Of a stretch of 64,000 bases of DNA, positions 1 through 64,000 are shown piece by piece. Position 1 is the first letter of the stretch; each line of letters starts with the position of its first letter. The notes under the pieces were generated by a model that worked only from the letters and a program-made list of their open reading frames with translations, made no database searches and had not been told where the DNA came from. The translations under genes were made by a program, and so were the position numbers. The stretch lies in the NCBI RefSeq assembly GCF_058153355.1, contig NZ_CM177019.1; one strand, 5' to 3'.

Positions 1-2
1 GT

Positions 3-389
3 TTTGATCTTCCGAGCGAAGATGAATGGGAATATTTATGTGGCGGTGGTTCCAGGACACTCTGGCGCTGGGGGAATAATTTCGACTATCAAATGAAAAT
101 CCCATTTATTACTTCAGAAGAACCAACAACCTGGGATATAGAATGGCCTAATCAGTTTGGGTTGCAGATTGCATTTGATCCCTATCTTCAGGAAATTATT
201 AATGATAAAGATATTCTTCTGAAAGGTGGCGATGGTGGGTGCAATCTCTGCGGAGGTGCTAATGTTGTATTAGGATTCTTGCCTGTGGCAACTTATTACA
301 AAGGATATAATAAACATACGGACGAATTAGAATATATGGATGACATTGGAGACAATTATACTTCTTATCGCAGAATAATTCGTTTATGA
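3..389 (+). CDS. 5'-truncated CDS at window edge; C-terminal part of a protein with a formylglycine-generating-enzyme-like (SUMF1/DUF323) signature
   Basis: Open frame runs from the window start to TGA at 387-389. Translation contains LPSEDEWEYLCGGG...WRWGN, resembling the LPTEAEWEYAARGG...PWGN core of FGE-like domains. Family call is from motif memory only. Confidence 0.35.
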   Translation, partial: FDLPSEDEWEYLCGGGSRTLWRWGNNFDYQMKIPFITSEEPTTWDIEWPNQFGLQIAFDPYLQEIINDKDILLKGGDGGCNLCGGANVVLGFLPVATYYKGYNKHTDELEYMDDIGDNYTSYRRIIRL

Positions 390-470
390 GTAAAAATTAT
401 ATTTCAGGACAAGAAGTTATGCTCGGGTCAAGCTAATGAATTGCTTAACGCAAGGAATAAAAACGTATTG

Positions 471-1952
471 ATGAACACTGGGAATTTCGAGTCGATACAA
501 ATCATGATCGACGCGCAAGAGTGGCGTAGCCTGCCGCTGCATCTGCGTCTGTATCACGCTTTTCGCCAATTGGTGATTTCCGGCGCATTGTCTGATGGCG
601 CAAAACTGCCTTCCGCTCGCGCACTGGCCCAGCAACTTGGTCTTTCCAGAGATACCATCGAAAATGCCTATTCCCAGCTCCACCGCGACGGTTTTATGGC
701 TCGCAGGCAGGGGGCCGGGAGTTTCGCCAGCCGCCAGGGGATACCGCATATTCAGGGCCAGCATGCGCAACCACCCTCGCCCGGACAAGTACCGGCTTTA
801 AGCGCTCGCTGGCAGCCAATTGCCGATCGCGCAGTCTCTTTCGATGCCCGCCAGATGCAGACCTTTACGCTTGGCCTGCCGGAAACGCGAAACTTCCCGC
901 TAAACATTTGGCAGAACTTTTCCCGCCAGATCCAACGTGAGCAGGCACATACGCTGATGTTAAATAGCGATCCGCAGGGCGAGCCACAGCTGCGCCAGCA
1001 AATTGCGCATTACCTTAATTTTGAACGCGGCGCGAAGGTAGATGCCGGGCAGATTGTGATTGTCAGCGGCGCACGGCAGGCGTTCTGGCTGTGCGGGCAA
1101 CTGCTGGCAGAGGCCGGACAGTCGGTGGCGATGGAAAATCCGGGCTATCCCGGCGCGCGTCAGGCGTTTTCTGCCGCACAGCTTAATCTTCTTCCCGTTG
1201 AAGTGGATGACGCCGGGATCCGGGTGGATAAACTGCCGCCCGCGCCGCTGGTTTACGTCACGCCCTCGCACCAGTTTCCTTCCGGTCATTTGCTCACGCT
1301 GGCGCGGCGTCATGCCCTGATTGCCTGGGCGCAGGCGCACAATGCGTGGATTATCGAAGACGACTACGACAGCGAATTTCACTACACCAGCGCGCCCGTC
1401 GCCTGTCTGCAAGGGTTAGACTGCGAGCAACGCACCCTGTATGTCGGCACTTTCAGCAAAACGCTCTATCCCGGCCTGCGCATCGGTTATCTGGTGGTGC
1501 CGACGTCGCTGGCTGCGCACTTTGCCGCCGCGCGTAATTTGCTTGATGGCGCAACGCCTGCGTTATCCCAACTAACGCTGGCGCGATTTATCGAGTCCGG
1601 TCATTTTGCCGCCCATATTCGCAACATGCGTAGTATGTATGCGGTGCGACAGGGGTGCCTGGCAGAGGCTATTCATCAGCACTTAAGTGAATGGGTCACG
1701 CCAGTGGTGACATCCGGTGGATTGCAAATGCCCTGCTGGCTGCATGGAGGTATTGATGAGCAACAGACGCTGAATGCCGCGCGCCGCGCCGGGTTAAACA
1801 TCGCCGGAATGCGCCAGTTCTGGCTGACGCACCCCGCGCACGCGGGCTGGCTGCTGGGATTCGCCGCCTTTACCCCCTACGAGATTGAACAGGGCGTCAA
1901 GCGTCTGCGGGCTGCATTATGCACTGAAAACGTGCGCCCAGCCGGGTCATAA
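471..1952 (+). CDS. MocR/GntR-family transcriptional regulator (N-terminal wHTH fused to a PLP aminotransferase-like domain)
   Basis: ORF-track 441..1952 begins at TTG. ATG at 471 sits about 13 nt after AGGAA. N-terminal HTH-like segment (LYHAFRQLVISGAL...LPSARALAQQLGLSRDTIENAY) followed by about 400 aa with aminotransferase-like features (SFSKTLYPGLRIGY). Visibly GC-rich. Confidence 0.75.
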   Translation: MNTGNFESIQIMIDAQEWRSLPLHLRLYHAFRQLVISGALSDGAKLPSARALAQQLGLSRDTIENAYSQLHRDGFMARRQGAGSFASRQGIPHIQGQHAQPPSPGQVPALSARWQPIADRAVSFDARQMQTFTLGLPETRNFPLNIWQNFSRQIQREQAHTLMLNSDPQGEPQLRQQIAHYLNFERGAKVDAGQIVIVSGARQAFWLCGQLLAEAGQSVAMENPGYPGARQAFSAAQLNLLPVEVDDAGIRVDKLPPAPLVYVTPSHQFPSGHLLTLARRHALIAWAQAHNAWIIEDDYDSEFHYTSAPVACLQGLDCEQRTLYVGTFSKTLYPGLRIGYLVVPTSLAAHFAAARNLLDGATPALSQLTLARFIESGHFAAHIRNMRSMYAVRQGCLAEAIHQHLSEWVTPVVTSGGLQMPCWLHGGIDEQQTLNAARRAGLNIAGMRQFWLTHPAHAGWLLGFAAFTPYEIEQGVKRLRAALCTENVRPAGS

Positions 1953-1956
1953 TCTC

Positions 1957-3003
1957 CTACGGGATGGTGTTGCAGGCAGCGGCAACCTGTTCCAGCGTCT
2001 GGCCTGCGCCAATAAATTCCACCTTATCGCCCGCTGTCGGCGTGACGGAGCTGGCATCGACCATAAAGCTGTCCATACAAACCCGCCCCAATACCGGTAA
2101 CCGCACGCCGCGCCAGCATACGCCCGCCGGAGGACGCATATTTCGCGGAACGCCATCCGCGTAACCCGCGGATATCGTAGCGATACGCAGCGGACGCGTG
2201 GCGGTAATCGTGCTGCCGTAGCCAACTGGCGTTCCCGCCGGGACATCCTGCACGCGCAGAATAGTTAGCGTCAGCGTAAAAGCCGGTTTTAGCGGCCTGG
2301 AAAACCACGGCTGGGCGACGCCAAACAGCGCAATCCCCGGACGGCAGAGATCTTCCCGCCAACCTGGTTGCAAAAACATTCCGCAGGAGTTCGCCAGCGA
2401 AAATCGGCTGCTGGGGAAAACCGTTTTTGCCTGCTGGAATAGCGCGTGTTGCGCCATATTTAACGCATGATCCGGCCTGTCGGCGTTCGCCAGATGGCTG
2501 ATGATATAGTCCGGCGCAGGCCAGTTACGCTCACGAAAAATCGCCGCCAGACGCATCAGTTGTTGCGGCATCATGCCCAGCCGCGACATACCAGAATCGA
2601 GCTGAATCATCACCGCGCTCCGTTGCTGGCGCGTTTCCAGTAACGTAAGCCACGCCATCACCTGGTCTACGGAATTGAGCAATGGCGTGATCTGCTGCGC
2701 GTAACAATACGCCATCGCCTCCGGCATAACCCCATTAAGCACTACCACCATCGCATCAGTGGGCAGGATTTTACGCAACGCCACGCCTTCAGAAAGCTGT
2801 GCGACAAAAAAGATCCGGCAGTTCGCCGCATACAGGGCGGGCGCAATCGCCTCCGCCCCCAGACCATAGGCATTGGCTTTCAACACCGCGCCACATTGCG
2901 CAGGGGCAGCATGGCGGGCCAGCATACGATAATTGTCGACGATGGCGGCGCGATTAACGCACATAACACCGCACGCCGCCTGGATTTCAGTAGAAGTCAT
3001 CAT
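1957..3003 (-). CDS. alanine racemase-family PLP enzyme (Alr paralog)
   Basis: 348-aa ORF with the AVLKANAYGLG PLP-lysine motif and overall colinearity with E. coli Alr. Start ATG overlaps the stop of the upstream SHMT-like gene (TAATG). GC-rich. Confidence 0.75.
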   Translation of the reverse strand: MMTSTEIQAACGVMCVNRAAIVDNYRMLARHAAPAQCGAVLKANAYGLGAEAIAPALYAANCRIFFVAQLSEGVALRKILPTDAMVVVLNGVMPEAMAYCYAQQITPLLNSVDQVMAWLTLLETRQQRSAVMIQLDSGMSRLGMMPQQLMRLAAIFRERNWPAPDYIISHLANADRPDHALNMAQHALFQQAKTVFPSSRFSLANSCGMFLQPGWREDLCRPGIALFGVAQPWFSRPLKPAFTLTLTILRVQDVPAGTPVGYGSTITATRPLRIATISAGYADGVPRNMRPPAGVCWRGVRLPVLGRVCMDSFMVDASSVTPTAGDKVEFIGAGQTLEQVAAACNTIP

Positions 3004-4238
3004 TAATAAGGCAACGGGTAGCGGTTGGTTAGTTGTATTACTTTTTGCTCAATATCGGCGCAAATGTCTGCAATATCTGATGAATTAATGGCGAAAATAA
3101 TTTCACTTATCCAGTCGGCAATCAGCGCAAAGTCATCCGCCTTCATCCCACGCGTGGTGCAGGCCGCGCTGCCAATACGAACGCCGGAGGTAATCAACGG
3201 CGGCTGCGGATCGCCCGGCAGGGTGTTTTTATTGACCGTGATCCCCGCCAGTTCGAGAAAGTACTCCACCTGTGCGCCGGTTAACCCCTGCGGGCGCAGG
3301 TCGATAATCCCCAGATGGCAGTCGGTGCCGTCCGTTAACAGCGTCAGGCCGCGCAGCGCCAGTTGCTGGCACATCGCCTGCGCATTGTCGATAACCTGCC
3401 CGGCATAACGTTTAAATTCCGGTTGTAATGCCTCGCCAAGCGCCACCGCTTTCGCTGCGATAACGTGCATCAACGGCCCGCCCTGCAAACCGGGAAAAAT
3501 GGCACTGTCGATTTTTTTCGCAAGCCTGGCGTCGTTGGTGAGGATCATGCCGCCGCGCGGCCCGCGCAATGTTTTATGCGTGGTGGTGGTGACCACATCA
3601 GCATACGCCAGCGGCGAAGGGAAACAGCCGCCCGCCACCAGCCCGGCAAAGTGCGCCATATCCACCAGCAAAATGGCGTCAACGGCATCGGCAATGCGGC
3701 GAAAACGGGCAAAATCATAGTGACGTGGATAAGCCGATCCTCCGGCAATAATCAACCGCGGGCGCTCACGCAGCGCGATCATCTCGACCTGATCCATATC
3801 AATCAAACCACTGTGCGCATCGACGCCATAGTGAAAAGCGTTAAACCATTTGCCGGATTGATTGACCGGCGAACCGTGCGTGAGATGCCCGCCGCATTGC
3901 AGGCTCATGCCAAGAATTTTGTCGCCGGGTTTCAGCAACGCCAGATGGACCGCCTGATTCGCCTGGCTGCCGGAGTGAGGCTGCACATTGACGTAACGCG
4001 CGCCAAAGAGCTGCTGCGCGCGGGTTATCGCCAGCATCTCAACCTCATCAATAAACTTACAGCCGCCGTAATAGCGATGCTGGTAATAACCTTCGGCGTA
4101 TTTATTGGTTAACACCGACCCCTGCGCCGCGAGAACGGCGGGGCTTACGAAATTCTCCGAGGCAATCAGTTCCAGCGACTGCTGCTGGCGCTGTTGCTCC
4201 TGGTTAATCAATGCAAAAAGTGGATCGTTATTTATCAT
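3003..4238 (-). CDS. serine hydroxymethyltransferase paralog (GlyA-like)
   Basis: Strong colinear similarity to GlyA ([57 protein letters not shown]). Start placed at MINNDPLF (ATG 4238), preceded by a GGGGGAAG RBS-like run; the ORF-track start at 4304 is an upstream extension. Confidence 0.85.
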
Positions 4239-4513
4239 GCGCTTCCCCCGCAAATTCATCATGCGATGATTTTCGCAGGGAAAACCTCGTCCGCACCCTG
4301 CCACTTTTTTGGGCAGGTGCAGACCACCTGTATGTCGTATTACTTAAAAGAAGAGAACATCGCTGACAATACCGGTATTAACTCCGAAATGAAGAGGGAA
4401 GAAGGCTCCGGCCATCTCCATGTGCGATTCTGGCTAGTAAAACATCATATTCCAGCTGCTCTTATCCGCCTACGTTATTGCATATACGGATAAGGCAGCC
4501 TCAATACGTACTT

Positions 4514-6067
4514 TTACTTGATATCTTTCACGCGCATACCGTTGATCTGTTCATCCGTGATGGTGTTACCCGCTTTAAAGTAATCAACCACCGCGTGATA
4601 AACGTAATAACCGCCCGTCGTATTGCGCGCTTTACCCTCGGTAAACGCGGTAAAACCATCTCCACCATCAGCAAGGAAACTCTGAGTGGCAATGTGGTAA
4701 ACCGTCGCATCTTCAATCGGTTTGCCATTCAAAGTCAGTGAGATAACCCGCTGACCAACCGGCTTGCTGCTGTCGTACTTCATTTCCAGGCCTTTCGATA
4801 CCTGTAAAACGCCATTACTTAAACTTGCGCCGTGTTCCATCAAACTGCGTAATTGTTTACCCGTGAGTTCCATCGTCACCAGTTCGTTGGGGAACGGGAA
4901 GGTACTGATGACGCCACCCATCGTAATTGCACCCGCCGGGATCTCATTGCGGATACCGCCAGAGTTGGTTAACGCCAACTGGGTATTTTTACCCGCCGCT
5001 GCCAGTAAAGCATCTGCCGCCAGGTTCCCGAGAGAAGCCGATTCACCATAGGCACGTTTTAGTTCAACCGGCGATTGCGCCACCGTTTGCTGCACGACTT
5101 CATCCAGCTTTTTATTCCAACTATCAATCACCTGTTTTGTTTGCGGATCGGGCTTCCACTCGTCGGCGTAAAGGGTTTTAAGCTCGAAGTTTTTCACCGT
5201 AAAAGTGTGCGGCTTCTCTTTGTAGTCCAGTACCAGTTTACCCACATCAATCCCACCGCTGTCAGTGGAGAGGATGAGCGTATTGCCGACTTTAATCGGT
5301 TCCGGCGTACCCACATGTGCATGCCCGGTGATCAAAATATCCAGCCCTTTCACCTGACTTGCCGTCTGAATATCTTTATCCAGTGCGCGGCGCACATCTG
5401 TGCCCCCCATACTGGACTGGCGGGCCGGAACACCTTCGTGAATCAGCGCAACGGTCAAATCAACCTTGCCTTTGAGTTCATCGATATAACGTTGTAGCCA
5501 TTTAATTTCATCACGCGCCTCAATACCCACTCGCGTTGCCGCAGATACCGTATCATTAAAGGCAAATACACCGTGCAAACCAATCACGCCAATTTTCACG
5601 CCGTCTTTTTCAATGATGGTATAGGGCTTATCCCAGAATGATTTACTGCTGTTCTGATAAAAAACATTACCCTGCACAATCGGGAATTTTGCCTGACTCA
5701 ACTGTAATAACGTATTGTCCCAGCCGTGATCAAATTCATGATTACCTATAGTGGCCGCATCGAACGGCATGGTATTCATAATATCGATAATCGCCTTGCC
5801 TTTAGTCAGGCTGCTGATATACGGCCCGGTAAAATAGTCACCCGCATCAAAAAACCAGGTCGCTTTGTTTTTAGCTTTTTCTTGTTTAACAAGCGTAGTG
5901 ATATTTGCCCAGCCGCCAATATCTCGTTTACCGTCAGCAATCCACGGCACTTTATAAGGCTCTACATGTGCATGGAGGTCGTTGGTATAAATGATGGTGA
6001 CATCTTTGGCGCAAGCCCAAAACGGCAGTGTTAATGCGATACCCGCAGCAAGCATTTTAATTTTCAT
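4514..6067 (-). CDS. secreted bifunctional metallophosphatase/5'-nucleotidase-family protein (UshA/CpdB-like), paralog 1
   Basis: N-terminal signal peptide ([20 protein letters not shown]). Metallophosphoesterase motifs NDLHAH, DAGDYF, GNHEFD, GHAH, followed by a 5'-nucleotidase C-terminal-like half. ATG 6067 follows GGAAGGGA; the ORF-track start 6073 is TTG. Confidence 0.85.
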
Positions 6068-6199
6068 AAACAATCCCTTCCAGTGAGATAAAGGATTGCT
6101 ACATTACGTTCTGAAAGGCTTTTTTATGTGAGAATACTCACATCCAGAGGCGATAACTGTAGGACAAAATCAACGACCTTATGAAATCGTTGGTGATAT

Positions 6200-7327
6200 A
6201 TGTCAAATCTGTTTGCGATTAATGTCTGTAAAACGTTCGGTTGTCGAAATTTGGGATTGGCCTCATCGGAAGATTACAGTTGGCCAGACTATAAACTGGG
6301 TTTTCCGGCACTGCACTGCCAGGCATGCGGAAGTTACCCCCCTTTGTTTGATGAACAACAATTTCGTGACTGGTTGTCAGTTCACATGACTGCGTGTGCC
6401 ATAGAAACAGGGCATTTTTGTCCATCATGCTATTGTAAAGAAAAGATTTTTTATGGCCACAACCCGCAGGGAACACAACGCGTTCAATGCCGTTCATGCA
6501 AAAAAGTCTGGACTCCGAAACAGCAGCCAGCAAGAGAAATTACGTATCCCCAGTCCATTGAAACCGTTCAACTGTTCATGCCCTTTCAAGGAGCCAGCGC
6601 AGTACAAAAGCTCTATGTTTTAGTCAGTCTTGACGCCACTCGTGGCAACATCCTTCATCTCTCCACGAATTATACGCAACATCAGACAGGAGACAGTCTG
6701 CGGTACAGTTACAGAGGCAATACAGAACCAACTGAGCACCATAGCGATATTGTGCAGAGGGTAGATATGCGTGAAGCGCAATTCTTGCGCCGGAGCCAGT
6801 TCGATGAAATTCAGTATGGCAGTGCTGTGCTCAAGCGCAACGGCAAGGGAGCCATACTACGCCCGGTTATCACGGCACACGGGCATTTCAGAATACTGAA
6901 AATCCGCTTTCCACATGTCAAAACGCATATCATTTCACACGAATGTTTTCTGAGAGGCGCAATTATTACAGCCTGGGCAGATCAGTTCCGCCAACAACAA
7001 GGCGAACTTTGGTTCGTAGAAGAAGAAATCAGCGACCGTAACGCTGATATTCCCTGGCATTTTCAGGGAACGACATACCATGGTTGGTGGCAAAATCAGT
7101 GGCAACGCTGGGGGCAGGGGAATAACAGCAAGATGGTCTGCCTGCTCACAGGAGTCTCCTTAGAAAGGGGCGCAAATGTTTCTCTGGCAACCAGTCGTTG
7201 CTTTATCACATGGCTGACAGACCAACACGACTTTACCCAAAGCGCGTTATTATCCGCAGGTCGCGTAACGAAAATGCTGACCTCACTGGCGTTAAAATAC
7301 AATGAATCGCTCAATCCATCTTGTTAG
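6200..7327 (+). CDS. hypothetical Cys-rich protein (zinc-ribbon-like N-terminus, W/Q-rich C-terminus)
   Basis: 375-aa ORF with CxxC pairs (CQACGS...CPSCYC...CRSCKK). No family I can assign with confidence. Flanked by AT-rich DNA and sits between nucleotidase paralogs. Confidence 0.5.
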   Translation: MSNLFAINVCKTFGCRNLGLASSEDYSWPDYKLGFPALHCQACGSYPPLFDEQQFRDWLSVHMTACAIETGHFCPSCYCKEKIFYGHNPQGTQRVQCRSCKKVWTPKQQPAREITYPQSIETVQLFMPFQGASAVQKLYVLVSLDATRGNILHLSTNYTQHQTGDSLRYSYRGNTEPTEHHSDIVQRVDMREAQFLRRSQFDEIQYGSAVLKRNGKGAILRPVITAHGHFRILKIRFPHVKTHIISHECFLRGAIITAWADQFRQQQGELWFVEEEISDRNADIPWHFQGTTYHGWWQNQWQRWGQGNNSKMVCLLTGVSLERGANVSLATSRCFITWLTDQHDFTQSALLSAGRVTKMLTSLALKYNESLNPSC

Positions 7328-7556
7328 TCAATACACTCGACAAACGACCATAAATTAATGGGATCACTATTTCTCATTTAATTAAATATATGAATGTATG
7401 ACTGAAAAATATAATCACAGTCAATGTTTAATTAATAACATTATTTGTTACTAAGATCACATAATACTTTCCTGACCTATGCTTACATAAAAATAAGACA
7501 CGGAGTTCCTTTTATTTAAATAATTCAACCAATGTAACAACCCCTATCAAGGAGGG

Positions 7557-9110
7557 ATGATGAGAACTGTATTTACGACTTTATCAGTCATATTCAGCGT
7601 GATGTTTTCTCACAGTATACTAGCTCAGGACGTTACTATTTATTATACGAATGATATTCACGCACATGTCAATCCGGCAAAAATTCCCGCTGTTGATAAG
7701 AACAGACTTGTAGGTGGTATGGCTAATATTGCAGGCATCGTTAATGAAGCGAAGAAAAAAAACAAAGATGTCTTTTTCTTTGATGCAGGCGACTATTTTA
7801 CCGGTCCGTATATCAGTACCCTGACCAAAGGTGAAGCTATTATTGATATCATGAACACCATGCCCTTTGATGCGGTATCCGTTGGTAATCACGAGTTCGA
7901 TCACGGCGTGCCCAATATGGTATCTCAGTTATCAAAAGCAAAATTCCCCATTCTGCTGGGAAATATTTACTACACCGATACAAATAAACCAGTTTGGGAT
8001 CATCCGTGGACCATTATCGAAAAAGATGGTTTAAAGATTGGTGTGATTGGATTGCATGGTGCATTCGCTTTCTATGATACAGTCGCGGCAAAAGCACGTG
8101 AAGGCGTAGAAGCCAGAGACGAAATTAAATATTTAAATAAAGCACTTGCAGAATTAAAAGGTAAAGTCGACATTACCGTTTTGCTAATTCACGAAGGTGT
8201 TCCGGCGCGTCAATCAAGCTTTGGTAGTAAAGATGTGGAGCGGCTACTACAGGCAGATATTGAGACAGCTAAAAAAGTGAATGGTGTTGATGTCTTAATT
8301 ACCGGTCACGCACATGTCGGAACACCGCAACCAATAAAAGTTAATAACACATTAATTGTATCTACCGATGCATACGGCACCGACATCGGAAAACTTGTGC
8401 TTGATTACAATCCGAAAACGAAGAAAATTGATAGTTATAATGGTGAGTTAATCACCATCTTCGCAGATCAATTTAAACCTGACACCATCGTTCAAAATAC
8501 TATCGATAAATGGAGTGCAAAGCTTAACAAAATAACACAGGAAGTTGTCGGCCATTCTCCCGTAGTTTTAACACGTGAGTATGGCAGTTCTTCTTCTACC
8601 GGTAACCTTATTCTTGATGCAATGATGGAAAAAACACCAGATGCCATTGCCGGATTTCAAAATAGCGGTGGGATGCGAGCTGATTTTCCTAAAGGTGATA
8701 TCACGCTGGGAGATGTTATTAGCACATTCCCCTTTAATAATGACCTCATCGAGATGGATTTGACGGGCCGCGATCTCAAATCGTTGATGACGCATGCAAC
8801 CAATCTAACTAACGGTGTGTTACAGGTTTCAAAAAGCGTTGCGGTTGTCTATGACAGCAAAAAACCACTGAACCAACGGTTAATCTCTTTCACCATTAAC
8901 GGCAAACCCGTGGAAGATAATCAAACATATCGTATTGTCACGCACTCCTTTTGTGCCAGTGGTGGTGACGGTTTTGAAGCATTTTTGAATGGAAAAAATG
9001 TGAAGACGATACCGGGAACAACCTCGGCGGAATCTATCATCGATTATTTCAAAAATCATAAACCTGTCACCCCAGACTTAACTAAACGAGTAATGGACGT
9101 CGCCAAATAA
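7557..9110 (+). CDS. secreted bifunctional metallophosphatase/5'-nucleotidase-family protein, paralog 2
   Basis: AAGGAGGG immediately upstream (ATG 7557 or 7560). Signal peptide, then NDIHAH, DAGDYF, GNHEFD, GHAH motifs; colinear with paralogs 1 and 3. Confidence 0.85.
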   Translation: MMRTVFTTLSVIFSVMFSHSILAQDVTIYYTNDIHAHVNPAKIPAVDKNRLVGGMANIAGIVNEAKKKNKDVFFFDAGDYFTGPYISTLTKGEAIIDIMNTMPFDAVSVGNHEFDHGVPNMVSQLSKAKFPILLGNIYYTDTNKPVWDHPWTIIEKDGLKIGVIGLHGAFAFYDTVAAKAREGVEARDEIKYLNKALAELKGKVDITVLLIHEGVPARQSSFGSKDVERLLQADIETAKKVNGVDVLITGHAHVGTPQPIKVNNTLIVSTDAYGTDIGKLVLDYNPKTKKIDSYNGELITIFADQFKPDTIVQNTIDKWSAKLNKITQEVVGHSPVVLTREYGSSSSTGNLILDAMMEKTPDAIAGFQNSGGMRADFPKGDITLGDVISTFPFNNDLIEMDLTGRDLKSLMTHATNLTNGVLQVSKSVAVVYDSKKPLNQRLISFTINGKPVEDNQTYRIVTHSFCASGGDGFEAFLNGKNVKTIPGTTSAESIIDYFKNHKPVTPDLTKRVMDVAK

Positions 9111-9150
9111 AATATCATTTATCAGTCTATTTATTTAACAAGGAATGCGA

Positions 9151-10770
9151 ATGAAAACAGTGCAGCGTACTTTACTTGCCGCAACATTGCTGACTATTTT
9201 TTCGGTCTCAGCCATGGCGCAGGATGTCACGATTATTTATACCAATGATCTTCACGCTCATGTGGATTCTTATAAAGTGCCGTATATCGCAGACGGAAAA
9301 CGCGACATTGGCGGCTTTGCCAATATATCTACTTTAGTAAAACAAGAGAAAGCGAAAAATAAAGCCACCTTTTATTTTGATGCTGGAGACTATTTCACCG
9401 GCCCTTATATCAGCAGTCTGACAAAGGGCGAAGCAATAATTGACATTATGAATACCATGCCTTTTGACGCAGTATCAATCGGTAATCATGAGTTTGACCA
9501 TGGCTGGGATAATGCCCTGCGACAATTAAGCAAAGCGAATTTTCCTGTTTTATTGGGCAATGTTTATCATAAAGAGAGTGAGAAACCCTTCTGGAACAAG
9601 CCCTACACCATCCTGGAAAAAGATGGCATCAAGATTGGTATTATTGGGCTACACGGCGTATTTGCATTTAATGATACGGTCTCGGAGCTCTCTCTCCAGG
9701 GACTCGATAATGACAATAATAACCGCTTTGATAAATCTTCCGAGACCCTTAAGAATCAGGGGATTGAAGCACGTGATGAAGTGAAGTATTTGCAGCATTA
9801 TATCGACGAGTTACGTGATAAGGTTGACCTCACTGTGGCGCTGGTTCATGAAGGCGTTCCGGCGCGTCAGTCCAGCATTGGCATTACAGATGTTAGACGC
9901 GCTCTTGATAAAGATATTCAAACCGCTAGCAAGGTGAAAGGATTGGATATTCTGATTACCGGGCATGCCCACGTCGGAACGCCAGAACCAATCAAAGTCG
10001 GCAACACCTTAATCCTTTCAACTGATAGTGGCGGTATCGATATTGGTAAATTAGTCCTTGATGTCAACCCTACAGCTCGTACCCATAAAATGAAGAGCTT
10101 TGAGCTGAAAACAGTTTATGCCGATGAATGGATACCCGATCCAACGACACAAAAAGTTATCAATGGCTGGAATAAAAAACTGGCGGATATTGTACGCCAA
10201 CCAGTGGGTGAATCATCGATTGCATTAACTCGCGCCTATGGTGAGTCATCGCAACTAGGCAACCTGTTTACCGATGCAATGCTTGTCGCTGCTCCGACTG
10301 CACAGATTGCATTGATAAACTCCGGCAGCTTACGTGCGGATATAAATGCAGGCACGATTACCTTTGGCGACATTACCAGTACATTCCCCTTCAAGAATGA
10401 ACTTACTGAAATGGATCTCAGCGGTAAGGATCTGCGTAACCTACTGGAACACGGGGCATCGCTTACCAATGGCATCCTGCAAATGTCAAAAGGCGCAGAA
10501 ATGCGCTATACCCCGCAGAAACCAGTAGGTCAGCGCATAGTATCTTTTAAAATTAATGGTGAAGAGATCGTTGATACGAATATTTACCATGTTGCAACAA
10601 CGACTTTCCTTGCACTGGGGGGCGATGGTTTTCTGGCATTCAAAGAAGGGAAAAATGTTCAGGTCCGCGCCGGAAAAAACATGTCCGATGTCGTGATCGA
10701 TTATTTGAAGAAAGGCCACAAGATTACGCCTGCACAGGTAAATGAAATGCGGGTGGACGTTAGCAAATAA
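9151..10770 (+). CDS. secreted bifunctional metallophosphatase/5'-nucleotidase-family protein, paralog 3
   Basis: ATG 9151 lies 7 nt after AAGGA (ORF-track start 9145). Very close to paralog 1 over most of its length but with an extra insert of about 25 aa (ELSLQGLDNDNNNRFDKSSETLKNQG). Followed by a hairpin terminator. Confidence 0.85.
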   Translation: MKTVQRTLLAATLLTIFSVSAMAQDVTIIYTNDLHAHVDSYKVPYIADGKRDIGGFANISTLVKQEKAKNKATFYFDAGDYFTGPYISSLTKGEAIIDIMNTMPFDAVSIGNHEFDHGWDNALRQLSKANFPVLLGNVYHKESEKPFWNKPYTILEKDGIKIGIIGLHGVFAFNDTVSELSLQGLDNDNNNRFDKSSETLKNQGIEARDEVKYLQHYIDELRDKVDLTVALVHEGVPARQSSIGITDVRRALDKDIQTASKVKGLDILITGHAHVGTPEPIKVGNTLILSTDSGGIDIGKLVLDVNPTARTHKMKSFELKTVYADEWIPDPTTQKVINGWNKKLADIVRQPVGESSIALTRAYGESSQLGNLFTDAMLVAAPTAQIALINSGSLRADINAGTITFGDITSTFPFKNELTEMDLSGKDLRNLLEHGASLTNGILQMSKGAEMRYTPQKPVGQRIVSFKINGEEIVDTNIYHVATTTFLALGGDGFLAFKEGKNVQVRAGKNMSDVVIDYLKKGHKITPAQVNEMRVDVSK

Positions 10771-10782
10771 TAAAAAAATTAT

Positions 10783-10816
10783 AATGCCATTCATTCACTG
10801 AATGGCATTATTTTCT
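10783..10816 (+). terminator. rho-independent terminator after nucleotidase paralog 3
   Basis: Palindrome AATGCCATTCA...TGAATGGCATT followed by a T-rich run. Confidence 0.6.
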
Positions 10817-10847
10817 CTAAATCAACAATAGATAATGAGATATATTT

Positions 10848-11708
10848 ATGTGTATAAAAAAGCACGGGATAGCTTTATCGATTCTATTAATACCTTGCAT
10901 TGGAAACGCTCAGGAAATTAAAAGTGAGGAAGGCTGGTTACATCAAAGCTTGAATGTCATTGGTCGCACAGACTCTCGCTTTGGCCCAAGGCTGACTAAC
11001 GACCTCTACCCTGAATATACTGTAGCAGGAAGAAAAGACTGGTTTGATTTTTATGGTTATGTTGATCTACCAAAATTCTTTGGCGTCGGCAGTCACTATG
11101 ATGTTGGGATCTGGGATGAGGGCTCACCACTATTTACGGAAATAGAACCTCGGTTTTCCATTGACAAATTGACCGGATTAAATCTTGCGTTCGGCCCTTT
11201 TAAAGAATGGTTCATTGCAAACAACTATGTCTATGATATGGGTGACAACCAGTCATCCCGGCAAAGTACATGGTATATGGGGCTTGGTACAGATATCGAC
11301 ACGGGTCTACCAATTAAGCTTTCTGCCAATATATACGCCAAGTATCAGTGGCAAAACTATGGTGCCGCTAATGAAAATGAATGGGACGGATATCGATTCA
11401 AAATAAAATATAGCATTCCTCTTACCCATTTATTCGGAGGGCGATTGGTATACAATAGTTTTACTAACTTTGATTTTGGATCCGATCTTGCGGACAAATC
11501 ACACAATAATAAACGAACCAGTAATGCTATTGCTTCAAGCCATATCCTTTCCCTGCTATATGAACACTGGAAATTTGCATTTACACTACGTTATTTTCAC
11601 AACGGTGGACAATGGAATGCTGGGGAGAAAGTTAACTTCGGAGATGGTCCATTTGAATTAAAAAACACAGGATGGGGAACCTATACTACTATTGGTTATC
11701 AATTTTAA
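10848..11708 (+). CDS. Tsx-family nucleoside-specific outer-membrane channel (Tsx paralog)
   Basis: 286-aa ORF with signal peptide and long colinear identity to E. coli Tsx ([70 protein letters not shown], terminal F). Confidence 0.85.
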
Positions 11709-11885
11709 ATCAGGTGATGTTTTAGATATTTTTACTTAATGCCATTTTGTAATTGTCATAAATAACTTCACCATTCACACTGTGAATTCATCGCTCAACA
11801 CAAAAGCCCCCTTATTACCGGGGCACTGACCAAAGGCAAAATGACAATCAATCACCACCTCCGCAGGAGGTGGTTTAGAGGTGAC

Positions 11886-11913
11886 AACAAAAGCTGGCAA
11901 CTGCCAGCTTTTG
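11886..11913. terminator. palindromic hairpin downstream of metL (likely bidirectional terminator)
   Basis: ACAAAAGCTGGCAACTGCCAGCTTTTGT palindrome just past the metL stop. A second palindrome (ACCACCTCCGCAGGAGGTGGT) lies at 11854-11874. Confidence 0.55.
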
Positions 11914-11924
11914 TTCAATAATCA

Positions 11925-14357
11925 CTACAACAACTGCGCCAGACGGTTAATATCCGACTGAATCGCCCCGGCGGTGACGTCGCGCCCTGCGCCTGGCCCA
12001 CGGATCACCAGCGGGTTGTCGCGATACCAGCGGCTTTCGATGGCAAAGACGTTATCGCACGGTAGTAGTGATGCCAGCGGATGGTCTTCTCGCACCGCTT
12101 CCACGCCTACTCGCGCTTTGCCGTTAGCATCGAAACGCGCCACGTAGCGCAACACCAGCCCCATTTCACGGGCCGCTTCCAACCGTTGTACCATCTGCTC
12201 ATTAAGTTCATCGCCATTTTCAAAGAAATGGTCGATGCTGCCACCTTCGCAATGGGTTGGCACCAGTGATTCAACACGCACCTGGTCCGGTTCAATGTTG
12301 TAACCCGCTTCACGCGCCAGAATCACCAGCTTGCGCATCACATCTTTGCCGGAGAGGTCATCACGCGGGTCAGGTTCAGTTAAGCCCTGCTGCCACGCCT
12401 GATCCACCAGCTCAGTAAACGGCACGCTACCGTCGAATTGCAGGAACAGCCAGGAGAGCGTGCCGGAGAAGATCCCGCTGATCGACAAAATAGTGTCGCC
12501 GCTGTCGATCAGATCGCGCACGGTATGGTTGATCGGCAAACCTGCGCCGACGGTGGCGTTGTATAGCCAGTGACGCCCGGTTTTTTCGAACGCGTCGTGG
12601 ATCTGTCGATATTTATTGCTGTCGCTGGCTCCCGCCAGTTTGTTGGCACTGATGACGTGGAAACCGTGGCTGGCGAAATCGAGATACTGATCAGCAAGCT
12701 GCTGGCTGGCAGTAACGTCCAGCACCACTAAATCATCATACGGATGGGCACGCATCCACAGGAACAGCGACTCTTCATCCTGTTCGACGGCTTCATCATT
12801 AAAGAAGGCTAGCGCACGGCTGGCGTCCAGCCCGTCATAGCTCAACAGGCTGCGACGGCTGTCCACCACGCCTGCCAGCACAAATTCAAAGCCGGTGCGC
12901 GCCGAGAGCGTGCTCTGCTCACGGGCGAACAGTTCCAGCCAGCGGGAACCGATATTGCCCTTACCGAACAATACCAGGCCGATGCGTTTTTCTGCGCGGA
13001 AGACGGACTGATGCAGCCCCTGAATCAGGCTTTCGGTCGGCCCGGTGCGCAGTACTGCCACCAGGCTGATGCCGTCATCGGACTGCCAGGTAAACTCGAC
13101 CGGCTGGCCTTTCAGTTGCTGCCAGAAGCGGTGGCAATGCAGCGGGTTACGGGTGACGCCCGCCCCAACCATCGCCACCAGCGCCAGCCCCTGACGCAGG
13201 CGCAGTTCGCCGGGTAATCCTGCTTCGTCGAGGATTTTCAGCGCACTGTCGGCCACTTCCGAGGTGTAGCAAAATTGCAGCAACTGGCGATCGTTATGCA
13301 CGCCAACTGCCAGTGGGCGCACCTGAGCACGTTTCAGGATTTGGTCGATCTCTTTATGCGCCAGTTTAAAATCCTGACTGGCGGGCACCTGAAACTCAAT
13401 CAAACAGACATCATCGTGGCTGGTGACAATACGCGCGCCAGTACCTGAGGCCAGCACGCGTTCAATACGCGTAGATCCTTGATCCGGTGTATAGCTACAG
13501 CGCAGCTGCAGGTCGATTTCGCTGCCAGAAACTGGCTGTAAAGTACGCGCGTGCAACACTGGCGCGGCAAGACGCGCCAGTTCACTGGCTTCATCAAGAC
13601 GCAGCAATGGCAGCAGACAGGCATCTTTCACTTTACGCGGGTCGGCACTATATACCCCGGCGACATCGCTCCAGATGGTTACGCGGGAAACCCCCGCCAG
13701 CGCACCGATTTGTGTCGCGGAATAGTCGGAACCGTTACGCCCCAGCAGCACCGTTTCACCGGCGTTGTTACGGCTGATAAACCCGGTCACCACCAGACGT
13801 TTGCCCGGATGTTGTACCAGTAGCTGTTGCAGCAACGGGTAAGAAAGCCCTTCATCAACCTGCGGCTGCGCGGCGCGTTCAGCGCGTAAAAACTCGCGGG
13901 CATCAAGCCAGGCCGCTGGCAGCCCTTGTTGATTAAGTACCGCAGACATCAGGCGCGCCGACCACACTTCACCGTGGCCCACCACTTCCGCATACACCGC
14001 ATCGTTAATACCGCTGTCGAGCAGCGCCGCCAGGCGTTCCAGATCGCTGACAAAAGCGCTAATGAGGCTATCGGCTTCTTCAGCGGGTAGCAGGCCGCTA
14101 ATCAGATCGCACTGATAGCGACGCAGCGTTTGTTGAACCTGATGCGCAGAGAGACGATCGGTCTGGCTTAGTTTCAACCAGTTAATCAACTGGTTAGTGG
14201 TGCTACCGGCGGCGGAAACCACCATCATATCGTCAGGCTGAGAGTACTCCGCCATAATGCCCGCGACACGCAAATAACACTTCACATCAGCCAGACTACT
14301 GCCACCAAATTTATGCAGTTGACGACCTTTCGCCCCTGCCTGCGCAATCACACTCAT
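11925..14357 (-). CDS. metL: bifunctional aspartokinase II / homoserine dehydrogenase II
   Basis: 810-aa ORF matching MetL in length and sequence. Two-nt gap to metB, as in the metBL operon. Confidence 0.95.
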   Translation of the reverse strand: MSVIAQAGAKGRQLHKFGGSSLADVKCYLRVAGIMAEYSQPDDMMVVSAAGSTTNQLINWLKLSQTDRLSAHQVQQTLRRYQCDLISGLLPAEEADSLISAFVSDLERLAALLDSGINDAVYAEVVGHGEVWSARLMSAVLNQQGLPAAWLDAREFLRAERAAQPQVDEGLSYPLLQQLLVQHPGKRLVVTGFISRNNAGETVLLGRNGSDYSATQIGALAGVSRVTIWSDVAGVYSADPRKVKDACLLPLLRLDEASELARLAAPVLHARTLQPVSGSEIDLQLRCSYTPDQGSTRIERVLASGTGARIVTSHDDVCLIEFQVPASQDFKLAHKEIDQILKRAQVRPLAVGVHNDRQLLQFCYTSEVADSALKILDEAGLPGELRLRQGLALVAMVGAGVTRNPLHCHRFWQQLKGQPVEFTWQSDDGISLVAVLRTGPTESLIQGLHQSVFRAEKRIGLVLFGKGNIGSRWLELFAREQSTLSARTGFEFVLAGVVDSRRSLLSYDGLDASRALAFFNDEAVEQDEESLFLWMRAHPYDDLVVLDVTASQQLADQYLDFASHGFHVISANKLAGASDSNKYRQIHDAFEKTGRHWLYNATVGAGLPINHTVRDLIDSGDTILSISGIFSGTLSWLFLQFDGSVPFTELVDQAWQQGLTEPDPRDDLSGKDVMRKLVILAREAGYNIEPDQVRVESLVPTHCEGGSIDHFFENGDELNEQMVQRLEAAREMGLVLRYVARFDANGKARVGVEAVREDHPLASLLPCDNVFAIESRWYRDNPLVIRGPGAGRDVTAGAIQSDINRLAQLL

Positions 14358-14359
14358 TT

Positions 14360-15520
14360 TTACCCCTTGTTTGCAGCCCGGAAGCCATTTTCCAGGTCGG
14401 CAATTAAATCTTCGCCATCTTCAATACCGGTGGAGATACGCAGCAGCGTCTCGGAGATCCCGGCGGCAGCACGCGCTTCTGGTGCCATGCCTGCATGTGT
14501 CATGGTTGCGGCGTGAGAGATTAAACTTTCCACTCCCCCTAATGATTCCGCCAGCGTAAACAACGACAACCCGCCCAGGAAACGACGCAGCGTCTGCTCA
14601 TCGCCATCCAGTTCAAAACTCAACATTGCGCCAAAGCCTTTTTGCTGGCGCGCGGCAATTTCATGCCCCTGATTTTCCGGCAGCGACGGGTGATACAGTT
14701 TTTTCACCAACGGCTGGGTTTGCAGATATTTCACAATCGTCTGCGCGTTGCGCTGCGCCAGCTCCATACGCGGCACCAGCGTTCGCAACCCGCGTAGCAG
14801 CAGATAGCTGTCAAACGCGCCGCCCGTCACACCAATATTGTTTGCCCACCAGGCCAGTTCGGTGACAACGTCCGGGTCTTTAGCAATCACCACGCCAGCC
14901 ACTACATCTGAGTGACCGTTCAGATATTTCGTGCATGAATGCAACACCAGATCGGCACCTAATGCCAGTGGATTTTGTAATGCCGGGCTTAAGAAGGTGT
15001 TATCCACCACGCTCACCGCCCCGACTTCCCTTGCCAGATGGCAGATTTTCGCAATATCCACGACGCGTAACAATGGATTACTTGGGCTTTCTACCAGTAC
15101 TAGTTTGGGTTTTTCTGCCAGTGCCGCCTGCAATGCCTGCTCATCTCCTTGATCAACAAACAGCACGCGATAACAGCCGCGTTTCGCCAGGCTGTCGAAC
15201 AGGCGATAGCTGCCGCCGTAGCAGTCGTGCGGTGCAACCAGCAAATCGCCAGGTTTCAAAAAGACAGTCGTTACCAGGTGGATGGCAGACATGCCGGTAT
15301 TAGTCAGCACTGCACCAGCACCGCCTTCCAGTTCTGCCAGCGCACGCTGAACCACATCGCGCGTTGGGTTGCCGCGACGCGAGTAATCATGCGCGCGCGG
15401 TTCATTAAATCCGATAAAGTTATAGGTGCTGGAAAGATGGATGGGAGGGACAACGCAACCATACTGTTCGTCGTCATTTAACCCGCTACGCACTGCGATG
15501 GTGGCCTGTTTACGCGTCAT
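14360..15520 (-). CDS. metB: cystathionine gamma-synthase
   Basis: Native N-terminus MTRKQATIAVRSGL recognised (ATG 15520); ORF-track entry is extended upstream. Confidence 0.95.
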   Translation of the reverse strand: MTRKQATIAVRSGLNDDEQYGCVVPPIHLSSTYNFIGFNEPRAHDYSRRGNPTRDVVQRALAELEGGAGAVLTNTGMSAIHLVTTVFLKPGDLLVAPHDCYGGSYRLFDSLAKRGCYRVLFVDQGDEQALQAALAEKPKLVLVESPSNPLLRVVDIAKICHLAREVGAVSVVDNTFLSPALQNPLALGADLVLHSCTKYLNGHSDVVAGVVIAKDPDVVTELAWWANNIGVTGGAFDSYLLLRGLRTLVPRMELAQRNAQTIVKYLQTQPLVKKLYHPSLPENQGHEIAARQQKGFGAMLSFELDGDEQTLRRFLGGLSLFTLAESLGGVESLISHAATMTHAGMAPEARAAAGISETLLRISTGIEDGEDLIADLENGFRAANKG

Positions 15521-15584
15521 GTGATGAAGTTCCCTGGGCTTGGTCGGTGAAATGTCAGGCACCAGAGTAAACATTGTGTTAATG

Positions 15585-15611
15585 GACGTCAATACATCTG
15601 GACATCTAAAC
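15585..15611. promoter_or_regulatory. tandem MetJ operator (met boxes) in the metJ-metB divergent control region
   Basis: Reverse strand reads AGATGTCC AGATGTAT TGACGTCC, tandem 8-mers related to the AGACGTCT met-box consensus, between divergent metJ and metB. Confidence 0.7.
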
Positions 15612-15796
15612 TTCTTTGCGTATAGATTGAGCAAATCCCAAATAGCCGTTAAAATTATATGCATTATCACGCCGACAGGTGCATTACACGATGTCACGGT
15701 AACGCCTGTACGGTAAACTATGCGGGTTTACGGTCAGTACCCACATAAATTGTGTGGTCTGGTCTCAATTTATTGACGAAGAGGATTAAGTATCTC

Positions 15797-16114
15797 ATGG
15801 CTGAATGGAGCGGCGAATATATCAGCCCATACGCTGAGCACGGCAAGAAGAGTGAACAAGTCAAAAAGATTACGGTTTCCATTCCTCTTAAGGTGTTAAA
15901 AATCCTCACCGATGAACGCACGCGTCGTCAGGTGAACAACCTGCGTCACGCTACCAACAGCGAGCTGCTGTGCGAAGCGTTTCTGCATGCCTTTACCGGG
16001 CAACCTCTGCCGGATGATGCCGACCTGCGTAAAGAGCGCAGCGACGAAATCCCGGAAGCGGCAAAAGAGATCATGCGTGAGATGGGGATTAACCCGGAAA
16101 CGTGGGAATACTAA
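15797..16114 (+). CDS. metJ: methionine repressor
   Basis: [18 protein letters not shown]...ETWEY, 105 aa; ORF-track start 15752 is upstream of the native ATG. Confidence 0.95.
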
Positions 16115-16124
16115 AGCGGAAAAG

Positions 16125-16155
16125 AGCGGCGCGGAGTTAACCAGCCGCTTTTTTC
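16125..16155 (+). terminator. putative metJ terminator
   Basis: AGCGGC...GCCGCT stem followed by TTTTTT. Confidence 0.45.
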
Positions 16156-16173
16156 ATACATGGACGTTTAACT

Positions 16174-16782
16174 ATGAAATACAGGCTACTGATCCTCAGC
16201 ATGCTGGTTTCTGTGCCTGCCCTTGCCTGGCAGCCGGAAACTGGCGACATCATCTTTCAGATCTCTCGCTCATCGCAAAGTAAAGCAATCCAACTGGCGA
16301 CCCATTCCGATTACAGCCACACCGGTATGCTGGTGATGCGTAACAAAAAGCCCTACGTTTTTGAAGCGGTCGGCCCGGTGAAATACACCCCGCTCAAGCA
16401 GTGGATCGCCCATGGTGAAAAGGGCAAATACGTTGTTCGCCGCGTTGAAGGCGGACTGAGTGTTGAACAACAGCAAAAACTGGCGCAAACGGCAAAACGT
16501 TATCTCGGCAAACCGTACGATTTCAGCTTCTCGTGGAGTGATGATCGCCAGTACTGTTCGGAAGTAGTGTGGAAGGTTTACCAGAACGCACTGGGAATGC
16601 GCGTGGGTGAACAGCAAAAACTGAAAGAGTTCGATCTCAGCAACCCGCTGGTTCAGGCGAAGCTCAAAGAACGTTACGGGAAAAATATTCCGCTTGAAGA
16701 AACGGTGGTCTCGCCACAAGCCGTTTTCGATGCGCCACAACTCACCACAGTCGCCAAAGAATGGCCGCTGTTTTCGTGGTAA
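16174..16782 (+). CDS. yiiX: YiiX family protein (putative lipid-binding hydrolase)
   Basis: 202-aa ORF MKYRLLILSMLVSVPALA...; position between metJ and rpmE. Confidence 0.85.
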   Translation: MKYRLLILSMLVSVPALAWQPETGDIIFQISRSSQSKAIQLATHSDYSHTGMLVMRNKKPYVFEAVGPVKYTPLKQWIAHGEKGKYVVRRVEGGLSVEQQQKLAQTAKRYLGKPYDFSFSWSDDRQYCSEVVWKVYQNALGMRVGEQQKLKEFDLSNPLVQAKLKERYGKNIPLEETVVSPQAVFDAPQLTTVAKEWPLFSW

Positions 16783-16802
16783 TACGACCAAAATTCAGGC
16801 AC

Positions 16803-16830
16803 AAAAAAAGCGCCGTGCGGCGCTTTTTTC
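16803..16830. terminator. bidirectional rho-independent terminator (yiiX / rpmE)
   Basis: AAAAAAAGCGCCGTGCGGCGCTTTTTTC: GC-rich hairpin flanked by an A-run and a T-run. Confidence 0.8.
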
Positions 16831-16842
16831 GGAAATCCGGTC

Positions 16843-17094
<252 letters not shown>

Positions 17095-17098
17095 CTAA

Positions 17099-19456
<2,358 letters not shown>

Positions 19457-19611
19457 TGCGCAAACGATGCGAGGCGGATCGAAAAATTCAATATTCATCA
19501 CACTTTTCATGAAAATTCTGTAACCGTTTTCACGCGCTATCTGCTAAAAATGTTGCCGATGTGAAGTAAACATGGAAGTAGTACGCCTGCCGTGCCGGGC
19601 GAGGAGTGAGT

Positions 19612-20637
19612 GTGAAAGCGAAGAAGCAGGAAACTGCCGCGACCATGAAAGACGTTGCCCTGAAGGCAAAAGTCTCTACAGCGACCGTCTCCCGAGCATT
19701 AATGAATCCCGATAAAGTCTCCCAGGCCACCCGTAATCGGGTTGAAAAAGCGGCCCGGGAAGTAGGTTATTTGCCGCAGCCTATGGGGCGCAACGTCAAG
19801 CGTAATGAATCCCGTACCATTCTGGTGATTGTCCCGGATATCTGCGATCCCTTCTTTAGCGAAATTATTCGCGGTATCGAAGTTACGGCGGCAAATCACG
19901 GATATCTGGTGCTGATTGGCGACTGTGCGCATCAAAATCAGCAGGAAAAAACCTTTATCGATTTGATCATCACCAAGCAAATTGATGGCATGTTGCTGCT
20001 GGGTTCAAGGCTGCCGTTTGATGCCAGCATTGAGGAACAGCGTAATCTGCCGCCGATGGTGATGGCGAACGAATTTGCACCGGAACTGGAGCTACCAACA
20101 GTTCATATCGACAATCTGACCGCCGCATTTGATGCAGTAAATTATTTATATGAGCAAGGGCATAAACGGATTGGCTGTATAGCCGGTCCCGAAGAGATGC
20201 CGCTGTGTCACTACCGCCTGCAAGGCTACGTTCAGGCGCTGCGTCGCTGCGGCATTATGGTTGATCCGCAATACATCGCCCGGGGCGACTTCTCCTTTGA
20301 AGCCGGAAGCAAAGCGATGCAACAGCTGCTTGCTCTTCCGCAACCGCCTACTGCTGTCTTCTGCCATAGTGATGTGATGGCGCTCGGCGCACTTTCTCAG
20401 GCAAAACGCCAGGGGCTGAAAGTCCCGGATGATCTGTCCATAATCGGTTTTGATAACATCGACCTGACGCAATTTTGTGATCCGCCGCTGACAACCATCG
20501 CGCAGCCGCGTTACGAAATCGGTCGGGAAGCTATGCTGTTATTGCTTGATCAAATGCAGGGGCAACACGTTGGCAGTGGCTCTCGTTTAATGGACTGCGA
20601 ACTTATCATCCGGGGATCAACACGCGCGTTACCTTAA
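19612..20637 (+). CDS. cytR: LacI-family transcriptional repressor CytR
   Basis: GTG start giving MKAKKQETAATMKDVALKAKVSTATVSRAL (HTH), 341 aa. Confidence 0.92.
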   Translation: MKAKKQETAATMKDVALKAKVSTATVSRALMNPDKVSQATRNRVEKAAREVGYLPQPMGRNVKRNESRTILVIVPDICDPFFSEIIRGIEVTAANHGYLVLIGDCAHQNQQEKTFIDLIITKQIDGMLLLGSRLPFDASIEEQRNLPPMVMANEFAPELELPTVHIDNLTAAFDAVNYLYEQGHKRIGCIAGPEEMPLCHYRLQGYVQALRRCGIMVDPQYIARGDFSFEAGSKAMQQLLALPQPPTAVFCHSDVMALGALSQAKRQGLKVPDDLSIIGFDNIDLTQFCDPPLTTIAQPRYEIGREAMLLLLDQMQGQHVGSGSRLMDCELIIRGSTRALP

Positions 20638-20728
20638 AGTAAACCTTTAAGACTGCCGTGACTGGTCAAAGGCCCGCCGCTTAAGTAACATGGCGGGCTG
20701 ACGAACGAATAAATACAGCGAAACGATA

Positions 20729-21676
20729 GTGGCACAACGAGATTATGTACGCCGCAGCCAACCGGCACCTTCGCGGCGAAAAAAAAGCACCTCACGGAAA
20801 AAGCAACGAAATCTGCCTGCGGTTTCTCCCGCAATGGTCGCTATTGCTGCCGCCGTTCTTGTGACCTTTATCGGTGGTCTGTACTTCATTACGCATCACA
20901 AGAAAGAAGAGTCCGAGACGCTGCAAAGCCAGAAAGTGACCGGAAACGGATTACCACCGAAACCAGAAGAACGCTGGCGCTACATTAAAGAGCTGGAAAG
21001 TCGCCAGCCGGGTGTGCGTGCACCAACAGAACCTTCTGCCGGTGGTGAAGTGAAAACGCCGGAACAACTGACACCAGAACAACGTCAGCTTCTTGAACAA
21101 ATGCAGGCTGATATGCGCCAGCAACCAACGCAACTGGTTGAAGTCCCATGGAATGAACAGACGCCGGAACAGCGTCAGCAAACGCTTCAACGTCAGGCAC
21201 AACAGCGTCAGATTCAGGCGGCTCAACAGCAGCAGCGTCAGGCTGAGCAGGCATATCAACAACCGCGTACCGCGCAAGCGCAGCAACCACCGCGCCAGAC
21301 GCAGCAGACTCGCCAGGCGGCTCAGCAGCCGTACCAGGATCTCCTGCAAACGCCAGCACACACTGCCGCGGCGCAGCCGAAGTCACAGCAAGTCGCGCCT
21401 GTTAGCCGGGCCGCTGACGCGCCAAAACAGACGGCAGAGAAAAAAGACGAGCGGCGCTGGATGGTACAGTGCGGTTCGTTCCGAGGCGCGGAACAGGCAG
21501 AGACGGTACGTGCTCAGCTGGCGTTCGAAGGCTTTGACTCGAAAATTACCACCAACAATGGCTGGAATCGTGTGGTGATTGGCCCGATTAAAGGGAAAGA
21601 AAATGCCGACGGCACCCTGAATCGCCTGAAGATGGCGGGTCATACAAACTGTATTCGACTCGCCGCCGGGGGTTGA
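20729..21676 (+). CDS. ftsN: cell division protein FtsN
   Basis: GTG start (VAQRDYVRR...), TM segment, Q-rich periplasmic linker, C-terminal SPOR domain region. Confidence 0.92.
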   Translation: MAQRDYVRRSQPAPSRRKKSTSRKKQRNLPAVSPAMVAIAAAVLVTFIGGLYFITHHKKEESETLQSQKVTGNGLPPKPEERWRYIKELESRQPGVRAPTEPSAGGEVKTPEQLTPEQRQLLEQMQADMRQQPTQLVEVPWNEQTPEQRQQTLQRQAQQRQIQAAQQQQRQAEQAYQQPRTAQAQQPPRQTQQTRQAAQQPYQDLLQTPAHTAAAQPKSQQVAPVSRAADAPKQTAEKKDERRWMVQCGSFRGAEQAETVRAQLAFEGFDSKITTNNGWNRVVIGPIKGKENADGTLNRLKMAGHTNCIRLAAGG

Positions 21677-21699
21677 AACCCTCAAAATCCCCCCCATCT
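21672..21699 (+). promoter_or_regulatory. sigma-32 heat-shock promoter of hslVU
   Basis: GTTGAAA - 13 nt - CCCCATCT matches the sigma-32 consensus, about 70 nt upstream of hslV; a leader hairpin GCCCCGTAC...GTACGGGGT follows at about 21711-21735. Confidence 0.7.
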
Positions 21700-21768
21700 A
21701 TAATTGCATTATGCCCCGTACTTTTGTACGGGGTTTGTACTCTGTATTCGTAACCAAGGGGTCAGCTC

Positions 21769-22299
21769 GTGACAACTATAGTAAGCGTACGCCGTAACGG
21801 CCATGTGGTCATCGCTGGTGATGGTCAGGCCACGTTGGGCAATACCGTAATGAAAGGTAACGTGAAAAAGGTCCGCCGTCTGTACAACGACAAAGTCATC
21901 GCGGGCTTTGCGGGCGGTACTGCGGATGCTTTTACGCTGTTCGAACTGTTTGAACGTAAACTGGAAATGCATCAGGGCCATCTGGTCAAAGCCGCCGTTG
22001 AACTGGCAAAAGACTGGCGTACCGATCGCATGTTACGCAAACTTGAAGCACTGCTGGCAGTCGCGGATGAAACCGCTTCACTGATCATCACCGGTAACGG
22101 TGACGTGGTGCAGCCAGAAAACGATCTTATTGCTATCGGCTCCGGCGGCCCTTACGCCCAGGCTGCGGCGCGCGCGCTGTTAGAAAACACTGAACTAAGC
22201 GCCCGTGAAATTGCTGAAAAGGCGTTGGATATTGCAGGCGACATTTGCATCTATACCAACCATTTCCACACCATCGAAGAATTAAGCTACAAAGCGTAA
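21769..22299 (+). CDS. hslV: ATP-dependent protease subunit HslV
   Basis: 176-aa ORF; the T2 (N-terminal Thr nucleophile) follows the initiator: [20 protein letters not shown]. Confidence 0.95.
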
Positions 22300-22308
22300 G
22301 GATCTCCC

Positions 22309-23640
22309 ATGTCTGAAATGACCCCACGCGAAATCGTCAGCGAACTGGATAAACACATCATCGGCCAGGATAACGCCAAGCGTTCCGTGGCGATTGCACT
22401 GCGTAACCGCTGGCGTCGCATGCAGCTTAACGAAGAGCTGCGCCATGAAGTGACCCCGAAAAATATCCTGATGATCGGCCCGACCGGTGTCGGTAAAACT
22501 GAAATCGCTCGTCGTCTGGCTAAGCTGGCGAATGCGCCGTTCATTAAAGTTGAAGCGACCAAATTCACCGAAGTGGGCTATGTAGGTAAGGAAGTGGATT
22601 CTATTATCCGCGATCTGACCGATGCCGCCGTGAAAATGGTACGCGTCCAGGCTATTGAGAAAAACCGTTATCGCGCTGAAGAACTGGCAGAAGAACGTAT
22701 TCTCGACGTGCTGATCCCACCGGCTAAAAACAACTGGGGACAGACCGAACAACAGCAGGAACCGTCCGCTGCTCGTCAGGCATTCCGCAAAAAACTGCGT
22801 GAAGGCCAGCTCGATGACAAAGAAATCGAGATCGATCTTGCCGCAGCACCGATGGGCGTTGAAATTATGGCGCCTCCGGGAATGGAAGAGATGACCAGCC
22901 AGCTGCAGTCCATGTTCCAGAACCTGGGTGGTCAGAAACAAAAAGCGCGTAAGCTGAAAATCAAAGACGCCATGAAGCTGCTGATTGAAGAAGAAGCGGC
23001 GAAACTGGTGAATCCGGAAGAGCTGAAGCAAGACGCTATCGACGCCGTTGAACAGCACGGGATCGTGTTTATCGACGAAATCGACAAAATCTGTAAGCGC
23101 GGCGAGTCTTCCGGTCCGGATGTTTCTCGTGAAGGTGTTCAGCGTGACCTGCTGCCGCTGGTAGAAGGTTGCACCGTTTCCACCAAACACGGGATGGTCA
23201 AAACTGACCACATTCTGTTTATCGCTTCTGGCGCGTTCCAGATTGCGAAACCGTCTGACCTGATCCCGGAACTGCAAGGTCGTCTGCCAATCCGCGTTGA
23301 ACTGCAGGCACTGACCACCAGCGACTTCGAGCGTATTCTGACCGAGCCGAATGCCTCTATCACCGTGCAGTACAAAGCACTGATGGCGACTGAAGGCGTA
23401 AATATCGAGTTCACCGACTCCGGTATTAAGCGGATCGCGGAAGCAGCATGGCAGGTGAACGAATCTACCGAAAACATCGGTGCTCGTCGTTTACATACTG
23501 TTCTGGAGCGTTTAATGGAAGAGATTTCCTACGACGCCAGCGATTTAAGCGGTCAAACCATCACTATTGACGCAGATTATGTGAGCAAACATCTGGATGC
23601 GTTGGTGGCAGATGAAGATCTGAGCCGTTTTATCCTATAA
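22309..23640 (+). CDS. hslU: ATP-dependent protease ATPase subunit HslU
   Basis: 443-aa ORF; Walker A GPTGVGKT; full-length match to HslU. Confidence 0.95.
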
Positions 23641-23668
23641 TCGCGTTCAATCATTTTCATCATTGTTT

Positions 23669-23696
23669 GATGGGGCTGAAAGGCCCCATTTTTATT
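23669..23696 (+). terminator. putative hslVU terminator
   Basis: TGGGGC-TGAAAG-GCCCCA hairpin followed by TTTTTATT. Confidence 0.6.
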
Positions 23697-23706
23697 GGCG
23701 CGTATT

Positions 23707-24633
23707 ATGACTGAACAACAAATTAGCCGAACTCAGGCGTGGCTGGAAAGTTTACGACCTAAAACCCTCCCCCTCGCCTTTGCTGCAATTATCGTCGGGA
23801 CGGCGCTGGCATGGTGGCAAGGTCACTTCGATCCGCTGGTCGCCCTGCTGGCACTGATTACCGCCGGACTGCTTCAAATTCTCTCTAACCTCGCTAATGA
23901 TTACGGCGATGCAGTAAAAGGCAGCGATAAACCTGACCGCATTGGCCCGCTACGTGGCATGCAAAAAGGGGTCATTACCCAGCAAGAGATGAAACGGGCG
24001 CTCATTATTACCGTCGTCCTCATCTGTCTCTCCGGGCTGGCGTTGGTTGCAGTGGCGTGCCATACGCTGGCCGATTTTGTCGGCTTCCTGATTCTTGGCG
24101 GGTTGTCGATCATTGCCGCTATCACCTACACCGTGGGCAATCGTCCTTATGGTTATATCGGTCTGGGTGATATTTCCGTACTGGTTTTCTTTGGCTGGTT
24201 AAGCGTCATGGGCAGCTGGTATTTACAGGCTCATACGTTGATTCCGGCGTTGATCCTTCCGGCGACCGCATGCGGCCTGCTGGCAACGGCAGTACTGAAC
24301 ATTAATAACCTGCGTGATATCAATAGCGACCGCGAAAACGGCAAAAACACGCTGGTGGTGCGCTTAGGTGCAGTAAACGCGCGTCGTTATCATGCCTGCC
24401 TGCTGATGGGCTCTCTGGTGTGTCTGGCGCTGTTTAATCTCTTTTCGCTGCATAGCCTGTGGGGCTGGCTGTTCCTGCTGGCGGCACCATTACTGGTGAA
24501 GCAAGCCCGTTATGTGATGCGGGAAATGGACCCGGTGGCGATGCGACCGATGCTGGAACGCACTGTCAAGGGAGCGTTACTGACTAACCTGCTGTTTGTT
24601 TTAGGGATATTCCTAAGCCAGTGGGCAGCATAA
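23707..24633 (+). CDS. menA: 1,4-dihydroxy-2-naphthoate octaprenyltransferase
   Basis: Native start MTEQQISRTQAWLESLRPKTLP; polytopic membrane protein, 308 aa. Confidence 0.93.
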   Translation: MTEQQISRTQAWLESLRPKTLPLAFAAIIVGTALAWWQGHFDPLVALLALITAGLLQILSNLANDYGDAVKGSDKPDRIGPLRGMQKGVITQQEMKRALIITVVLICLSGLALVAVACHTLADFVGFLILGGLSIIAAITYTVGNRPYGYIGLGDISVLVFFGWLSVMGSWYLQAHTLIPALILPATACGLLATAVLNINNLRDINSDRENGKNTLVVRLGAVNARRYHACLLMGSLVCLALFNLFSLHSLWGWLFLLAAPLLVKQARYVMREMDPVAMRPMLERTVKGALLTNLLFVLGIFLSQWAA

Positions 24634-24725
24634 CTGACAAATATCAATTAACAATTGATGATTTTGCCAACAGCCCACATAGCGCGATATACTGAAAATT
24701 CTCGCAGCAACTGAATGTTAAGCCT

Positions 24726-25211
24726 ATGAAATACGATACTTCCGAGCTTTGTGACATCTATCAAGAAGATGTTAACGTCGTGGAACCGCTGTTCTCCAAT
24801 TTTGGCGGACGGGCGTCGTTTGGCGGACAAATAATCACGGTAAAATGTTTCGAGGACAACGGGTTGCTGTACGATCTGCTCGAACAGAATGGCCGTGGTC
24901 GTGTTCTCGTCGTTGATGGCGGTGGTTCTGTTCGTCGCGCACTGGTCGATGCTGAGCTGGCGCGTCTGGCAGTACAAAATGAATGGGAAGGCCTGGTCAT
25001 TTACGGCGCGGTGCGTCAGGTAGATGACCTGGAAGAGCTGGATATCGGCATCCAGGCGATGGCAGCAATTCCAGTCGGTGCCGCTGGCGAAGGCATTGGC
25101 GAAAGCGATGTCCGCGTTAATTTTGGCGGCGTCACCTTCTTCTCCGGTGACCATCTTTATGCCGACAATACCGGAATTATTCTTTCAGAAGATCCGCTGG
25201 ATATTGAATAA
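24726..25211 (+). CDS. rraA: ribonuclease E inhibitor RraA
   Basis: 161-aa [32 protein letters not shown]. Confidence 0.93.
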
Positions 25212-25227
25212 GTACCTGCCATGCGTT

Positions 25228-25256
25228 AAAAGGGGAATTAAATTCCCCTTTTTTAT
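25228..25256 (+). terminator. rho-independent terminator after rraA
   Basis: AAAGGGGAATT-AAATTCCCCTTTTTTAT hairpin plus T-run. Confidence 0.8.
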
Positions 25257-25469
25257 ATGCAAAATATTCATAAAGACTATCGTTTGTTTTTATTTAATTC
25301 ATTTTAAATATCAATAGTTCACATCTGACAATATAAATTAATTATCGATAAATCATTTCATAAAAATATGCAGCATTAAAAATTAATGCTATATGGTAAA
25401 TTAACTATTCTGGGAATAGGGATATGAATCATCGTTAGTAGCGAACGTATTATATAATAAGGGACTGAT

Positions 25470-26186
25470 ATGAGATACGTTATCTTATTAATACTATGGA
25501 TAATAACTACTTTTCTTAGTCATCTTCAGCACAGCAACCTACTGTCTGGAGATCCTGGCATGGTTGGCGAGTATATCGGTTCAGTATTTCTGGGGCCGTT
25601 GTTACTTCCCGTGCTTGTGTCAGGTATTCTGTGCGCATTTATTAAAAAAAAACGTAACTTCGCCAGTTTTACTCGCGGGTGCTGTTGGGTATTGGGAATC
25701 CTGCTTTTATCCAAAGTCGGCAATACGTTTCGTATGTTTACCCCGTGGCAATATACCTTTGAGAATGCTGCGATAACCGTGACTATCCCGAACCGACACT
25801 GGAATACGGTTTCCATCAGTACTAATAAAACCATTGATATAAGAAGTGAGGATAATAGCGTCTTCATTTCTGCTTTCCGCCTGCCCGCAGGACGTAGCGC
25901 CGATGACCCGCTGGAAGCGTTAAAGAAGAAGCAGCGAGACAATCTCAAGGATCAATACAATGAGGAAGCCTTCCAGTTTCATGATTGTAATGCCAAACAT
26001 TTCACCTGTAAGTATCAGGATGTGTTGATAAATTTTGATGGTCAGCAGAAAAGAACCATCAGTGTTTATCTTGAAGACACCCCCAGGGCTGTGGGGATCA
26101 TTGCATTAATGGCGCCAGATACGGCAGATAAATATCGCCAACAGGCGATGGAGATTATGCTTTCCGCTAAAAATGCAGTGAAGTAA
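25470..26186 (+). CDS. hypothetical membrane protein in an AT-rich insertion
   Basis: 238-aa ORF with ATG 6-7 nt after AGGGA. Two to three N-terminal hydrophobic helices, then a soluble domain of about 150 aa. No family recognised. Upstream 250 bp is strongly AT-rich. Confidence 0.55.
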   Translation: MRYVILLILWIITTFLSHLQHSNLLSGDPGMVGEYIGSVFLGPLLLPVLVSGILCAFIKKKRNFASFTRGCCWVLGILLLSKVGNTFRMFTPWQYTFENAAITVTIPNRHWNTVSISTNKTIDIRSEDNSVFISAFRLPAGRSADDPLEALKKKQRDNLKDQYNEEAFQFHDCNAKHFTCKYQDVLINFDGQQKRTISVYLEDTPRAVGIIALMAPDTADKYRQQAMEIMLSAKNAVK

Positions 26187-26192
26187 AAAATA

Positions 26193-26210
26193 AGGCGCCT
26201 TGCGGCGCCT
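26193..26210 (-). terminator. putative zapB terminator hairpin
   Basis: AGGCGCC-TTGC-GGCGCCT stem-loop with a T-run on the minus strand, immediately downstream of the zapB stop. Confidence 0.55.
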
Positions 26211-26224
26211 CTGCGTGGAAGAGA

Positions 26225-26518
<294 letters not shown>

Positions 26519-26739
26519 TTACCGGTGACGCCTTAATAAATACGAGCGCACTTTAGTTAGCTCCGATTGTATGAAGCCGCGCCATCGCTGTCCAGCGGCA
26601 CGCCTTGCAGATTACGGTTTGCCACACTTTTCATCCTTCTCCTGGAGACATAATCCACGCAAATCGAAAATGTTAATAAATTTGTTGCGCGAATGATCTA
26701 ACAAACATGCATCATGTACAACCAGATGGAATAAATGGC

Positions 26740-26830
26740 GCGATAACGCTCATTTTATGACGAAGCACACACATTTTAAGTTCGATATTTCTCGTTTTTG
26801 CTCGTTAACGATAAGTTTACAGCATGCCTA
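26740..26830 (+). promoter_or_regulatory. glpFKX promoter/operator region (GlpR half-site-like repeats)
   Basis: Repeated CGATAACG / TTCGATA / CGTTAACGATAA elements upstream of glpF, consistent with GlpR operators; exact sites not resolved by eye. Confidence 0.35.
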
Positions 26831-26894
26831 CAAGCATCGTGGAGGTCCGTGACTTTCACGCATACAACAAACATTAACTCTTCAGGATCCGATT

Positions 26895-29271
<2,377 letters not shown>

Positions 29272-29305
29272 TATCAGGCATCTGAACCAATTGCCTGATA
29301 CTGAT

Positions 29306-29395
29306 CGCCTGATGCGACGCTTACGCGTCTTATCAGGCCTACGAGCCGATGCCATTTTGTGTAGGCCGGATAAGGCGTTCACGCCGCATCCGGCA
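29306..29395. repeat. REP (BIME-type) palindromic units, glpK-glpX intergenic
   Basis: GCCTGATGCGACGCTTACGCGTCTTATCAGGCCTAC and TGTAGGCCGGATAAGGCGTTCACGCCGCATCCGGCA, canonical enterobacterial REP sequences in inverted orientation. Confidence 0.85.
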
Positions 29396-29501
29396 TGTCG
29401 TAGACTCTAAAATCGTGCGGGGGCAACCCCCGCACACATCAATAATCCTGCCCTTCCCCTGTGCTACACTTCGCGCCATTCCTTACTGCTTAGAGTTTGC
29501 T

Positions 29502-30512
29502 ATGAGACGAGAACTTGCCATCGAATTTTCCCGCGTCACCGAATCTGCGGCGCTGGCTGGCTACAAATGGTTAGGACGCGGCGATAAAAACACCGCGGAC
29601 GGCGCAGCGGTTAACGCCATGCGCATTATGCTCAACCAGGTCAACATTGACGGTACCATCGTCATTGGTGAAGGTGAAATCGACGAAGCGCCGATGCTCT
29701 ACATTGGTGAAAAAGTCGGTACCGGTCGCGGCGATGCGGTAGATATTGCTGTTGATCCGATTGAAGGCACGCGCATGACGGCGATGGGCCAGGCTAACGC
29801 GCTGGCGGTGCTGGCAGTAGGCGATAAAGGCTGCTTCCTCAACGCGCCGGATATGTATATGGAGAAGCTGATCGTCGGACCGGGAGCGAAAGGCGTCATT
29901 GATCTGAACCTGCCGCTGGCGGATAACCTGCGCAATGTTGCGGCGGCGCTCGGCAAACCGTTAAGCGAACTGACGGTAACGATTCTGGCGAAACCACGCC
30001 ACGATGCTGTTATCGCAGAAATGCAGCAACTCGGCGTGCGCGTATTTGCTATTCCGGATGGCGATGTGGCAGCCTCAATTCTCACCTGTATGCCAGACAG
30101 CGAAGTTGACGTGCTGTACGGTATTGGTGGCGCGCCGGAAGGCGTGGTTTCTGCGGCGGTGATCCGCGCATTAGATGGTGACATGAACGGTCGTCTGCTG
30201 GCACGTCATGACGTCAAAGGCGACAACGAAGAAAATCGCCGCATTGGCGAGCAGGAGCTGGCGCGCTGCAAAGCGATGGGCATCGAAGCCGGTAAAGTAT
30301 TGCGTCTGGGCGATATGGCACGCAGCGATAACGTTATCTTCTCTGCCACCGGTATTACCAAAGGCGATCTGCTGGAAGGTATTAGCCGCAAAGGCAATAT
30401 CGCCACCACCGAAACACTGCTGATCCGCGGTAAATCACGCACCATTCGTCGCATTCAATCCATCCACTATCTGGATCGTAAAGACCCGGAAATGCAGGTG
30501 CACATTCTCTGA
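29502..30512 (+). CDS. glpX: fructose-1,6-bisphosphatase class II
   Basis: Native start MRRELAIEFSRVTESAALAGYKWLGRGDKN, 336 aa. Confidence 0.93.
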   Translation: MRRELAIEFSRVTESAALAGYKWLGRGDKNTADGAAVNAMRIMLNQVNIDGTIVIGEGEIDEAPMLYIGEKVGTGRGDAVDIAVDPIEGTRMTAMGQANALAVLAVGDKGCFLNAPDMYMEKLIVGPGAKGVIDLNLPLADNLRNVAAALGKPLSELTVTILAKPRHDAVIAEMQQLGVRVFAIPDGDVAASILTCMPDSEVDVLYGIGGAPEGVVSAAVIRALDGDMNGRLLARHDVKGDNEENRRIGEQELARCKAMGIEAGKVLRLGDMARSDNVIFSATGITKGDLLEGISRKGNIATTETLLIRGKSRTIRRIQSIHYLDRKDPEMQVHIL

Positions 30513-30532
30513 GTGATTTGATCGATTGAGCC

Positions 30533-30562
30533 TTCCAGTCCTTCGGGACTGGAATTTTTTTG
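30533..30562 (+). terminator. rho-independent terminator after glpX
   Basis: TCCAGTCC-TTCG-GGACTGGA hairpin followed by ATTTTTTT. Confidence 0.8.
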
Positions 30563-30608
30563 TTCGGAGAACGAAGATAAGGCAAGTCAATCAAAACAGG
30601 AGAAAAAC

Positions 30609-31355
30609 ATGGCTGATTGGGTAACAGGCAAAGTCACTAAAGTGCAGAACTGGACCGACGCCCTGTTTAGTCTCACCGTTCACGCTCCCGTGCTTCCATT
30701 TACTGCCGGGCAATTCACCAAACTAGGCCTTGAAATTGACGGCGAACGCGTCCAGCGTGCCTATTCCTACGTTAACTCTCCTGATAATCCCGATCTGGAG
30801 TTTTACCTGGTGACCGTCCCCGATGGAAAATTAAGCCCACGATTAGCGGCACTGAAACCGGGCGATGAAGTACAGGTGGTTAGCGAAGCAGCTGGCTTCT
30901 TTGTGCTGGATGAGGTCCCTGACTGCGAAACACTGTGGATGCTGGCAACCGGTACAGCGATTGGCCCTTATTTATCAATTCTGCAACGGGGCAAAGATTT
31001 AGATCGCTTCAAAAATCTGGTTCTGGTTCACGCCGCACGTTATGCCGCCGACTTAAGTTATCTGCCACTGATGCAAGAACTGGAAAAACGCTACGAAGGG
31101 AAACTGCGCATTCAGACGGTGGTCAGTCGGGAAACGGCGGCGGGTTCGCTCACCGGGCGAATACCGGCGTTAATTGAAAGTGGTGAACTGGAAAGTGCGG
31201 TGGGCTTGCCGATGGATAAAGAAACCAGCCATGTGATGCTGTGCGGCAATCCACAGATGGTTCGCGATACGCAACAGTTGCTAAAAGAAACCCGGCAGAT
31301 GACGAAACATTTACGTCGTCGACCGGGCCATATGACAGCGGAGCATTACTGGTAA
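30609..31355 (+). CDS. fpr: ferredoxin/flavodoxin-NADP+ reductase
   Basis: 248-aa ORF MADWVTGKVTKVQNWTDALFSLTVHAP. Confidence 0.93.
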   Translation: MADWVTGKVTKVQNWTDALFSLTVHAPVLPFTAGQFTKLGLEIDGERVQRAYSYVNSPDNPDLEFYLVTVPDGKLSPRLAALKPGDEVQVVSEAAGFFVLDEVPDCETLWMLATGTAIGPYLSILQRGKDLDRFKNLVLVHAARYAADLSYLPLMQELEKRYEGKLRIQTVVSRETAAGSLTGRIPALIESGELESAVGLPMDKETSHVMLCGNPQMVRDTQQLLKETRQMTKHLRRRPGHMTAEHYW

Positions 31356-31359
31356 GCGG

Positions 31360-31788
31360 TTACTTGTCGATAAACGGCACGATGAGCAGATCCGCTTTCA
31401 ACTTATTGATCATCCCGCGGTATGCCGGCATCAAACGGTTGATAAATGAGTGGTGATGACCACAGACAAGGAGGTCGCACTGCTCTTGTTGCATAATATC
31501 CAGCAGTGTTTCCGGCATTTCCCCACGTTCAATACGCAGTTTTGTCTTCGGCCATTGAATATTTTTCGTCAGTTTATACAGCTTGTTATCCGACTTATTC
31601 TTCAACAATTGAAGAATATCCTCTGTTGCAGGGAAGTAGATACCCGGATACAACTCGCTTAAGCCATCATCAATATGAATTAACGTCAGGTGAGCGTCAT
31701 TATGTCTGGCGAGCTCCAGGGCTTTATTCACCAGTAAGGCATCTTCTTCATTCCCGGAAATTGCCACGCCAATGTGTTTATAAGCCAT
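31360..31788 (-). CDS. uspD: universal stress protein D
   Basis: 142-aa [30 protein letters not shown]. Confidence 0.92.
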
Positions 31789-31814
31789 GTTTAACTCCTT
31801 CTAAAGCAACTCCA

Positions 31815-32114
31815 TCAAGCTAACGAACGCAGTGATAACTCAAAAATAATCATCTCGGCCTGGCATGAGAAGGTGAAGGCCGCATCAAGCTCAACTTGCC
31901 CCTCCAGATCCTTAATCTTATAGGCCACGCTGGCCCCTTCATCCGCAGAGGATGCAGCGGCGGCAAGCTCTTTCAGTTTAGTCATAAAGGACTCTGCTTC
32001 TTCGCGGGTGGCAAAAAAGCGCGAAAACTTACTGGTACAGTTGTCGTTATCAATCACCGTACCGATATCAATCGCACATCCTTTAGTACTGCATTTATCT
32101 ACGACATCTTTCAT
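31815..32114 (-). CDS. yiiS: DUF406/UPF0381 family protein YiiS
   Basis: 99-aa ORF in the conserved position between uspD and yiiR. Confidence 0.85.
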
Positions 32115-32325
32115 AGGGCACCTCTGTATATTCGCCTCTCTGTCGATTACGACTTAAGAATAATGCGCCGTTAAGGGAAGAACAAACAAGTAATGATCTT
32201 ATGGATTACCATTTTTTTTGATATTGCTTAAGGTGAAGAGATCAGAAGGATTTTCCGGGCATTGTCATTTTCAACGTGGAAATAACAAACCCGGAAAAAA
32301 ATAGCAGTAAGAGATATATTAAAGG

Positions 32326-32766
32326 TTAATTACTTGATTTATTGTCGGCTTTATACTTCACATCCTCGGTATCTTTACCATATTTATTTTCGCCTTGTGT
32401 GCCAACAAACGCACCAAGATCGATAAGCATCATCACCAGAATCAACGTCGGGACAAAACGCCCCACCGCCCATTGCCAGACACCAGGTAAAATCGCCCAG
32501 TTACCCGCCAGCAGCATCCACGCCACAATCATCAGAAATGCCCATGCGCCGGAACGCCCGCGATCATGCAAGCGCTTAACGGTTACTGCCGCTGTTGGCC
32601 AAAGCAAGCACACAAGGCAAAACGCCGCGGTCTGAATATCGAGTAAATTTTTACCCGCCAGTGAGAAAAGCACCAGCATGCCTGCGAACCACAGGCCTAT
32701 CCAAATCCAGAAATCACGGCGTCCAATACGCCCTTTAAATGAAAATAACCATTGCTGTATGGTCAT
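32326..32766 (-). CDS. yiiR: DUF805 inner-membrane protein YiiR
   Basis: 146-aa hydrophobic ORF MTIQQWLFSFKGRIGRRDFWIW. Confidence 0.85.
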   Translation of the reverse strand: MTIQQWLFSFKGRIGRRDFWIWIGLWFAGMLVLFSLAGKNLLDIQTAAFCLVCLLWPTAAVTVKRLHDRGRSGAWAFLMIVAWMLLAGNWAILPGVWQWAVGRFVPTLILVMMLIDLGAFVGTQGENKYGKDTEDVKYKADNKSSN

Positions 32767-32866
32767 GTAAGTTCCTTGATGGTTGTCTTTTCCAGGATTC
32801 TACCCTTTTGACAAGGGCGACAGATATCGTTTTAATCGGAGCCAGTCATAACAAAAGGTACTGTCA

Positions 32867-33466
32867 ATGAAGCCAGGGTGTACGCTGTTTTTTCTCTTAT
32901 GTTCTGCATTAACCGTTACAACAGCGGCGCATGCACAAACACCAGATACGGCAACAACCGCGCCTTATCTGCTGGCTGGAGCCCCTACTTTCGATCTCTC
33001 CATCAGCCAGTTTCGAGAAGACTTTAACAGCCAGAACCCCAGCCTGCCACTGAACGAATTTCGTGCCATCGACAGCAGTCCCGACAAAGCCAATCTCACT
33101 CGTGCTGCCAGTAAAATTAATGAGAACTTGTATGCTTCTACAGCGCTGGAGCGCGGTACCTTAAAAATCAAAAGCATTCAAATGACCTGGCTACCCATCC
33201 AGGGGCCAGAGCAAAAAGCCGCGAAAGCGAAAGCTCAGGAATACATGGCAGCGGTGATCCGCACACTCACCCCATTAATGACCAAAACACAAAGCCAGAA
33301 AAAACTGCAGTCGCTACTAACGGCGGGGAAAAACAAACGTTATTACACCGAGACCGAAGGTGCACTGCGTTATGTTGTCGCGGACAACGGCGAAAAGGGG
33401 CTGACCTTCGCTGTTGAACCGATTAAGCTGGCGCTATCTGAATCGCTTGAAGGTTTGAATAAATGA
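32867..33466 (+). CDS. yiiQ: DUF1454 periplasmic protein YiiQ
   Basis: 199-aa ORF with signal peptide; conserved position upstream of tpiA. Confidence 0.85.
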   Translation: MKPGCTLFFLLCSALTVTTAAHAQTPDTATTAPYLLAGAPTFDLSISQFREDFNSQNPSLPLNEFRAIDSSPDKANLTRAASKINENLYASTALERGTLKIKSIQMTWLPIQGPEQKAAKAKAQEYMAAVIRTLTPLMTKTQSQKKLQSLLTAGKNKRYYTETEGALRYVVADNGEKGLTFAVEPIKLALSESLEGLNK

Positions 33467-33573
33467 CAAAAAGCAAAGCCTTTGTGCCGATGAATCTCTA
33501 TACTGTTTCACAGACCTGCTGCCCTGCGGGGCGGCCATCTTCCTTTATTCGCTTATAAGCGTGGAGAATTAAA

Positions 33574-34341
33574 ATGCGACATCCTTTAGTGATGGGTAAC
33601 TGGAAACTGAACGGCAGCCGCCACATGGTTCACGAGCTGGTTTCTAACCTGCGTAAAGAGCTGGCAGGTGTTGCTGGCTGTGCGGTTGCAATCGCACCAC
33701 CGGAAATGTACATCGATATGGCGAAGCGCGAAGCTGAAGGCAGCCACATCATGCTGGGTGCGCAAAACGTGGACCTGAACCTGTCCGGCGCATTCACCGG
33801 TGAAACCTCTGCTGCTATGCTGAAAGACATCGGCGCACAGTACATCATCATCGGCCACTCTGAACGTCGTACTTACCACAAAGAGTCTGACGAACTGATC
33901 GCGAAAAAATTCGCGGTGCTGAAAGAGCAGGGGCTGACTCCGGTTCTGTGCATCGGTGAAACCGAAGCTGAAAACGAAGCGGGCAAAACTGAAGAAGTTT
34001 GTGCACGTCAGATCGACGCGGTACTGAAAACTCAGGGTGCTGCAGCATTCGAAGGTGCGGTAATCGCTTACGAACCAGTATGGGCAATCGGTACTGGCAA
34101 ATCGGCAACTCCGGCGCAGGCACAGGCTGTTCACAAATTCATCCGTGACCACATCGCTAAAGTTGACGCTAACATCGCTGAACAAGTGATCATCCAGTAC
34201 GGCGGCTCTGTAAACGCGTCTAACGCTGCAGAACTGTTTGCTCAGCCAGACATCGACGGCGCGCTGGTTGGCGGTGCTTCTCTGAAAGCTGACGCTTTCG
34301 CAGTGATCGTTAAAGCTGCAGAAGCGGCTAAACAGGCTTAA
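33574..34341 (+). CDS. tpiA: triosephosphate isomerase
   Basis: 255 aa; [15 protein letters not shown]; catalytic motifs ([18 protein letters not shown]). Confidence 0.97.
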
Positions 34342-34350
34342 GTCTGACAG

Positions 34351-34380
34351 GTGCCGGATTTCATATCCGGCACTTACTTT
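34351..34380 (+). terminator. rho-independent terminator after tpiA
   Basis: GTGCCGGATTTCATATCCGGCAC palindrome followed by TTACTTT. Confidence 0.75.
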
Positions 34381-34395
34381 CCTTAACTCCTCGCC

Positions 34396-35151
34396 TTAAC
34401 GCAAAATCTCACACTGATGATCCTGGATTTCCTCGGCTGAAGCACGGTTCAGCGTCAGTAGATTTCGTTGTGTCGCCAGCAACACAAACGAATTATCACT
34501 CTGCCGCACCATCGCCAGCCCGTAGCTTCCCATATGTTCCCGCGCCTCAGGCACTTCTTCTGCAAGCATCATAAATGGACTGCGTTGTACCAGTTCGCTT
34601 TCCGTTACCCGACGCGCCAGATATTCATGCCCGCGCAAGCCACCTGGCAGCGGCAACCAGCGACTGCTGATGTTCGCCAGATTATTATCCAGCTGTTCGC
34701 GCACATCAGGGCGAATACAAGAGATATGAATATGAAAATGGTTTTGCGTACGTCCGGTGCGGGAGTTAATCGCTAAAGAAACCGCGCGATCGGGAACCGG
34801 CTGCCCATATTTTTTACTCATAAAATCACGCGCCTGCCAGGCCAACCAAAAAAAGTTAGGCGTAGAAGGATCGGTCAACAAAGGGCTTTCAGTACCGTTA
34901 ATACGATACGTTGGCATCAACAGATATTGCAGTGGACCATTGAGGTCTTTTAAAACCACATATCCGGCATTGGGTTTGACTTCCGCACATGGCGAAGGAT
35001 TTTGATTTTGCTGCTGATTGGGTAAACATTCCTCAAGGACAATCTTACGTAATGTATCCGACTCTTCGCCGGTTAATTTCCAGTAACCAATACCAGCAGC
35101 CACAACGGCGATAACTATCATCACCAAAAAAAGAAGACCCGCTTTTTTCAT
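34396..35151 (-). CDS. cdh: CDP-diacylglycerol pyrophosphatase
   Basis: Native start [24 protein letters not shown] (ATG 35151), 251 aa; ORF-track start 35343 is an upstream extension. Confidence 0.92.
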
Positions 35152-35257
35152 CTTTTTTTCCCTGTACCTCAAAGAGATGCAAGGGTAACGCAAAATCGTG
35201 ACAAATAAAAAACCCGGTCGCGAGAAACCACCGGGGTTGATAATTATCCTGGGGAAA

Positions 35258-36247
35258 TCAGCGTTTGCTGATCTGATCGAACGTACCGCCGTTAGCAAAA
35301 TGCTCTTTTTGCGCTTTCGTCCAGCCGCCGAACTCTTCATCAATGGTGAATAACTTCAATTTTGGAAACGCATTTTCGTACTTTTTCGCTACCTCAGCGT
35401 CGCGCGGACGGTAGTAGTTTTTCGCGGCAATTTCCTGACCTTCTGGCGAGTAGAGATATTTCAGGTAGGCTTCCGCCACCTCTTTAGTACCTTTTTTCTC
35501 AACCACTTTATCGACCACCGACACGGTTGGCTCTGCGAGGATAGACTCACTCGGCGTGACGATTTCGAATTTATCTTTCCCCAGTTCATTCGCTGCCAGC
35601 AGAGCTTCGTTTTCCCAGGCAATCAGTACATCGCCAATTCCGCGCTCGACAAAAGTGTTAGTGGAGCCGCGCGCGCCAGAATCCAGAACTTCGACGTTTT
35701 TATACAGTGCCCGAACAAAATCCTGCGCTTTTGCCTGATCGTTGTTGTTGTGGTGCAGCGCGTAGCCCCAGGCAGCCAGGTAGTTCCAGCGCGCGCCACC
35801 AGAGCTTTTCGGATTAGGCGTGATCACCGAAACACCCGGTTTAATCAGATCGTTCCAGTCATGGATCTGCTTCGGATTGCCCTTACGTACCAGGAAAACA
35901 ATGGTGGAAGTGTACGGTGCGGAGTTATCCGGCAGACGTTTGATCCACTCTTTATCAATCCGCCCGCGTTCCGCAATTGCGTCCACGTCATAGGCCAGAG
36001 CCAGAGTGACAACATCAGCTTCAATACCATTGATTACCGACGTCGCTTGTTTGCCTGAACCACCGTGTGACTGACGAATCACCACGTTATCGCCAGTTTG
36101 CTGTTTCCAGTGGGCGCTGAATGCCTTGTTGTACTGTTCGTACAATTCGCGCGTTGGATCATATGAAACGTTAAGAAGCTGAATATCCTTTGCCATAACG
36201 CTGGTTGCCGCCAGCAAAAATGTTAACCCTACGCCCCACTTGTTCAT
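35258..36247 (-). CDS. sbp: periplasmic sulfate-binding protein
   Basis: 329-aa [39 protein letters not shown]. Confidence 0.95.
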
Positions 36248-36411
36248 CGCCCGACTCTCTTATGTTGTGTTGTGATGAGCAAAGCGTGCCAGAAGGTTAA
36301 CCAAACATTAAAGAATAAAAAAAGATTGGCTATAACTTGCGGGTATATGTTGGGGGATTAAAAAGGCGGAAGAAATCCGCCTCATATTGCTGATAAAGTG
36401 CGCTTTGTCCA

Positions 36412-36510
36412 TGCCATATGCGGCGCGAACGCCTTATACGGCCTACAAAAGTTTGCAAATTCAATAAATTGCAGAATTCATGTAGGCCTGATAAGCGAAG
36501 CGCATCAGGC
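36412..36510. repeat. REP palindromic units, pfkA-sbp intergenic
   Basis: CCATATGCGGCGCGAACGCCTTATACGGCCTACA and TGTAGGCCTGATAAGCGAAGCGCATCAGGC. Confidence 0.8.
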
Positions 36511-36566
36511 ATTTTTGCTTCTGTCATCGGTTTCAGGCTAAAGGAATCTGCCTTTTTCCGAAATCA

Positions 36567-37529
36567 TTAATACAGTTTTTTCGCGCAGTCCAGCCAGTCG
36601 CCTTTGAACGGACGCTTCATGTTTTCGATAGCGTCGATGATGTCGTGGTGAACCAGCTGTTCGTTCTGGATACCTACACAACGACCGCCGTAACCTGCCA
36701 GCAGCAGTTCAATGGCGTAAGCACCCATACGGGAAGCCAGAATACGGTCGTAAGGCACCGGAGAACCACCACGCTGAATGTGGCCCAACACAGTTGCACG
36801 GGTTTCACGACCAGTTTCTTTCTCGATGAAATGCGCCAGTTCGTCAACATCACACATATGTTCGGTAATCGCCACGATCGCGTGTTTTTTACCTTTCGCG
36901 ATACCCGCTTTGATTTCGTTTACCAGGTCTTCACGGCTGAATTCAACTTCCGGAACTACAACGAATTCACAGCCACCGGCAATGGCCGCAGCCAGGGTCA
37001 GATCGCCACAATAACGACCCATCACTTCCACCACGGAAATACGCTGGTGAGAAGAAGAGGTGTCACGCAGACGGTCGATCGCTTCTACAACGGTGCTCAG
37101 CGCAGTGAAGAAACCGATAGTGTAGTCAGTGCCTTTGATGTCGTTGTCGATAGTGCCCGGCAGGCCGATGCACGGGAAGCCCATTTCGGTCAGACGCATT
37201 GCACCCATGTAGGAACCGTCACCGCCGATAACCACCAGCGCGTCGATACCACGTTTTTTCAGGTTTTCGATAGCCACGGCGCGGATGTTCTCGTCGCGGA
37301 ATTCCGGGAAACGCGCAGAACCGAGGAACGTACCGCCACGGTTGATCATGTCAGACACGCTGTAACGGTCTAGCTGTACCATACGGTCTTCATACAGACC
37401 CAGATAGCCGTCATAAATACCCATTACTTCCAGACCTTCTGTCAGCGCAGAACGAACAACCCCGCGAATTGCGGCGTTCATGCCTGGCGCATCACCGCCG
37501 CTTGTCAACACACCGATTTTCTTAATCAT
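36567..37529 (-). CDS. pfkA: ATP-dependent 6-phosphofructokinase I
   Basis: Native start [25 protein letters not shown] (ATG 37529), 320 aa. Confidence 0.97.
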
Positions 37530-37709
37530 GACTACCTCTGAACTTTGGAATGCAAAATGAAATCTGTTGCCGGAAGTCTTCTTGCACATCGAAGTGATCC
37601 AACGAATGTGCAAATAGTATAACAATCACTTCCTGCTGAATTGATTCAGGTCAGGCCAAATGGCGGTATTTTATACACAAAATGCGGGTCTGGCTCTCTT
37701 TTATACTGA

Positions 37710-38612
37710 TTATGAAAGCATAGACCGTTTACCCTCCCTGGGTACGACGGAACAGGGGTCCTGATGGATAATCACATCCGATCCCGGAAAACGCCGTAAA
37801 ATAGCCTGCTCTACCTGATCCGCCACCATATGTGCCTGAACCAAAGGCAGAGAGTCTTCCATTTCCAAATGAATCTGAATAAAGCGGGTCGGCCCTGACT
37901 GCCGCGTGCGAAGATCGTGAGCGCCGCTAACACCCGGCCAGGAAGTCACGATATCAATAATTTCTTGCCGTTCCTCATCAGGTAATGCGCGATCCAGTAA
38001 TGACTGTACCGCCTCATATCCCATGCGTAACGCGCTATATAAAATATAGATGCCAATTCCCAATGCAAACAGAGCATCGGCGCGATGCCAGCCGTACCAG
38101 GACAACCCCAGCGCCAGCAGAATTGCGCCGTTCATCATAACATCAGACTGGTAATGTAGCATATCAGCCCGCACCGCCTGGCTTTGCGTCCGGCGCACCA
38201 CCCACCGCTGAAACGAGACAAGGATAATCGTACAAATTAGCGCCACAATTGTCACGATAACCCCGACGCCTGGATCTGTCATCGGTGTTGGAGATACCAG
38301 ATGTTGAATACCCGTCAAAAACAGGAATAGTGCCGAACCGGAGATAAACATACTTTGCGCCAGCGCCGCGAGGGACTCAGCTTTACCGTGACCAAACGAG
38401 TGATTATCGTCGGCAGGTTGCAGGGAATATCGCACCACCAGTAAATTCGTCAACGACGCGCCGATATCCACCAGCGAATCCACCAGCGCGGCGAGAATAC
38501 TCACCGACCCGGTATACCACCATGCAAAAATTTTAATCAGCAATAGCAGCGAAGCCATCGCCGTTGCAGCAATCGCCGCCCGACTGACCAGCCGTCCATA
38601 AGATTGATTCAT
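37710..38612 (-). CDS. fieF: cation-diffusion-facilitator Fe/Zn efflux transporter
   Basis: Native start [25 protein letters not shown] (ATG 38612), 300 aa. Confidence 0.93.
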
Positions 38613-38693
38613 AAATACTCCCGCTATCAACTGACGGTAGTATAACGGAAGCAAATCATCTGCAATGCATTAAGCAGTAGGCAAATTGAGGAT

Positions 38694-38760
38694 AAAAAAA
38701 AACCCCACATCATGTGGGGGAAGACAGGGATGGTGTCTATGGCAAGGAAAACAGGGTTTA
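38694..38760 (-). ncRNA. cpxQ: cpxP 3'-UTR-derived small RNA region (CpxQ) with intrinsic terminator
   Basis: Immediately 3' of the cpxP stop. Terminator hairpin CCCCACATCATGTGGGG followed by a nine-T run on the minus strand. CpxQ is known to be processed from this 3' UTR; the 5' end is not determinable from sequence alone. Confidence 0.5.
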
Positions 38761-39261
38761 CTACTGGGAACGTGAGTTGCTACTACTCAATAGCTTCAAC
38801 GATGAACTTTTTTGCCATTGCGTCACGTCGCGCAACTGCTCCATTCGTTGTTGATGTTTCTCGTTTAAAACCGCTTGCTGCTCCGGCGTTAACAGGCGAT
38901 ACATTTGGTTGCGGACTTTTGCCATCTCAACCTGACGAGCAATTTGCTCATTCGCCATTTTTTCTGCCTGTGCGCGCACAGCGTTTTCATCAAAATTTTC
39001 TGCGGTGACAAGGCGATGCATTGTCTCCAGTTCGCTAACATTAACAGGAGGCTGTTCGTGCCGGGCCTGTTGCATAAGATCTCGCATCTGCTGACGCTGA
39101 TGTTCGGTTAAACTTATGCCGTCGAACATATGGCTCTGCGTACTGCGCTGCGTAAGTTCTTCACCCGGATGCCAGTTATCGCCTGAACCGACTTCAGCAG
39201 CGTGGCTTAATGAACTGACTGCCAGCGTTGAGGCCATGACGGCAGCGGTAACTATGCGCAT
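38761..39261 (-). CDS. cpxP: periplasmic stress adaptor CpxP
   Basis: Native start [24 protein letters not shown], 166 aa; two LTxxQ motifs. Confidence 0.95.
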
Positions 39262-39340
39262 CATTTGCTCCCAAAATCTTTCTGTCGCGATTCAACGATA
39301 GAGAGTTTACGATTCAGGCTGCAAACATGCGTCAGGGGGT

Positions 39341-39355
39341 GTAAAACAACGTAAA
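39341..39355. promoter_or_regulatory. CpxR-P binding box in the cpxP / cpxRA divergent control region
   Basis: GTAAA-ACAAC-GTAAA, an exact match to the GTAAA(N5)GTAAA CpxR consensus. Confidence 0.8.
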
Positions 39356-39410
39356 GTCATGGATTAGCGACGTCTGATGACGTAATTTCTGCCTCGGAGG
39401 TATTTAAACA

Positions 39411-40109
39411 ATGAATAAAATCCTGTTAGTTGATGATGACCGAGAGCTGACTTCCCTGTTAAAGGAGCTGCTCGAGATGGAAGGCTTCAACGTGATTGTT
39501 GCCCACGATGGGGAGCAGGCGCTTGATCTTCTGGACGACAGCATTGATTTACTTTTGCTTGATGTCATGATGCCGAAGAAAAATGGTATCGACACATTAA
39601 AAGCACTTCGCCAGACACACCAGACGCCTGTCATTATGTTGACGGCGCGCGGCAGTGAACTTGATCGCGTTCTCGGCCTTGAGCTGGGCGCAGATGACTA
39701 TCTCCCGAAACCGTTTAATGATCGTGAGCTGGTGGCACGTATTCGCGCGATCCTGCGCCGTTCGCACTGGAGCGAGCAACAGCAAAACAACGACAACGGT
39801 TCACCGACACTGGAAGTTGATGCCTTAGTGCTGAATCCAGGCCGTCAGGAAGCCAGCTTCGACGGGCAAACGCTGGAGTTAACCGGCACTGAGTTTACCC
39901 TGCTCTATTTGCTGGCACAGCATCTGGGTCAGGTGGTTTCCCGTGAGCATTTAAGCCAGGAAGTGCTGGGCAAACGCCTGACGCCTTTCGACCGCGCTAT
40001 CGATATGCACATTTCCAACCTGCGTCGTAAACTGCCGGATCGTAAAGATGGTCACCCGTGGTTTAAAACCTTGCGTGGTCGCGGCTATCTGATGGTTTCT
40101 GCTTCATGA
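39411..40109 (+). CDS. cpxR: envelope stress response regulator CpxR (OmpR family)
   Basis: 232 aa; receiver domain (LLVDDD...D51 region) plus winged helix; stop overlaps cpxA start (ATGA). Confidence 0.96.
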   Translation: MNKILLVDDDRELTSLLKELLEMEGFNVIVAHDGEQALDLLDDSIDLLLLDVMMPKKNGIDTLKALRQTHQTPVIMLTARGSELDRVLGLELGADDYLPKPFNDRELVARIRAILRRSHWSEQQQNNDNGSPTLEVDALVLNPGRQEASFDGQTLELTGTEFTLLYLLAQHLGQVVSREHLSQEVLGKRLTPFDRAIDMHISNLRRKLPDRKDGHPWFKTLRGRGYLMVSAS

Positions 40110-41479
40110 TAGGCAGCTTAACCGCGCGCATCTTCGCCATCTTCTGGCTGACGCTGGCGCTGGTGTTGATGTTGGTTTTGATGTTACCCAAGCTCGATTC
40201 ACGCCAGATGACCGAGCTTCTGGATAGCGAACAGCGTCAGGGGCTGATGATTGAGCAGCATGTCGAAGCGGAACTGGCGAACGATCCGCCCAACGATTTA
40301 ATGTGGTGGCGGCGTCTGTTCCGGGCGATTGATAAGTGGGCACCGCCAGGACAGCGTTTGTTATTGGTGACCACCGAGGGCCGCGTGATCGGCGCTGAAC
40401 GCAGCGAAATGCAGATCATTCGTAACTTTATTGGTCAGGCCGATAACGCCGATCACCCGCAAAAGAAAAAGTATGGCCGCGTGGAACTGGTCGGTCCGTT
40501 CTCCGTGCGTGATGGCGAAGATAATTACCAACTGTATCTGATTCGTCCGGCCAGCAGTTCTCAATCCGATTTCATTAACTTACTGTTTGACCGCCCGCTA
40601 TTACTGCTGATTGTGACTATGTTGGTCAGTACACCGTTGCTGTTGTGGTTGGCCTGGAGTCTGGCAAAACCGGCGCGTAAGCTGAAAAACGCTGCCGATG
40701 AAGTTGCCCAGGGGAACTTACGCCAGCATCCGGAACTGGAAGCGGGGCCACAGGAATTTCTTGCCGCTGGTGCCAGTTTTAACCAGATGGTGACCGCGCT
40801 GGAGCGCATGATGACCTCCCAGCAGCGCCTCCTTTCTGATATCTCTCACGAACTGCGCACGCCACTGACGCGCCTGCAACTGGGTACGGCGTTATTGCGC
40901 CGTCGTAGTGGTGAAAGCAAGGAACTGGAGCGTATTGAAACCGAAGCCCAGCGTCTGGACAGCATGATCAACGACCTGTTGGTGATGTCACGTAATCAGC
41001 AGAAAAACGCGCTGGTGAGCGAGACATTGAAAGCTAACCAGTTGTGGGGTGAAGTGCTGGATAACGCGGCGTTCGAAGCGGAACAAATGGGCAAGTCGTT
41101 TACGGTTAACTTCCCGCCTGGGCCGTGGCCTCTGTATGGCAACCCGAACGCTCTGGAAAGTGCGCTGGAAAACATTGTTCGTAATGCCCTGCGTTATTCC
41201 CATACGAAGATTGAGGTGGGCTTTGCGGTAGATAAAGATGGTATCACCATTACGGTGGACGACGATGGTCCTGGCGTTAGCCCGGAAGATCGCGAGCAGA
41301 TTTTCCGTCCGTTCTATCGCACCGATGAAGCGCGCGATCGTGAATCTGGCGGTACGGGCTTAGGGCTGGCGATTGTCGAAACAGCTATCCAGCAGCACCG
41401 TGGTTGGGTGAAGGCAGAAGACAGCCCGCTGGGCGGTTTGCGGCTGGTGATTTGGCTGCCGCTGTATAAGCGGAGTTAA
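40106..41479 (+). CDS. cpxA: envelope stress sensor histidine kinase CpxA
   Basis: 457 aa; two TM segments, HAMP, H-box (SHELRTPLT), ATPase motifs. Confidence 0.96.
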   Translation: MIGSLTARIFAIFWLTLALVLMLVLMLPKLDSRQMTELLDSEQRQGLMIEQHVEAELANDPPNDLMWWRRLFRAIDKWAPPGQRLLLVTTEGRVIGAERSEMQIIRNFIGQADNADHPQKKKYGRVELVGPFSVRDGEDNYQLYLIRPASSSQSDFINLLFDRPLLLLIVTMLVSTPLLLWLAWSLAKPARKLKNAADEVAQGNLRQHPELEAGPQEFLAAGASFNQMVTALERMMTSQQRLLSDISHELRTPLTRLQLGTALLRRRSGESKELERIETEAQRLDSMINDLLVMSRNQQKNALVSETLKANQLWGEVLDNAAFEAEQMGKSFTVNFPPGPWPLYGNPNALESALENIVRNALRYSHTKIEVGFAVDKDGITITVDDDGPGVSPEDREQIFRPFYRTDEARDRESGGTGLGLAIVETAIQQHRGWVKAEDSPLGGLRLVIWLPLYKRS

Positions 41480-41489
41480 ACTCCGCATT

Positions 41490-41576
<87 letters not shown>

Positions 41577-41584
41577 TCCGGGGG

Positions 41585-42259
41585 TTATTTTCCCCACAAC
41601 CGGCGGGAAAAATCTTCGATCTTGCCGCTCAGTCGGCGCTTCTGCATCGTTCGCGTCCAGCTTTTCGATAGTCCGGCTGCGGAAAGCAAACGGTGATACT
41701 GCTCATCATCAAACGGCATATGCCATGCGATGGCGGCAGCCTCCTGCACGGTCACATCACTGACACGGGAAACCAACTCCAGCGGCGCATCAGCAGATAC
41801 CAACCCTGGCGCAATCACGCTATACAACCACCCCACTTTACCCGTGTTTTGCATCAACTGCGCTATATCGCTGATATCAAAATGGTAATTGAGTTTATAG
41901 CAAGGGGAGCGTGGCTGGCTGACCTGAATTAATGCCTCTCCCCAGCGGAAAATATCGCCAATATAAACATTACTTTCCGTCAGACCGTCGGTTGAGAGAT
42001 TTTCGCCAAACGCAGGCGCAACAAACAACTCCGCCTGTTCCGGAAATTCCCGCGCCCAGTAGAGATAGTGCTCACGAGGATAATGACACAGCGCTCTGTC
42101 TGGCCCGCCGTGAACCTTCTTCTCCGCCTGCTCGTCACCTTCCAGCCCCAGCTCCGTCAGCATCAACTCACCATCAACCTGGATTTTGGCAATTGCGCTG
42201 GGTTTGCCTTCGGGATAAGCCTGAATCTTGCCCGTGTATACATCAACCGGATATCGCAT
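41585..42259 (-). CDS. yiiM: MOSC-domain protein YiiM
   Basis: Native start MRYPVDVYTGKIQAYPEGKP (ATG 42259), 224 aa. Confidence 0.9.
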   Translation of the reverse strand: MRYPVDVYTGKIQAYPEGKPSAIAKIQVDGELMLTELGLEGDEQAEKKVHGGPDRALCHYPREHYLYWAREFPEQAELFVAPAFGENLSTDGLTESNVYIGDIFRWGEALIQVSQPRSPCYKLNYHFDISDIAQLMQNTGKVGWLYSVIAPGLVSADAPLELVSRVSDVTVQEAAAIAWHMPFDDEQYHRLLSAAGLSKSWTRTMQKRRLSGKIEDFSRRLWGK

Positions 42260-42407
42260 CTGTTCCCTCTCCACGAGAAATTTCCCCATTAGACCATATT
42301 TATTTTATGTCAGGCGTGCTGTTTTCGCGGTATGTATCCAGGCAGGAGCTCAATCGCAAACCGGACGAACGTTAGTTCATCCGGCTGTGGGGATTAAGGA
42401 AGCAGGT

Positions 42408-43391
42408 TTATTTTACCGTGCCTAAAATTTCGATTTTCGCCACTCTGGCTTTGACTTTACGTGACCAGATAGAGGTAAGAATTGGCACCAGAATCGAAGT
42501 CACAATGACCGCCGTCGCGACCAGCGAAGTTGCTGCCGGAGCCATCGGTTTAAACGCAGGCACCATTTCAGCAATCAGCACAGGTGTCGCTACCGCGGCC
42601 CCTGCCGAACTGGAAGCGGCAATTCCGGCAGTGCCATCGCCACCGCCAATCAATTTATCGGCGATAATCAACGGAATACCGGTCACGATAATTACTGCCA
42701 CACCCAACAGGATCCCCAGCAAACCTGTCTGGGCAATTACAGTCAAATCAATGGTATTGCCCAGCGCGAAGGCAAAGAATGGAATCAGCGTCTGCACCGC
42801 TTTGCTGAAAAATTCTCGTAATTCAGGGTCAAGGTTCCCAAGGGCAAAGCCCACCAGGAACGGTAATACTGCGCCGACGAAAACATGCGGTTCAAACGAG
42901 GCAATCCCGGCAGTGCCCAGAATAATCATCGTCATGAGCGGCCCGGACTCCAATGACATCAACACAAATGCCCCAGCTTCTTCTTTCGTACCGTACTGCT
43001 GCATGATGGAAGCGTAAAGTCCGCCGTTGGTCATATCCATCGCCGCCACCAGCGCCAGCGTTGAAAGTCCGGCAAAGAATCCAACTTCAACACCATGTTC
43101 CGGAATAATGCGCGAGGCAATTGCCGCAACCACCCACGCGACGGCAATTTTTGTTACCACCAGCGTACCGGATTTACGCAATACCGTTCCCGTCGCGCTT
43201 AATTTTATTGACGCCCCCATGCAAAAAAACCACACCGCCAGAATGGGCACCGTACCGGTAATCATCCCGTTGGTGAATGATCCAAAATATTTCCCCGCCC
43301 CCGGCGAGAAGGTGTGGCACAGTGCGCCAAGGAATAGCGGGACGAGCATCATCCCCCCCGGGATTTTCTCAATCGAGCGTTTTATCTGCAT
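42408..43391 (-). CDS. kdgT: 2-keto-3-deoxygluconate permease
   Basis: Native start [24 protein letters not shown] (ATG 43391), 327-aa polytopic membrane protein. Confidence 0.93.
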
Positions 43392-43650
43392 TTCCATCAC
43401 CTGTCGGCATATTTTTAAGGGCTGATGCGTAATTCCTCAACGGAGCATCAGTGTTGATGAAAACGAAGATAGACATTCATTTAATCAATAAAAGTGATCA
43501 AAACCACATCAATTGAAACACTGTTTTATTTTTATCGGATCATTGTTTTTATTTTGAAATTGATCACAAAAAAACCACCGCCGTTGGCGATGGTTCATTT
43601 TTTAAGCTGATATGCGGCGTAAACGCCTCATTGCAGCAGGCGGCAAATGA

Positions 43651-44271
43651 TTATTTTTTCGCCGCGAAACGTGCCGCTGCTTCGTCCCAGTTCACCACGT
43701 TCCAGAACTCTTTGATGTAGTCAGGACGGCGGTTCTGGAATTTCAGGTAGTAAGCATGTTCCCACACATCCAGGCCCAGAATCGGGAAGCCGGAAGCGCC
43801 AGAAATAGCTTCACCCATCAGCGGGGAGTCCTGGTTAGCAGTAGAAACCACCGCCAGTTTATCGCCTTTCAGCACCAGCCATGCCCAGCCGGAACCAAAG
43901 CGGGAAGCTGCCGCTTTCTCAAATTCTGCTTTGAAGTTATCAACGGAGCCGAAGTCACGTTCGATAGCCGCTTTCAGGTCACCCTGTAAGGTGGTGCCTT
44001 TTTTCAGACCTTTCCAGAACAGGCTGTGGTTAGCGTGACCGCCAGCGTTGTTGCGCAGTACGGTTTTCTTGTCTGCTGGCAGCTGGTCCAGTTTGGTGAT
44101 CAGCTCTTCAACCGGCAGGTTGGCAAATTCTGGCAGGCTTTCCAGCGCCGCGTTGGCGTTGTTGACGTAGGTCTGATGGTGTTTGGTGTGGTGGATTTCC
44201 ATGGTCTGCTTATCGAAATGCGGTTCCAGGGCATCGTAAGCATACGGCAGGGATGGCAGGGTATAGCTCAT
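43651..44271 (-). CDS. sodA: manganese superoxide dismutase
   Basis: Native start [38 protein letters not shown], 206 aa. Confidence 0.97.
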
Positions 44272-44555
44272 ATTCATCTCCAGTATTGTCGGGCGGCCGA
44301 TTGTTAATGCCGCGTAAGCAGTTGGTTCATTATAGTTAATTAAATGATATTGAAAATGATTATCAATGCCGTACTTTTCGTAAGGGTATGGTTTTGCAGG
44401 AAAATGCCCGAGATGTGAAGCAAATCACCCACTTAATGCCGTGATTGCCAGTAAATCGACAACGGCGGCAACAGGCGAAAGGTTAATCGACAGCACGATT
44501 TTTACACTCATCTCGTCGGAGATGTGACGCGACGAAAAATGATGAGGATAAGAAG

Positions 44556-45590
44556 ATGAGTAACGCGATTACGATGGGGATATTTTGGCATTTGATCGGC
44601 GCGGCCAGTGCAGCCTGTTTTTACGCGCCGTTCAAAAAAGTAAAAAAATGGTCATGGGAAACCATGTGGTCAGTCGGTGGGATTGTTTCGTGGATTATTC
44701 TGCCGTGGGCCATCAGCGCCCTGTTACTACCGAATTTCTGGGCGTATTACAGCTCGTTTAGTCTCTCTACGCTGCTGCCTGTTTTTCTGTTCGGCGCTAT
44801 GTGGGGGATCGGTAATATCAACTACGGCCTGACCATGCGTTATCTCGGCATGTCGATGGGAATTGGCATCGCCATTGGCATTACGTTGATTGTCGGTACG
44901 CTGATGACGCCAATTATCAACGGCAATTTCGATGTTCTGATTAATACCGAAGGCGGACGCATGACGTTGCTCGGCGTTCTGGTGGCGCTGATTGGCGTAG
45001 GGATTGTAACTCGCGCCGGGCAGTTGAAAGAGCGCAAGATGGGCATAAAAGCCGAAGAGTTCAACCTGAAAAAAGGGCTGGTGCTGGCGGTGATGTGCGG
45101 CATTTTCTCTGCCGGGATGTCCTTTGCGATGAACGCCGCAAAACCGATGCATGAAGCAGCTGCCGCACTGGGCGTCGATCCACTGTATGTCGCTCTGCCA
45201 AGCTATGTTGTCATCATGGGAGGCGGCGCGATCATCAACCTCGGTTTCTGCTTCATTCGTCTGGCAAAAGTGAAGGATTTGTCGCTAAAAGCCGACTTTT
45301 CGCTGGCAAAACCGCTGATCATTCACAACGTGTTACTCTCGGCACTGGGCGGTTTGATGTGGTATCTGCAATTCTTTTTCTATGCCTGGGGCCACGCCCG
45401 CATTCCGGCGCAGTATGACTACATCAGCTGGATGCTGCATATGAGCTTCTATGTATTGTGCGGCGGTATCGTCGGGCTGGTGCTGAAAGAGTGGAACAAT
45501 GCAGGTCGCCGTCCGGTAACGGTGTTGAGCCTCGGTTGTGTGGTGATTATTGTCGCCGCCAACATCGTCGGCATGGGCATGGCGAATTAA
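44556..45590 (+). CDS. rhaT: L-rhamnose-proton symporter
   Basis: 344-aa polytopic [31 protein letters not shown]. Confidence 0.95.
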
Positions 45591-46435
45591 TCTTTCTGCG
45601 AATTGAGATGACGCCACTGGCTGGGCGTCATCCCGGTTTCCCGGGTAAACACCACCGAAAAATAGTTACTATCTTCAAAGCCACATTCGGTTGAAATATC
45701 ACTGATTAACAGGCGGCTATGCTGGAGAAGATATTGCGCATGACACACTCTGACCTGCCGCAGATATTGATTGATGGTCATTCCAGTCTGCTGGCGAAAT
45801 TGCTGACGCAAAACGCGCTCACTGCACGATGCCTCATCACAAAATTCATCCAGCGCAAAGGGACTTTTCAGGCTGGCCGCCAGCCGGGTAATCAGCTTAT
45901 CCAGCAACGTTTCGCTGGATGTTGGCGGCAACGAATCACTGGTGTAACGATGGCGATTCAGCAACATCACCAACTGCCCGAACAGCAACTCTGCCATTTC
46001 GTTAGCAAACGGCACATGCTGACTACTTTCATGCTCAAGCTGACCGATAACCTGCCGCGCCTGTGCCATCCCCATGCTACCTAAGCGCCAGTGTGGTTGC
46101 CCTGCGCTGGCGCTAAATCCCGGAATCGCCCCCTGCCAGTCAAGATTCAGCTTCAGCCGCTCCGGGCAATAAATAATATTCTGCAAAACCAGATCGTTAA
46201 CGGAAGCGTAGGAGTGTTTATCGTCAGCATGAATGTAAAAGAGATCGCCACGGGTAATGCGATAAGGGCGATCGTTGAGTACATGCAGACCATTACCGCG
46301 CCAGACAATTACCAGCTCACAAAAATCATGTGTATGTTCAGCAAAGACATCTTGCGGATAACGGTCAGCCACAGCGACTGCCTGCTGGTCGCTGGCAAAA
46401 AAATCATCTTTGAGAAGTTTTAACTGATGCGCCAC
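45587..46435 (-). CDS. rhaR: AraC-family activator RhaR
   Basis: C-terminal AraC-type HTH. Start placed at the GTG giving a 282-aa product ([13 protein letters not shown]...); in-frame upstream ATGs (46525, 46546) would give longer forms, so the start is uncertain. Confidence 0.85.
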
Positions 46436-46508
46436 CGTGGCTACCTCGGCCAGAGAACGAAGTTGATTATTCGCAATATGGCGTACAAATACGTTGAGAA
46501 GATTCGCG

Positions 46509-47345
46509 TTATTGCAGAAAGCCATCCCGTCCCTGGCGAATATCACGCGGTGACCAGTTAAACTCTCGGCGAAAAAGCGTCGAAAAGTGGTTACTGTCGC
46601 TAAATCCGCAGCGATAGGCGATGTCAGTAACGCTGGCCTCGCTGTGGCGTAGCAGATGTCGGGCTTTCATCAGTCGCAGGCGGTTCAGGTAACGCTGAGG
46701 CGTCAGTCCCGTTTTCTGCTTAAGCTGCCGATGTAGCGTACGCAGCGAAAGAGAAAATTGATCCGCCACGGCATCCCAATTTACCTCATCGGCAAAATGG
46801 TCCTCCAGCCAGGCCAGAAGCAAGTTGAGACGTGATGCGCTGTTTTCCAGGTTCTCCTGCAAACTGCTTTTACGCAGCAAGAGCAGTAATTGCATAAACA
46901 AGATCTCGCGACTGGCGGTCGAGGGTAAATCATTTTCCCCTTCCTGCTGTTCCATCTGTGCAACCAGCTGTCGCACCTGCTGCAACACGCTGTGGTTAAC
47001 GCGCCAGTGAGACGGATACTGCCCATCCTGCTCTTGTGGCAGCAACTGATTCAGCCCGGCGAGAAACTGAAATCGATCCGGCGAGCGATACAGCACATTG
47101 GTCAGACACAGATTATCGGTATGTTCATACAGATGCCGATCATGATCGCGTACGAAACAGACAGTCCCACCGGTGATGGTATAGGGCTGCCCATTAAACA
47201 CATGAATACCCGTGCCATGTTCGACAATCACAATTTCATGAAAATCATGATGATGTTCAGGAAAATCCGCCTGCGGGAGCCGGGGTTCTATCGCCACGGA
47301 CGCGTTACCAGACGGAAAAAAATCCACACTATGTAATACGGTCAT
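46509..47345 (-). CDS. rhaS: AraC-family activator RhaS
   Basis: 278-aa [53 protein letters not shown]. Confidence 0.95.
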
Positions 47346-47508
47346 ACTGGCCTCCTGATGTCGTCAACACGGCGAAATAGTAATCACGAGGTCAGGTTCT
47401 TACCTTAAATTTTCGACGGAAAACCACGTAAAAAACGTCTATTTTTCAAGATACAGCGTGAATTTTCAGGAAATGCGGTGAGCATCACATCACCACAATT
47501 CAGCAAAT

Positions 47509-50358
<2,850 letters not shown>

Positions 50359-50362
50359 ACAC

Positions 50363-50397
50363 TGCCGGATGCGGCGCGAGCGCCTTATCCGGCCTAC
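50363..50397. repeat. REP palindromic unit, rhaA-rhaD intergenic
   Basis: TGCCGGATGCGGCGCGAGCGCCTTATCCGGCCTAC. Confidence 0.8.
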
Positions 50398-50440
50398 GGG
50401 TCGTGCATCCGACAACACCGAATTTACAGGAACACAGAAC

Positions 50441-51265
50441 ATGCAAAACATTACCCAGTCCTGGTTTGTCCAGGGAATGATCAAAGCCACCACCGACGCC
50501 TGGCTGAAAGGCTGGGACGAGCGCAATGGTGGTAACCTGACGCTGCGCCTGGATGACGCCGATATCGCACCGTATCACGACAACTTTCATGCACAACCGC
50601 GCTATATCCCGCTCAGCCAGCCCATGCCTTTACTGGCAAATACACCGTTTATTGTCACCGGCTCCGGCAAATTCTTTCGTAACGTCCAGCTTGATCCTGC
50701 GGCTAACTTAGGCGTCGTAAAAGTCGACAGCGACGGCGCGGGCTACCACATTCTCTGGGGGCTAACTCACGAAGCCGTTCCAACCTCTGAACTTCCGGCT
50801 CACTTCCTTTCCCACTGTGAGCGCATTAAAGCCACCAACGGTAAAGATCGGGTGATCATGCACTGCCACGCCACCAACCTGATCGCCCTTACCTACGTAC
50901 TGGAAAACGACACCGCGCTCTTCACTCGCCAGCTTTGGGAAGGCAGCACCGAGTGTCTGGTAGTGTTCCCGGATGGCGTCGGCATTTTGCCGTGGATGGT
51001 GCCCGGCACGGACGAAATCGGCCAGGCGACCGCACAGGAAATGCAAAAACATTCGCTGGTGTTGTGGCCCTTCCACGGCGTCTTCGGCAGCGGTCCGACA
51101 CTGGATGAAACATTCGGTTTAATCGACACCGCAGAAAAATCAGCACAAGTATTAGTGAAGGTTTATTCGATGGGCGGCATGAAACAGACCATCAGTCGTG
51201 AAGAGCTGATAGCACTCGGCCAGCGTTTCGGCGTTACACCACTAGCCAGTGCGCTGGCGCTGTAA
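50441..51265 (+). CDS. rhaD: rhamnulose-1-phosphate aldolase
   Basis: Native start [37 protein letters not shown], 274 aa; ORF-track start 50351 is extended upstream across the REP. Confidence 0.96.
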
Positions 51266-51274
51266 GGAGCAAAC

Positions 51275-51589
51275 ATGATCCGCAAAGCCTTTGTCATGCA
51301 GGTTAACCCCGACGCCCACGAAGAGTATCAGCGTCGGCATAATCCAATCTGGCCGGAACTGGAAGCAGTGTTGAAATCTCACGGTGCGCATAACTACGCC
51401 ATTTACCTCGACAAAGCGCGTAATCTGCTGTTTGCCACGGTAGAGATTGAATCTGAAGAACGGTGGAATGTGGTAGCCAGTACTGATGTTTGCCAACGTT
51501 GGTGGAAGTATATGACCGACGTTATGCCAGCTAACCCGGACAACAGCCCAGTCAGTAGCGAGCTGCAAGAAGTGTTTTACCTGCCTTAA
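51275..51589 (+). CDS. rhaM: L-rhamnose mutarotase
   Basis: 104-aa [49 protein letters not shown]. Confidence 0.95.
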
Positions 51590-51593
51590 TGAG

Positions 51594-51624
51594 TTGCGGT
51601 GCCGGAAAATATCCAGCACCGCGC
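51594..51624. terminator. putative bidirectional terminator hairpin between rhaM and the porin gene
   Basis: GCGGTGC...GCACCGC inverted repeat with a 13-nt loop between convergent genes. Confidence 0.4.
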
Positions 51625-51629
51625 CTTCA

Positions 51630-53024
51630 TCAGAAGAAGTATTTAAAGCGAACGCGTGCGCCGTAACGGTCATCAGTATCATCACCGTGTTTTTTATCAC
51701 CGTCGCTATCCAGAATGGAGTAATAAGTACCAAGGTAAATATTAAAGTTCTCCATATCCATCACATTAGCGAACTGATAAGACGCATGAATGGTGTGAAT
51801 GGTGTACGTCCCTTCATCATCAATCCAGCAGTCGTTATCACAAACTACACCGCTGAATTCATCAATCTTATTGTGCGCGTAGATATAACCCAGCTCGAAA
51901 CGTTTCCACAGCGCGTTAATCCCGGCAGTGAAATCTTTTTCATTATTAGCATCTAAATAGGCGGTATTAAGATTAACCACGACGCCATTTTCCGGATCCG
52001 TTTTCAGGCCATTCCAGGTCATGCTCATACCATAGCCGGTACGATCGGACTGATCGACAAAATTACCCTTGCTATCGGTATAACCATAAGCATTATTTAC
52101 TACGTTCGCTTCCATCGCTGCGGAAACGGTGAATTCTTCCGTCGGCGACCAGGCAATTACCGGACGCAGATAAGCAACATTTTTCTGCTGCTTCATATCG
52201 CGTCCATGATAATTACCGTCATTATATAAAGATGTTCCGTCTTCAAGTAACGTGTTTAATTCAAAATACCAGTTATCGAGTTGTTTGCTGACGAGGAAAT
52301 TACCGCCAGCGTTAGAGCGCCCGCGGCCCTCTTTCATCATATAGATATAACCGCTGCCATCGTCATAAAGATCGTTCGCAGTATTACCGGAATGTTCAAC
52401 AAAGGTATCCTGATTCAGCGGGAACATATCGTAGGCTTCAAAACGGCCTACTTTGACCTTCCAGTCGTTTTCTTTGCCAAAGAAGAATACCGCATCATCG
52501 ATATTTACTGAACCGTGCATATCCCCCAGCGGTTGTGCGGAGAACCCGGCGAAATAACCATTATCCAGTTTTCGCATACCATCAAAACCTAACAGAATAC
52601 GACCATTGAGATTCCACTGTTCATTAGTGGGATCGCTATTCACATCAGCGTTGGTCATTGCCAGCAGGCCATGATTACTTTCCGCATCCATATTAAATTC
52701 TACGTCGCCGTAGATTTTTAAATCGCCATAACCTGAAAGCAAAAGATTAGGTGAGGTGGCATTTTTCTTTGCAGATTCCGCCGTTGTCTGTCCATTTACC
52801 GGCGTATTGCCCTGGGCAGCCTTAATTTCGCGGATCTCAGCGGCTTGTTGTGTCTGCAGCTGTTTTACCTGCCCCTCTGCTTTTGCTGCCCGCATTTCTG
52901 CCGCTTCCAGGCGTTCTTCCAGCAATGCCATGCGTTGTTCCAGCGTTAAATGCTGTGTTTTTGCCATTCCGGTACTACATGCCAATAATAAACCGATGGC
53001 TAAAGATAATGTCGATTTTTTCAT
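51630..53024 (-). CDS. putative outer-membrane carbohydrate-selective porin (OprB/ScrY-like: N-terminal coiled coil plus beta-barrel)
   Basis: 464-aa ORF with signal peptide MKKSTLSLAIGLLLACSTGMA, about 50 aa of coiled coil (LEQRMALLEERLEAAEMRAAKAEGQVKQLQ), an aromatic/Gly-rich alternating region and C-terminal ...RFKYFF typical of OM beta-barrels. Family assignment is inferred. Confidence 0.6.
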   Translation of the reverse strand: MKKSTLSLAIGLLLACSTGMAKTQHLTLEQRMALLEERLEAAEMRAAKAEGQVKQLQTQQAAEIREIKAAQGNTPVNGQTTAESAKKNATSPNLLLSGYGDLKIYGDVEFNMDAESNHGLLAMTNADVNSDPTNEQWNLNGRILLGFDGMRKLDNGYFAGFSAQPLGDMHGSVNIDDAVFFFGKENDWKVKVGRFEAYDMFPLNQDTFVEHSGNTANDLYDDGSGYIYMMKEGRGRSNAGGNFLVSKQLDNWYFELNTLLEDGTSLYNDGNYHGRDMKQQKNVAYLRPVIAWSPTEEFTVSAAMEANVVNNAYGYTDSKGNFVDQSDRTGYGMSMTWNGLKTDPENGVVVNLNTAYLDANNEKDFTAGINALWKRFELGYIYAHNKIDEFSGVVCDNDCWIDDEGTYTIHTIHASYQFANVMDMENFNIYLGTYYSILDSDGDKKHGDDTDDRYGARVRFKYFF

Positions 53025-53500
53025 TATTTACGTTCCCTGAAATAAAAGATACCCTACGCTTTCCAAAAGGAATACGTATATAGAGAAATATAAGGTGTGC
53101 ACTTTCGAATTTTTAATCCAACTTCAGCAGGCCGATGGATAGTATCCCGCTGCATAATATGAGTAAATCCGCTGATTTCCTGGAACGTGAGGAATATAAC
53201 AATAGTGCCGTTTTTAACTAAATATCGTAAAAAATATTAGATATAATTCACGCTGACTCATAAGCCACAAATATAAATAACCTTGCTGCAAAATATGTGC
53301 GGCAGTTAAACATTCACAACATCATTAAATAATGATTTTTTATTCACTGCATTTATTTTTCCCATCAATATGTGCCTTACACCGCAAAATTTATCCTTCA
53401 CTCTGCCTTATATTGTCACGACTTCACGACATATCCGCGCTCATCACAAAACCGCCCCGCCGTTACAATTAACTATAATATTTTTTCATGGAGTCCAATA

Positions 53501-53947
53501 ATGGCAGCACTTACTGCAAGCTGTATTGACCTGAATATTCAGGGCAATGGCACTTATTCCGTTCTGAAGCAGTTAGCGACAATGGCGTTACAAAACGGTT
53601 TTATCACCGACTCACATCAATTCCTGCAAACCCTGCTGGTGCGCGAAAAAATGCACTCCACCGGTTTTGGTTCTGGTGTCGCCGTGCCGCACGGTAAAAG
53701 CGCCTGTGTTAAACAACCGTTCGTATTATTCGCTCGCAAAGCGCAGGCCATTGACTGGAAAGCCAGCGATGGCGAAGACGTCAATTGCTGGATCTGCCTC
53801 GGCGTGCCGCAAAGTGGCGAAGAGGATCAGGTCAAAATCATCGGCACACTGTGTCGCAAAATTATCCACCAGGATTTTATCAACCAACTGCGACAAGGCG
53901 ACGCCGTCCAGGTGCTTGCTTTGTTAAATCAAACCCTCAGCTCATAA
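53501..53947 (+). CDS. frvA: PTS fructose-like EIIA component
   Basis: Native start MAALTASCIDLNIQGNGTYSVLKQ, 148 aa; ORF-track start 53372 is extended upstream. Confidence 0.92.
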   Translation: MAALTASCIDLNIQGNGTYSVLKQLATMALQNGFITDSHQFLQTLLVREKMHSTGFGSGVAVPHGKSACVKQPFVLFARKAQAIDWKASDGEDVNCWICLGVPQSGEEDQVKIIGTLCRKIIHQDFINQLRQGDAVQVLALLNQTLSS

Positions 53948-53957
53948 GGAAGTGGCG

Positions 53958-55409
53958 ATGGAGTCATCCTTACGTATTGTCGCGATCACCAACTGCCCCG
54001 CCGGGATCGCTCACACCTACATGGTGGCGGAAGCCCTGGAACAGAAAGCCCGTTCTCTCGGTCATACCATTAAAGTTGAAACTCAAGGATCAAGCGGCGT
54101 CGAAAACCGCTTATCCAGCGAAGAGATTGCCGCTGCCGATTACGTGATTCTCGCTACCGGGCGTGGCCTGAGCGGTGATGATCGCGCGCGATTTGCCGGG
54201 AAAAAGGTTTATGAGATTGCCATCTCCCAGGCGCTGAAAAATATCGACCAGATTTTCAGTGAATTACCGACAAACTCACAACTTTTTGCCGCAGATAGCG
54301 GCGTGAAGCTCGGCAAACAGGAAGTGCAAAGTGGCAGCGTAATGAGCCATCTGATGGCGGGCGTCTCTGCGGCGCTGCCGTTTGTCATCGGTGGCGGTAT
54401 CCTGGTGGCGCTTGCCAACATGCTGGTGCAGTTCGGTTTGCCGTATACCGATATGTCGAAAGGTGCGCCGTCGTTTACCTGGGTGGTTGAATCCATCGGT
54501 TATCTCGGTTTCACCTTTATGATCCCCATCATGGGCGCTTATATTGCCTCGTCGATTGCCGATAAACCCGCTTTCGCTCCGGCGTTTCTGGTTTGTTATC
54601 TGGCGAACGACAAAGCCCTGCTCGGCACCCAGTCTGGCGCGGGCTTCCTCGGTGCGGTGGTGCTTGGGCTGGCGATTGGCTATTTCGTCTTCTGGTTCCG
54701 TAAAGTGCGCCTTGGCAAAGCATTACAACCGCTGCTCGGTTCCATGCTGATCCCGTTCGTTACTCTGCTGGTTTTTGGCGTACTGACTTACTACGTTATC
54801 CGACCGGTGATGTCCGACCTCATGGGCGGGTTGCTGCACTTCCTGAACACCATTCCTCCGTCAATGAAGTTTGCGGCGGCGTTTCTGGTTGGTGCGATGC
54901 TGGCATTCGATATGGGCGGCCCCATCAACAAAACCGCCTGGTTCTTCTGCTTCTCTCTGCTGGAAAAACACATTTACGACTGGTACGCCATCGTCGGCGT
55001 TGTCGCGCTAATGCCGCCTGTCGCGGCGGGTCTTGCGACGTTCATTGCGCCCAAACTGTTTACTCAACAGGAAAAAGAAGCCGCCAGTAGCGCCATAGTG
55101 GTCGGTGCCACAGTCGCAACCGAACCGGCTATTCCTTACGCTCTGGCAGCCCCGTTGCCGATGATTACCGCCAATACGCTGGCGGGCGGTATTACCGGCG
55201 TGCTGGTGATCGCTTTCGGAATCAAACGTCTGGCACCTGGTTTGGGTATCTTTGACCCGCTGATCGGCCTGATGTCGCCGGTAGGTTCGTTTTATCTGGT
55301 GCTGGCGATTGGCCTCGCGCTGAACATTTCATTCATTATCGTCCTGAAAGGATTATGGTTACGCCGCAAAGCCAAAGCTGCGCAACAGGAGCTTGTCCAT
55401 GAACATTGA
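53958..55409 (+). CDS. frvB: PTS fructose-like EIIBC component
   Basis: MESSLRIVAITNCPAGIAHTYM (EIIB Cys) followed by a polytopic EIIC domain, 483 aa; ATG 53958 is 8 nt after AAGGA. Confidence 0.93.
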   Translation: MESSLRIVAITNCPAGIAHTYMVAEALEQKARSLGHTIKVETQGSSGVENRLSSEEIAAADYVILATGRGLSGDDRARFAGKKVYEIAISQALKNIDQIFSELPTNSQLFAADSGVKLGKQEVQSGSVMSHLMAGVSAALPFVIGGGILVALANMLVQFGLPYTDMSKGAPSFTWVVESIGYLGFTFMIPIMGAYIASSIADKPAFAPAFLVCYLANDKALLGTQSGAGFLGAVVLGLAIGYFVFWFRKVRLGKALQPLLGSMLIPFVTLLVFGVLTYYVIRPVMSDLMGGLLHFLNTIPPSMKFAAAFLVGAMLAFDMGGPINKTAWFFCFSLLEKHIYDWYAIVGVVALMPPVAAGLATFIAPKLFTQQEKEAASSAIVVGATVATEPAIPYALAAPLPMITANTLAGGITGVLVIAFGIKRLAPGLGIFDPLIGLMSPVGSFYLVLAIGLALNISFIIVLKGLWLRRKAKAAQQELVHEH

Positions 55410-56469
55410 GTTACTGCAACAGTTGTGCGAAGCCAGCGCCGTCAGCGGCGATGAACAGGAAGTTCGCGACATTCTGATGAACACGCTGGAACCCTGCGTG
55501 AATGAGATCACCTTCGATGGTCTGGGCAGCTTTGTTGCCCGTAAGGGGAATAAAGGGCCGAAAGTTGCCGTTGTCGGGCATATGGATGAAGTCGGCTTTA
55601 TGGTCACCCACATCGACGAGAGCGGTTTTCTGCGTTTTACCACCATTGGCGGCTGGTGGAATCAGTCGATGCTCAACCACCGGGTAACCATACGCACACA
55701 CAAGGGAGTGAAAATCCCTGGTGTAATTGGCTCCGTCGCGCCACATGCGTTAACCGAAAAGCAAAAGCAACAACCGCTGTCATTTGATGAGATGTTCATT
55801 GATATTGGCGCGAACAGTCGCGAAGAAGCGGAAAAACGTGGCGTGGAAATTGGCGATTTTATTAGCCCGGAAGCCAATTTTGCCTGCTGGGGCGAAGATA
55901 AAGTGGTCGGCAAGGCGTTGGATAACCGCATCGGCTGCGCAATGATGGCTGAACTATTGCAGACGGTGAATAACCCCGAAATTACGCTTTATGGCGTTGG
56001 CAGTGTGGAAGAAGAAGTTGGGCTACGCGGGGCACAAACCTCGGCTGAACACATTAAACCGGATGTGGTGATCGTGCTGGATACCGCCGTCGCGGGCGAT
56101 GTTCCGGGCATTGATAACATTAAATACCCGCTGAAACTGAGCAACGGGCCGGGGCTGATGTTGTTTGACAAGCGCTACTTCCCCAACCAGAAACTGGTAG
56201 CAGCGTTAAAAAACTGTGCCGTACATAACGATTTACCACTGCAATTTTGCACCATGAAAACCGGAGCGACGGATGGCGGGCGCTACAACGTGATGGGCGG
56301 CGGGCGTCCGGTTGTCGCGCTGTGCCTGCCAACGCGTTATCTGCACGCTAACAGCGGCATGATTTCAAAAGCCGATTACGATGCTCTGCTCACGTTGATA
56401 AGGGATTTTCTGACCACCTTAACCGCGGAGAAAGTCAACGCGTTTAGCCAGTTCCGTCAGGTGGATTAA
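55399..56469 (+). CDS. frvX: M42-family aminopeptidase/endoglucanase-like protein FrvX
   Basis: MNIELLQQLCEASAVSGDEQEVRDIL, 356 aa; overlaps the frvB 3' end. Confidence 0.92.
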   Translation: MNIELLQQLCEASAVSGDEQEVRDILMNTLEPCVNEITFDGLGSFVARKGNKGPKVAVVGHMDEVGFMVTHIDESGFLRFTTIGGWWNQSMLNHRVTIRTHKGVKIPGVIGSVAPHALTEKQKQQPLSFDEMFIDIGANSREEAEKRGVEIGDFISPEANFACWGEDKVVGKALDNRIGCAMMAELLQTVNNPEITLYGVGSVEEEVGLRGAQTSAEHIKPDVVIVLDTAVAGDVPGIDNIKYPLKLSNGPGLMLFDKRYFPNQKLVAALKNCAVHNDLPLQFCTMKTGATDGGRYNVMGGGRPVVALCLPTRYLHANSGMISKADYDALLTLIRDFLTTLTAEKVNAFSQFRQVD

Positions 56470-57794
56470 TGCTAAACGAACGCCAGTTAAAGATTGTCGA
56501 TCTGCTGGAGCAACAGCCACGCACGCCTGGCGAGCTGGCGCAACAGACTGGCGTTTCTGGCAGGACCATCCTGCGTGATATTGACTATCTCAACTTTACC
56601 CTTAACGGCAAAGCCCGCATTTCCGCCAGTGGCAACGCGGGCTATCAGCTGGAAATCTTCGAGCGCCGCAGCTTTTTTCAGTTGCTGCAAAAGCACGATA
56701 ACGACGATCGGCTGCTGGCGCTGTTATTACTGAATACCTTCACTCCCCGTGCGCAACTCGCCTCGGCGCTTAATTTGCCAGAAACGTGGGTCGCAGAGCG
56801 TCTGCCCCGCCTGAAACAGCGCTATGAACGCGGTTTTTGTCTCGCTAGTCGCCCTGGTTTGGGCCATTTCATTGATGAGACAGAAGAGAAACGCATTATT
56901 TTGCTGGCGAATCTTTTACGCAAAGATCCGTTTTTAATTCCGCTGTCGGGAGTAACACGAGACAATTTTCAACAATTAACCACCGCCTGCGAAAAGCAAC
57001 GTCGCTGGCCGCTGATGCAAGGCGACTATCTCTCAAGCCTGATTCTGGCTATTTACGCGTTGCGTAATCAGCTTACTGACACATGGCCTGAATATCCCGG
57101 TAGCGAGATAAAACAGATTGTTGAATATAGCGGCCTGTTTCTTGGTGATAACGCTGTAAGAACGCTGACGGGGTTGATAGAAAAACAGTATCAGCAAGCA
57201 CAGGTAATTTCTGCCGATCATGTGCTGGCATTGCTGCAAAGGGTGCCGGGCATTGCGTCATTGAATATTATTGATACGCAGCTGGTTGAGAATATTACCG
57301 GGCATTTATTACGTTGCCTTGCCGCGCCGGTGTGGATTGGTGAGCACCGCCAAAGCAGCATGAATAACCTGAAAGCCGCCTGGCCTGCGGCCTTTGATAT
57401 GAGTCTGCACTTTATTACGCTACTGCGTGAACAGCTCGATATTCCCCTTTTCGACAGCGATCTGATTGGTTTGTATTTTGCCTGTGCGCTGGAACGGCAT
57501 CAAAACGAACGCCAGCCGATCATTTTGCTCTCTGATCAGAACGCGATTGCCACTATTAATCAGCTCGCCATTGAGCGCGATGTCCTGAATTGTCGGGTGA
57601 TTATTGCCCGCAGCGTAAGCGAACTGGTTGCCATTCGCGAAGAGATTGAGCCGTTATTGATCATTAATAACAGCCATTATTTACTGGATGACGCGGTCAA
57701 TAATTGCATCATCGTAAAAAATATCATTACGGCTGCCGGTATCGAACAAATAAAACATTTTCTGGCGACGGCATTTATTCGCCAGCAACCGGAG

Positions 57795-59220
57795 TAATGC
57801 CGATCAGTTAAGGATCAGTTGACCGATCCAGTGGCTGTGTAAGAATCCGGAAACGCTCACTTGTTTCCGGATTTTTTTATGCACATTGGACAGGCTCTTG
57901 ATCTGGTATCCCGTTACGATTCTCTGCGTAACCCACTGACTTCTCTGGGGGATTACCTCGACCCCGAACTCATCTCTCGTTGCCTTGCCGAATCAGGTAC
58001 TGTAACGCTACGCAAGCGCCGTCTTCCCCTCGAAATGATGGTCTGGTGTATTGTTGGCATGGCGCTTGAGCGTAAAGAACCTCTTCACCAGATTGTGAAT
58101 CGCCTGGACATCATGCTGCCGGGCAATCGCCCCTTCGTTGCCCCCAGTGCCGTTATTCAGGCCCGCCAGCGCCTGGGAAGTGAGGCTGTCCGCCGCGTGT
58201 TCACGAAAACAGCGCAGCTCTGGCATAACGCCACGCCGCATCCGCACTGGTGCGGCCTGACCCTGCTGGCCATCGATGGTGTGTTCTGGCGCACACCGGA
58301 TACACCAGAGAACGATGCAGCCTTCCCCCGCCAGACACATGCCGGGAACCCGGCGCTCTACCCGCAGGTCAAAATGGTCTGCCAGATGGAACTGACCAGC
58401 CATCTGCTGACGGCTGCAGCCTTCGGCACGATGAAGAACAGCGAAAATGAGCTTGCTGAGCAACTTATAGAACAAACCGGCGATAACACTCTGACGTTAA
58501 TGGATAAAGGTTATTACTCACTGGGACTGTTAAATGCCTGGAGCCTGGCGGGAGAACACCGCCACTGGATGATACCTCTCAGAAAGGGAGCGCAATATGA
58601 AGAGATCAGAAAACTGGGTAAAGGCGATCATCTGGTGAAGCTGAAAACCAGCCCGCAGGCACGAAAAAAGTGGCCGGGACTGGGAAATGAAGTGACAGCC
58701 CGCCTGCTGACCGTGACGCGCAAAGGAAAAGTCTGCCATCTGCTGACGTCGATGACGGACGCCATGCGCTTCCCCGGAGGAGAAATGGCGGATCTGTACA
58801 GTCATCGCTGGGAAATCGAACTGGGATACAGGGAGATAAAACAGACGATGCAACTGAGCAGGCTGACGCTGAGAAGTAAAAAGCCGGAGCTTGTGGAGCA
58901 AGAGCTGTGGGGTGTCTTACTGGCTTATAATCTGGTGAGATATCAGATGATTAAAATGGCGGAACATCTGAAAGGTTACTGGCCGAATCAACTGAGTTTC
59001 TCAGAATCATGCGGAATGGTGATGAGAATGCTGATGACATTGCAGGGCGCTTCACCGGGACGTATACCGGAGCTGATGCGCGATCTTGCAAGTATGGGAC
59101 AACTTGTGAAATTACCGACAAGAAGGGAAAGGGCCTTCCCGAGAGTGGTAAAGGAGAGGCCCTGGAAATACCCCACAGCCCCGAAAAAGAGCCAGTCAGT
59201 TGCTTAACTGACTGGCATTA
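57795..59220 (+). mobile_element. IS4 insertion sequence (1426 bp) with 12-bp target site duplication
   Basis: Terminal inverted repeats TAATGCCGATCAGTTAAG (left) and CTTAACTGACTGGCATTA (right), 16/18 complementary. Element length is exactly 1426 bp. Direct repeats CAGCAACCGGAG at 57783-57794 and 59221-59232. Confidence 0.95.
57879..59207 (+). CDS. insG: IS4 transposase
   Basis: 442-aa product [34 protein letters not shown]... matching the IS4 transposase; ORF-track start 57861 is an upstream extension. Confidence 0.95.
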
Positions 59221-59658
59221 CAGCAACCGGAGCGTTTTTTTTCTGCCCCCGGAAGTTTTCATTATTCGAATGTACGTGGTGAAAGCTGGCAACATATTAC
59301 CCGGCAAATATGTGCTCAATTAGTGACGCAACACCACATTACCGCCGATGAAGCACAACGGATCATCGCCCGCGAAAGCGAAGGCGAAAACCTGATTGTT
59401 AATCGTCTCGCCATCCCACATTGCTGGAGCGAACAGGAACGACGTTTTCGTGGATTTTTTATTACCCTCGCCCAACCGGTTGAGGTGAATAACGAAGTAG
59501 TTAACCATGTGCTGATCGCCTGTGCCGCCGCCGATGCGCGTCATGAGCTAAAAATATTTAGCTATCTTGCCAGCGTATTGTGTCAGCATCCGGCAGAGGT
59601 TATTGCCGGGTTAACAGGATATGAGGCATTTATGGAGTTACTTCACAAGGGGTGAACT

Positions 59659-59683
59659 GTGTCGGATGCGCCGCATCCGACAC
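59659..59683. terminator. palindromic hairpin between frvR and yiiG (probable bidirectional terminator)
   Basis: GTGTCGGATGCG-C-CGCATCCGACAC near-perfect palindrome directly after the frvR stop. Confidence 0.6.
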
Positions 59684-59710
59684 TGCATTTATCACCAAAA
59701 TCAAAAACAT

Positions 59711-60766
59711 TTAACGCAGGCGATTATAGTCATCGACCATTTCGTTGTACTCGCGTAACGCTCGCGGAAATGAGTCGTCGACCATCCAGCTGGTGTTTGC
59801 ATCCTGAAGTTGCTCTTTATCCCAGTCAGAGTACGGAACTTTATCTCTGACGCGGCGAACATATTTTTTAGCCTCGAGTTGATACTGGTCTGCCGAATTA
59901 ATGAACGAGAAATTCATACCGCCTTTATCCGCTTCTTTGGCCTGCGCCACCAGCGTTTCCAGTTCAGAGACTTTCTTCATTGCCGCATCAACATCAAACT
60001 TCTCTTGCGAAATCAGGTTATTAATTTGTTTCGCTGAAATCATGACTGCCAGGGAGTAGTAGTGGAATGTTTTTCCTTCTGTTTCTTCAATATTTTTCAG
60101 TTCCGCAAGCTGACGCTTATCGTTAATTTCCTGAATCGCCGCATGATAAGATTCTGCTACAGGTTCAAAGGCTTCAAGATTTTTTAAGAATGTCTGGTGC
60201 AGCGTTTTCCCTTTCGCAAACGCATCGTCTTTATAATTTTCCTGGGTGTAATATTTATCCATTTCGTTAATGGTATTACCCAACGCCACGGCAGCATCAA
60301 TATAACTCACCGCCACGCCATCAATAGGTTGCAGCGCAGGCGTTAACGCCACAGCACTTTTTACGCCTTTTTCACACTCAGCGAGGTTGGATTCACTAAT
60401 ACCGTAGATACCATAAACAGTACGCTCTTCACCGGTAGGGCCCTGTTTAAAATCTTTCAGCCAGTCAGCATAACGCGCCAGACTGCTCTGTACAGGGATC
60501 TGTAACTTGTTGTAGCACTTGATATAGACATCCATTTTTTCGTCGAAAACCGCTTGTTCATCGACCACCGGTTGAGCAGGCGTTTCAGGTTTAACTTCTG
60601 CTTTTGTAACGGGAGCTTCAGCAGGTTTCGCTTCAGGAGCTGGTGCGGCAGGTTGACTATTGGCAGGCGGGGGCGTTTCTGTTTCGGTTTTTTTATCATC
60701 ACAACCCGTGATACCGAGAGCCATGATGGCGGCTATAATAGCGGAAGATAATAAATTCCTTTTCAT
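59711..60766 (-). CDS. yiiG: DUF3829 lipoprotein YiiG
   Basis: 351-aa ORF with lipoprotein signal (LGITGC lipobox) and an Ala/Pro-rich linker. Confidence 0.88.
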   Translation of the reverse strand: MKRNLLSSAIIAAIMALGITGCDDKKTETETPPPANSQPAAPAPEAKPAEAPVTKAEVKPETPAQPVVDEQAVFDEKMDVYIKCYNKLQIPVQSSLARYADWLKDFKQGPTGEERTVYGIYGISESNLAECEKGVKSAVALTPALQPIDGVAVSYIDAAVALGNTINEMDKYYTQENYKDDAFAKGKTLHQTFLKNLEAFEPVAESYHAAIQEINDKRQLAELKNIEETEGKTFHYYSLAVMISAKQINNLISQEKFDVDAAMKKVSELETLVAQAKEADKGGMNFSFINSADQYQLEAKKYVRRVRDKVPYSDWDKEQLQDANTSWMVDDSFPRALREYNEMVDDYNRLR

Positions 60767-60918
60767 TTAATTGCCTTATAAATATATAGATAAGAGAGTA
60801 AACATAATAAAGGAAAAAAGAAAATGCCACTACACGCGTTTTGTTTATAAATAAAACGATAAAATTCACGAAATGAATAAGTCCTGCAATTTAATATATA
60901 TCGCAGGACTTATTTTAA

Positions 60919-61752
60919 TTAATTACTCAAACGCTGCGGATGGGTATAAACCGTTGCCCGACCCGGCTTACAAAAGCCCACCAGCGTCAAATTACAGCGC
61001 TCAGCCACTTCTACGGCAAGCGTGGTCGCGGCAGACACCGCAAACAAAATTTCTACGCCGCACATCGCTGACTTTTGCACCATTTCATAACTGGCACGAC
61101 TGGAAACCAGCACCGCACCTTGCTGCCAGCTTTCCCCTTCTTGTGACCGGCGGCCTAACAGTTTATCCAGCGCCACATGGCGACCCACGTCTTCATGCCC
61201 GCCTACCAGTTCGCCAGATGGCAACATCCAGGCAGCGGCGTGAGTACAACCAGTCAGTTGCCCCACTGGCTGGAAATCATTGAGATGGCGTAATGCATCA
61301 TCCAGTTTGTTGAGATCAAATGTCTGAGTGAACGGCAGCGGCTGCACCGGTTTACCGATGTCATTAAGTTGCTCCACGCCGCACACGCCACATCCCGTAC
61401 GTCCCGCCAGTGCCCGACGACGCTCCTTCAACCCCATAAAGCGGCGGCTGGAAAGCTCAATTTGCACTTCCAGACCATTACAGGAAGGAACGACATCCAT
61501 ACCGAAGATATCGCGCGGACTTTCGATAATCCCCTCGGAAAGCGAAAAACCGAGCGCAAAGTATTCAAGGTCTTTGGGCGACGCCATCATCACCACATGC
61601 GAAATGCCGTTGTAGACCAGCGCAACGGGAACCTCTTCCGCCACCTCATCTAACCGTGGGTGTTGTAAATCGTCACGCCGCCATAACTCAATTTGACGAA
61701 CACCTGTGACATTTATCACATTTTTGATTTCTTTTTGCTGTGTTTTTTTCAC
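60919..61752 (-). CDS. fdhD: formate dehydrogenase accessory sulfurtransferase FdhD
   Basis: 277-aa [31 protein letters not shown]. Confidence 0.93.
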
Positions 61753-61945
61753 TTTCTATTAACCGGATAAGAACACACACACCAACATTATGGTATTCTG
61801 TTACAAACCCTTCCTGGATGGAGGGAAATTGAGCCAATTCTGGACCTTTGCGGCCCCTTCCGCAAAGAAAAATAACTCCCACTCCCTGCACACGCAGCAA
61901 GCGAATGTAAATGGGACGTGACAATGTCGAAACAAGGAGCAATCC

Positions 61946-64000
61946 ATGCAGGTCAGCAGAAGGCAGTTCTTTAAGATCTGCGCTGGCGGTATGGCAGGCA
62001 CCACGGCAGCGGCACTGGGTTTTGCACCCAGCGTAGCACTCGCGGAAACCCGGCAGTATAAACTGCTGCGCACCCGCGAAACCCGTAATACCTGCACCTA
62101 TTGTTCCGTAGGCTGTGGGCTGTTGATGTACAGCCTCGGTGACGGAGCAAAAAACGCCAAAGCATCTATCTTCCATATCGAAGGTGACCCGGATCACCCG
62201 GTCAACCGCGGTGCACTTTGTCCCAAAGGCGCTGGCCTGGTGGATTTCATCCACTCCGAAAGCCGTCTGAAGTTTCCGGAATACCGTGCCCCTGGTTCTG
62301 ATAAATGGCAGCAAATCAGTTGGGAAGAGGCGTTTGATCGCATTGCCAAACTGATGAAAGAAGACCGCGATGCTAACTACATTGCGCAAAACGCCGAAGG
62401 CGTGACTGTTAACCGCTGGCTCTCCACCGGGATGCTGTGTGCTTCCGCGTCGAGTAACGAAACCGGCTATTTAACGCAAAAATTCTCCCGCGCGCTGGGT
62501 ATGCTCGCGGTCGACAACCAGGCGCGTGTCTGACACGGACCAACGGTAGCAAGTCTTGCTCCAACATTTGGTCGCGGTGCGATGACCAACCACTGGGTCG
62601 ACATCAAGAACGCCAACCTCGTCGTGGTGATGGGCGGTAACGCCGCTGAAGCTCACCCGGTCGGGTTCCGCTGGGCGATGGAAGCCAAAATTCACAACGG
62701 CGCGAAGCTGATTGTGATCGATCCTCGCTTTACGCGTACGGCGGCGGTGGCTGACTACTATGCCCCTATTCGTTCCGGTACTGACATTGCTTTCCTGTCA
62801 GGCGTATTGCTGTACCTGCTGAACAATGAAAAATTCAACCGCGAATACACCGAAGCCTATACCAACGCCAGCCTGATCGTGCGTGAGGATTACGGCTTTG
62901 AAGATGGCCTGTTCACCGGCTACGACGCGGAAAAACGCAAGTACGATAAATCCTCCTGGACCTACGAGCTGGACGAAAACGGCTTCGCCAAACGCGATAC
63001 CACGCTGCAACATCCGCGCTGCGTGTGGAACTTGCTGAAACAGCACGTTTCCCGTTATACGCCAGATGTGGTTGAAAACATCTGTGGCACGCCGAAAGAC
63101 GCGTTCCTGAAAGTCTGCGAATACATCGCAGAGACCAGTGCTCACGATAAAACTGCCTCGTTCCTTTACGCGCTCGGCTGGACGCAACACTCCGTTGGTG
63201 CGCAGAACATTCGTACGATGGCGATGATCCAGCTACTGCTCGGCAATATGGGGATGGCAGGCGGCGGCGTTAACGCCCTGCGCGGTCACTCCAACATTCA
63301 GGGGCTGACGGACCTGGGGCTGCTGTCGCAGAGCCTGCCAGGTTACATGACGCTGCCAAGCGAGAAGCAGACCGATCTGCAAACCTACCTTGCCGCCAAC
63401 ACGCCAAAACCACTGCTGGAAGGCCAGGTTAACTACTGGGGCAATTACCCGAAATTCTTCGTCTCCATGATGAAGGCCTTCTTTGGTGATAAAGCGACGG
63501 CAGAAAACAGCTGGGGCTTTGACTGGTTGCCGAAGTGGGATAAAGGCTACGACGTCCTGCAATACTTCGAGATGATGAAAGAGGGCAAGGTCAATGGCTA
63601 TATCTGCCAGGGCTTTAACCCTGTTGCCTCATTCCCGAACAAAAACAAAGTGATCGGTTGTCTGTCGAAACTGAAGTTCCTCGTCACTATCGACCCGCTG
63701 AACACTGAAACCTCTAACTTCTGGCAGAACCACGGTGAGCTGAACGAAGTGGACTCGTCGAAGATCCAGACCGAAGTGTTCCGTCTGCCATCGACCTGCT
63801 TCGCGGAAGAGAACGGTTCAATCGTTAACTCCGGTCGCTGGTTGCAGTGGCACTGGAAAGGTGCGGACGCCCCAGGGATTGCGCTGACTGATGGCGAGAT
63901 CCTCTCCGGTATCTTCCTGCGCTTGCGCAAGATGTACGCCGAACAGGGTGGCGCGAACCCGGACCAGGTGCTGAACATGACCTGGAACTACGCCATCCCG
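61946..64000 (+). CDS. fdoG: formate dehydrogenase-O major subunit (selenoprotein), 3'-truncated by window end
   Basis: Tat signal MQVSRRQFFKICAGGMAGTTAAALG; N-terminal Fe-S Cys cluster (CTYCSVGCG). In-frame TGA at 62531-62533, after which the frame continues without stops (HGPTVASLAPTFGRGAMTNHW...) to the window end. Confidence 0.92.
62531..62533 (+). other. selenocysteine (UGA recoding) codon of fdoG
   Basis: In-frame TGA at the conserved Sec position (codon 196), with conserved molybdopterin-enzyme sequence on both sides. Confidence 0.85.
62534..62573 (+). other. putative SECIS stem-loop downstream of the Sec codon
   Basis: Outer arms GACCAA/TTGGTC and inner arms AGCA/TGCT can pair in the roughly 40 nt immediately 3' of the UGA, where bacterial SECIS elements lie; the fold was not computed. 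Confidence 0.45.

Follow-up and report, generated by a model that had tools for sequence, protein, structure and literature searches.

The DNA analyzed here, referred to as the window, is a stretch of 64,000 nucleotides from contig NZ_CM177019.1 (assembly GCF_058153355.1). Its first 11,924 positions are DNA that K-12 does not have; metL follows on the minus strand at 11925-14357, and homology to K-12 picks up again at 11926, exactly at the metL stop codon. In K-12 W3110, metF and metL are only 348 bp apart. E. coli 2013C-4282 is the closest complete genome (98.7% identity to window positions 1-12000); here, the insert between the two genes measures 12.66 kb (~12.7 kb), of which 11.9 kb lies inside the window. 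Its metF-side end would be ~780 bp left of position 1, judged by 2013C-4282, and K-12 homology on that side ends 159 bp upstream of the metF start. Thus, a sequence-only reading was right that extra DNA adjoins metL and that its left boundary is outside the window. It also listed the gene content of 471-11708 correctly (MocR, Alr-like and SHMT-like proteins, three nucleotidases, a Cys-rich ORF and Tsx), and comparison with K-12 confirmed that K-12 does not share this gene order. The features, divided into four blocks (A to D), are collected in Table 1. All biochemical functions named for these genes are predicted ones.

Table 1. Features of the metF-metL insert, in window positions
Feature	Position	Strand	Remarks
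Block A, 3' 129 codons of a 324-aa gene	1-389	+	predicted FGE-sulfatase-fold protein
Block B, MocR/PdxR-like regulator, 493 aa	471-1952	+	intact; GntR wHTH and PLP aminotransferase-like domain
Block B, alanine racemase paralog	1957-3003	-	truncated; nonsense codon at Tyr349
Block B, SHMT paralog	3003-4259	-	intact; start 4259 or 4238
B/C junction, deletion scar	4260-4513		three pieces; blastn vs E. fergusonii LysR-CMD region
Scar piece 1, SHMT upstream region and last LysR bases	4270-4382		95.6%
Scar piece 2, internal LysR fragment	4387-4463		90.9%
Scar piece 3, nucleotidase 1 3' flank	4460-4513		83.9%
Block C, nucleotidase 1, 517 aa	4514-6067	-	predicted secreted metallophosphatase/5'-nucleotidase; conserved core paralog
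CRP-type palindrome, perfect TGTGA-N6-TCACA	6127-6142		divergent nucleotidase 1/Cys-rich promoter region
Inverted repeat CAACGA..TCGTTG	6171-6192		just upstream of Cys-rich ORF
Block C, Cys-rich 'cytoplasmic protein', 375 aa	6200-7327	+	two zinc-ribbon motifs
Candidate CRP-like site, one mismatch	7446-7461		28% GC spacer upstream of nucleotidase 2
Block D, nucleotidase 2, 517 aa	7557-9110	+	metallophosphatase/5'-nucleotidase paralog; 40.7% GC
Block D, nucleotidase 3, 541 aa	9145-10770	+	paralog; 539 aa from annotated start
Bidirectional hairpin	10781-10811		before Tsx paralog
Block D, Tsx nucleoside outer-membrane channel paralog, 286 aa	10848-11708	+	NCBIfam PRK15106
Right junction spacer	11709-11924		up to K-12 homology start at 11926
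metL terminator-like hairpin	11854-11874	-	inside right junction spacer

From left to right, the GC content of the insert changes from 38% to 58%, 47% and 41.5%. Positions 471-4259 have 57.9% GC (GC3 64-66%), 4514-7327 have 47.3% and 7557-11708 have 41.5% (GC3 35-44%); the spacers 6074-6199 and 7328-7556 reach only 38.9% and 28.4%. In the remainder of the window, GC averaged 51.4% (SD 3.7, 1-kb windows), with 2% of these windows at or above 58.5% and 1.5% at or below 42%. The profile is therefore not flat, and the GC-rich left, AT-rich right and AT-rich spacers are as the earlier reading had described them. Its division into two compositional modules captured a real contrast but is too coarse, since there are four blocks and the first 440 bases, a separate very AT-rich block (38% GC), had not been set apart. 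Its left part is indeed GC-rich; however, the core gene metL has the same composition (57.6% GC, GC3 63%), and composition alone is therefore no mark of foreignness.

The block A gene (36% GC, GC3 27%) starts ~585 bp left of the window. Full-length copies are present in 2013C-4282 (L001:11415-12389), WL297 and E. fergusonii; GF4-3 and Salmonella lack the gene. The protein, from a family of 930 clusters, gave a weak Pfam FGE-sulfatase match, and a profile search against the PDB matched FGE and ToxD. An AF2 model (pLDDT 93.6) was assigned by Foldseek to FGE (E=1e-5, TM ~0.4). The product is most probably a cytoplasmic protein with the formylglycine-generating-enzyme fold.

The regulator of block B scored 426.7 bits against NCBIfam PdxR (cut-off 320). 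Homologues at 82-97% identity were confined to E. coli, E. fergusonii and Salmonella, and the next ones, in Janthinobacterium and Pseudomonas, are ~50% identical. Truncation of the racemase was recognized by translation against intact 368-aa alleles; the residual frame extends into the 3' end of mocR, to position 1897, and cluster P0278 is the same 348-aa truncated allele. An intact allele scored 234 bits against TIGR00492 (cut-off 168), the nearest solved structure is Bartonella Alr 3kw3, and Salmonella records name the protein 'alanine racemase 3'. The SHMT-like protein scored 605 bits against NF000586 (cut-off 335) and matched SHMT structures in the PDB with E down to 1e-155; its gene is translationally coupled to the racemase gene. 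Like PdxR/GabR-type MocR proteins, the regulator combines a GntR wHTH with an aminotransferase-fold domain and adjoins a PLP-enzyme operon. Unlike in these systems, no pdx genes are located near it, the partner operon encodes SHMT and alanine racemase, and the two units are convergent with overlapping 3' ends and not divergent. SHMT genes of the GlyA family have been found repeatedly in functionally uncharacterized MocR regulons (Suvorova and Rodionov 2016, PMC5320631). Block B would be a PLP-sensing regulator with a two-gene SHMT-racemase operon for amino-acid conversion, presumably crippled in this strain by the racemase stop codon.

Block B is rare and decaying. Among the 5426 complete E. 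coli genomes, 3 carry it, and so do some E. fergusonii and Salmonella, where its presence is also patchy; it is absent from species-representative genomes. Long-term dN/dS is 0.07-0.2, and four independent nonsense mutations were found in Escherichia, including the one in the window's racemase and separate internal SHMT stops in 2013C-4282/WL297 and in GF4-3. Its boundaries are razor-sharp, the left edge being exactly the ATG of the regulator, where the upstream alignment diverges completely. Using the simple Nei-Gojobori method on single representatives, we obtained an Escherichia-Salmonella dS of 0.43-0.51 (~0.45) for block B versus 1.01-1.45 for the core genes gldA, katG, metF and metL. The cassette therefore appears to be younger than the genus split. 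This dS, against 1.36 for nucleotidase 1, together with the sharp edges bears out the proposal that the MocR-SHMT-Alr part has a history apart from the nucleotidase genes. Salmonella and E. fergusonii may also both have received block B from a common third donor, as its patchiness in both would allow.

The spacer between blocks B and C aligns in three pieces to the LysR-CMD region of E. fergusonii, where this gene pair is retained between the two blocks; the internal LysR piece is 73% identical to Citrobacter LysR. The spacer is thus the scar of a LysR-CMD deletion. In 2013C-4282 and GF4-3, this junction lacks another 41 bp flanked by 'gaagag' repeats. The idea that the modules were joined at this locus in this strain did not hold, as B and C are neighbours in Salmonella and E. 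fergusonii, too, and the spacer is a deletion scar.

Nucleotidase 1 of block C occurs in 34% of the complete E. coli genomes (1844 of 5426) and shares 90-92% aa identity with the copies found beside the Cys-rich gene of Salmonella, Citrobacter, Enterobacter and E. albertii (dN/dS 0.02-0.04). The Cys-rich gene is always paired with it. The Cys-rich family, 252 clusters, is restricted to Enterobacteriaceae, has identifiable invariant residues and carries zinc ribbons at C10/C15/C40/C43 and C74/C77/C97/C100; the AF2 model was unusable (pLDDT 40). In E. coli the gene falls into two deep allele classes with 73% nt identity, which differ as much as copies from different species; its dS is saturated. 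Compared with the B2 allele, the C segment of the window shows only ~92-93% identity. Citrobacter, Pseudocitrobacter, Salmonella and E. fergusonii also carry block C in the metF-metL interval. With its core-like dS at the same locus across genera, block C is therefore most probably ancestral and the K-12 state derived by deletion. Thus the AT-rich right module was wrongly read as an import as far as its core of nucleotidase 1 and Cys-rich gene is concerned. No island remnant was found in the K-12 metF-metL spacer, which contains a REP-like element, and loss of the locus contents in K-12-type strains is suggested by phylogenetic distribution alone.

Perfect TGTGA-N6-TCACA matches occur twice in the 64-kb window, one of them between the divergent block C genes. 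Here, the CRP half-sites are kept and the N6 is variable in E. fergusonii, Salmonella, Citrobacter, E. albertii and four E. coli loci that span both Cys-rich allele classes. Likewise, the arms of the inverted repeat near the Cys-rich ORF are constant across genera and its loop is variable; its role may be that of an operator or of a hairpin in the 5'-UTR.

In block D, nucleotidase 2 has 54-58% aa identity to nucleotidases 1 and 3 and 71-72% to paralogs in E. albertii and Enterobacter clusters. Nucleotidase 3 shares 87% aa identity with E. albertii NucD and 66% with nucleotidase 1, and the genes for nucleotidases 1 and 3 form an inverted repeat (76% over 461 nt). All three paralogs have orthologues in clusters elsewhere. 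The Tsx paralog scored 491.8 bits against PRK15106 (cut-off 311). Block D is present in 660 of 5426 complete E. coli genomes (12%), among them UTI89 and LF82; the window's copy shares 96.3% identity with UTI89 and 99.8% with Z0117EC0005. Salmonella has neither A nor D, and other genes fill the D slot there.

Blocks C and D have already been published as GR 31 (PMC12928451), a metL..metF region of APEC BEN2908 and B2 ExPEC/AIEC strains (PLoS One 2026). That paper annotates a Tsx-like ORF of 861 bp, whose product is 67% identical to Tsx, and UshA-like ORFs of 1620, 1551 and 1554 bp, and suggests nucleotide processing and nucleoside uptake. Chromosomal slot, the four annotated ORFs and this functional guess agree with ours. 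In the window, blocks A and B follow towards metF and extend the 7.8 kb of GR 31 to 12.7 kb in total; the Cys-rich ORF, CRP site, cross-genus synteny and ancestral core are not discussed in the parts of the paper that were consulted. As in UshA, the window's nucleotidases consist of a metallophosphatase and a 5'-nucleotidase C domain with N-terminal signal-like segments. However, they scored 153-165 bits against the UshA equivalog cut-off of 600 and thus form a separate paralog family. The enzymes and channel are clustered, whereas K-12 ushA and tsx are unlinked. The Tsx-family channel above its NCBIfam cut-off and the canonical CRP palindrome resemble Tsx/CRP(-CytR) scavenging. No CytR operator was identified at the locus; cytR itself would, by analogy with other genomes, lie ~8 kb away in the core-genome part of the window.

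The flanks carry further information on the history of the locus. Window positions 1-4382 are 97.9% identical to E. fergusonii. The metF allele is 98.2% identical to E. fergusonii versus 95.7% to K-12, and metL 97.2% versus 94.7%; gldA shares 87% with E. fergusonii. The window's metL allele belongs to a haplotype (97-98.5% identity) that 2013C-4282, Z0117EC0005 and E. fergusonii share, and metL dS among E. coli alleles is 0.15-0.25. Identity to E. fergusonii drops from 98% in nucleotidase 1 to 73% in the Cys-rich gene, so that a recombination breakpoint is located in the spacer between them. No tRNA, Rfam match, flanking repeat, integrase, IS or transposase was found at the locus, and no plasmid copy of blocks A, B or D was found. 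As flank alleles co-vary with locus content and mobility genes are missing, exchange by homologous recombination is indicated, and the E. fergusonii-like left half and metF/metL alleles (97-98%) point to assembly in the same way. Alternative contents between the same flanks were seen in K-12, LF82, Z0117, GF4-3, 2013C-4282, WL297, E. fergusonii, Salmonella, Citrobacter and Pseudocitrobacter, a handful of genomes picked through protein look-ups and not a phylogenetically structured panel. We therefore consider it probable that metF-metL is a chromosomal hotspot that has no mobility machinery of its own and whose contents are acquired, lost and reshuffled by homologous recombination in the conserved flanks.

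Integration hotspots or regions of genome plasticity in E. coli carry alternative cargo between conserved core genes. The metF-metL locus shares with them fixed flanks of elevated diversity with linked alleles, and the lack of dedicated mobility genes. Unlike such regions in general, its oldest cargo appears ancestral to several genera, so that absence of the island is the derived state, and exchange crosses the E. coli/E. fergusonii species boundary.

The earlier reading had instead suggested two horizontally acquired modules of different origin joined at one locus, here taken as foreign modules from a GC-rich and an AT-rich donor that were joined in this lineage. The 16-point difference in GC that separates 471-4259 from 7557-11708, the sharp edges of block B with its inter-genus dS below that of its neighbours, and the minority status of blocks B and D in E. 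coli are in its favour. Yet nucleotidase 1 and the Cys-rich gene sit at metF-metL in five genera with core-like dS, the adjacency of B and C recurs in Salmonella and E. fergusonii, the window's B/C junction is a deletion scar and no insertion joint, block B has the GC of metL, the nucleotidase/Tsx family is AT-rich in every genus measured, and four blocks were found, not two. We regard this model as unlikely, and for block C it is largely refuted; what stands is an accessory mosaic whose parts differ in history. It is quite improbable that the whole 12.7 kb was ancestral to Escherichia and Salmonella and that all other states are deletions without transfer. Ancestry of block C, the shared position of block B and the deletion scars would fit, but block B has less than half the dS of flanking genes of the same GC3, Citrobacter and Pseudocitrobacter have LysR directly beside metF and no block B, Salmonella has other genes in the D slot, and the two E. 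coli Cys-rich classes are as distant as copies of different species. A classical integrative or pathogenicity island moved by a site-specific recombinase or IS, with the Cys-rich ORF as an IS1-type transposase relic, is highly improbable: clusters of Cys-rich, nucleotidase and Tsx genes do occur at two other chromosomal sites (Enterobacter and E. albertii) and weak IS1 InsA/IS1 transposase N-terminal zinc-ribbon matches exist, but these span ~30-60 residues (E=4e-4 to 0.04), the gene evolves under purifying selection and keeps its synteny from genus to genus, and neither an integrase or tRNA nor terminal inverted or direct repeats were found at the locus.

For the recombination hotspot, the following order of events is inferred, as is any direction of exchange between E. 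coli and E. fergusonii. The oldest layer would be metF, LysR, CMD, nucleotidase 1, Cys-rich ORF and metL, still seen in Citrobacter and Pseudocitrobacter. Block B would then have entered between metF and LysR and since been exchanged between Salmonella and Escherichia. The AT-rich FGE-fold gene of block A may have been added on the metF side, followed by deletion of LysR-CMD, while on the metL side an allele with the divergent Cys-rich gene and block D was probably brought in. K-12-type strains would have lost all contents, and the window would resemble E. fergusonii in its left half and GR 31 in its right half.

In summary, the locus is probably an old enterobacterial nucleotide-scavenging set with three later cassettes and not a fresh two-donor island. 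In blocks C and D, three paralogs of differing specificity, predicted to be secreted, would dephosphorylate extracellular or periplasmic nucleotides, and the nucleosides would be taken up through a dedicated Tsx-type channel. The system may be under cAMP-CRP control, with the zinc-ribbon Cys-rich protein as its likely DNA-binding partner.

The window belongs to E. coli, as many complete genomes match its core part (11900-20000) at 98.7% identity. Over positions 1-12000 the closest complete genome was that of strain 2013C-4282 (98.7%). In K-12 W3110 metF and metL are separated by a gap of 348 bp. By pairwise BLAST, this K-12 interval was compared with the window and with four further loci of E. 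coli. Homology is lost 159 bp upstream of the start of metF and picks up again precisely at window 11926, the stop codon of metL. The intervening 190 bp of K-12 contain a REP-like element and have no relation to any island sequence, and blastn-short did not detect island remnants in the K-12 spacer. Based on 2013C-4282, the full insert measures 12.66 kb, with its left end about 780 bp left of the window. The sequence-only reading had reported extra DNA beside metL compared with K-12 and a left boundary outside the window, and both are borne out by these alignments. The gene content it had named also agrees with the ORF list. It had further described a GC-rich part followed by an AT-rich part. 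These segments were measured as described, but an additional AT-rich block at the far left had been missed. We divided the insert into block A (3' part of an FGE-fold gene), block B (MocR regulator, alanine racemase-like Alr and SHMT-like genes), block C (nucleotidase 1 and a Cys-rich ORF) and block D (nucleotidases 2 and 3 and a Tsx paralog). Blocks A and D have a deviant GC content, and block C lies at most 1.1 sd from the window mean. Block B is indeed GC-rich. Since its GC and GC3 equal those of the adjacent core gene metL (GC 57.6%, GC3 63%), its composition by itself is no evidence of the foreign origin that had been proposed. The product of block A is confidently modelled as an FGE-sulfatase-fold protein (AF2, pLDDT 93.6).

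Coordinates and properties of segments, genes, sites and mutations at the metF-metL locus and in the compared loci
Feature	Sequence	Position	Strand	Remark
Segment 1 (block A)	window	1-440		GC 38%
Segment 2 (block B)	window	471-4259		GC 57.9%
Segment 3 (block C)	window	4514-7327		GC 47.3%
Segment 4 (block D)	window	7557-11708		GC 41.5%
Rest of window	window			GC mean 51.4%, sd 3.7 (1-kb windows)
metL	window	11925-14357	-	
Inverted repeat	window	4258-4270		ATCAT-GCG-ATGAT
CRP palindrome	window	6127-6142		perfect
Inverted repeat	window	6171-6192		CAACGA..TCGTTG
TGTGA-N6-TCACA palindrome	window	61705-61720		perfect
Spacer piece 1	window			SHMT upstream region and last bases of LysR
Spacer piece 2	window			77-bp internal LysR fragment
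Spacer piece 3	window			nucleotidase 3' flank
Nonsense mutation	window			Alr Y349*
Nonsense mutation	one E. fergusonii			Alr Q113*
Nonsense mutation	2013C-4282 and WL297			SHMT Gln-to-stop
Nonsense mutation	GF4-3			SHMT Q20*
PTS EIIC and MalI-like regulator	L003 (GF4-3)	7289-9878		alternative cargo, metF-side slot
332-aa ORF and MscS-type channel	L086 (Salmonella)	17084-18942		slot between Cys-rich gene and metL
Split ORFs	L088 (E. fergusonii)	11427-16852		racemase, LysR gene, nucleotidase 1
Nucleotidase cluster	L092 (Enterobacter hormaechei)	4658-10176		with Tsx and Cys-rich gene
Nucleotidase cluster	L093 (E. albertii)	134-10131		with Tsx, radical-SAM and Cys-rich genes
Region downstream of yiiX	L001 (2013C-4282)	28832-35957		mobile and RHS elements

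The age of the blocks was estimated from synonymous sites. Between Escherichia and Salmonella, dS of nucleotidase 1 is 1.36, and the core genes gldA, katG, metF and metL gave 1.45, 1.10, 1.18 and 1.01, respectively. In this comparison dN/dS is 0.02-0.04. Since the dS of nucleotidase 1 is comparable with that of core genes, the data fit a vertical descent of block C at metF-metL. Block C thus appears to be ancestral, and K-12 would represent the deleted state. The proposal that the right, AT-rich module was imported as a whole has to be dropped, because block C is in place across genera with a core-like dS. For the three genes of block B, dS between Escherichia and Salmonella is 0.46, 0.51 and 0.43, less than half that of flanking genes with equal GC3. 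The copies in E. coli, E. fergusonii and Salmonella align from exactly the mocR ATG to a point some 95 bp upstream of SHMT, and beyond both edges the sequence is wholly different. These values point to a discrete cassette that is younger than the Escherichia-Salmonella split. Raw nucleotide identity had suggested that block B is as old as this split, which was overturned by the synonymous-site analysis.

Outside E. coli, E. fergusonii and Salmonella, the nearest relatives of the block B proteins are distant. The MocR relatives are about 50% identical and belong to Janthinobacterium and Pseudomonas; those of the racemase are 43-47% identical and alphaproteobacterial, and the best solved structure is Bartonella Alr. 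A contig scan of 100,044 species representatives for a block B donor revealed nothing more than 50% identical to the racemase. At least one racemase search peptide is kept in the Salmonella and E. fergusonii copies. Since this peptide is conserved and the scan nevertheless revealed no close copy, the representative genomes of Salmonella and E. fergusonii lack block B. Therefore, block B is accessory in all three hosts. A homologue in Enterobacteriaceae bacterium B14 was dropped as a relative of the cassette, as its gene context differs.

The contents of the locus vary widely. Block B was found in three of 5426 complete E. coli genomes (2013C-4282, WL297 and GF4-3), and block A in two of these three (2013C-4282 and WL297). 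Block C is present in 1844 genomes of the same set, with deep alleles of 87-99% identity, and block D in 660, UTI89 and LF82 among them. GF4-3 is without block D, and a PTS EIIC gene and a MalI-like regulator take the position of block A. Citrobacter freundii and Pseudocitrobacter have the order metF, LysR, CMD, nucleotidase, Cys-rich gene, metL. E. fergusonii shows this Citrobacter-type order with blocks A and B added on the metF side, and Salmonella enterica has metF, MocR-Alr-SHMT, nucleotidase, Cys-rich gene, 332-aa ORF (with MscS), metL. The slot of the Salmonella 332-aa ORF and the MscS-type mechanosensitive channel is the one that holds nucleotidases 2 and 3 and Tsx in E. coli. The 332-aa ORF had no Pfam, PADLOC or PHROG match. 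Altogether, at least eight distinct contents were found between metF and metL across the strains and species compared. The alleles of metL and metF follow the cargo, with the window, 2013C-4282, Z0117 and E. fergusonii on one side and K-12, LF82 and GF4-3 on the other. Within E. coli metL is unusually polymorphic: its alleles differ by a dS of 0.15-0.25, identity in 200-bp windows goes down to 89-92%, and dN is almost 0.

With alternative contents and diverse flanks that vary together with them, the locus has the features of a chromosomal hotspot exchanged by homologous recombination. It lacks the att/tRNA site, mobility gene and direct repeats of a classical integrative or pathogenicity island. 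No tRNA or tmRNA gene was detected in window 1-20000, and Rfam gave no match in 1-16500. Integrase, transposase or other mobility genes were absent from the ORF list and from NCBIfam, Pfam, PHROG and PADLOC scans; nearest to one was a weak IS1 zinc-ribbon resemblance of the Cys-rich ORF. On one side the insert borders on the promoter region of metF, on the other on the stop codon of metL. Flanking direct repeats were not observed: a repeat search of 1-12300 gave only short repeats at chance level and those of the nucleotidase paralogs, and comparison with 2013C-4282 revealed no repeat signal at the left end outside the window. Plasmid copies of blocks A, B and D were not found, and the only matches were chromosome-like records with nucleotidase 1 and the Cys-rich gene. 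Nothing points to a defence system either, as PADLOC was empty for the block A product, for the Cys-rich protein and for the 332-aa ORF from Salmonella. The mosaic structure had been recognized correctly, but it comprises four blocks, and in place of two foreign donors we propose a hotspot at metF-metL that is driven by recombination and grew around an ancestral pair of genes. Apart from the published region GR 31, no literature on a metF-metL hotspot was found.

The window version of this hotspot is itself composite. Over window 1-4382 the identity to E. fergusonii is 97.9%, and dS of the window racemase gene is 0.011 to the E. fergusonii allele and 0.065 to 2013C-4282. Identity to E. fergusonii and to K-12 is 98.2% and 95.7%, respectively, for metF of 2013C-4282, and 97.2% and 94.7% for metL of the window. 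From yijE through metB, E. fergusonii and E. coli are 96-99.5% identical with dS of 0.08-0.13 (two E. fergusonii loci against 2013C-4282), whereas gldA, at a distance of a few kb, has just 87% identity between the two species (dS 0.72). Since metF and metL are near E. fergusonii while gldA is not, a block of about yijE-metB has evidently passed between E. fergusonii and a rare lineage of E. coli, in either direction. A sharp boundary of this putative inter-species recombination tract lies between gldA and the yijE-metB block. SHMT and nucleotidase 1 are separated by 254 bp that are made up of three pieces of the arrangement seen in E. fergusonii. This spacer is the scar left by a deletion of LysR-CMD, the gene pair beside nucleotidase 1 in other species. 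Identity to E. fergusonii falls from 98% in nucleotidase 1 to 73% in the Cys-rich gene, which places a breakpoint in the spacer between them. The right half (Cys-rich allele 1 and block D) is 99.8% identical to Z0117EC0005. In 2013C-4282 the region downstream of yiiX includes a transposase of ISAs1, the reverse transcriptase of a group II intron, a fragment of IS1 and an RHS element. The window looks ordinary there, with priA after yiiX, judging from ORF positions and the layout of LF82 and Z0117.

The bulk of the locus has been described before. In its passages on this region, the published account of GR 31 (PMC12928451) places it at metL..metF in APEC BEN2908 and in B2 ExPEC/AIEC, and the authors propose nucleotide processing and nucleoside import. 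The GR 31 ORFs given there (one Tsx-like and three UshA-like, 861, 1620, 1551 and 1554 bp) have the same order and lengths in the window, LF82 and UTI89. Against the GR 31 criterion of >95% nucleotide identity to the BEN2908/B2 region (PMC12928451), block D is 96.3% identical to UTI89-type genomes and block C about 92-93% to B2 alleles. Blocks C and D would correspond to GR 31. The rare left part adds a variant that is new and partly pseudogenised.

The three nucleotidases are mutually 54-66% identical. They are old paralogs, each with orthologues in clusters of E. albertii and Enterobacter at other chromosomal sites. The E. albertii cluster adjoins kdsA and contains four nucleotidases, and that of Enterobacter hormaechei contains two. 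As versions sit at other chromosomal sites, the combination of Cys-rich gene, nucleotidase and Tsx is a recurring unit. With scores of 152.9, 165.0 and 155.6 bits against the UshA equivalog cut-off of 600 bits (NF007109), the three paralogs share the UshA fold family without being UshA orthologues. Metallophosphatase and 5'-nucleotidase C domains were seen in NCBIfam alignments and in precomputed Pfam matches on orthologues. In the translations all three keep the metal-binding motifs NDLHAH/NDIHAH, DAGD, GNHEFD and GHAH and have hydrophobic N-termini, read by eye as predicted signal peptides. Domains, motifs and signal-like N-termini are thus those predicted for a UshA-type periplasmic 5'-nucleotidase. 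The Tsx paralog matched PRK15106 over its full length with 491.8 bits (subfamily cut-off 311), and the relevant part of the GR 31 study gives 67% identity to Tsx (PMC12928451). The half-sites of the perfect CRP palindrome are conserved and its spacer is variable in E. coli, E. fergusonii, Salmonella, Citrobacter and E. albertii. A further predicted CRP site with one mismatch lies upstream of nucleotidase 2. The sole other perfect TGTGA-N6-TCACA palindrome of the 64-kb window is distant from the island.

In all ten loci examined, from six genera, the Cys-rich gene lies beside nucleotidase 1 across the conserved CRP-site spacer. Clusters with this gene occupy three chromosomal sites, namely metF-metL, a position near kdsA in E. 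albertii and a further one in Enterobacter. The family was found only in Enterobacteriaceae. The protein contains two zinc-ribbon motifs, both invariant, and shows a weak similarity to IS1 InsA. An AF2 model built from 20 homologues was unusable (pLDDT 39.9), and the homologues, from Enterobacteriaceae alone, are too shallow for a better alignment. That the protein is an exapted derivative of an IS1/IS1595-type transposase, now a dedicated regulator of the cluster and once its mover, seems improbable to us. Just upstream of its ORF lies an inverted repeat whose arms are conserved across genera and whose loop is variable; this could be an operator or an mRNA hairpin.

The block B regulator scored 426.7 bits with the PdxR model NF052282 (cut-off 320), and its homologues match Pfam PF00392 and PF00155. 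By family cut-off it is of the MocR/PdxR type, with a GntR wHTH and an aminotransferase-fold domain. No pdx (vitamin B6) genes were present at the locus in any genome examined; its neighbours are SHMT and Alr. The intact racemase allele of 2013C-4282 reached 234 bits (TIGR00492, cut-off 168). SHMT reached 605 bits (NF000586, cut-off 335) and contains the PLP lysine motif; it may act on serine or on a different hydroxy or alpha-methyl amino acid. The SHMT gene overlaps that of the racemase, and the two are probably co-translated. Across the upstream SHMT start codon, a short inverted repeat sits in a leader of about 90 bp conserved in E. coli, E. fergusonii and Salmonella, and is a candidate MocR operator. 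No literature on 'alanine racemase 3' was found.

Since the long-term dN/dS of block B is 0.07-0.2, the cassette has been functional. Within Escherichia, four independent nonsense mutations were found in it. The racemase of the window stops at codon 348 of 368 and has lost the conserved C-terminal Tyr-Glu segment; because of this mutation the window cassette is without a full-length racemase. In one E. fergusonii assembly the racemase, the LysR gene and nucleotidase 1 are each broken into two ORFs, which suggests locus-wide decay in that strain or sequencing errors in the Logan assembly. [quoted passage not shown] Block B may provide spare copies of such enzymes. Alternatively, it may serve the catabolism of a D- or alpha-methyl amino acid such as D-serine or alpha-methylserine.

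The findings at metF-metL do not overturn current understanding. They illustrate that absence from K-12 together with an odd GC content does not equal a recent foreign island; the core of this region would predate the genus, and the K-12 state would be a deletion. E. coli and E. fergusonii share a haplotype of at least 13 kb around the hotspot. A rare PLP-enzyme cassette is common to E. coli, E. fergusonii and Salmonella and has been inactivated repeatedly in Escherichia. GR 31, a B2/ExPEC-associated nucleotidase/Tsx cluster of putative function, gains a cross-genus anchor, a conserved predicted CRP site and a conserved partner protein.

Follow-up and report, generated by a model that had tools for sequence, protein, structure and literature searches.

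A divergent FGE-fold gene inserted between metF and metL in rare Escherichia coli genomes, with relatives in clostridial immunity-gene arrays

The window analyzed here, a stretch of 64,000 nucleotides from contig NZ_CM177019.1 (assembly GCF_058153355.1), begins inside a gene whose reading frame is open at the 5' edge. Translation of positions 3..386 on the plus strand gives FDLPSEDEWEYLCGGGSRTLWRWGNNF...YRRIIRL, with a TGA stop at 387..389; the translation offered in the initial annotation of this DNA was exact, its length being 128 residues plus the stop codon. That annotation also placed most of the gene beyond the window, which proved correct: 196 of the 324 codons (60%) were found upstream in E. 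coli 2013C-4282, and the visible part is the C-terminal 40%. The upstream sequence was sought by megablast of window positions 1..3000 against 5,426 complete E. coli genomes. This stretch is present in three of them and extends upstream in two, and the FGE-like gene itself is carried by 2 of the 5,426. The complete gene occupies 11415..12389 of locus L001 (E. coli 2013C-4282, NZ_CP027579.1), and its product, WP_000281214.1, is annotated there as "hypothetical protein". Because window positions 1..389 are 100% identical in DNA to L001 12001..12389, WP_000281214.1 was used as the full-length form. No signal peptide or hydrophobic segment was found in the full-length protein, which is predicted to be a soluble, cytoplasmic protein of 324 aa.

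The gene forms the metF-proximal end of an insertion of about 12.7 kb between metF and metL, two genes that are otherwise adjacent in essentially all E. coli; conserved sequence ends at about L001 11221. The order within the insertion is the FGE-like gene, a MocR-type regulator, alanine racemase, serine hydroxymethyltransferase (SHMT), and then a nucleotidase part and Tsx. The island takes up window positions 1..11924, with metF outside the window:

1..389, plus strand: 3' part of the divergent, almost certainly FGE-fold gene (last two bases of codon 196, codons 197-324, stop)
471..1952: MocR-type regulator, separated from the FGE-like gene by an 81-bp gap
1897..3003, minus strand: alanine racemase
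3003..4304, minus strand: SHMT paralogue
4514..6073, minus strand: 'bifunctional metallophosphatase/5'-nucleotidase', first paralogue
6200..7327, plus strand: 375-aa 'cytoplasmic protein'
7557..9110, plus strand: 'bifunctional metallophosphatase/5'-nucleotidase', second paralogue
9145..10770, plus strand: 'bifunctional metallophosphatase/5'-nucleotidase', third paralogue
10848..11708, plus strand: Tsx-like nucleoside channel
11925..14357: metL

The three nucleotidase paralogues share 66-76% mutual nucleotide identity and, together with the 'cytoplasmic protein' and the Tsx-like channel, look like a nucleoside-scavenging module; the nucleotidase/Tsx part of the island has a GC content of 43.3%. 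In the window the SHMT paralogue is intact, with 433 codons. Its copy in E. coli 2013C-4282 has an internal stop at codon 288, and the gene is annotated as a pseudogene both there and in E. coli GF4-3. The alanine racemase of the window stops at codon 349, 20 codons earlier than in E. coli 2013C-4282 (368 aa), where the 3' end of the racemase gene and the convergent MocR-type gene share about 56 bp.

Five gene combinations occupy the metF-metL spot across Escherichia and Superficieibacter genomes. E. albertii has the FGE-like gene alone between metF and metL, Escherichia sp. MOD1-EC7003 has it with the nucleotidase segment and without MocR/Alr, and Superficieibacter electus has a frameshifted copy beside metF with other genes alongside. 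E. coli GF4-3 carries the PLP genes, with a PTS EIIC gene and malI replacing the FGE-like gene. The intergenic spot is a mosaic insertion hotspot. The FGE-like gene also differs in composition from its neighbors: its GC content is 36.5%, that of the MocR/Alr/SHMT trio 57.9% and that of the remaining window 51.5%. A functional tie with the adjacent PLP enzymes, as first suggested, is at odds with modules that assort independently and differ so much in GC, and we consider it likely that the gene is functionally unlinked to the MocR, alanine racemase and SHMT genes.

Searches with single sequences gave only sub-threshold matches to one motif. The window fragment matched PF03781 with E = 9e-4 (19.4 bits, under the cut-off of 23.3), and the full-length protein, for which PF03781 is the sole Pfam match, reached 20.7 bits against the gathering score of 23.3 over residues 184-226 only. 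A scan of NCBIfam returned a weak GldK/PorK match to the same ~35 residues, which were also the ones matched by ToxD (E 0.004) and FGEs (E ~0.2) in a phmmer search of the PDB; a PHROGs search added only this motif (~45 residues), in a family bearing the label 'kinase'. Every one of the weak matches in Pfam, NCBIfam and the PDB is an FGE-fold protein or family. As the single-sequence searches went no further, family profiles and structure were then used. PF03781 is matched by 30 of 32 aligned family members (E<=0.01; best 9.6e-7), and the family profile finds ToxD (3e-6) and human FGE (8e-6) in the PDB by hmmsearch. Alignment of the 32-member family alignment (A1) to human SUMF1 by hhalign, with a SUMF1 query 100% identical to PDB 1y1e, gave a probability of 96.4% and an E-value of 1.3e-9, the confident part covering only the central ~70 residues. 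The FGE/SUMF1-like signature pointed out in the initial annotation is thus significant at the level of the family, and the PF03781 search it had proposed for the full ORF gave a divided result, with the protein itself below the cut-off and its relatives matching.

Structural comparison gave scores for the FGE-like protein of 13.1 against PorK, 12.7 against PvdO, 12.5 against SUMF2, 12.4 against CalU17, 12.3 against TvpA and 11.9 against ToxD, followed by EgtB (10.3), OvsA (10.2), CarF (10.1), OvoA (8.9), SenA (8.8) and Mtd (8.2). The protein classifies by this comparison as FGE-fold, with 165-189 of its 324 residues superposing; its extras over the fold core are an N-terminal segment and an insert of ~60 residues, and the segment preceding the FGE core is only ~57 residues long. 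Taken together, the product of the window gene is almost certainly an FGE-fold protein. It most likely represents a very divergent, distinct branch of the FGE/SUMF1 (C-type-lectin-like) fold, in which the scaffold motifs are kept and FGE/EgtB chemistry is not.

The best structural scores among non-FGE members of the fold were to PorK/GldK (the T9SS ring lipoprotein), PvdO, SUMF2/pFGE, CalU17 and ToxD. These proteins are periplasmic, located in the ER, lipoproteins, or encoded in biosynthetic clusters. Unlike them, the window protein has no signal peptide, and T9SS, pyoverdine, toxoflavin and calicheamicin genes are not nearby. The fold is also shared by TvpA, Mtd and TaqVP, so the protein could in principle be the ligand-binding variable protein of a diversity-generating retroelement. 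We regard this as exceedingly improbable, since there are no direct repeats of at least 30 nt in L001 9000-16000 and no reverse transcriptase at the locus, and since the C-terminal region, the site of the variable regions in such elements, is highly conserved and 100% identical between strains.

Relatives of the protein numbered 360 matches in a word-indexed search and 930 cluster representatives in an exhaustive search (E<=1e-3), the majority being 315-335 aa long and aligning end to end. Alignment A1 shows FGE scaffold motifs over the full length, in the order EFVFVPGDTVTLGW, PVRTVTIxPMLVER, LPTEDEWEYLCGGGSRTLWRWGD, PNQFGLxIAYDPYxYEVV, LKGGDGGCNICGG and YRRIIRL. As in human SUMF1 and bacterial FGEs, the overall fold is accompanied by the motifs FVxVPG, EWEY, WG[DN], PNxxGL, KGG and a C-terminal R. 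The motifs that fall within the window are:

9..77, plus strand: core FGE-fold motif LPSEDEWEYLCGGGSRTLWRWGN, residues 199-221, corresponding to human FGE 225-247 by hhalign
147..194, plus strand: PNQFGLQIAFDPYLQE, residues 245-260, counterpart of the FGE 'PNxxGLxxxxGNxWEW' strand
222..257, plus strand: glycine/cysteine loop KGGDGGCNLCGG particular to the family, residues 270-281, where FGE has its catalytic loop KGGSYMC336HRSYC341
369..371, plus strand: codon of R319 in the C-terminal YRRIIRL, counterpart of the FGE 'GFRC' arginine (global hhalign)

Residue conservation was tallied by aligning 259 retrieved relatives to the family HMM and counting the 201 that cover the C-terminal half. The core motif, which is the only stretch matched by PF03781, by NCBIfam GldK and by FGE and ToxD in the PDB, has E204/W205/E206/Y207 conserved at 93-98% and Cys at position 209 in 89% of the 201 members. 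The confident hhalign block ends at PNQFGL, equivalent to human PNGYGL. Conservation in this census is ~100% for N246, G249 and E260, and likewise for G212, D273, G274 and G275; R319 is found in 201 of 201 members. Cys occupies position 279 in 95% (His in 4%) and position 276 in 63%, the remaining members having Ser, Gly, Arg, Ala, Tyr or Val at 276 (n=201 for both). About a third of members, mostly clostridial, have extra cysteines at 213 (34%) and 291 (31%), in motifs such as LCGGGCRTLF and LPCSPY. These may be a clade-specific Cys pair; position 291 adjoins the residue opposite FGE Cys341 in the global hhalign.

FGE has two catalytic Cu(I)-binding cysteines, C336 and C341 in the human enzyme, spaced as CxxxxC. 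The loop of the window protein reads C276-N-L-C279, a CxxC rather than C336-x4-C341. Aligned by eye, KGGDGGC276 corresponds to KGGSYMC336; the forced global hhalign, which is of low confidence here, places C279 opposite C336 and Ala292 opposite C341. As neither register has both positions conserved, this family does not preserve the two-cysteine copper site of FGE. The initial annotation had advised looking for this pair, and also for an EgtB-like iron-binding His motif. Only 125 of the 201 members have Cys at both 276 and 279, and no column exceeds 51% His among the 201. A Pfam scan of the full-length protein detected neither a DinB domain nor any cofactor-binding domain. Without a DinB domain and a His triad, an EgtB/OvoA-type site is absent.

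No sulfatase lies among the neighbors in E. coli, E. albertii or ~90 other loci, and no ergothioneine or ovothiol (egt, ovo) gene was found in any examined locus. A genuine formylglycine-generating enzyme maturing a Cys-type sulfatase would share the fold and the core motif, and could have its two cysteines in C276 and C279, in the loop corresponding to the FGE catalytic loop; given that, unlike FGE, the family has neither a conserved Cu-binding Cys pair nor a sulfatase partner, we judge this identity extremely unlikely. An EgtB/OvoA-type sulfoxide synthase, or some other role in one pathway with the adjacent MocR-type regulator, alanine racemase and SHMT, is very improbable as well. There is no DinB domain, no conserved His and no nearby egt or ovo gene; the gene and the PLP module assort separately, as seen in E. 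albertii, Escherichia sp. MOD1, Superficieibacter and E. coli GF4-3; and a 21-point GC difference separates the gene from the PLP trio. The gene product is thus very probably not a true FGE or EgtB. What stands of the initial interpretation is the fold and superfamily; neither the PLP linkage nor the catalytic signatures that had been hoped for were found. Some relatives are named "SUMF1/EgtB/PvdO family nonheme iron enzyme" in NCBI records. Names such as FGE, sulfatase-modifying factor or SUMF1/EgtB/PvdO enzyme should be avoided for the gene, because its product lacks the catalytic hallmarks; annotation should likewise keep it apart from the adjacent PLP genes.

A scan of 100,044 species genomes for the family yielded 267 loci, and the best 80 of these were characterized. 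They come mainly from gut Clostridia (Oscillospiraceae and others), the remainder being from Paenibacillus/Cohnella/Brevibacillus, Listeria, Fusobacterium, Bacteroidota and a spirochaete, with only three from Enterobacteriaceae. Spot checks of Paenibacillus, Chitinophaga, Breznakiella and a metagenomic relative found no conserved neighbors. Brevibacillus and a Clostridium have long same-strand arrays of small unannotated ORFs that include DUF4253, a colicin/pyocin immunity gene, and WGR, HEAT and ankyrin proteins. ORFs were then called at the loci, flanking proteins were clustered, and Pfam scans were run in bulk. The 49 clostridial loci are tightly spaced arrays in which 356 of 435 genes are co-oriented with the family gene. 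Recurrent neighbors include a protein of ~1,400 aa with Imm68, DUF7832 and DUF4253 (32 loci), Imm-NTF2 (11 loci), NADAR (11 loci), DUF6892 with DUF7738 (10 loci) and Tpt1/KptA (8 loci). The commonest Pfam families among the neighbors are SUFU, SMI1/KNR4-SUKH, Imm33, Imm68, Imm51, Imm-NTF2 and NADAR, along with DUF4241, DUF4253, DUF4261, DUF5713 and DUF1963; no toxin domain is among the top neighbor families of the clostridial arrays. The family gene is present in a single copy per locus, a second one within +-6 kb being found at 0 of 78 loci. Giant clostridial polyimmunity proteins of 1,000-2,000 aa, which combine Imm68, DUF7832 and DUF4253, lie one to three genes downstream of the family gene at loci including L043, L044, L048, L064, L066, L067, L072, L085, L088, L089 and L093. 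Several recurrent array clusters have no Pfam match, with proteins of ~97 aa (12 loci), ~248 aa (13), ~375 aa (10) and ~82 aa (10).

Long relatives (500-2400 aa) have the family domain fused to DUF4241, DUF4261, DUF1963, DUF5713 or TPR. The fusion-partner DUFs, which are putative immunity domains only, recur as separate genes in the arrays, and DUF4253 is itself fused to Imm68. As a control, the +-3 neighbors of 24 non-clostridial, non-enterobacterial loci, 125 proteins in all, were spread over 119 Pfam families and no immunity family recurred, so the clostridial array signal is not an artefact of the method. Immunity arrays surround the family gene only in the clostridial branch, whose members are <=39% identical to the E. 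coli protein, and at one Paenibacillus locus.

Zhang et al. 2012 (PMC3482391) described heterogeneous polyimmunity loci, as well as polyimmunity proteins of Firmicutes that combine as many as ten immunity domains. As in the loci described there, the family gene at the 49 clostridial loci lies in close, co-oriented arrays with Imm68, Imm33, Imm51, Imm-NTF2, SUKH and Imm-SuFu, and as in the proteins of that account the family domain is fused to other array components and TPR. The Escherichia copy, in contrast, lies outside any such array. The available portion of that text makes no mention of FGE, C-type lectin, DUF4253, DUF4241 or YwqG. A C-type-lectin/FGE-fold domain fused to YwqG/DUF1963 (TYPP) has been read as a peptide- or protein-binding module (Burroughs & Aravind 2014, PMC4275035). 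The architecture of one of our fusion proteins, P0189 (family domain plus DUF1963), is that very fusion; the window protein, however, is stand-alone, and PMC4275035 neither defined the family nor described its polyimmunity context.

One precedent is Tsi3 of Acinetobacter baumannii, an FGE-fold protein without the FGE cysteines or His triad that serves as the immunity protein of the T6SS effector Tse3 and acts by protein-protein binding; its genes adjoin vgrG-tse3 in T6SS-bearing Gram-negatives and occur as tandem non-identical paralogues in 84% of occurrences (Lopez et al. 2021, bioRxiv 10.1101/2021.05.21.445229). The present family resembles Tsi3 in having the FGE fold without the catalytic cysteines, His triad or DinB, in its association with interbacterial-toxin immunity genes and, as proposed here, in acting by binding rather than catalysis. 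Unlike Tsi3, it has no vgrG/tse3 or T6SS context, is found mainly in Firmicutes, Fusobacteria and Bacteroidota, is single-copy rather than in tandem arrays, falls under the Pfam FGE threshold, and has the N-terminal segment and the ~60-residue insert.

Array context and fusions together suggest, tentatively, an immunity-type function for the protein. It would neutralize a toxin of polymorphic-toxin conflicts: a groove matching the FGE substrate-binding site, lined by the GGDGG-x3-C loop, may bind the incoming toxin, or the protein may instead reverse the action of that toxin. This supposes that the array context reflects immunity function and that the function extends to the solitary Escherichia copy, at 36-38% identity. 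The full account, in which a fold member without FGE catalysis neutralizes toxins and persists in Escherichia as a solitary, horizontally acquired orphan, is the best explanation we can offer, at about even chances. More speculatively, the gene could be the Escherichia outpost of an uncatalogued FGE-fold immunity family that stands apart from Tsi3 by description and serves mainly Gram-positive gut anaerobes, in heterogeneous polyimmunity loci and giant polyimmunity proteins directed at non-T6SS toxins; its invariant GGDGG-x3-C(H) loop, in the former FGE active site, might then neutralize toxins by catalysis or with a metal rather than by plain occlusion.

Several observations weigh against immunity. 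The 24 non-clostridial loci are flanked by unrelated housekeeping genes. No toxin/immunity neighbors lie beside the enterobacterial copies, no toxin or toxin-delivery gene was found in the 64-kb window and no T6SS gene at the metF-metL locus, and PADLOC defence models match neither the protein nor two fusion proteins. An RHS element ~20 kb away in E. coli 2013C-4282 was considered as a toxin partner and rejected, being absent from the genome of the window. Membership of an array is no proof of a binding mechanism, because polyimmunity arrays also hold enzymes (NADAR, Tpt1). To judge from the residues, D273, C279 (Cys/His), E260 and R319 are so strictly conserved across phyla that they resemble an active or metal site more than a surface for toxin binding, which would evolve fast.

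The protein could also be read as an enzyme that catalyzes a new reaction, different from that of FGE, by means of D273, C279 (Cys or His), E260 and R319 and perhaps a metal. Such an enzyme might reverse a toxin modification chemically, as NADAR or Tpt1 would, or have an unrelated cytoplasmic role; all these variants taken together we consider rather unlikely, though a serious competitor. A small polar/Cys set is near-100% conserved across phyla at 35-45% overall identity, the Cys-to-His swap at 279 is typical of metal or catalytic residues, and the loop occupies the position of the FGE catalytic loop. Many FGE-fold proteins are catalytic (PvdO, ToxD, CalU17, EgtB), the arrays do contain enzymes, and one copy per locus (0/78 with a second) is unlike diversifying immunity arrays. 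Set against this, no partner enzyme, transporter or regulator is conserved outside Clostridia, C276 is variable, the fusion partners are binding or immunity-type modules rather than metabolic enzymes, and no cofactor-binding domain was detected.

The nearest non-enterobacterial relatives of the Escherichia copy are in Firmicutes, at 52-61% identity, and this affiliation together with the 36.5% GC points to horizontal acquisition. E. coli, Escherichia sp. MOD1 and E. albertii all have the ORF intact, and the dN/dS values of the three Escherichia pairs are 0.069, 0.22 and 0.10, with dS up to 1.3-1.4; the gene is under purifying selection. There are 110 member sequences in the cluster of the identical protein and 117 in the E. 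albertii cluster. Its being a decaying, functionless remnant of a horizontally transferred gene is highly unlikely in view of the intact ORF in three Escherichia lineages, the dN/dS of 0.07-0.22 and these cluster sizes, even though the gene is rare (2/5,426 complete E. coli genomes) and AT-rich, is frameshifted in Superficieibacter electus and Listeria costaricensis, and has a promoter signal not above chance (5 sites versus 6.1 expected by chance, and no terminator). The frameshifts run from frame 1 to frame 3, at L032 6001..6974 in S. electus and at L016 6001..6959 in L. costaricensis. Both species are relatively close relatives, and the Superficieibacter copy has the same metF-adjacent position as in Escherichia.

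If the immunity reading is true, toxin neutralization has made use of the FGE fold at least twice, in Tsi3 of the T6SS and in the present family of Firmicute arrays, and the solitary copy that selection maintains in E. albertii and rare E. coli would be a case of cross-phylum orphan immunity. It would also provide a handle on DUF4241, DUF4253, DUF4261, DUF5713, DUF6892 and DUF7832, companions of the family that are abundant in the gut microbiome. As repurposing of the FGE fold is already documented, none of this would be a major surprise. The most useful by-product of the analysis is the link between an FGE-fold family, several abundant gut-microbiome DUFs and polyimmunity arrays, which has apparently been uncatalogued so far.

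Two further differences separate the window from E. coli 2013C-4282, which is otherwise 98-99% identical to it. At ~16783..16791, between yiiX and rpmE, E. coli 2013C-4282 has an 8-kb insert that is wholly missing from the genome of the window and contains an ISAs1 transposase, a group II intron, an RHS core protein and its dsORF. Conversely, window positions 51590..59368 (~7.8 kb) are missing from E. coli 2013C-4282, which has only fragments of the frv operon genes at that position; this segment is probably the intact frv region or another insertion.

Follow-up and report, generated by a model that had tools for sequence, protein, structure and literature searches.

In Salmonella enterica serovar Enteritidis, island ROD34 encodes a "third alanine racemase", Alr3 or SEN3897 (Ray et al. 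2018, PMC6040060). The purified protein racemises alanine (Km 89 mM for L-Ala, 35 mM for D-Ala) and resembled Alr and DadX kinetically in this single study; its listed active-site residues include Lys42 and Tyr349 (PMC6040060). SEN3897 was poorly expressed in LB and did not rescue an alr dadX mutant (PMC6040060). A second set of related systems is governed by PdxR-type MocR regulators, whose predicted proteobacterial regulons include GlyA-family serine hydroxymethyltransferases (SHMTs) (Suvorova & Rodionov 2016, PMC5320631). The operators of MocR proteins usually consist of TGG/TGT direct repeats spaced by 1-3 helical turns, and amino compounds frequently act as effectors of these regulators (PMC5320631). 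A literature search returned nothing on an SHMT-racemase pair as a unit, nor any biochemical study of the SHMT paralog described below.

The window analysed here is a stretch of 64,000 nt from contig NZ_CM177019.1 (assembly GCF_058153355.1). A preliminary description had noted in it a GC-rich module in which the genes of an SHMT-like and an alanine-racemase-like enzyme overlap. The block at 471-4330 is indeed GC-rich, at 57.9% vs. 38-48% in the flanks and 50.8% in the whole window. It comprises the SHMT gene (SHMT2), the racemase gene (alr3), the gene of a MocR-family regulator and a conserved block of ~95 nt upstream of SHMT2 (Table 1). We consider these elements to form a self-contained, ~3.9-kb unit, or cassette, that is accessory and was acquired horizontally; as part of the best explanation of the locus, we assign this reading a probability of roughly 0.7.

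Table 1. Features of the cassette and its upstream flank, in window coordinates
Feature	Position	Strand	Remarks
MocR-family regulator, PdxR-like	471..1952	+	493 aa, intact; GntR HTH and aminotransferase-like PLP domain
Orphaned alr3 3′ end	1897..1956	-	19 sense codons and ancestral stop (1899-1897), downstream of premature TAG
alr3 pseudogene, alanine racemase isozyme	1957..3003	-	348 aa, cut by TAG (1959-1957) at Tyr349
SHMT2/alr3 stop/start overlap, TAATG	3001..3005	-	stop TAA 3005-3003, start ATG 3003-3001; read directly from sequence
SHMT2, accessory serine hydroxymethyltransferase	3003..4238	-	411 aa, intact
Conserved control region of cassette	4239..4330	-	direct repeats, then palindrome/hairpin; block kept across contexts
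REP-like hairpin, boundary element outside cassette	4446..4508	-	directly past nucleotidase stop; RNAfold -32.5 kcal/mol
5′-nucleotidase gene	6067/6073->4514	-	upstream of SHMT2

The overlap of the SHMT2 stop and the alr3 start was as the preliminary description had given it. In all relatives, SHMT2 is one codon longer (…YQ-TGA) and is joined to the Alr3 gene by a 4-nt ATGA overlap; in the window and in E. fergusonii, the CAA that forms the final SHMT2 codon of the relatives has become TAA. Stop/start overlaps of 1 or 4 nt are common between operon genes and are unremarkable alone. Unlike the overlap by itself, the retention of this junction exceeds chance: all lineages and genomic contexts compared share it, at a synonymous divergence of up to ~1. 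No Shine-Dalgarno-like purine run preceded the racemase ATG in any lineage compared. Because the overlap is conserved and the racemase start lacks such a sequence, SHMT2 and the racemase gene very probably constitute a conserved, translationally coupled unit, which bears out the co-translation proposed earlier. The start of SHMT2 itself is probably the ATG at 4238-4236, with GGGGGAAG ahead of it; with an in-frame GTG at 4304 as start, the protein would have the 433 aa annotated for it in E. fergusonii.

The regulator was assigned to the PdxR-like MocR proteins according to NCBIfam model NF052282, against which it scored 427 bits (cutoff 320). It scored nearly as high, 423 bits, against the rhizopine MocR model, but the cutoff of the latter is 650. 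Domains PF00392 and PF00155 were both present. The gene converges on alr3, extends 56 nt into the ancestral 3′ end of the latter, and has a dN/dS of 0.08-0.14. It accompanied the enzyme pair in every context examined and is thus the third member of the conserved unit. The two-enzyme unit of the preliminary description therefore holds insofar as the pair is conserved, but it overlooked this convergent partner. Conservation between contexts ended at the regulator ATG, and no conserved promoter of its own was found, the sequence being alike across contexts only to that ATG. Relatives of the regulator in Janthinobacterium, ~50% identical to it, adjoin BenE, a predicted pyridoxine transporter. No SHMT or Alr gene was found near the ~50% identical homologs of Janthinobacterium and Pseudomonas in the contexts inspected, two of which included a neighbouring BenE.

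At the opposite end of the cassette, the ~95-nt block was kept in four different genomic contexts, with conservation starting exactly at GGTGGTCTGC. It contains two TGG-type direct repeats, GTGGTCTGC (4327-4319) and GTGGCAGGG (4304-4296), which represent a candidate operator assigned from only 4-5 closely related sequences. Downstream of these, an imperfect palindrome (4285-4241) covers the Shine-Dalgarno sequence of SHMT2. As a leader hairpin, this element was more stable than shuffled sequences in three lineages (z = -4.9, -3.5 and -2.0) and displayed one compensatory pair as well as several one-sided changes that preserve pairing. The conserved palindrome could therefore be an mRNA hairpin instead, which would imply a different control mechanism. 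Between 1800 and 4700, no Rfam match to a ZTP, THF or glycine riboswitch was obtained even at E <= 1, and a simple scan of the conserved block revealed no convincing sigma-70 promoter or terminator. A metagenome scan with a 19-nt leader pattern yielded 120 matches; since only one of these was real, from an E. coli-type cassette, the set of sequences for testing covariation became no more diverse.

The cassette occurred in at least three contexts: in the metL-metF island of Salmonella and Escherichia, beside ICE-type genes, and beside an NEL-effector gene. Between contexts, conservation had sharp limits at both cassette edges, and a search for terminal repeats or IS ends around the cassette returned only short repeats at chance level. 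Values of dN/dS across the cassette genes, 0.07-0.24, indicate purifying selection. Among 5426 complete E. coli genomes, only three carried the cassette and 5425 possessed glyA elsewhere, in agreement with the earlier suggestion that these genes are accessory rather than housekeeping copies. In each of the three carriers, the SHMT gene had been interrupted independently by a nonsense mutation, such as the Gln-to-stop changes at codon 281 (CP027579) and codon 20 (CP053258). At one locus (L217), the Alr protein had an in-frame deletion of 32 aa, and other cassette alleles in the protein database were frameshifted or shortened. We infer that the cassette is a decaying remnant in Escherichia. A scan of 100,044 species-representative genomes with racemase peptide patterns yielded no cassette, and its best racemase match was 45% identical ("Enterobacteriaceae bacterium B14"); evidently, either these genomes do not carry the cassette or the patterns fitted Salmonella too narrowly.

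The 5′-nucleotidase gene lies upstream of the pair on the same strand, as described previously. The 275-nt spacer between it and SHMT2 holds the REP-like hairpin, and the nucleotidase block has a GC content of 40-48% vs. 58% in the cassette. Neither the nucleotidase gene nor the hairpin was present at the ICE-adjacent and NEL-adjacent cassettes. Because the cassette moves among at least three genomic contexts, we do not consider the nucleotidase to be part of it.

SHMT2 scored 605 bits against NCBIfam NF000586 (cutoff 335), the match covering residues 7-409 of 411. Its matches in the PDB included E. coli GlyA (1DFO, 464 bits) and 6YMD (519 bits). Using an E. coli reference sequence verified against 1DFO, we compared the active site of SHMT2 and six relatives. 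The Schiff-base lysine of the TTTTHKT motif was retained in all seven, and the ligands of the PLP ring and phosphate (D200, H126, S175, S97/S99, Y55 and R235 in E. coli) were identical. SHMT2 also kept the carboxylate-binding R363 and the folate and catalytic residues E57, Y64, Y65, L121, G125, L127, F257, P258 and N347. On this evidence, the SHMT2 proteins look like canonical folate-dependent SHMT isozymes rather than transaldolases or otherwise specialised enzymes. P60Y (E. coli numbering), which lies near the E57-Y65 substrate loop, was the sole substitution that all cassette proteins share at a site otherwise invariant; the 98 canonical SHMTs in the comparison all have the proline. The window protein is 99% identical to E. 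fergusonii "SHMT 2" (CAQ91260) and 92-93% identical to the Salmonella orthologs, with a dN/dS of 0.07-0.09. It carries two unique substitutions at conserved sites, Y98H and G303D, and may thus be impaired too. One further sequence, from a 2.5-kb contig at 2.7x coverage, appeared to represent an SHMT lineage at 73%. Its C-terminus was identical to that of the window protein, so it looks chimeric and was set aside.

The racemase scored 216 bits against TIGR00492 (cutoff 168), and PF01168 and PF00842 were both found on its orthologs. Its top PDB match was the Bartonella Alr 3KW3 (E = 2e-86). Judged by sequence, the window gene is the ortholog of SEN3897: the proteins are 82% identical and the Lys42/Tyr349 numbering of SEN3897 fits the window protein. 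The two catalytic bases, Lys39 and Tyr265′, were retained, as were the PLP ligands Arg219, Arg136, Tyr43 and Ser204 (Geobacillus numbering, from a sequence verified against 1L6F). By contrast, the codon for Tyr349, the equivalent of Geobacillus Tyr354, a phosphate ligand and entryway residue, is TAG. This position was Tyr in all five relatives and in 107 of 107 homologs. The ancestral frame runs 20 codons on to its stop, relatives being 368 aa long, and read-through of the TAG would append EIMTRLGARFQCIMQPADA, in agreement with the C-termini of full-length relatives. The segment lost corresponds to helix 348-355 and the terminal strand 360-364 of an AlphaFold model (pLDDT 91), so that the window copy possesses neither Tyr354 nor a complete C-terminal β domain. 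For these reasons, we filed it as a pseudogene of the alanine racemase family, and the truncated protein is presumably inactive. A database protein of 348 aa, "alanine racemase [E. coli]", is 100% identical to it. The truncation had escaped the preliminary description. In intact relatives, the active sites of both enzymes are complete and canonical.

Together, these features are consistent with the following scheme. The pair would be transcribed from its own weak, activator-dependent promoter inside the conserved block, where the TGG direct repeats would serve as binding sites for the MocR protein, which would respond to PLP or an amino compound. The racemase would then be translated by termination-reinitiation at the ATGA/TAATG junction. 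In the window strain, only SHMT2 and the regulator would still be able to work, because the truncated racemase is probably inactive. The scheme fits the Salmonella data: SEN3897 is active yet too weakly expressed to rescue D-alanine auxotrophy because the operon is probably uninduced in LB.

As to what the cassette does, it is possible, if unlikely, that it provides a conditional backup for two PLP enzymes that share poisons or stresses, switched on by a PdxR-like sensor. In Salmonella, GlyA and Alr/DadX are among the enzymes documented to be hit in vivo by 2-aminoacrylate (PMC7023182, PMC12172467). The same reading gains from the match of the regulator to the PdxR model, the BenE neighbours of its Janthinobacterium relatives, the GlyA paralogs in predicted proteobacterial PdxR regulons (PMC5320631) and the scant expression of Alr3 in LB (PMC6040060). 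Nevertheless, the case is purely circumstantial: the cassette contains neither RidA nor a PLP-synthesis gene, Alr3 resembled Alr and DadX kinetically in one study (PMC6040060), and selection in Escherichia appears weak, given how often one partner has been lost. Candidate stresses include 2-aminoacrylate, D-cycloserine or β-halo-alanines, PLP shortage, and an excess of glycine displacing alanine in peptidoglycan. In a more specific version, which we consider unlikely, the cassette is a module of spare parts in which the PdxR-like MocR, possibly together with the hairpin covering the Shine-Dalgarno sequence, switches on a replacement SHMT and a replacement alanine racemase. If true, this would explain why two otherwise unrelated enzymes are joined in one translational unit and travel together.

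The preliminary description had favoured for the pair a pathway for D- or β-hydroxy amino acids. In this model, the racemase would supply L-amino acids from D-Ser, D-Thr or allo-Thr for cleavage to glycine by the SHMT. SHMTs have a folate-independent threonine/allo-threonine aldolase side activity and alanine racemases a weak serine racemase activity, both of which count for this proposal, as do the accessory and co-regulated nature of the pair and the P60Y change of all cassette SHMTs. The amino compounds that often serve as MocR effectors would also suit it (PMC5320631). Despite these points, the proposal did not hold up well, and we regard it as distinctly unlikely. The folate-binding residues of SHMT2 are all kept, and the Tyr354 equivalent is Tyr in the relatives, as in alanine-specific enzymes, whereas VanT has Asn. 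VanT models scored far under their cutoffs (NF033131, 168 bits vs. 460); on the residue and the score, a VanT-type serine racemase was rejected. In the contexts compared, no transporter, deaminase, dehydrogenase or downstream catabolic gene was conserved with the cassette. Finally, the Salmonella ortholog is a demonstrated and efficient alanine racemase; a term search of that paper gave no mention of serine, and other substrates are apparently unreported (PMC6040060).

Scarcely credible is the link to nucleoside-antibiotic pathways, in which SHMT2 would be a LipK/ObiH/fluorothreonine-type transaldolase acting with the nucleotidase on nucleoside-derived aldehydes: the nearby same-strand 5′-nucleotidase is its only support, and against it stand a TIGR04506 score of 150 bits vs. 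a cutoff of 650, the intact folate site, the location of the nucleotidase in a separate low-GC block behind a strong hairpin, the absence of that gene from two other cassette contexts, and the absence of other biosynthetic genes nearby.

To return to the cassette as an acquired, accessory unit, the window genome, an Escherichia genome, holds a mostly known, decaying feature: its racemase is truncated, both enzyme types are textbook ones, and the racemase was already shown biochemically in Salmonella (PMC6040060). The repeated, independent knock-outs of one or the other partner provide a natural test, if a small one, of whether both activities are required jointly. For Salmonella, phenotypes of SEN3897 deletions should be interpreted with caution, as polar or regulatory effects within the cassette are possible.

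Compared with known systems, SHMT2 belongs to the same family as housekeeping GlyA (1DFO) and shares with it every catalytic, PLP, substrate-carboxylate and folate-binding residue. Unlike GlyA, it is accessory and carries P60Y; its DNA similarity to E. coli glyA is confined to a 227-nt stretch (~70%), and its nearest non-cassette relatives are the GlyA proteins of alpha- and beta-proteobacteria (~65%). The nearest non-cassette homologs of the racemase are likewise alphaproteobacterial, namely the Alr proteins of Bartonella henselae (3KW3) and Brucella/Ochrobactrum (41-49% identity), with which it has in common a Gln where Geobacillus has the carbamylated Lys129. The gene neighbourhood of the cassette was absent from 81 Alr loci sampled among species-representative genomes, mainly cyanobacterial, Firmicutes and actinobacterial with few alphaproteobacterial: no SHMT or MocR gene lay within 7 kb of any of them.

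The regulator resembles those of the PdxR-type regulons in passing the PdxR model and in having a GlyA-family gene as likely target and a candidate TGG direct-repeat operator (PMC5320631). It differs in that no pdx, BenE or YggS gene lies beside it, and in that the cassette includes an alanine racemase, which is not among the regulon members noted from the supplement of that study (PMC5320631). The regulator is also convergent with its presumed target; most MocR systems are divergent.

The closest counterpart is SEN3897/Alr3. The window copy differs from it by the TAG at Tyr349 and the loss of the last 20 residues, and shares with it 82% identity, equal Lys42/Tyr349 numbering and the best PDB relative, 3KW3. 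In Typhi and other S. enterica, the gene lies between the same SHMT and MocR genes, inside the same metL-metF island. Term searches of the SEN3897 paper gave no mention of a coupled SHMT or a MocR regulator, and this setting does not appear to be considered there (PMC6040060). Seen in this setting, Salmonella Alr3 is not a stand-alone racemase but the second cistron of a mobile SHMT-Alr-MocR unit with a conserved control region.

The serine hydroxymethyltransferase gene SHMT2 and the racemase gene alr3 form a pair on the minus strand, within a block (471-4330) of 57.9% GC, as against 38-48% in the flanks and 50.8% over the entire window. The region forms an island, bounded by metL, which is 98.9% identical to that of E. 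coli, and by metF, which lies just past the window's left end. The identity of metL, and those of the two encoded enzymes to Escherichia sequences, show the host to be an Escherichia. Only three of 5426 complete E. coli genomes carried the pair, each at the metL-metF site, and an ordinary glyA was present in 5425. This rarity, together with the near-universal glyA, indicates that SHMT2 and alr3 are accessory copies and not the primary genes, which bears out the non-housekeeping status assigned to them in the preliminary description.

Features of the SHMT2-alr3-MocR locus and of the surrounding window
Feature	Coordinates	Strand	Remark
MocR-type regulator gene	471-1952	+	converges on racemase gene
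Racemase-like ORF (alr3)	ATG 3003-3001	-	TAATG overlap with SHMT stop, 3005→3001
SHMT-like ORF (SHMT2)	ATG at 4238; stop TAA 3005-3003	-	start preceded by GGGGGAAG
Imperfect palindrome, conserved	4285-4241	-	directly upstream of SHMT start
Candidate operator, TGG-type direct repeats	4327-4319 and 4304-4296		GTGGTCTGC and GTGGCAGGG, 23 nt apart
5'-Nucleotidase gene	6067→4514	-	upstream of SHMT; paralog 1
375-aa 'cytoplasmic protein'	6200-7327		conserved in all metL-metF island versions
Nucleotidase paralog 2	7557-9110		54-66% mutual identity among the three
Nucleotidase paralog 3	9145-10770		N-termini of the three resemble signal peptides
Tsx-like nucleoside channel gene	10848-11708
metL	11925-14357
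L31 leader	17062-17114		Rfam
ClpQY promoter element	21714-21771		Rfam
ES036 sRNA	36448-36489		Rfam
naRNA4	41494-41571		Rfam
SECIS element	62528-62586		Rfam

The real unit comprises three genes, SHMT2, alr3 and the MocR regulator gene, which occurred together and in unchanged arrangement in every context examined. These contexts were the metL-metF island, in Escherichia as well as in Typhi and other Salmonella, a site beside ParA/DnaB/DUF2857 genes of the sort found in integrative elements, and a site with a NEL-type effector gene on one side and a LacI/MalI-type regulator on the other. Conservation between contexts begins exactly at GGTGGTCTGC, ~95 nt upstream of the SHMT start, and ends at the ATG of the regulator. 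The upstream nucleotidase gene is absent from two contexts and differs in base composition, and is therefore a neighbour, not a member, of the cassette. It is separated from SHMT2 by 275 nt, the first part of which is a REP-like hairpin (-32.5 kcal/mol). Among copies outside the window, one adjoins an effector gene encoding a NEL domain (IpaH/SspH-type E3 ligase) (L217, 140-1783), and another adjoins ParA/DnaB/DUF2857 integrative-element genes with AbiEii toxin genes (L007, 1-9390). These neighbours are consistent with movement of the cassette on mobile DNA.

We aligned SHMT2 with E. coli GlyA, whose sequence was confirmed to be identical to 1DFO, and 98 canonical SHMTs. All PLP ligands, the Schiff-base lysine, the carboxylate-binding arginine and all folate-binding residues were retained, and P60Y was the sole cassette-wide substitution at an otherwise invariant position. 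SHMT2 scored 605 bits against a curated SHMT model (cutoff 335) and just 150 bits against a fluorothreonine transaldolase model (cutoff 650). The protein is 99% identical to E. fergusonii "SHMT 2". The racemase scored 216 bits against the alr model (cutoff 168), and its closest solved structure is the Bartonella enzyme 3KW3 (E = 2e-86). In an alignment with the Geobacillus enzyme, whose sequence was checked against 1L6F, relatives of the racemase retain Lys39, Tyr265', Arg219, Arg136, Tyr43, Ser204, Met312', Asp313' and Tyr354; the last position is Asn in VanT serine racemases. The Salmonella Enteritidis ortholog, SEN3897, is active on alanine when purified, with Km values of 89 mM for L-Ala and 35 mM for D-Ala, and has 42% identity to 3KW3 (PMC6040060). 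Given the family-model scores and retained active-site residues, SHMT2 and Alr3 look like ordinary isozymes, not retooled for D-serine, threonine or aldehyde acceptors.

The pairing of these enzymes had been taken to suggest a D- or β-hydroxy amino acid pathway. The residues, family scores, published biochemistry and gene neighbourhood give no support to that reading, and still less to the proposed link to nucleoside transaldolases. The pair is a real feature, rightly spotted but over-interpreted. Of the marks by which primary genes were to be recognized, namely tight clustering with canonical GlyA and Alr and a lack of other copies, the chemistry was indeed canonical; the proteins did not cluster with the host GlyA and Alr, and they are not the only copies.

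We also examined the gene junction and control region. In all relatives, the SHMT ends in …YQ-TGA, which overlaps the racemase ATG as ATGA; in the window and E. fergusonii, a CAA→TAA change one codon earlier yields TAATG. In none of the lineages compared is the racemase ATG preceded by a Shine-Dalgarno-like run. The overlap and the lack of such a run make it likely that the racemase is translated by termination-reinitiation at the SHMT stop, in agreement with the coupling originally proposed. The regulator combines a GntR HTH with an aminotransferase-like domain and scored 427 bits against the PdxR model (cutoff 320). MocR operators are usually TGG/TGT direct repeats spaced by one to three helical turns, and GlyA-family genes occur within predicted proteobacterial PdxR regulons (PMC5320631). 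The conserved block upstream of SHMT2 contains both the TGG-type direct repeats, a candidate operator, and the palindrome. On the few lineages compared, the palindrome, which matched no Rfam family, may be either a DNA operator or an mRNA hairpin; as RNA, it would pair with and sequester the Shine-Dalgarno sequence. Its stability exceeded that of shuffled sequence in three lineages (z = -4.9, -3.5 and -2.0), and pairing was preserved despite several one-sided changes, with one compensatory change. SEN3897 is poorly expressed in LB and does not rescue an alr dadX double mutant, and its deletion attenuates the strain (PMC6040060). The weak expression fits an operon that would be activator-dependent and uninduced in LB.

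On circumstantial evidence, and with low probability, the two linked enzymes could form a stress- or cofactor-responsive backup module: 2-aminoacrylate is documented to hit GlyA and Alr/DadX, among other enzymes, in Salmonella in vivo (PMC7023182, PMC12172467), the regulator resembles PdxR, and relatives of it adjoin a predicted pyridoxine transporter gene.

The window copy of alr3 is probably a pseudogene. Codon 349, a Tyr codon in all relatives, is TAG, followed in the ancestral frame by 19 more sense codons and the ancestral stop (1899-1897). In the AlphaFold structure predicted for a full-length E. coli copy (pLDDT 91), the missing segment comprises helix 348-355 and terminal strand 360-364. 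Database entries named "alanine racemase [Escherichia coli]" match the truncated protein at 100% identity. In relatives, the convergent 3' ends of alr3 and mocR share 56 nt (window 1897-1952), coding on both strands; the premature TAG (1959-1957) lies just outside this overlap and so leaves the regulator unaltered.

Long-term selection on the cassette is purifying, with dN/dS of 0.07-0.09 for SHMT, 0.15-0.24 for Alr and 0.08-0.14 for MocR. Despite this, broken copies are common: SHMT Gln→stop at codon 281 (CP027579) and codon 20 (CP053258) in E. coli, Alr Tyr349→stop in the window, a 32-aa in-frame Alr deletion in L217, and truncations and frameshifts in further database alleles. All three genes are intact in many Salmonella. 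Three SHMT2 substitutions (Y98H, G303D and S348L; 3006-4238) were found only in the window copy, two of them at positions conserved in canonical SHMTs (a Tyr/Phe and the Gly of the GGTD motif); they may reflect early relaxed selection following racemase loss. Synonymous divergence between Escherichia and the Salmonella locus L004 was 0.41-0.56 for the three genes, about half that of the flanks (metL, 0.96; nucleotidase, 1.24), which hints at later inter-genus exchange or codon-usage constraint.

Window 1-470 is AT-rich (38% GC) and carries, at 93-389, the 3' end of a gene for a hypothetical protein, present in full in E. coli 2013C-4282; E. coli GF4-3 has a PTS EIIC gene and malI at this position, indicating that the left part of the island is mosaic. 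The low-GC block at 4514-11708 (40-48%), with its three paralogous 5'-nucleotidase/metallophosphatase genes and the Tsx-like channel gene, looks like a nucleoside/nucleotide scavenging island. Salmonella and GF4-3 have a single nucleotidase copy and no tsx-like gene at metL-metF. The 375-aa protein gave only a marginal match to an InsA/IS1-type zinc ribbon (Pfam E = 0.04; NCBIfam IS1, 20 bits, cutoff 100). The five Rfam matches, all above gathering score, would be unsurprising in a core enterobacterial chromosome.

Island ROD34 of S. Enteritidis carries SEN3897, which Typhimurium lacks; Lys42 and Tyr349 are the reported active-site residues of SEN3897 (Ray et al. 2018, PMC6040060). The window racemase is 82% identical to SEN3897, with exactly matching Lys42/Tyr349 numbering, and the Salmonella ortholog is listed by NCBI as "alanine racemase 3". 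To the published account we add that Alr3 is part of a mobile SHMT2-Alr3-MocR cassette, and the window locus is an Escherichia, probably pseudogenised member of this already known kind.

Follow-up and report, generated by a model that had tools for sequence, protein, structure and literature searches.

The 64-kb stretch of Escherichia coli DNA analysed here (the window) contains a low-GC accessory island of ~7.4 kb, flanked by metL and the metF promoter. The island carries three paralogous genes of the 5'-nucleotidase/metallophosphoesterase family (NT5-A, NT5-B and NT5-C, hereafter A, B and C) and a paralogue of the Tsx nucleoside channel, confirming the central observation of a preliminary description of this DNA. 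The gene list of that description was incomplete, as it had overlooked a conserved fifth gene within the interval, encoding a Cys-rich protein. The features are as follows.

4514..6067, minus strand: A, 5'-nucleotidase family, 517 aa (ORF to 6073, RefSeq start 6067)
6127..6142: perfect CRP core TGTGAGAATACTCACA, no mismatches, in the divergent promoter region of A and the Cys-rich gene
6176..6195, minus strand: CCAAC box CACCAACGATTTCATAAGGT, with its start 53 nt upstream of the CRP core, read in the direction of A
6200..7327, plus strand: ORF for a Cys-rich protein of 375 aa, divergent from A
7446..7461: candidate CRP-like site TGTTACTAAGATCACA, one mismatch; it lies in the 232 AT-rich nt (7328-7559) that precede B
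7560..9110, plus strand: B, 516 aa, second orthologous group (ORF start 7557/7560)
9151..10770, plus strand: C, 539 aa, third orthologous group (ORF start 9145/9151)
10781..10811, plus strand: AT-rich hairpin and subsequent T run, in the spacer between C and the tsx-like gene (consensus scan only)
10848..11708, plus strand: Tsx-family outer-membrane nucleoside channel paralogue, 286 aa (NCBIfam PRK15106)

The genes are already annotated in RefSeq, and a bioinformatic study of 2026 lists the region as "GR 31 metL..metF", with the Tsx gene and three nucleotidase ORFs, in APEC BEN2908 and B2 model strains, and proposes the same nucleotide-scavenging role (PMC12928451). The scavenging reading is a reasonable idea that has already been published. 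GR 31 is presented there without the Cys-rich gene, the promoter elements, the short form and the homologues outside E. coli, all of which are treated here. The preliminary description did not recognise the grouping as a characterised system; it has in fact been described before (RefSeq, PDB 3IVD/3IVE and PMC12928451), while a literature search for the island genes returned no experimental characterisation, so that this part of the statement stands.

A and the Cys-rich gene form the minimal unit, which is present in 1844 of 5426 complete E. coli genomes; the full island is found in 658 of them. All 1844 island-positive genomes keep both genes, paralogue A thus always being partnered. The short form occurs widely across many E. 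coli outside B2, and the full island is common in ExPEC/AIEC of phylogroups B2/F (NU14, LF82, SMS-3-5) and is carried by BEN2908 and related model strains. The pairing of nucleotidase and partner recurs in Citrobacter, Enterobacter and Klebsiella, at differing chromosomal sites, and at two further loci (L012 and L046). Furthermore, the pair constitutes a two-gene operon at 21 of 22 Vibrionaceae/Psychromonas loci, the flanking genes of which are not conserved.

The nucleotidases and the channel

A, B and C are 56-69% identical to one another, and the N-terminal domain of C contains an insertion of 22 aa rich in Asn/Asp. All three match the Pfam models Metallophos (PF00149, E 3e-12 to 5.5e-12) and 5_nucleotid_C (PF02872, E 1e-39), and the metallophosphatase motifs quoted in the preliminary description are present as TNDxHAH, AGDYFTG, GNHEFDH and TGHAHV. 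In the published structures of UshA, D41, H43, D84, N116, H217, H252 and Q254 are the dinuclear-metal ligands and H117/D120 the catalytic pair. All of these residues are identical in the aligned A, B and C, with the exception of Q254, which is replaced by His; the earlier assignment thus withstood a check of its metal ligands. Also conserved are R410, F429, N431, F498 and D504 of UshA, where, in the substrate pocket, F429 and F498 form the Phe sandwich and R375, R379 and R410 the set of phosphate-binding arginines. The R375/R379 segment retains one Arg only (R338 in A), in a part of the alignment that is uncertain.

Read by eye, the N-termini of all three proteins are hydrophobic leaders with positive charge, closing with an AxA-type site directly before (K/Q)DVT, and a reading of the three sequences revealed no lipobox or sorting motif. 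Because the leaders are of the SPase-I type and such motifs are missing, A, B and C most likely reside in the periplasm, as UshA does; the signal peptides reported earlier are probable, and the term "secreted" does not hold. A is ~98% identical over residues 19-517 to PDB 3IVD/3IVE, the construct of which begins where the leader of A ends. This deposition ("Nucleotidase") is c4898 of E. coli CFT073 and stems from structural genomics; it represents essentially the same protein as A and covers this paralogue only. A functional paper accompanying it was not found in the literature.

B is 71-72% identical to the second nucleotidase of Enterobacter and to the adjacent nucleotidase of Klebsiella, and the identity between C and the second nucleotidase of Klebsiella is 86%. 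Judged by these identities, the copies represent three old orthologous groups, separately maintained in other genera, in line with the divergence noted previously. Since A, B and C are separate old groups across genera, divergent specificities would fit, and their substrate ranges probably differ.

The adjoining Tsx-family gene proved genuine, its product scoring 491.8 bits against a cut-off of 311 over residues 2-286 (NCBIfam PRK15106). The hairpin in front of this gene has a stem of 13 pairs, 4 of them G-C, and is terminator-like and probably leaky.

The divergent promoter

Only two perfect CRP cores occur in the 64 kb, one of which is the core at 6127..6142, located ~67 nt from the start codon of A and 65 nt from that of the Cys-rich gene. 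In an alignment of five enterobacterial sequences (the full and short E. coli forms, Citrobacter, Enterobacter and Klebsiella), all five retain TCACA as the right half-site; as the left half-site, both E. coli forms and Citrobacter have TGTGA, and Enterobacter/Klebsiella have TGCGA/TGCGT. The CCAAC box, whose end lies 5 nt ahead of the Cys-rich start codon, is overlapped by an inverted repeat, CAACGA/TCGTTG (6171-6192). Together, box and core form a composite element spanning 6127-6195 (CACCAAC-N46-TGTGAN6TCACA), which is found once in the window with 0 expected.

The block containing the box is conserved across genera in the enterobacterial alignment, and in every nucleoside-related context examined the box lies 52-54 nt upstream of the CRP site. 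This architecture was observed at 22 Vibrionaceae loci and at L012, L046, L013, L015 and L019. The Vibrionaceae NT5 promoters carry a CRP core with ≤2 mismatches at a fixed position in 20 of 22 cases, against a background of 1.2%. Scored with the Vibrio-derived matrix, the enterobacterial box stays below 11 bits, and the nhmmer alignments in Enterobacteriaceae covered the CRP part only. By sequence reading, the candidate site at 7446..7461 has no CCAAC box at the canonical distance, and neither do B, C and the tsx-like gene. A Pho box was looked for and not found, which we count toward catabolite control; as a whole, control at the promoter looks catabolic.

These observations bear on the host-interaction role that the preliminary description had considered plausible. 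In the form weighed here, the module would turn host extracellular ATP, NAD or cyclic dinucleotides into adenosine or blunt immune signalling. AdsA, NudP and CdnP do so in Gram-positive pathogens, the family includes ecto-5'-nucleotidases, and NCBIfam models for Nt5e and LPXTG proteins are among the weak matches; the frequency of the full island in B2/F ExPEC/AIEC and in BEN2908 and its relatives points the same way. The Nt5e scores, however, are 135-156 bits against a cut-off of 1050, and leaders of the SPase-I type with no surface anchor probably confine the enzymes to the periplasm. Moreover, the catabolite-control signature, the coupling to a nucleoside channel, the spread of the short form among non-B2 E. 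coli and the occurrence of the NT5/partner unit in marine Vibrionaceae and Psychromonas all argue against such a role. The analysis yielded nothing in its support, and we regard it as improbable.

The Cys-rich partner

The enzymes are of an ordinary kind; the most unusual and most interesting component of the island is its partner gene. Structurally, the protein comprises two Zn-binding modules and a DDE-transposase-like core, the model (pLDDT 94) displaying an InsA-like Zn ribbon together with a DDE-transposase fold. The family aligns with the InsA Zn ribbon at an hhalign probability of 94% (E 1.3e-7), and PF03811 is matched by 7 of 48 members at E ≤ 1e-3. C74, C77, C97 and C100 are conserved in 87-100% of the family, and the triad D145/D202/E248 is acidic in 75%, 87% and 100% of members, respectively, which would be compatible with catalysis as a nuclease or recombinase. 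A helix-turn-helix stretch common to the longer members and InsA is absent from the E. coli-type 375-aa protein, so that any DNA binding by the latter would rely on the Zn modules. From the model and the profile matches, the protein appears to be a domesticated derivative of an IS1-type transposase. It is likely cytoplasmic and a putative regulator of the module.

Among 1.84 billion proteins, the family comprises 123 representatives at 50% clustering, and all members with an identified source organism belong to Enterobacteriaceae or Vibrionaceae/Psychromonas. Relatives with 26-29% identity adjoin nupC and a nucleoside phosphorylase; the deo operon and a Bmp ABC transporter; or a porin, an AphA-like phosphatase and a class II phosphodiesterase. 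Two settings are unrelated to nucleosides: one subfamily lies beside sulfatase and radical-SAM maturase genes (L020), and a related member lies beside a radical-SAM gene and another gene (L045).

Its ancestry raises the question of whether the protein is still an active IS1-like transposase or recombinase, with the nucleotidase genes as cargo and the CCAAC box as a transposon end. InsA binds the terminal repeats of IS1, and these repeats also contain CCAAC, which is counted towards a DNA-binding ancestry as well; the Zn ribbon, the DDE fold, the mostly conserved acidic triad and the differing neighbourhoods of the NT5/partner cassette between species would be in keeping with mobility. Several observations speak against it. 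The gene occupies a median of 1 place per genome, each Vibrio locus has a single strong box with no inverted partner beyond the gene, and 25% of members have another residue in place of the triad's first Asp. The rigid 53-nt spacing between box and CRP site, with the box directed at a catabolic operon, would be senseless for a transposon end; the neighbours are coherent nucleoside/nucleotide genes of four unrelated types; and the E. coli island junctions lack repeats, the island replacing a REP-containing spacer. We regard this reading as improbable. With the IS1 transposase (InsA/InsAB'), the protein shares the InsA-type Zn ribbon and, in the model, the DDE fold, but its score with the NCBIfam IS1 model is 20 bits (cut-off 100), it has an extra N-terminal Cys4 module and, in its E. 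coli form, it lacks the helix-turn-helix stretch. Unlike IS1, its gene is single-copy, has no flanking inverted repeats and is stably paired with nucleoside/nucleotide genes.

Alternatively, the protein could act in the cytoplasm as an enzyme instead of a regulator, such as a nuclease of the RNase H fold supplying nucleotide turnover, with another factor, for instance CytR, bound at the CCAAC box. R198, H229, H247 and E248 are conserved in the RNase H-like fold, the model is weakly similar to EndoV and PIWI, and a LacI-type palindrome, GCAAACGTTTGC, adjoins the CRP site in some Vibrio promoters. On the other hand, local regulators are typically encoded by such divergent or operon-linked genes that occur together with a specific DNA motif, the module of the InsA type is known as a repressor domain that binds DNA, and a cytoplasmic nuclease has no obvious tie to periplasmic nucleotidases, porins and nupC. 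The box is also unlike the CytR half-site, which is GTTGCATT. We consider this alternative unlikely.

Proposed mechanism and comparison with known systems

We favour, as the somewhat more probable account, a periplasmic nucleotide-scavenging module under cAMP-CRP control, with a domesticated IS1-like transposase as its likely regulator. The dinuclear-metal enzymes A, B and C would remove phosphate from nucleotides unable to cross the inner membrane, the Tsx paralogue would add nucleoside permeability at the outer membrane, and the core nucleoside machinery would import and catabolise the resulting nucleosides. cAMP-CRP would tie expression to carbon limitation, and, as the CRP core lies ~65 nt from both divergent start codons, a class II arrangement would fit. 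The Cys-rich protein would serve as a dedicated transcription factor that binds the CCAAC box, located some five turns of the helix upstream of CRP and near -94 of the A promoter, and acts with CRP. Because the box ends so close to its own start codon, the protein may also limit its own synthesis.

More tentatively, we postulate that the Cys-rich family forms an unrecognised class of IS1-transposase-derived transcription factors, with an IS-end-like CCAAC operator exactly five helical turns upstream of CRP. Such factors might control, with CRP, a nucleoside/nucleotide regulon parallel to CytR or in its place, the DDE core acting as the sensor of a putative ligand effector. If true, the regulon would consist of NT5/Tsx, nupC-phosphorylase, deo and porin-AphA-phosphodiesterase.

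A, B and C share with UshA, NadN and CpdB the Metallophos and 5_nucleotid_C domains, a probable signal peptide, the dinuclear-metal ligands (Q254 excepted) and the catalytic His-Asp pair, and with UshA also the two Phe residues for base stacking and one Arg for phosphate binding. Identity to UshA is only 24-27%, however, and the NCBIfam equivalog models give 153-165 bits for UshA (cut-off 600), 122-134 for NadN (436) and 81-105 for CpdB (486). These scores are far below all three cut-offs; the proteins form a separate subfamily and are orthologous to none of these enzymes. They also differ from UshA, NadN and CpdB in being three co-located paralogues linked to a dedicated partner gene.

A clear operator for CytR could not be recognised in the promoter region. 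The CytR consensus is described as weak (PMC3454398). With Tsx and the CytR/CRP regulon (tsx, deo, udp, cdd, nupC, nupG), the island has a Tsx-family channel, the scavenging logic and a CRP promoter site in common. The spacing is likewise the same, as the upstream element lies ~52-53 bp from the promoter-proximal CRP site in the manner of the tandem CRP sites of CytR-controlled promoters, in which 30-31 bp lie between sites (PMC3454398). In contrast to those promoters, the distal position is occupied by the CCAAC box, a sequence at odds with the CRP consensus, and, unlike the core tsx of K-12, the channel gene is a paralogue located on the island, with a product 65% identical to K-12 Tsx.

Gene content and chromosomal setting

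ORF reading of the window gives five genes, not four, within 4514-11708, all with RefSeq annotation. These are three paralogous 5'-nucleotidase-family genes (NT5-A, -B and -C, hereafter A, B and C), a Tsx-like gene, and a cysteine-rich (Cys-rich) ORF that the preliminary description leaves unmentioned. The block has a G+C content of 40-46%, against 54-60% in both flanks; on the metF side (1-4304) the flank consists of a MocR/alanine-racemase/SHMT block.

Genes of the island and of its metF-side flank
441-1952, plus strand: MocR-type PLP regulator, GC-rich block
1957-3003, minus strand: alanine-racemase-like gene, GC-rich block
3003-4304, minus strand: second serine hydroxymethyltransferase (SHMT), open in the window
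4514-6067, minus strand: A, 517 aa counted from the RefSeq ATG
6200-7327, plus strand: Cys-rich ORF, 375 aa, divergent from A
7560-9110, plus strand: B
9151-10770, plus strand: C
10848-11708, plus strand: Tsx-like gene

The island occupies the metF-metL interval, replacing the ~200 nt REP-containing spacer of K-12. Its junctions are formed by the metL stop codon and a point ~150 nt upstream of metF, and neither repeats nor an integrase were found there. At least A and the Cys-rich gene are present in 1844 of 5426 complete E. coli genomes, about a third, and most carriers have one nucleotidase. The full five-gene form occurs in 658 genomes (three nucleotidases, 12% of all genomes; for example NU14, LF82 and SMS-3-5), and the short form, A plus the Cys-rich gene, stands alone in ~1186. 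The island variant of the window is rare (2/5426, namely 2013C-4282 and WL297); the SHMT of the MocR block is annotated as a pseudogene in 2013C-4282. The island has been recorded as 'GR 31 metL..metF', common to BEN2908 and model B2 strains (PLoS One 2026, PMC12928451). That paper proposes the same nucleotide-scavenging hypothesis as the preliminary description, whose guess was sensible but ordinary, and whose grouping is not new. Our literature searches found no experimental work on c4898, c4894-c4897, 3IVD or the RefSeq WP accessions. A defence-system reading was dropped because PADLOC gave no match for any of the five island proteins.

Nucleotidases and Tsx-like channel

The three nucleotidases carry all of the motifs previously quoted for them, share 56-69% pairwise identity, and each match the Pfam models Metallophos and 5_nucleotid_C. 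In an alignment with E. coli UshA, all three conserve the metal ligands D41, H43, D84, N116, H217 and H252, with Q254 replaced by His, as well as the H117/D120 catalytic pair and R410, F429, N431, F498 and D504; the R375/R379 segment retains a single Arg. The roles of these residues are known from published UshA structures. Given the conserved ligands, catalytic pair and five further residues, A, B and C are predicted to be active phosphohydrolases, with nucleotides as presumed substrates. Nevertheless, identity to UshA is just 24-27% and the NCBIfam scores fall far under every equivalog cut-off, so that the three do not count as orthologues of UshA, NadN or CpdB. The PDB entries 3IVD/3IVE, deposited as 'Nucleotidase', are ~98% identical to A.

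By eye, each leader is basic and hydrophobic, with an AxA-type site preceding (K/Q)DVT and no lipobox. This signal-peptidase type of leader most likely places the enzymes in the periplasm, like UshA, rather than in the medium. A host-interaction role of the nucleotidases appears highly improbable to us. Carriers do include the major ExPEC/AIEC lineages, and the island could be a fitness factor for them in nucleotide-rich niches, among them mucus, urine, lysed cells and extracellular DNA.

In a neighbour-joining tree with UshA as a distant outgroup, A, B and C form three old orthologous groups common to Citrobacter, Enterobacter and Klebsiella. This supports functional specialisation over recent redundancy and agrees with the divergent specificities suggested before. 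The island decays in some strains; in EC17CM2, an IS1 copy interrupts B (locus L047, 4118-4913).

The neighbouring channel gene was correctly assigned to the Tsx family: its product scores 491.8 bits against the NCBIfam Tsx cut-off of 311 and shares 65% identity with K-12 Tsx. The Tsx paralogue of SMS-3-5 is a truncated pseudogene (locus L001, 20349-21194). Enzymes and channel add little to the known UshA/Tsx scavenging logic beyond three extra, probably specialised, nucleotidases; the partner gene matters more.

The Cys-rich partner and its neighbourhoods

For the Cys-rich protein the annotation reads 'cytoplasmic protein' or 'hypothetical', and Pfam detects a faint InsA Zn ribbon and no other domain. 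Its family is small: clustering of 1.84 billion proteins at 50% leaves 123 representatives. Eight cysteines in two modules (C10/C15/C40/C43 and C74/C77/C97/C100) are 87-100% conserved across the family; R198, H229, H247, E248, W297 and W301 are conserved too. Profile-profile comparison matches the family to IS1 InsA with 94% probability (E 1.3e-7); the alignment spans the Zn ribbon and, in members of 450-520 aa, the HTH as well, a stretch absent from the E. coli-type protein. A candidate acidic triad, D145, D202 and E248, is acidic in 75%, 87% and 100% of the family. Together, the InsA match and the triad point to a protein built like an IS1-type InsAB' transposase. A profile search of PDB sequences with the family gave spurious C2H2 zinc-finger matches alone, and a literature search on domesticated transposases and nucleosides turned up nothing on the family.

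An active transposase carrying the nucleotidases as cargo would fit this architecture, yet it is very unlikely, for unlike insertion sequences the Cys-rich gene is single-copy and has no flanking inverted repeats. That the protein is a cytoplasmic nuclease, a reading for which the largely kept triad is relevant, we consider unlikely. Most likely it acts locally as a transcription factor that was domesticated from a transposase of the IS1 type.

The partner diverges much faster than the nucleotidase both in E. coli and in Vibrionaceae. Comparison of the full with the short E. coli form gives 98% identity for A and ~73% for the partner (window 6200-7327 versus L003 8687-9817); in the Vibrionaceae loci L021-L043, the values are 69-82% and 32-51%.

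Nucleoside or nucleotide genes adjoin the family gene in the loci examined, except in the L020/L045-type subfamily. Citrobacter has the gene between metF and metL, as E. coli does, and divergent from an A-type nucleotidase. The divergent pairing recurs elsewhere on the chromosome in Enterobacter hormaechei (two nucleotidases and Tsx) and one Klebsiella species (nucleotidase-Tsx-nucleotidase), and more distant members in loci L012 and L046 are likewise divergent from a nucleotidase. A scan of species-representative genomes yielded 23 loci in Vibrio, Photobacterium, Enterovibrio, Aliivibrio, Thaumasiovibrio, Psychromonas and one unclassified gammaproteobacterial MAG fragment, with upstream DNA present for 22. 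In 21 of these 22, the next gene upstream, on the same strand, encodes a nucleotidase with 32-36% identity to A/C, and with flanks that differ among loci, the two genes are the sole common pair. Relatives at 26-29% identity are divergent from three other operon types: nupC plus PNP/UDP phosphorylase; a deo operon (add-deoC-deoA-deoB-deoD) beside a Bmp-type ABC transporter; and porin plus class-B acid phosphatase plus class-II phosphodiesterase. The divergent subfamily (clusters with P0158 and P0165) departs from this neighbourhood. One member comes after genes for a Tsx-like channel, a sulfatase and a radical-SAM/SPASM maturase (L020, 2519-7263), and another is convergent with a radical-SAM gene and a further gene of 441 aa (L045, 6001-8391).

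The CCAAC-box/CRP composite and a proposed regulatory model

The A/Cys-rich intergenic region is 85% conserved among five sequences from four genera, more than the Cys-rich protein (61-73% identity) and less than NT5-A (89-98%). A composite of a CCAAC box and a CRP site is present here and at related loci.

CRP core and composite sites
Window 6127-6142: perfect CRP core TGTGAGAATACTCACA, ~65 nt from either start codon
Window 6127-6195, minus strand: CACCAAC-N46-TGTGAN6TCACA, once in the 64 kb versus 0 expected
Loci L012 and L046: composite, 52-54 nt
nupC promoter: composite, 52-54 nt
deo promoter: composite, 52-54 nt, nhmmer E 2.4e-5
Locus L013, three sites: family gene start; porin operon; upstream of the MFS transporter gene

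In Vibrionaceae, the box comprises 20 nt with the consensus aaCCAACaCAaatgGtAACt. The distance from its start to the downstream CRP core is exactly 53 nt in all but one of the 22 loci, the exception having 52 nt; the spacer sequence is not conserved. CRP cores with at most two mismatches occur in 20/22 loci, against a background of 1.2% for finding one at any position of a 30-nt range. The 52-54 nt arrangement recurs outside the NT5 loci of Vibrionaceae, and the centre-to-centre distance corresponds to about five helical turns. The box is oriented towards the catabolic genes in every case. Where the genes are divergent (window, L012, L015, L019 and L046), the family gene start codon is no more than ~70 nt away from the box, which ends 5 nt ahead of it in the window. 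In L013 (5014-8134, GCA_006755885.1), outward-facing composites flank the family gene on both sides, one towards the porin/AphA-like/phosphodiesterase operon and the other towards the MFS transporter gene; the upstream spacer holds ~700 nt of apparently inserted sequence.

The box was rejected as a degenerate distal CRP site, as it does not fit the CRP consensus on direct comparison, and as a transposon end, a scan for an inverted partner having found none. A weak box upstream of nupC in locus L041 was discarded for want of a downstream CRP site. InsA is known to bind the IS1 terminal repeats. The IS1 ends, which read GGTAATGACTCCAACTTACTGAT and GGTGATGCTGCCAACTTACTGAT in the copy inside gene B of EC17CM2, have a CCAAC core in common with the box, a resemblance that may serve as a lead and is not proof.

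A second perfect CRP core of the window, TGTGACATTTATCACA, lies at 61705-61720. In six Vibrionaceae NT5 promoters (L025, L029, L030, L033, L034 and L040), the stretch from the box to the CRP site carries a LacI-family-type palindrome, GCAAACGTTTGC or GTAAACGATTGC, which abuts the CRP core on its upstream side and may serve the same promoter as an additional operator of the CytR or PurR kind. Between the CRP site and the A start, the minus-strand block CCTTTCAGAACGTAATGTAGCAATC (6095-6119) is near-invariant in four genera. It includes AATGTAGC, a 7/8 match to the CytR octamer AATGYAAC, and could also represent the -10 region. The block is framed by the 8-nt inverted repeat CCTTTCAG/CTGAAAGG, which overlaps the A ribosome-binding site. 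An Rfam search of 4000-12500 (E <= 1) gave no RNA family, and reading the conserved intergenic blocks as a riboswitch or leader of a known kind was given up on that ground. A scan of the island with up to three mismatches found no Pho box; PhoB control is thus not indicated.

The best-supported reading of the sequence is a cAMP-CRP-dependent, carbon-limitation-induced module for periplasmic nucleotide dephosphorylation with a nucleoside pore. CRP would occupy the site near -41.5 of the A promoter, and the Cys-rich protein, presumably responding to an effector, would bind the CCAAC box near -94; by occupying the box, it would also limit its own expression. Gene content, folds, residues, pairings and DNA elements are observed here; cellular location, substrates, dependence on CRP, DNA binding and the effector are inferred from them. 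The regulator model is weakened by the missing HTH of the E. coli form, the poor match of the enterobacterial box to the Vibrio-derived matrix and the largely kept acidic triad. It is further weakened by B, C and the tsx-like gene, which have no box upstream and a one-mismatch CRP-like site (7446-7461) alone.

As far as the literature searched shows, the fifth gene and the operator/CRP architecture have so far been undescribed. If the Cys-rich protein is a regulator, it would provide a clear example from bacteria of a transposase that domestication has turned into a pathway-specific transcription factor, with a testable operator/CRP architecture conserved from Vibrio to E. coli, and a function for a gene that thousands of genomes list as 'cytoplasmic protein' or 'hypothetical'. 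The comparative-genomics paper on CytR makes no mention of these nucleotidases (PMC3454398), and CytR-controlled promoters have tandem CRP sites with the same spacing as the box and CRP site here (PMC3454398). A regulatory Cys-rich protein would define an unrecognised nucleoside/nucleotide regulon beside those of CytR and DeoR.

What the first reader, a model, noticed from the sequence alone, without database searches (positions are those of the whole stretch)
4514..10770. Inverted orientation of the most similar nucleotidase paralogs around the Cys-rich ORF
Paralog 1 (minus strand, 4514-6067) and paralog 3 (plus strand, 9151-10770) are near-colinear at the protein level with long identical runs, yet face in opposite directions and bracket the Cys-rich ORF and paralog 2. 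Paralog 3 also carries an extra insert of about 25 aa (ELSLQGLDNDNNNRFDKSSETLKNQG) in the linker after the metallophosphatase core. Long inverted homologous segments are substrates for recombinational inversion or gene conversion, so this locus may be structurally variable between strains. The insert could mark a specificity-determining loop.
Basis: seen in the sequence. Interest (0 to 1): 0.5.

Follow-up and report, generated by a model that had tools for sequence, protein, structure and literature searches.

The report
Diverged inverted nucleotidase paralogs, rare gene conversion
Two old, diverged copies of a periplasmic 5'-nucleotidase gene face each other in an accessory island of E. coli; no complete genome examined shows them flipping the DNA between them, but in two draft genomes a ~400-base piece of one copy, carrying its extra loop, was pasted into the other.

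Summary
The window is the E. coli metF–metL accessory slot.

- **Similarity.** p1 and p3 are the closest pair, at 68% amino-acid identity. DNA identity is only 67%, the longest exact run is 17 nt, and synonymous sites are saturated throughout. Selection on the protein, not recent exchange, explains the identical protein runs.
- **No inversion.** All 658 complete genomes carrying p3 (of 5,426) have the same colinear layout. Citrobacter enshiensis has it too.
- **Rare gene conversion.** Two draft E. coli assemblies carry intact p1 genes with a 394-nt or 445-nt p3-derived tract that includes the insert. Backgrounds and junctions differ, so the events look independent.
- **Deletion hybrid.** One metagenome scaffold holds a p2::p3 hybrid.
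- **Main variability.** It is modular: empty slot, p1+Cys ORF only, the 5-gene form, or the 5-gene form plus an alr/SHMT/GntR module.
- **The insert.** It adds a net 20 aa inside the metallophosphatase domain, not in the linker. It is conserved across genera and modelled as a low-confidence loop.

The p1 orthologue is already solved (PDB 3IVD/3IVE). This is an ordinary locus with a modest new example of homeologous gene conversion.

The parts
4514..6067 (-). p1: periplasmic 5'-nucleotidase paralog (517 aa), orthologue of CFT073 c4898 (PDB 3IVD/3IVE). Transcribed divergently from the Cys-rich ORF.
   Evidence: ORF. Pfam PF00149 + PF02872. 3IVD hit at E=0 over residues 19-517. RefSeq annotation.
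6200..7327 (+). Cys-rich ORF (375 aa), no Pfam family. Always paired divergently with p1.
   Evidence: Weak hit to the IS1 transposase N-terminus: E=4e-4, 20 bits against a cutoff of 100. The p1/Cys pair also occurs alone in about 1,185 genomes and in the E. albertii-type locus.
7557..9110 (+). p2: 5'-nucleotidase paralog (517 aa), 56-57% aa identity to p1 and p3.
9151..10770 (+). p3: 5'-nucleotidase paralog (539 aa from the annotated ATG) carrying the insert. 40 nt downstream of p2.
   Evidence: Present at full length and >=95.5% identity in 658 of 5,426 complete genomes.
9685..9762 (+). Insert-coding segment of p3 (ELSLQGLDNDNNNRFDKSSETLKNQG). It adds a net 20 aa relative to p1 and lies inside the metallophosphatase domain.
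   Evidence: pLDDT <55 over residues 172-205 of the AF2 model. Conserved in Citrobacter, E. albertii and Enterobacter orthologues.
10848..11708 (+). Tsx-like nucleoside-specific outer-membrane channel.
   Evidence: Pfam PF03502, E=5e-70. NCBIfam NF011686, 492 bits against a cutoff of 311.
5544..6004 (-). p1 arm of the best inverted homology block (461 nt, 76% complementary to 9223-9683).
   Evidence: I1; blastn 75.9%.
9223..9683 (+). p3 arm of the best inverted homology block.
   Evidence: I1.
5226..5528 (-). p1 arm of the second inverted homology block (303 nt, 75% complementary to 9759-10061).
   Evidence: I3.
9759..10061 (+). p3 arm of the second inverted homology block.
   Evidence: I3.
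9445..9461 (+). Longest exact p1/p3 identity run (17 nt, ATTATGAATACCATGCC; p1 copy at 5766-5782). The left junction of conversion event 1 lies in it.
9462..9855 (+). Donor interval of conversion event 1 (GCA_001520995.1). This p3 segment replaces p1 positions 5432-5765 in the mosaic allele.
   Evidence: 164 consecutive p3-type sites and 1 mismatch in 394 nt against the window's p3.
9513..9957 (+). Equivalent donor interval of conversion event 2 (GCA_001520215.1, B2-type alleles; p3 gene nt 363-807). It replaces p1 gene nt 354-738, which corresponds to window 5330-5714.
   Evidence: 177 consecutive p3-type sites and 0 mismatches in 445 nt against CFT073 p3.

Best explanation
**What the cluster is**
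p1, p2 and p3 are anciently diverged paralogs of a periplasmic 5'-nucleotidase. They have a metallophosphatase N-domain and a 5'-nucleotidase C-domain, and they are not UshA orthologues. Together with a Tsx-like porin they form a horizontally acquired, low-GC accessory island in the E. coli metF–metL slot. Inferred function: nucleotides are dephosphorylated in the periplasm, with nucleosides crossing the outer membrane through the porin.

**Why p1 is inverted**
The opposite orientation comes from how the island is built, not from a recent inversion. p1 and the Cys-rich ORF form a conserved, divergently transcribed two-gene unit that also exists on its own. p2-p3-tsx is a second, co-oriented module joined downstream of the Cys ORF.

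**Why the proteins still look alike**
The long identical protein runs are kept by purifying selection on catalytic and structural motifs. At DNA level the copies are 67% identical with saturated synonymous sites. They are therefore poor substrates for RecA-dependent exchange, and the orientation is fixed in every complete genome examined.

**What does happen, rarely**
Non-reciprocal (inferred) homeologous gene conversion from p3 into p1 has occurred at least twice independently. Each event copied about 400-450 nt of the central metallophosphatase region, including the 66-nt insert-coding heterology. The tract ends lie in or next to the two best-conserved DNA blocks (76-80% identity).

**Shown versus inferred**
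- Shown: anatomy, divergence, absence of inversion, the mosaic alleles and their junctions.
- Inferred: the conversion pathway (gap repair/SDSA or replication template switching, possibly in a mismatch-repair-deficient background), the enzymes' substrates, and any role of the insert.
For: **Identity and context**
- The window is the E. coli metF–metL slot.
- All three paralogs match PF00149 + PF02872.
- The Foldseek top hit is 3IVD/3IVE (c4898 with uridine/cytidine), TM 0.85-0.91.
- UshA equivalog scores are 153-165 bits against a cutoff of 600.
- Gene GC is 40-48% in the island against 55-58% for metL/metB.

**Divergence**
- 67% nt identity, with the longest exact run 17 nt.
- pS is 0.64-1.09 in every 40-codon window, including windows with 93-97% aa identity.
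- Orthologues between genera (87-92% aa) are far closer than paralogs within a genome (67-69%), so there is no concerted evolution.

**Stability**
- 658 genomes have p3, 658 have Cys+p2 in one place, and 658 have >=80% of the 7.6-kb locus colinear in one place.
- Citrobacter enshiensis has the identical layout.

**Modularity**
- About 1,185 genomes have only p1+Cys ORF.
- The E. albertii-type locus keeps the divergent Cys/p1 pair but places the other paralogs downstream of p1.

**Conversions**
- P0015 (L004) and P0121 (L005) sit at the p1 position next to metF.
- The tracts are 394 nt and 445 nt. Each matches the p3 allele of its own lineage: 1/394 and 0/445 mismatches.
- Junction microhomologies differ: 17/8 nt in the first event and 2/5 nt in the second.
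- The L004 contig ends 26 nt into the sequence shared by the mosaic and p3, as expected for a true duplicated tract.
- A p2::p3 single-crossover hybrid has its junction in an 11-nt identity run.
Against: - The mosaics come only from two short-read draft assemblies, which appear from their WGS accessions to be of the same era. I could not inspect reads.
- The rest of p3 in those genomes is not in hand, so non-reciprocity is inferred from a contig break only.
- No mosaic is present in 1,843 p1-bearing complete genomes. The events are therefore very rare or short-lived.
- Low-frequency inversions within populations cannot be seen in consensus assemblies.
- That the three sets of 658 genomes are the same genomes is inferred from equal counts, not from lists.
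- The physiological role of the cluster is inferred from domain content and PDB ligand names only.
Confidence: 0.8

Rival explanations
1. The inverted paralogs act as a recombinational inversion switch. Homologous exchange between p1 and p3 flips the Cys-ORF/p2 segment, so strains or subpopulations differ in orientation.
For: Inverted homology blocks of 461 nt (76%) and 303 nt (75%) exist. In a related locus of another species (E. albertii type) the p1 and p3 orthologues are in direct orientation, so relative orientation has changed at least once over long evolutionary time.
Against: - None of the 658 complete genomes with both genes deviates from the colinear layout.
- The layout is the same in Citrobacter.
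- The longest exact run is 17 nt and dS is saturated.
- No single-crossover p1::p3 hybrid appears among the 120 best database clusters.
- No recombinase gene lies in the locus.
- The albertii-type layout is at another chromosomal site. It differs by module order, not by the inversion that a p1 x p3 exchange would produce.
Confidence: 0.03
2. The p1/p3 mosaic alleles are artefacts of short-read assembly or of contamination, and the paralogs never exchange sequence.
For: - Both mosaics come from draft assemblies.
- None is in a complete genome or in Logan re-assemblies; the cluster's sources are NCBI only.
- The L005 contig is short (6.6 kb) and ends inside p2.
Against: - Each mosaic needs two template switches between sequences that share at most 17 nt (event 1) or 2-5 nt (event 2) at the junctions. 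That is below any usual assembler k-mer.
- The two mosaics have different backbones (window type and B2 type), different junctions, and lineage-matched donor tracts.
- Both ORFs are intact at 537 aa.
- The contig break in p3 falls exactly at the tract boundary, which fits a real repeat.
Confidence: 0.1
3. The mosaics arose by horizontal import of a foreign insert-bearing allele, for example from E. albertii or Enterobacter, whose insert-bearing protein has a p1-like signal peptide. On this reading there was no exchange between the resident p1 and p3.
For: Insert-bearing orthologues with p1-like N-termini exist in other genera (P0008, P0010, P0011).
Against: - The tracts are 393/394 and 445/445 identical to the p3 allele of the same E. 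coli lineage.
- The foreign orthologues are only 84-88% identical at protein level.
- The backbone outside each tract is the resident p1 allele: 2 mismatches in 1,171 nt for event 2.
Confidence: 0.02

Closest known systems
PDB 3IVD / 3IVE, putative 5'-nucleotidase c4898 of E. coli CFT073 (structural-genomics entries, uridine and cytidine complexes)
   Same: p1 is its orthologue: phmmer E=0 over residues 19-517. p3 is 67% identical to it, and the p3 model superposes with TM 0.85-0.91.
   Different: p3 has the net 20-aa insert between 3IVD residues ~162 and ~163. I found no paper on the protein in the library under the tag c4898, the other guessed neighbouring locus tags, or 3IVD.
UshA (E. coli periplasmic UDP-sugar hydrolase/5'-nucleotidase) and CD73 ecto-5'-nucleotidase family
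   Same: - Same two-domain architecture (PF00149 + PF02872).
- The metal-ligand motifs DxH, GD, GNHE, H and GHxH are conserved.
- Same fold.
- N-terminal signal peptides are present.
   Different: - Only 20-24% identical to UshA and CD73.
- Scores are far below the UshA equivalog cutoff.
- They form a distinct accessory subfamily present in three linked copies.
Ectopic gene conversion between diverged or inverted bacterial paralogs (for example tufA/tufB in Salmonella; named from my own knowledge, not tested here)
   Same: A non-reciprocal patch moves between two chromosomal paralogs in inverted orientation without inverting the interval.
   Different: - tufA/tufB are about 99% identical and evolve in concert.
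- Here the partners are only 67-80% identical and there is no concerted evolution.
- The tracts carry a 66-nt heterology, and the junctions have only 2-17 nt of identity.
E. coli K-12 Tsx nucleoside channel
   Same: The downstream gene matches the Tsx family above the curated cutoffs.
   Different: It is an extra, island-encoded paralog linked to the nucleotidases, not the core tsx gene.

Membership tests
5'-nucleotidase / UshA-CD73 superfamily (metallophosphatase + 5'-nucleotidase C-terminal domain) | N-terminal calcineurin-like metallophosphatase domain and C-terminal 5'-nucleotidase substrate-binding domain, both above Pfam gathering scores. | tested here: met
   PF00149 scores 42-50 bits (cutoff 21.5) and PF02872 scores 126-138 bits (cutoff 23.6) for p1, p2 and p3.
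5'-nucleotidase / UshA-CD73 superfamily (metallophosphatase + 5'-nucleotidase C-terminal domain) | Conserved dimetal-site motifs (D-x-H, G-D, G-N-H-E, H, G-H-x-H). | tested here: met
   NDLHAH, DAGDYF, GNHEFD, (V/I)HEG and GHAH are present in p1 and p3. Their key residues (D, H, N) are invariant in the 21-sequence alignment. The mapping to UshA ligands is from my knowledge of UshA.
5'-nucleotidase / UshA-CD73 superfamily (metallophosphatase + 5'-nucleotidase C-terminal domain) | Two-domain fold joined by a long linker helix. | tested here: met
   The AF2 model (pTM 0.79) has helix 333-351 between the domains. Foldseek hits 3IVD, 2Z1A, CD73 and UshA at probability 1.00.
5'-nucleotidase / UshA-CD73 superfamily (metallophosphatase + 5'-nucleotidase C-terminal domain) | Nucleotide phosphohydrolase activity. 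| not testable with these tools
   The only indirect evidence is the PDB titles of 3IVD/3IVE, which name uridine and cytidine as ligands.
UshA proper (NCBIfam NF007109 equivalog) | Score at or above the curated equivalog cutoff of 600 bits. | tested here: not met
   153, 165 and 156 bits for p1, p2 and p3.
Invertible DNA segment driven by inverted repeats | Inverted repeats with identity tracts long enough for efficient homologous exchange (at or above the bacterial MEPS, a block of at most 30 identical bp per PMC8918686). | tested here: not met
   The longest exact run is 17 nt and the arms are 75-76% identical. MEPS as reviewed in PMC8918686.
Invertible DNA segment driven by inverted repeats | Both orientations observed among related genomes at the same locus. 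| tested here: not met
   658 of 658 complete E. coli genomes are colinear. Citrobacter enshiensis has the same layout.
Invertible DNA segment driven by inverted repeats | Associated site-specific recombinase or invertase. | tested here: not met
   No recombinase domain appears in any ORF of 4300-11900. The Cys ORF has only a sub-threshold match to the IS1 transposase N-terminus (20 bits against 100).
Ectopic (inter-paralog) gene conversion | Recipient allele with a contiguous block of donor-type sites flanked by recipient-type sites. | tested here: met
   164 of 164 and 177 of 177 consecutive informative sites are p3-type within a p1 backbone.
Ectopic (inter-paralog) gene conversion | The tract matches the resident donor copy of the same lineage. 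| tested here: met
   1 mismatch in 394 nt against window-type p3, and 0 in 445 nt against CFT073-type p3. Each backbone matches its own lineage.
Ectopic (inter-paralog) gene conversion | The donor copy is unchanged in the same genome (non-reciprocal transfer). | tested here: inconclusive
   The L004 contig holds the first 320 nt of p3 and breaks at the tract boundary, which fits a duplicated tract. The rest of p3 in those assemblies could not be retrieved.
Ectopic (inter-paralog) gene conversion | Confirmation by reads or long-read assembly. | not testable with these tools
   No read access. No complete genome carries a mosaic.

The most novel reading that the evidence does not exclude
The two independent p3-to-p1 transfers are not neutral accidents. 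On this reading, the insert-bearing central segment of the metallophosphatase domain behaves as an exchangeable cassette. Selection would repeatedly favour moving it onto the separately regulated p1 gene, because the insert changes substrate range, partner binding or regulation of the periplasmic nucleotidase.
Probability: 0.08. Interest if true: 0.5.

Novelty: new member of a known kind. Interest (0 to 1): 0.3.

Why it matters
- **Scan triage.** A 'long inverted homologous segment' seen at protein level need not be a recombination substrate. Here selection on the protein hides fully saturated DNA divergence, and the orientation is fixed.
- **Recombination biology.** The two mosaics are natural examples of homeologous gene conversion between partners only 67-80% identical. 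Their junctions have 2-17 nt of identity and they carry a 66-nt heterology. Such events are seldom documented in wild E. coli and hint at gap repair or template switching, possibly in mutator backgrounds.
- **E. coli genomics.** The metF–metL slot has at least four gene-content states. The 5-gene nucleotidase/Tsx island is typical of B2 strains (CFT073, Nissle, LF82, E2348/69) and remains functionally uncharacterised despite a solved structure.

Tried and rejected
- **Literature.** Searches for c4898, for other CFT073 locus tags I guessed for the neighbouring genes, and for 3IVD returned only unrelated papers. One search failed on syntax.
- **Second 'place' in B2 genomes.** The p1 query gave a second place in 561 B2-type genomes, which looked like a possible conversion patch. 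Local BLAST showed it is a weak p1/p2 cross-hit, 75% over 326 nt.
- **Albertii-type locus in E. coli.** I tested whether the four-nucleotidase locus also occurs in E. coli and could be an alternative donor. It is not in any complete E. coli genome.
- **Insert-to-active-site distance.** I wanted to measure this in the AF2 model, but model coordinates are not exposed to the script environment. Only pLDDT and secondary structure could be used.
- **Mosaic scan of database hits.** A scan of 121 database proteins also flagged P0008, P0010 and P0011, which are p3-like with a p1-like signal peptide. These are orthologues from other species, not E. coli recombinants. P0019, P0021, P0030 and P0033 were noise from distant homologues.
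- **Metagenome junction scan.** I considered scanning metagenome contigs with exact junction patterns. I rejected it because each event has its own junction and allele background.

Full report
**1. What is there**

ORF listing and domain scans give this order:

| Feature | Coordinates | Strand | Notes |
|---|---|---|---|
| GntR/PLP regulator | 441-1952 | + | |
| Alanine racemase | 1957-3003 | - | |
| SHMT | 3003-4304 | - | |
| p1 | 4514-6067 | - | 517 aa |
| Cys-rich ORF | 6200-7327 | + | 375 aa, no Pfam family |
| p2 | 7557-9110 | + | |
| p3 | 9151-10770 | + | 539 aa |
| Tsx-like porin | 10848-11708 | + | |
| metL, metB | from 11925 | - | |

- Megablast against 5,426 complete E. coli genomes places the window in the metF–metL interval of the E. 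coli chromosome.
- All three paralogs carry PF00149 + PF02872.
- All three start with Sec-type signal peptides ending in A-x-A just before (K/Q)DVTI.
- None reaches any NCBIfam equivalog cutoff; for UshA the scores are 153-165 bits against 600.
- p1 is the orthologue of CFT073 c4898, solved as PDB 3IVD/3IVE with uridine and cytidine bound.
- Island genes have 40-48% GC against 55-58% for metL/metB. The alr/SHMT/GntR module is 56-59%.

**2. Checking the observation**

- p1/p3 is the closest pair: 68% aa identity against 56-57% for pairs with p2.
- The two are colinear and share identical runs of up to 36 aa.
- They are in opposite orientation and bracket the Cys ORF and p2, as stated.
- The quoted insert peptide is real (9685-9762). 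It is a 25-residue segment replacing 5 residues, so the net gain is 20 aa.
- The insert lies inside the metallophosphatase domain, between GNHEF (residue 111) and the HEG/GHAH metal-ligand motifs (232/271).
- In the model (pTM 0.79) residues 172-205 have pLDDT below 55, which indicates a flexible or unmodelled loop.
- The insert is conserved (ELS[LI]QGLDN[DN]…RF[DS]KS…LKNQ) in p3 orthologues of Citrobacter, E. albertii and Enterobacter at 81-88% identity. It is absent from all p1-like and p2-like proteins.
- All 658 E. coli p3 genes align at full length with at least 95.5% identity, so the insert is fixed.

**3. Are the copies recombination substrates?**

- At DNA level p1 and p3 are 67% identical.
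- The best inverted blocks are 461 nt at 76% and 303 nt at 75%. The longest exact match is 17 nt.
- Nei-Gojobori analysis gives pS = 0.79 overall and 0.64-1.09 in every 40-codon window. This holds even in windows with 93-97% aa identity.
- Synonymous sites are therefore saturated everywhere, and typical alleles contain no recent conversion tract.
- Orthologues between genera (87-92% aa) are much closer than paralogs within a genome (67-69%), so there is no concerted evolution.
- RecA-dependent exchange in bacteria needs a block of strict identity, the MEPS. PMC8918686 (citing Shen & Huang 1986) describes the bacterial MEPS as a matching stretch of at most 30 identical bp; about 23-27 bp is my recollection of the original paper, not checked here. 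MutS/MutL abort heteroduplexes that contain mismatches. The 17-nt maximum falls below this.

**4. Inversion test**

- Among the 5,426 complete genomes, 658 carry p3.
- 658 carry Cys ORF + p2 in one piece.
- 658 hold at least 80% of the 7.6-kb locus colinear in a single place.
- An inversion through p1 x p3 would leave at most about half of the query colinear, so no p3-bearing genome is inverted. The identity of the three sets is inferred from equal counts.
- Citrobacter enshiensis has the same metF–p1(-)–Cys(+)–p2–p3–tsx–metL layout.
- No single-crossover p1::p3 hybrid appears among the best 120 protein clusters out of 5.8 billion sequences.

**5. Why p1 is inverted**

- p1 + Cys ORF is a conserved, divergently transcribed unit with a 132-nt spacer. 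It occurs alone between metF and metL in about 1,185 genomes.
- The same pair is kept in an E. albertii-type locus in the kdsA–chaA region. There the order is Cys(-), p1 orthologue(+), two p2-like genes, tsx, then the p3 orthologue(+).
- In that locus p1 and p3 are in direct orientation. It is a different chromosomal site, the module order differs, and the locus is absent from complete E. coli genomes.
- The orientation therefore reflects modular assembly of the island.
- Gene-content states of the slot:

| State | Complete genomes |
|---|---|
| Empty | about 3,580 |
| p1 + Cys ORF only | about 1,185 |
| 5-gene island | about 655 |
| 5-gene island plus hypothetical/GntR/alr/SHMT module | 3 |

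- This modular variation is the real structural variability of the locus.

**6. Unexpected: rare gene conversion**

In the homologue list one cluster (P0015, P0121; both E. coli, NCBI) was 75% identical to p3 but p1-like at both ends. Both genes lie at the p1 position, next to metF and divergent from the Cys ORF.

| | Event 1 | Event 2 |
|---|---|---|
| Assembly | GCA_001520995.1 | GCA_001520215.1 |
| Backbone | window-type alleles | B2/CFT073-type alleles |
| Consecutive p3-type informative sites | 164 | 177 |
| Tract (p3 gene nt) | 312-705 (window 9462-9855) | 363-807 |
| Mismatches to lineage-matched p3 | 1 in 394 nt | 0 in 445 nt |
| Left junction | inside the 17-nt run ATTATGAATACCATGCC | 2 nt of identity |
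| Right junction | in GTTCCGGC (8 nt) | 5 nt of identity |
| Other | | 2 mismatches in 1,171 nt to CFT073 p1 outside the tract; a two-site p3-like micro-patch about 55 nt upstream |

- The different backgrounds, lineage-matched donors and different junctions indicate two independent intragenomic events.
- Both tracts start and end in or beside the two best-conserved DNA blocks (76-80% identity). Both carry the 66-nt insert-coding heterology across.
- Both mosaic ORFs are intact at 537 aa.
- The event-1 contig stops at p3 nt 320, which is 26 nt into the sequence shared by the mosaic and p3. That is what a short-read assembler does at a genuine repeat.
- No complete genome carries either mosaic. 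The best hits are split in two pieces at 93-95% identity, and the 658 'second places' are simply p3.
- A metagenome scaffold (L006) carries a p2::p3 hybrid with a single crossover in the 11-nt run CCGGCGCGTCA. It deletes about 1.66 kb including the insert, and it has a 3' frameshift. This is an unequal-exchange product between the tandem copies, seen only once.

**7. Mechanism**

- Shown: the mosaics, their junctions and the lineage-matched donors.
- Inferred: a non-reciprocal copy-in, by double-strand-gap repair/SDSA or by replication template switching between the inverted copies.
- Inferred: the copy-in was anchored in the two conserved blocks and possibly favoured by mismatch-repair deficiency. 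PMC8918686 notes that shorter MEPS suffice without MutS/L.
- An assembly artefact is unlikely (about 10%), because two switches at 2-17 nt of identity are below assembler k-mers and the two cases differ.
- Foreign import is very unlikely given 445/445 identity to the resident p3.

**8. Comparison with known systems, and verdict**

- The genes belong to the UshA/CD73 5'-nucleotidase superfamily. Domains, motifs and fold were tested and met.
- They are not UshA equivalogs; that test was not met.
- The locus fails all three defining features of an invertible segment.
- It satisfies the sequence criteria of ectopic gene conversion.
- The cluster is annotated in RefSeq and p1 is in the PDB. To my knowledge, and in the searched library, the mosaics are not described.
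- Overall this is an ordinary accessory locus.

Noticed in passing
window 1-4304: The left module (end of a hypothetical gene, GntR/PLP-family regulator, alanine racemase, second SHMT) has 56-59% GC. It occurs in only 3 of 5,426 complete E. coli genomes. In strain 2013C-4282 the SHMT is annotated as a pseudogene with an internal stop, whereas the window has an intact 433-aa ORF.
   Followed up: partly
window 6200-7327: The Cys-rich ORF has no Pfam family. Residues 74-136 weakly resemble the N-terminal zinc-ribbon part of IS1 transposase (E=4e-4, 20 bits against a cutoff of 100). It is always divergently paired with p1, which suggests a DNA-binding regulator derived from a transposase.
   Followed up: partly
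window 10781-10811: A 13-bp-stem perfect hairpin (ATAATGCCATTCA…TGAATGGCATTAT) with T-rich flanks on both strands lies in the 77-nt gap between p3 and the tsx-like gene. It could be a terminator, an attenuator or a protein-binding palindrome.
   Followed up: no
L007 1741-10611 (Logan SRR15338143; protein named E. albertii): A related island sits in the kdsA–chaA region with four nucleotidase paralogs. The order is Cys ORF(-), p1 orthologue (92% aa), two p2-like genes (68-72%), tsx-like (59%), and an insert-bearing p3 orthologue (87%) with a p1-like signal peptide. It is absent from complete E. coli genomes.
   Followed up: partly
L006 377-1855 (ENA metagenome scaffold ERZ28638772): A p2::p3 hybrid gene with a single crossover in CCGGCGCGTCA deletes about 1.66 kb and has a frameshifted 3' end. 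The 'VPARQSS' coding stretch is also the right junction of conversion event 1, so it may be a local exchange hotspot.
   Followed up: partly
L003 10701-11831 (E. coli WP4-S18-ESBL-09): In the two-gene variant of the slot, homology to the window ends inside the Cys ORF (about window position 7119-7140). The 3' end of that ORF differs and overlaps the 3' end of metL. p1 and Cys there are only 87-89% identical to the window, so this is a distinct allele lineage.
   Followed up: no
L002 12272-12588 (CFT073 p2) vs window 5536-5854 (p1): Window-type p1 and B2-type p2 produce a megablast hit (75% over 326 nt), which implies a shared exact word of at least 28 nt across lineages. That is longer than any exact run between paralogs within the window itself, where the maximum is 20 nt for p1/p2.
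   Followed up: no
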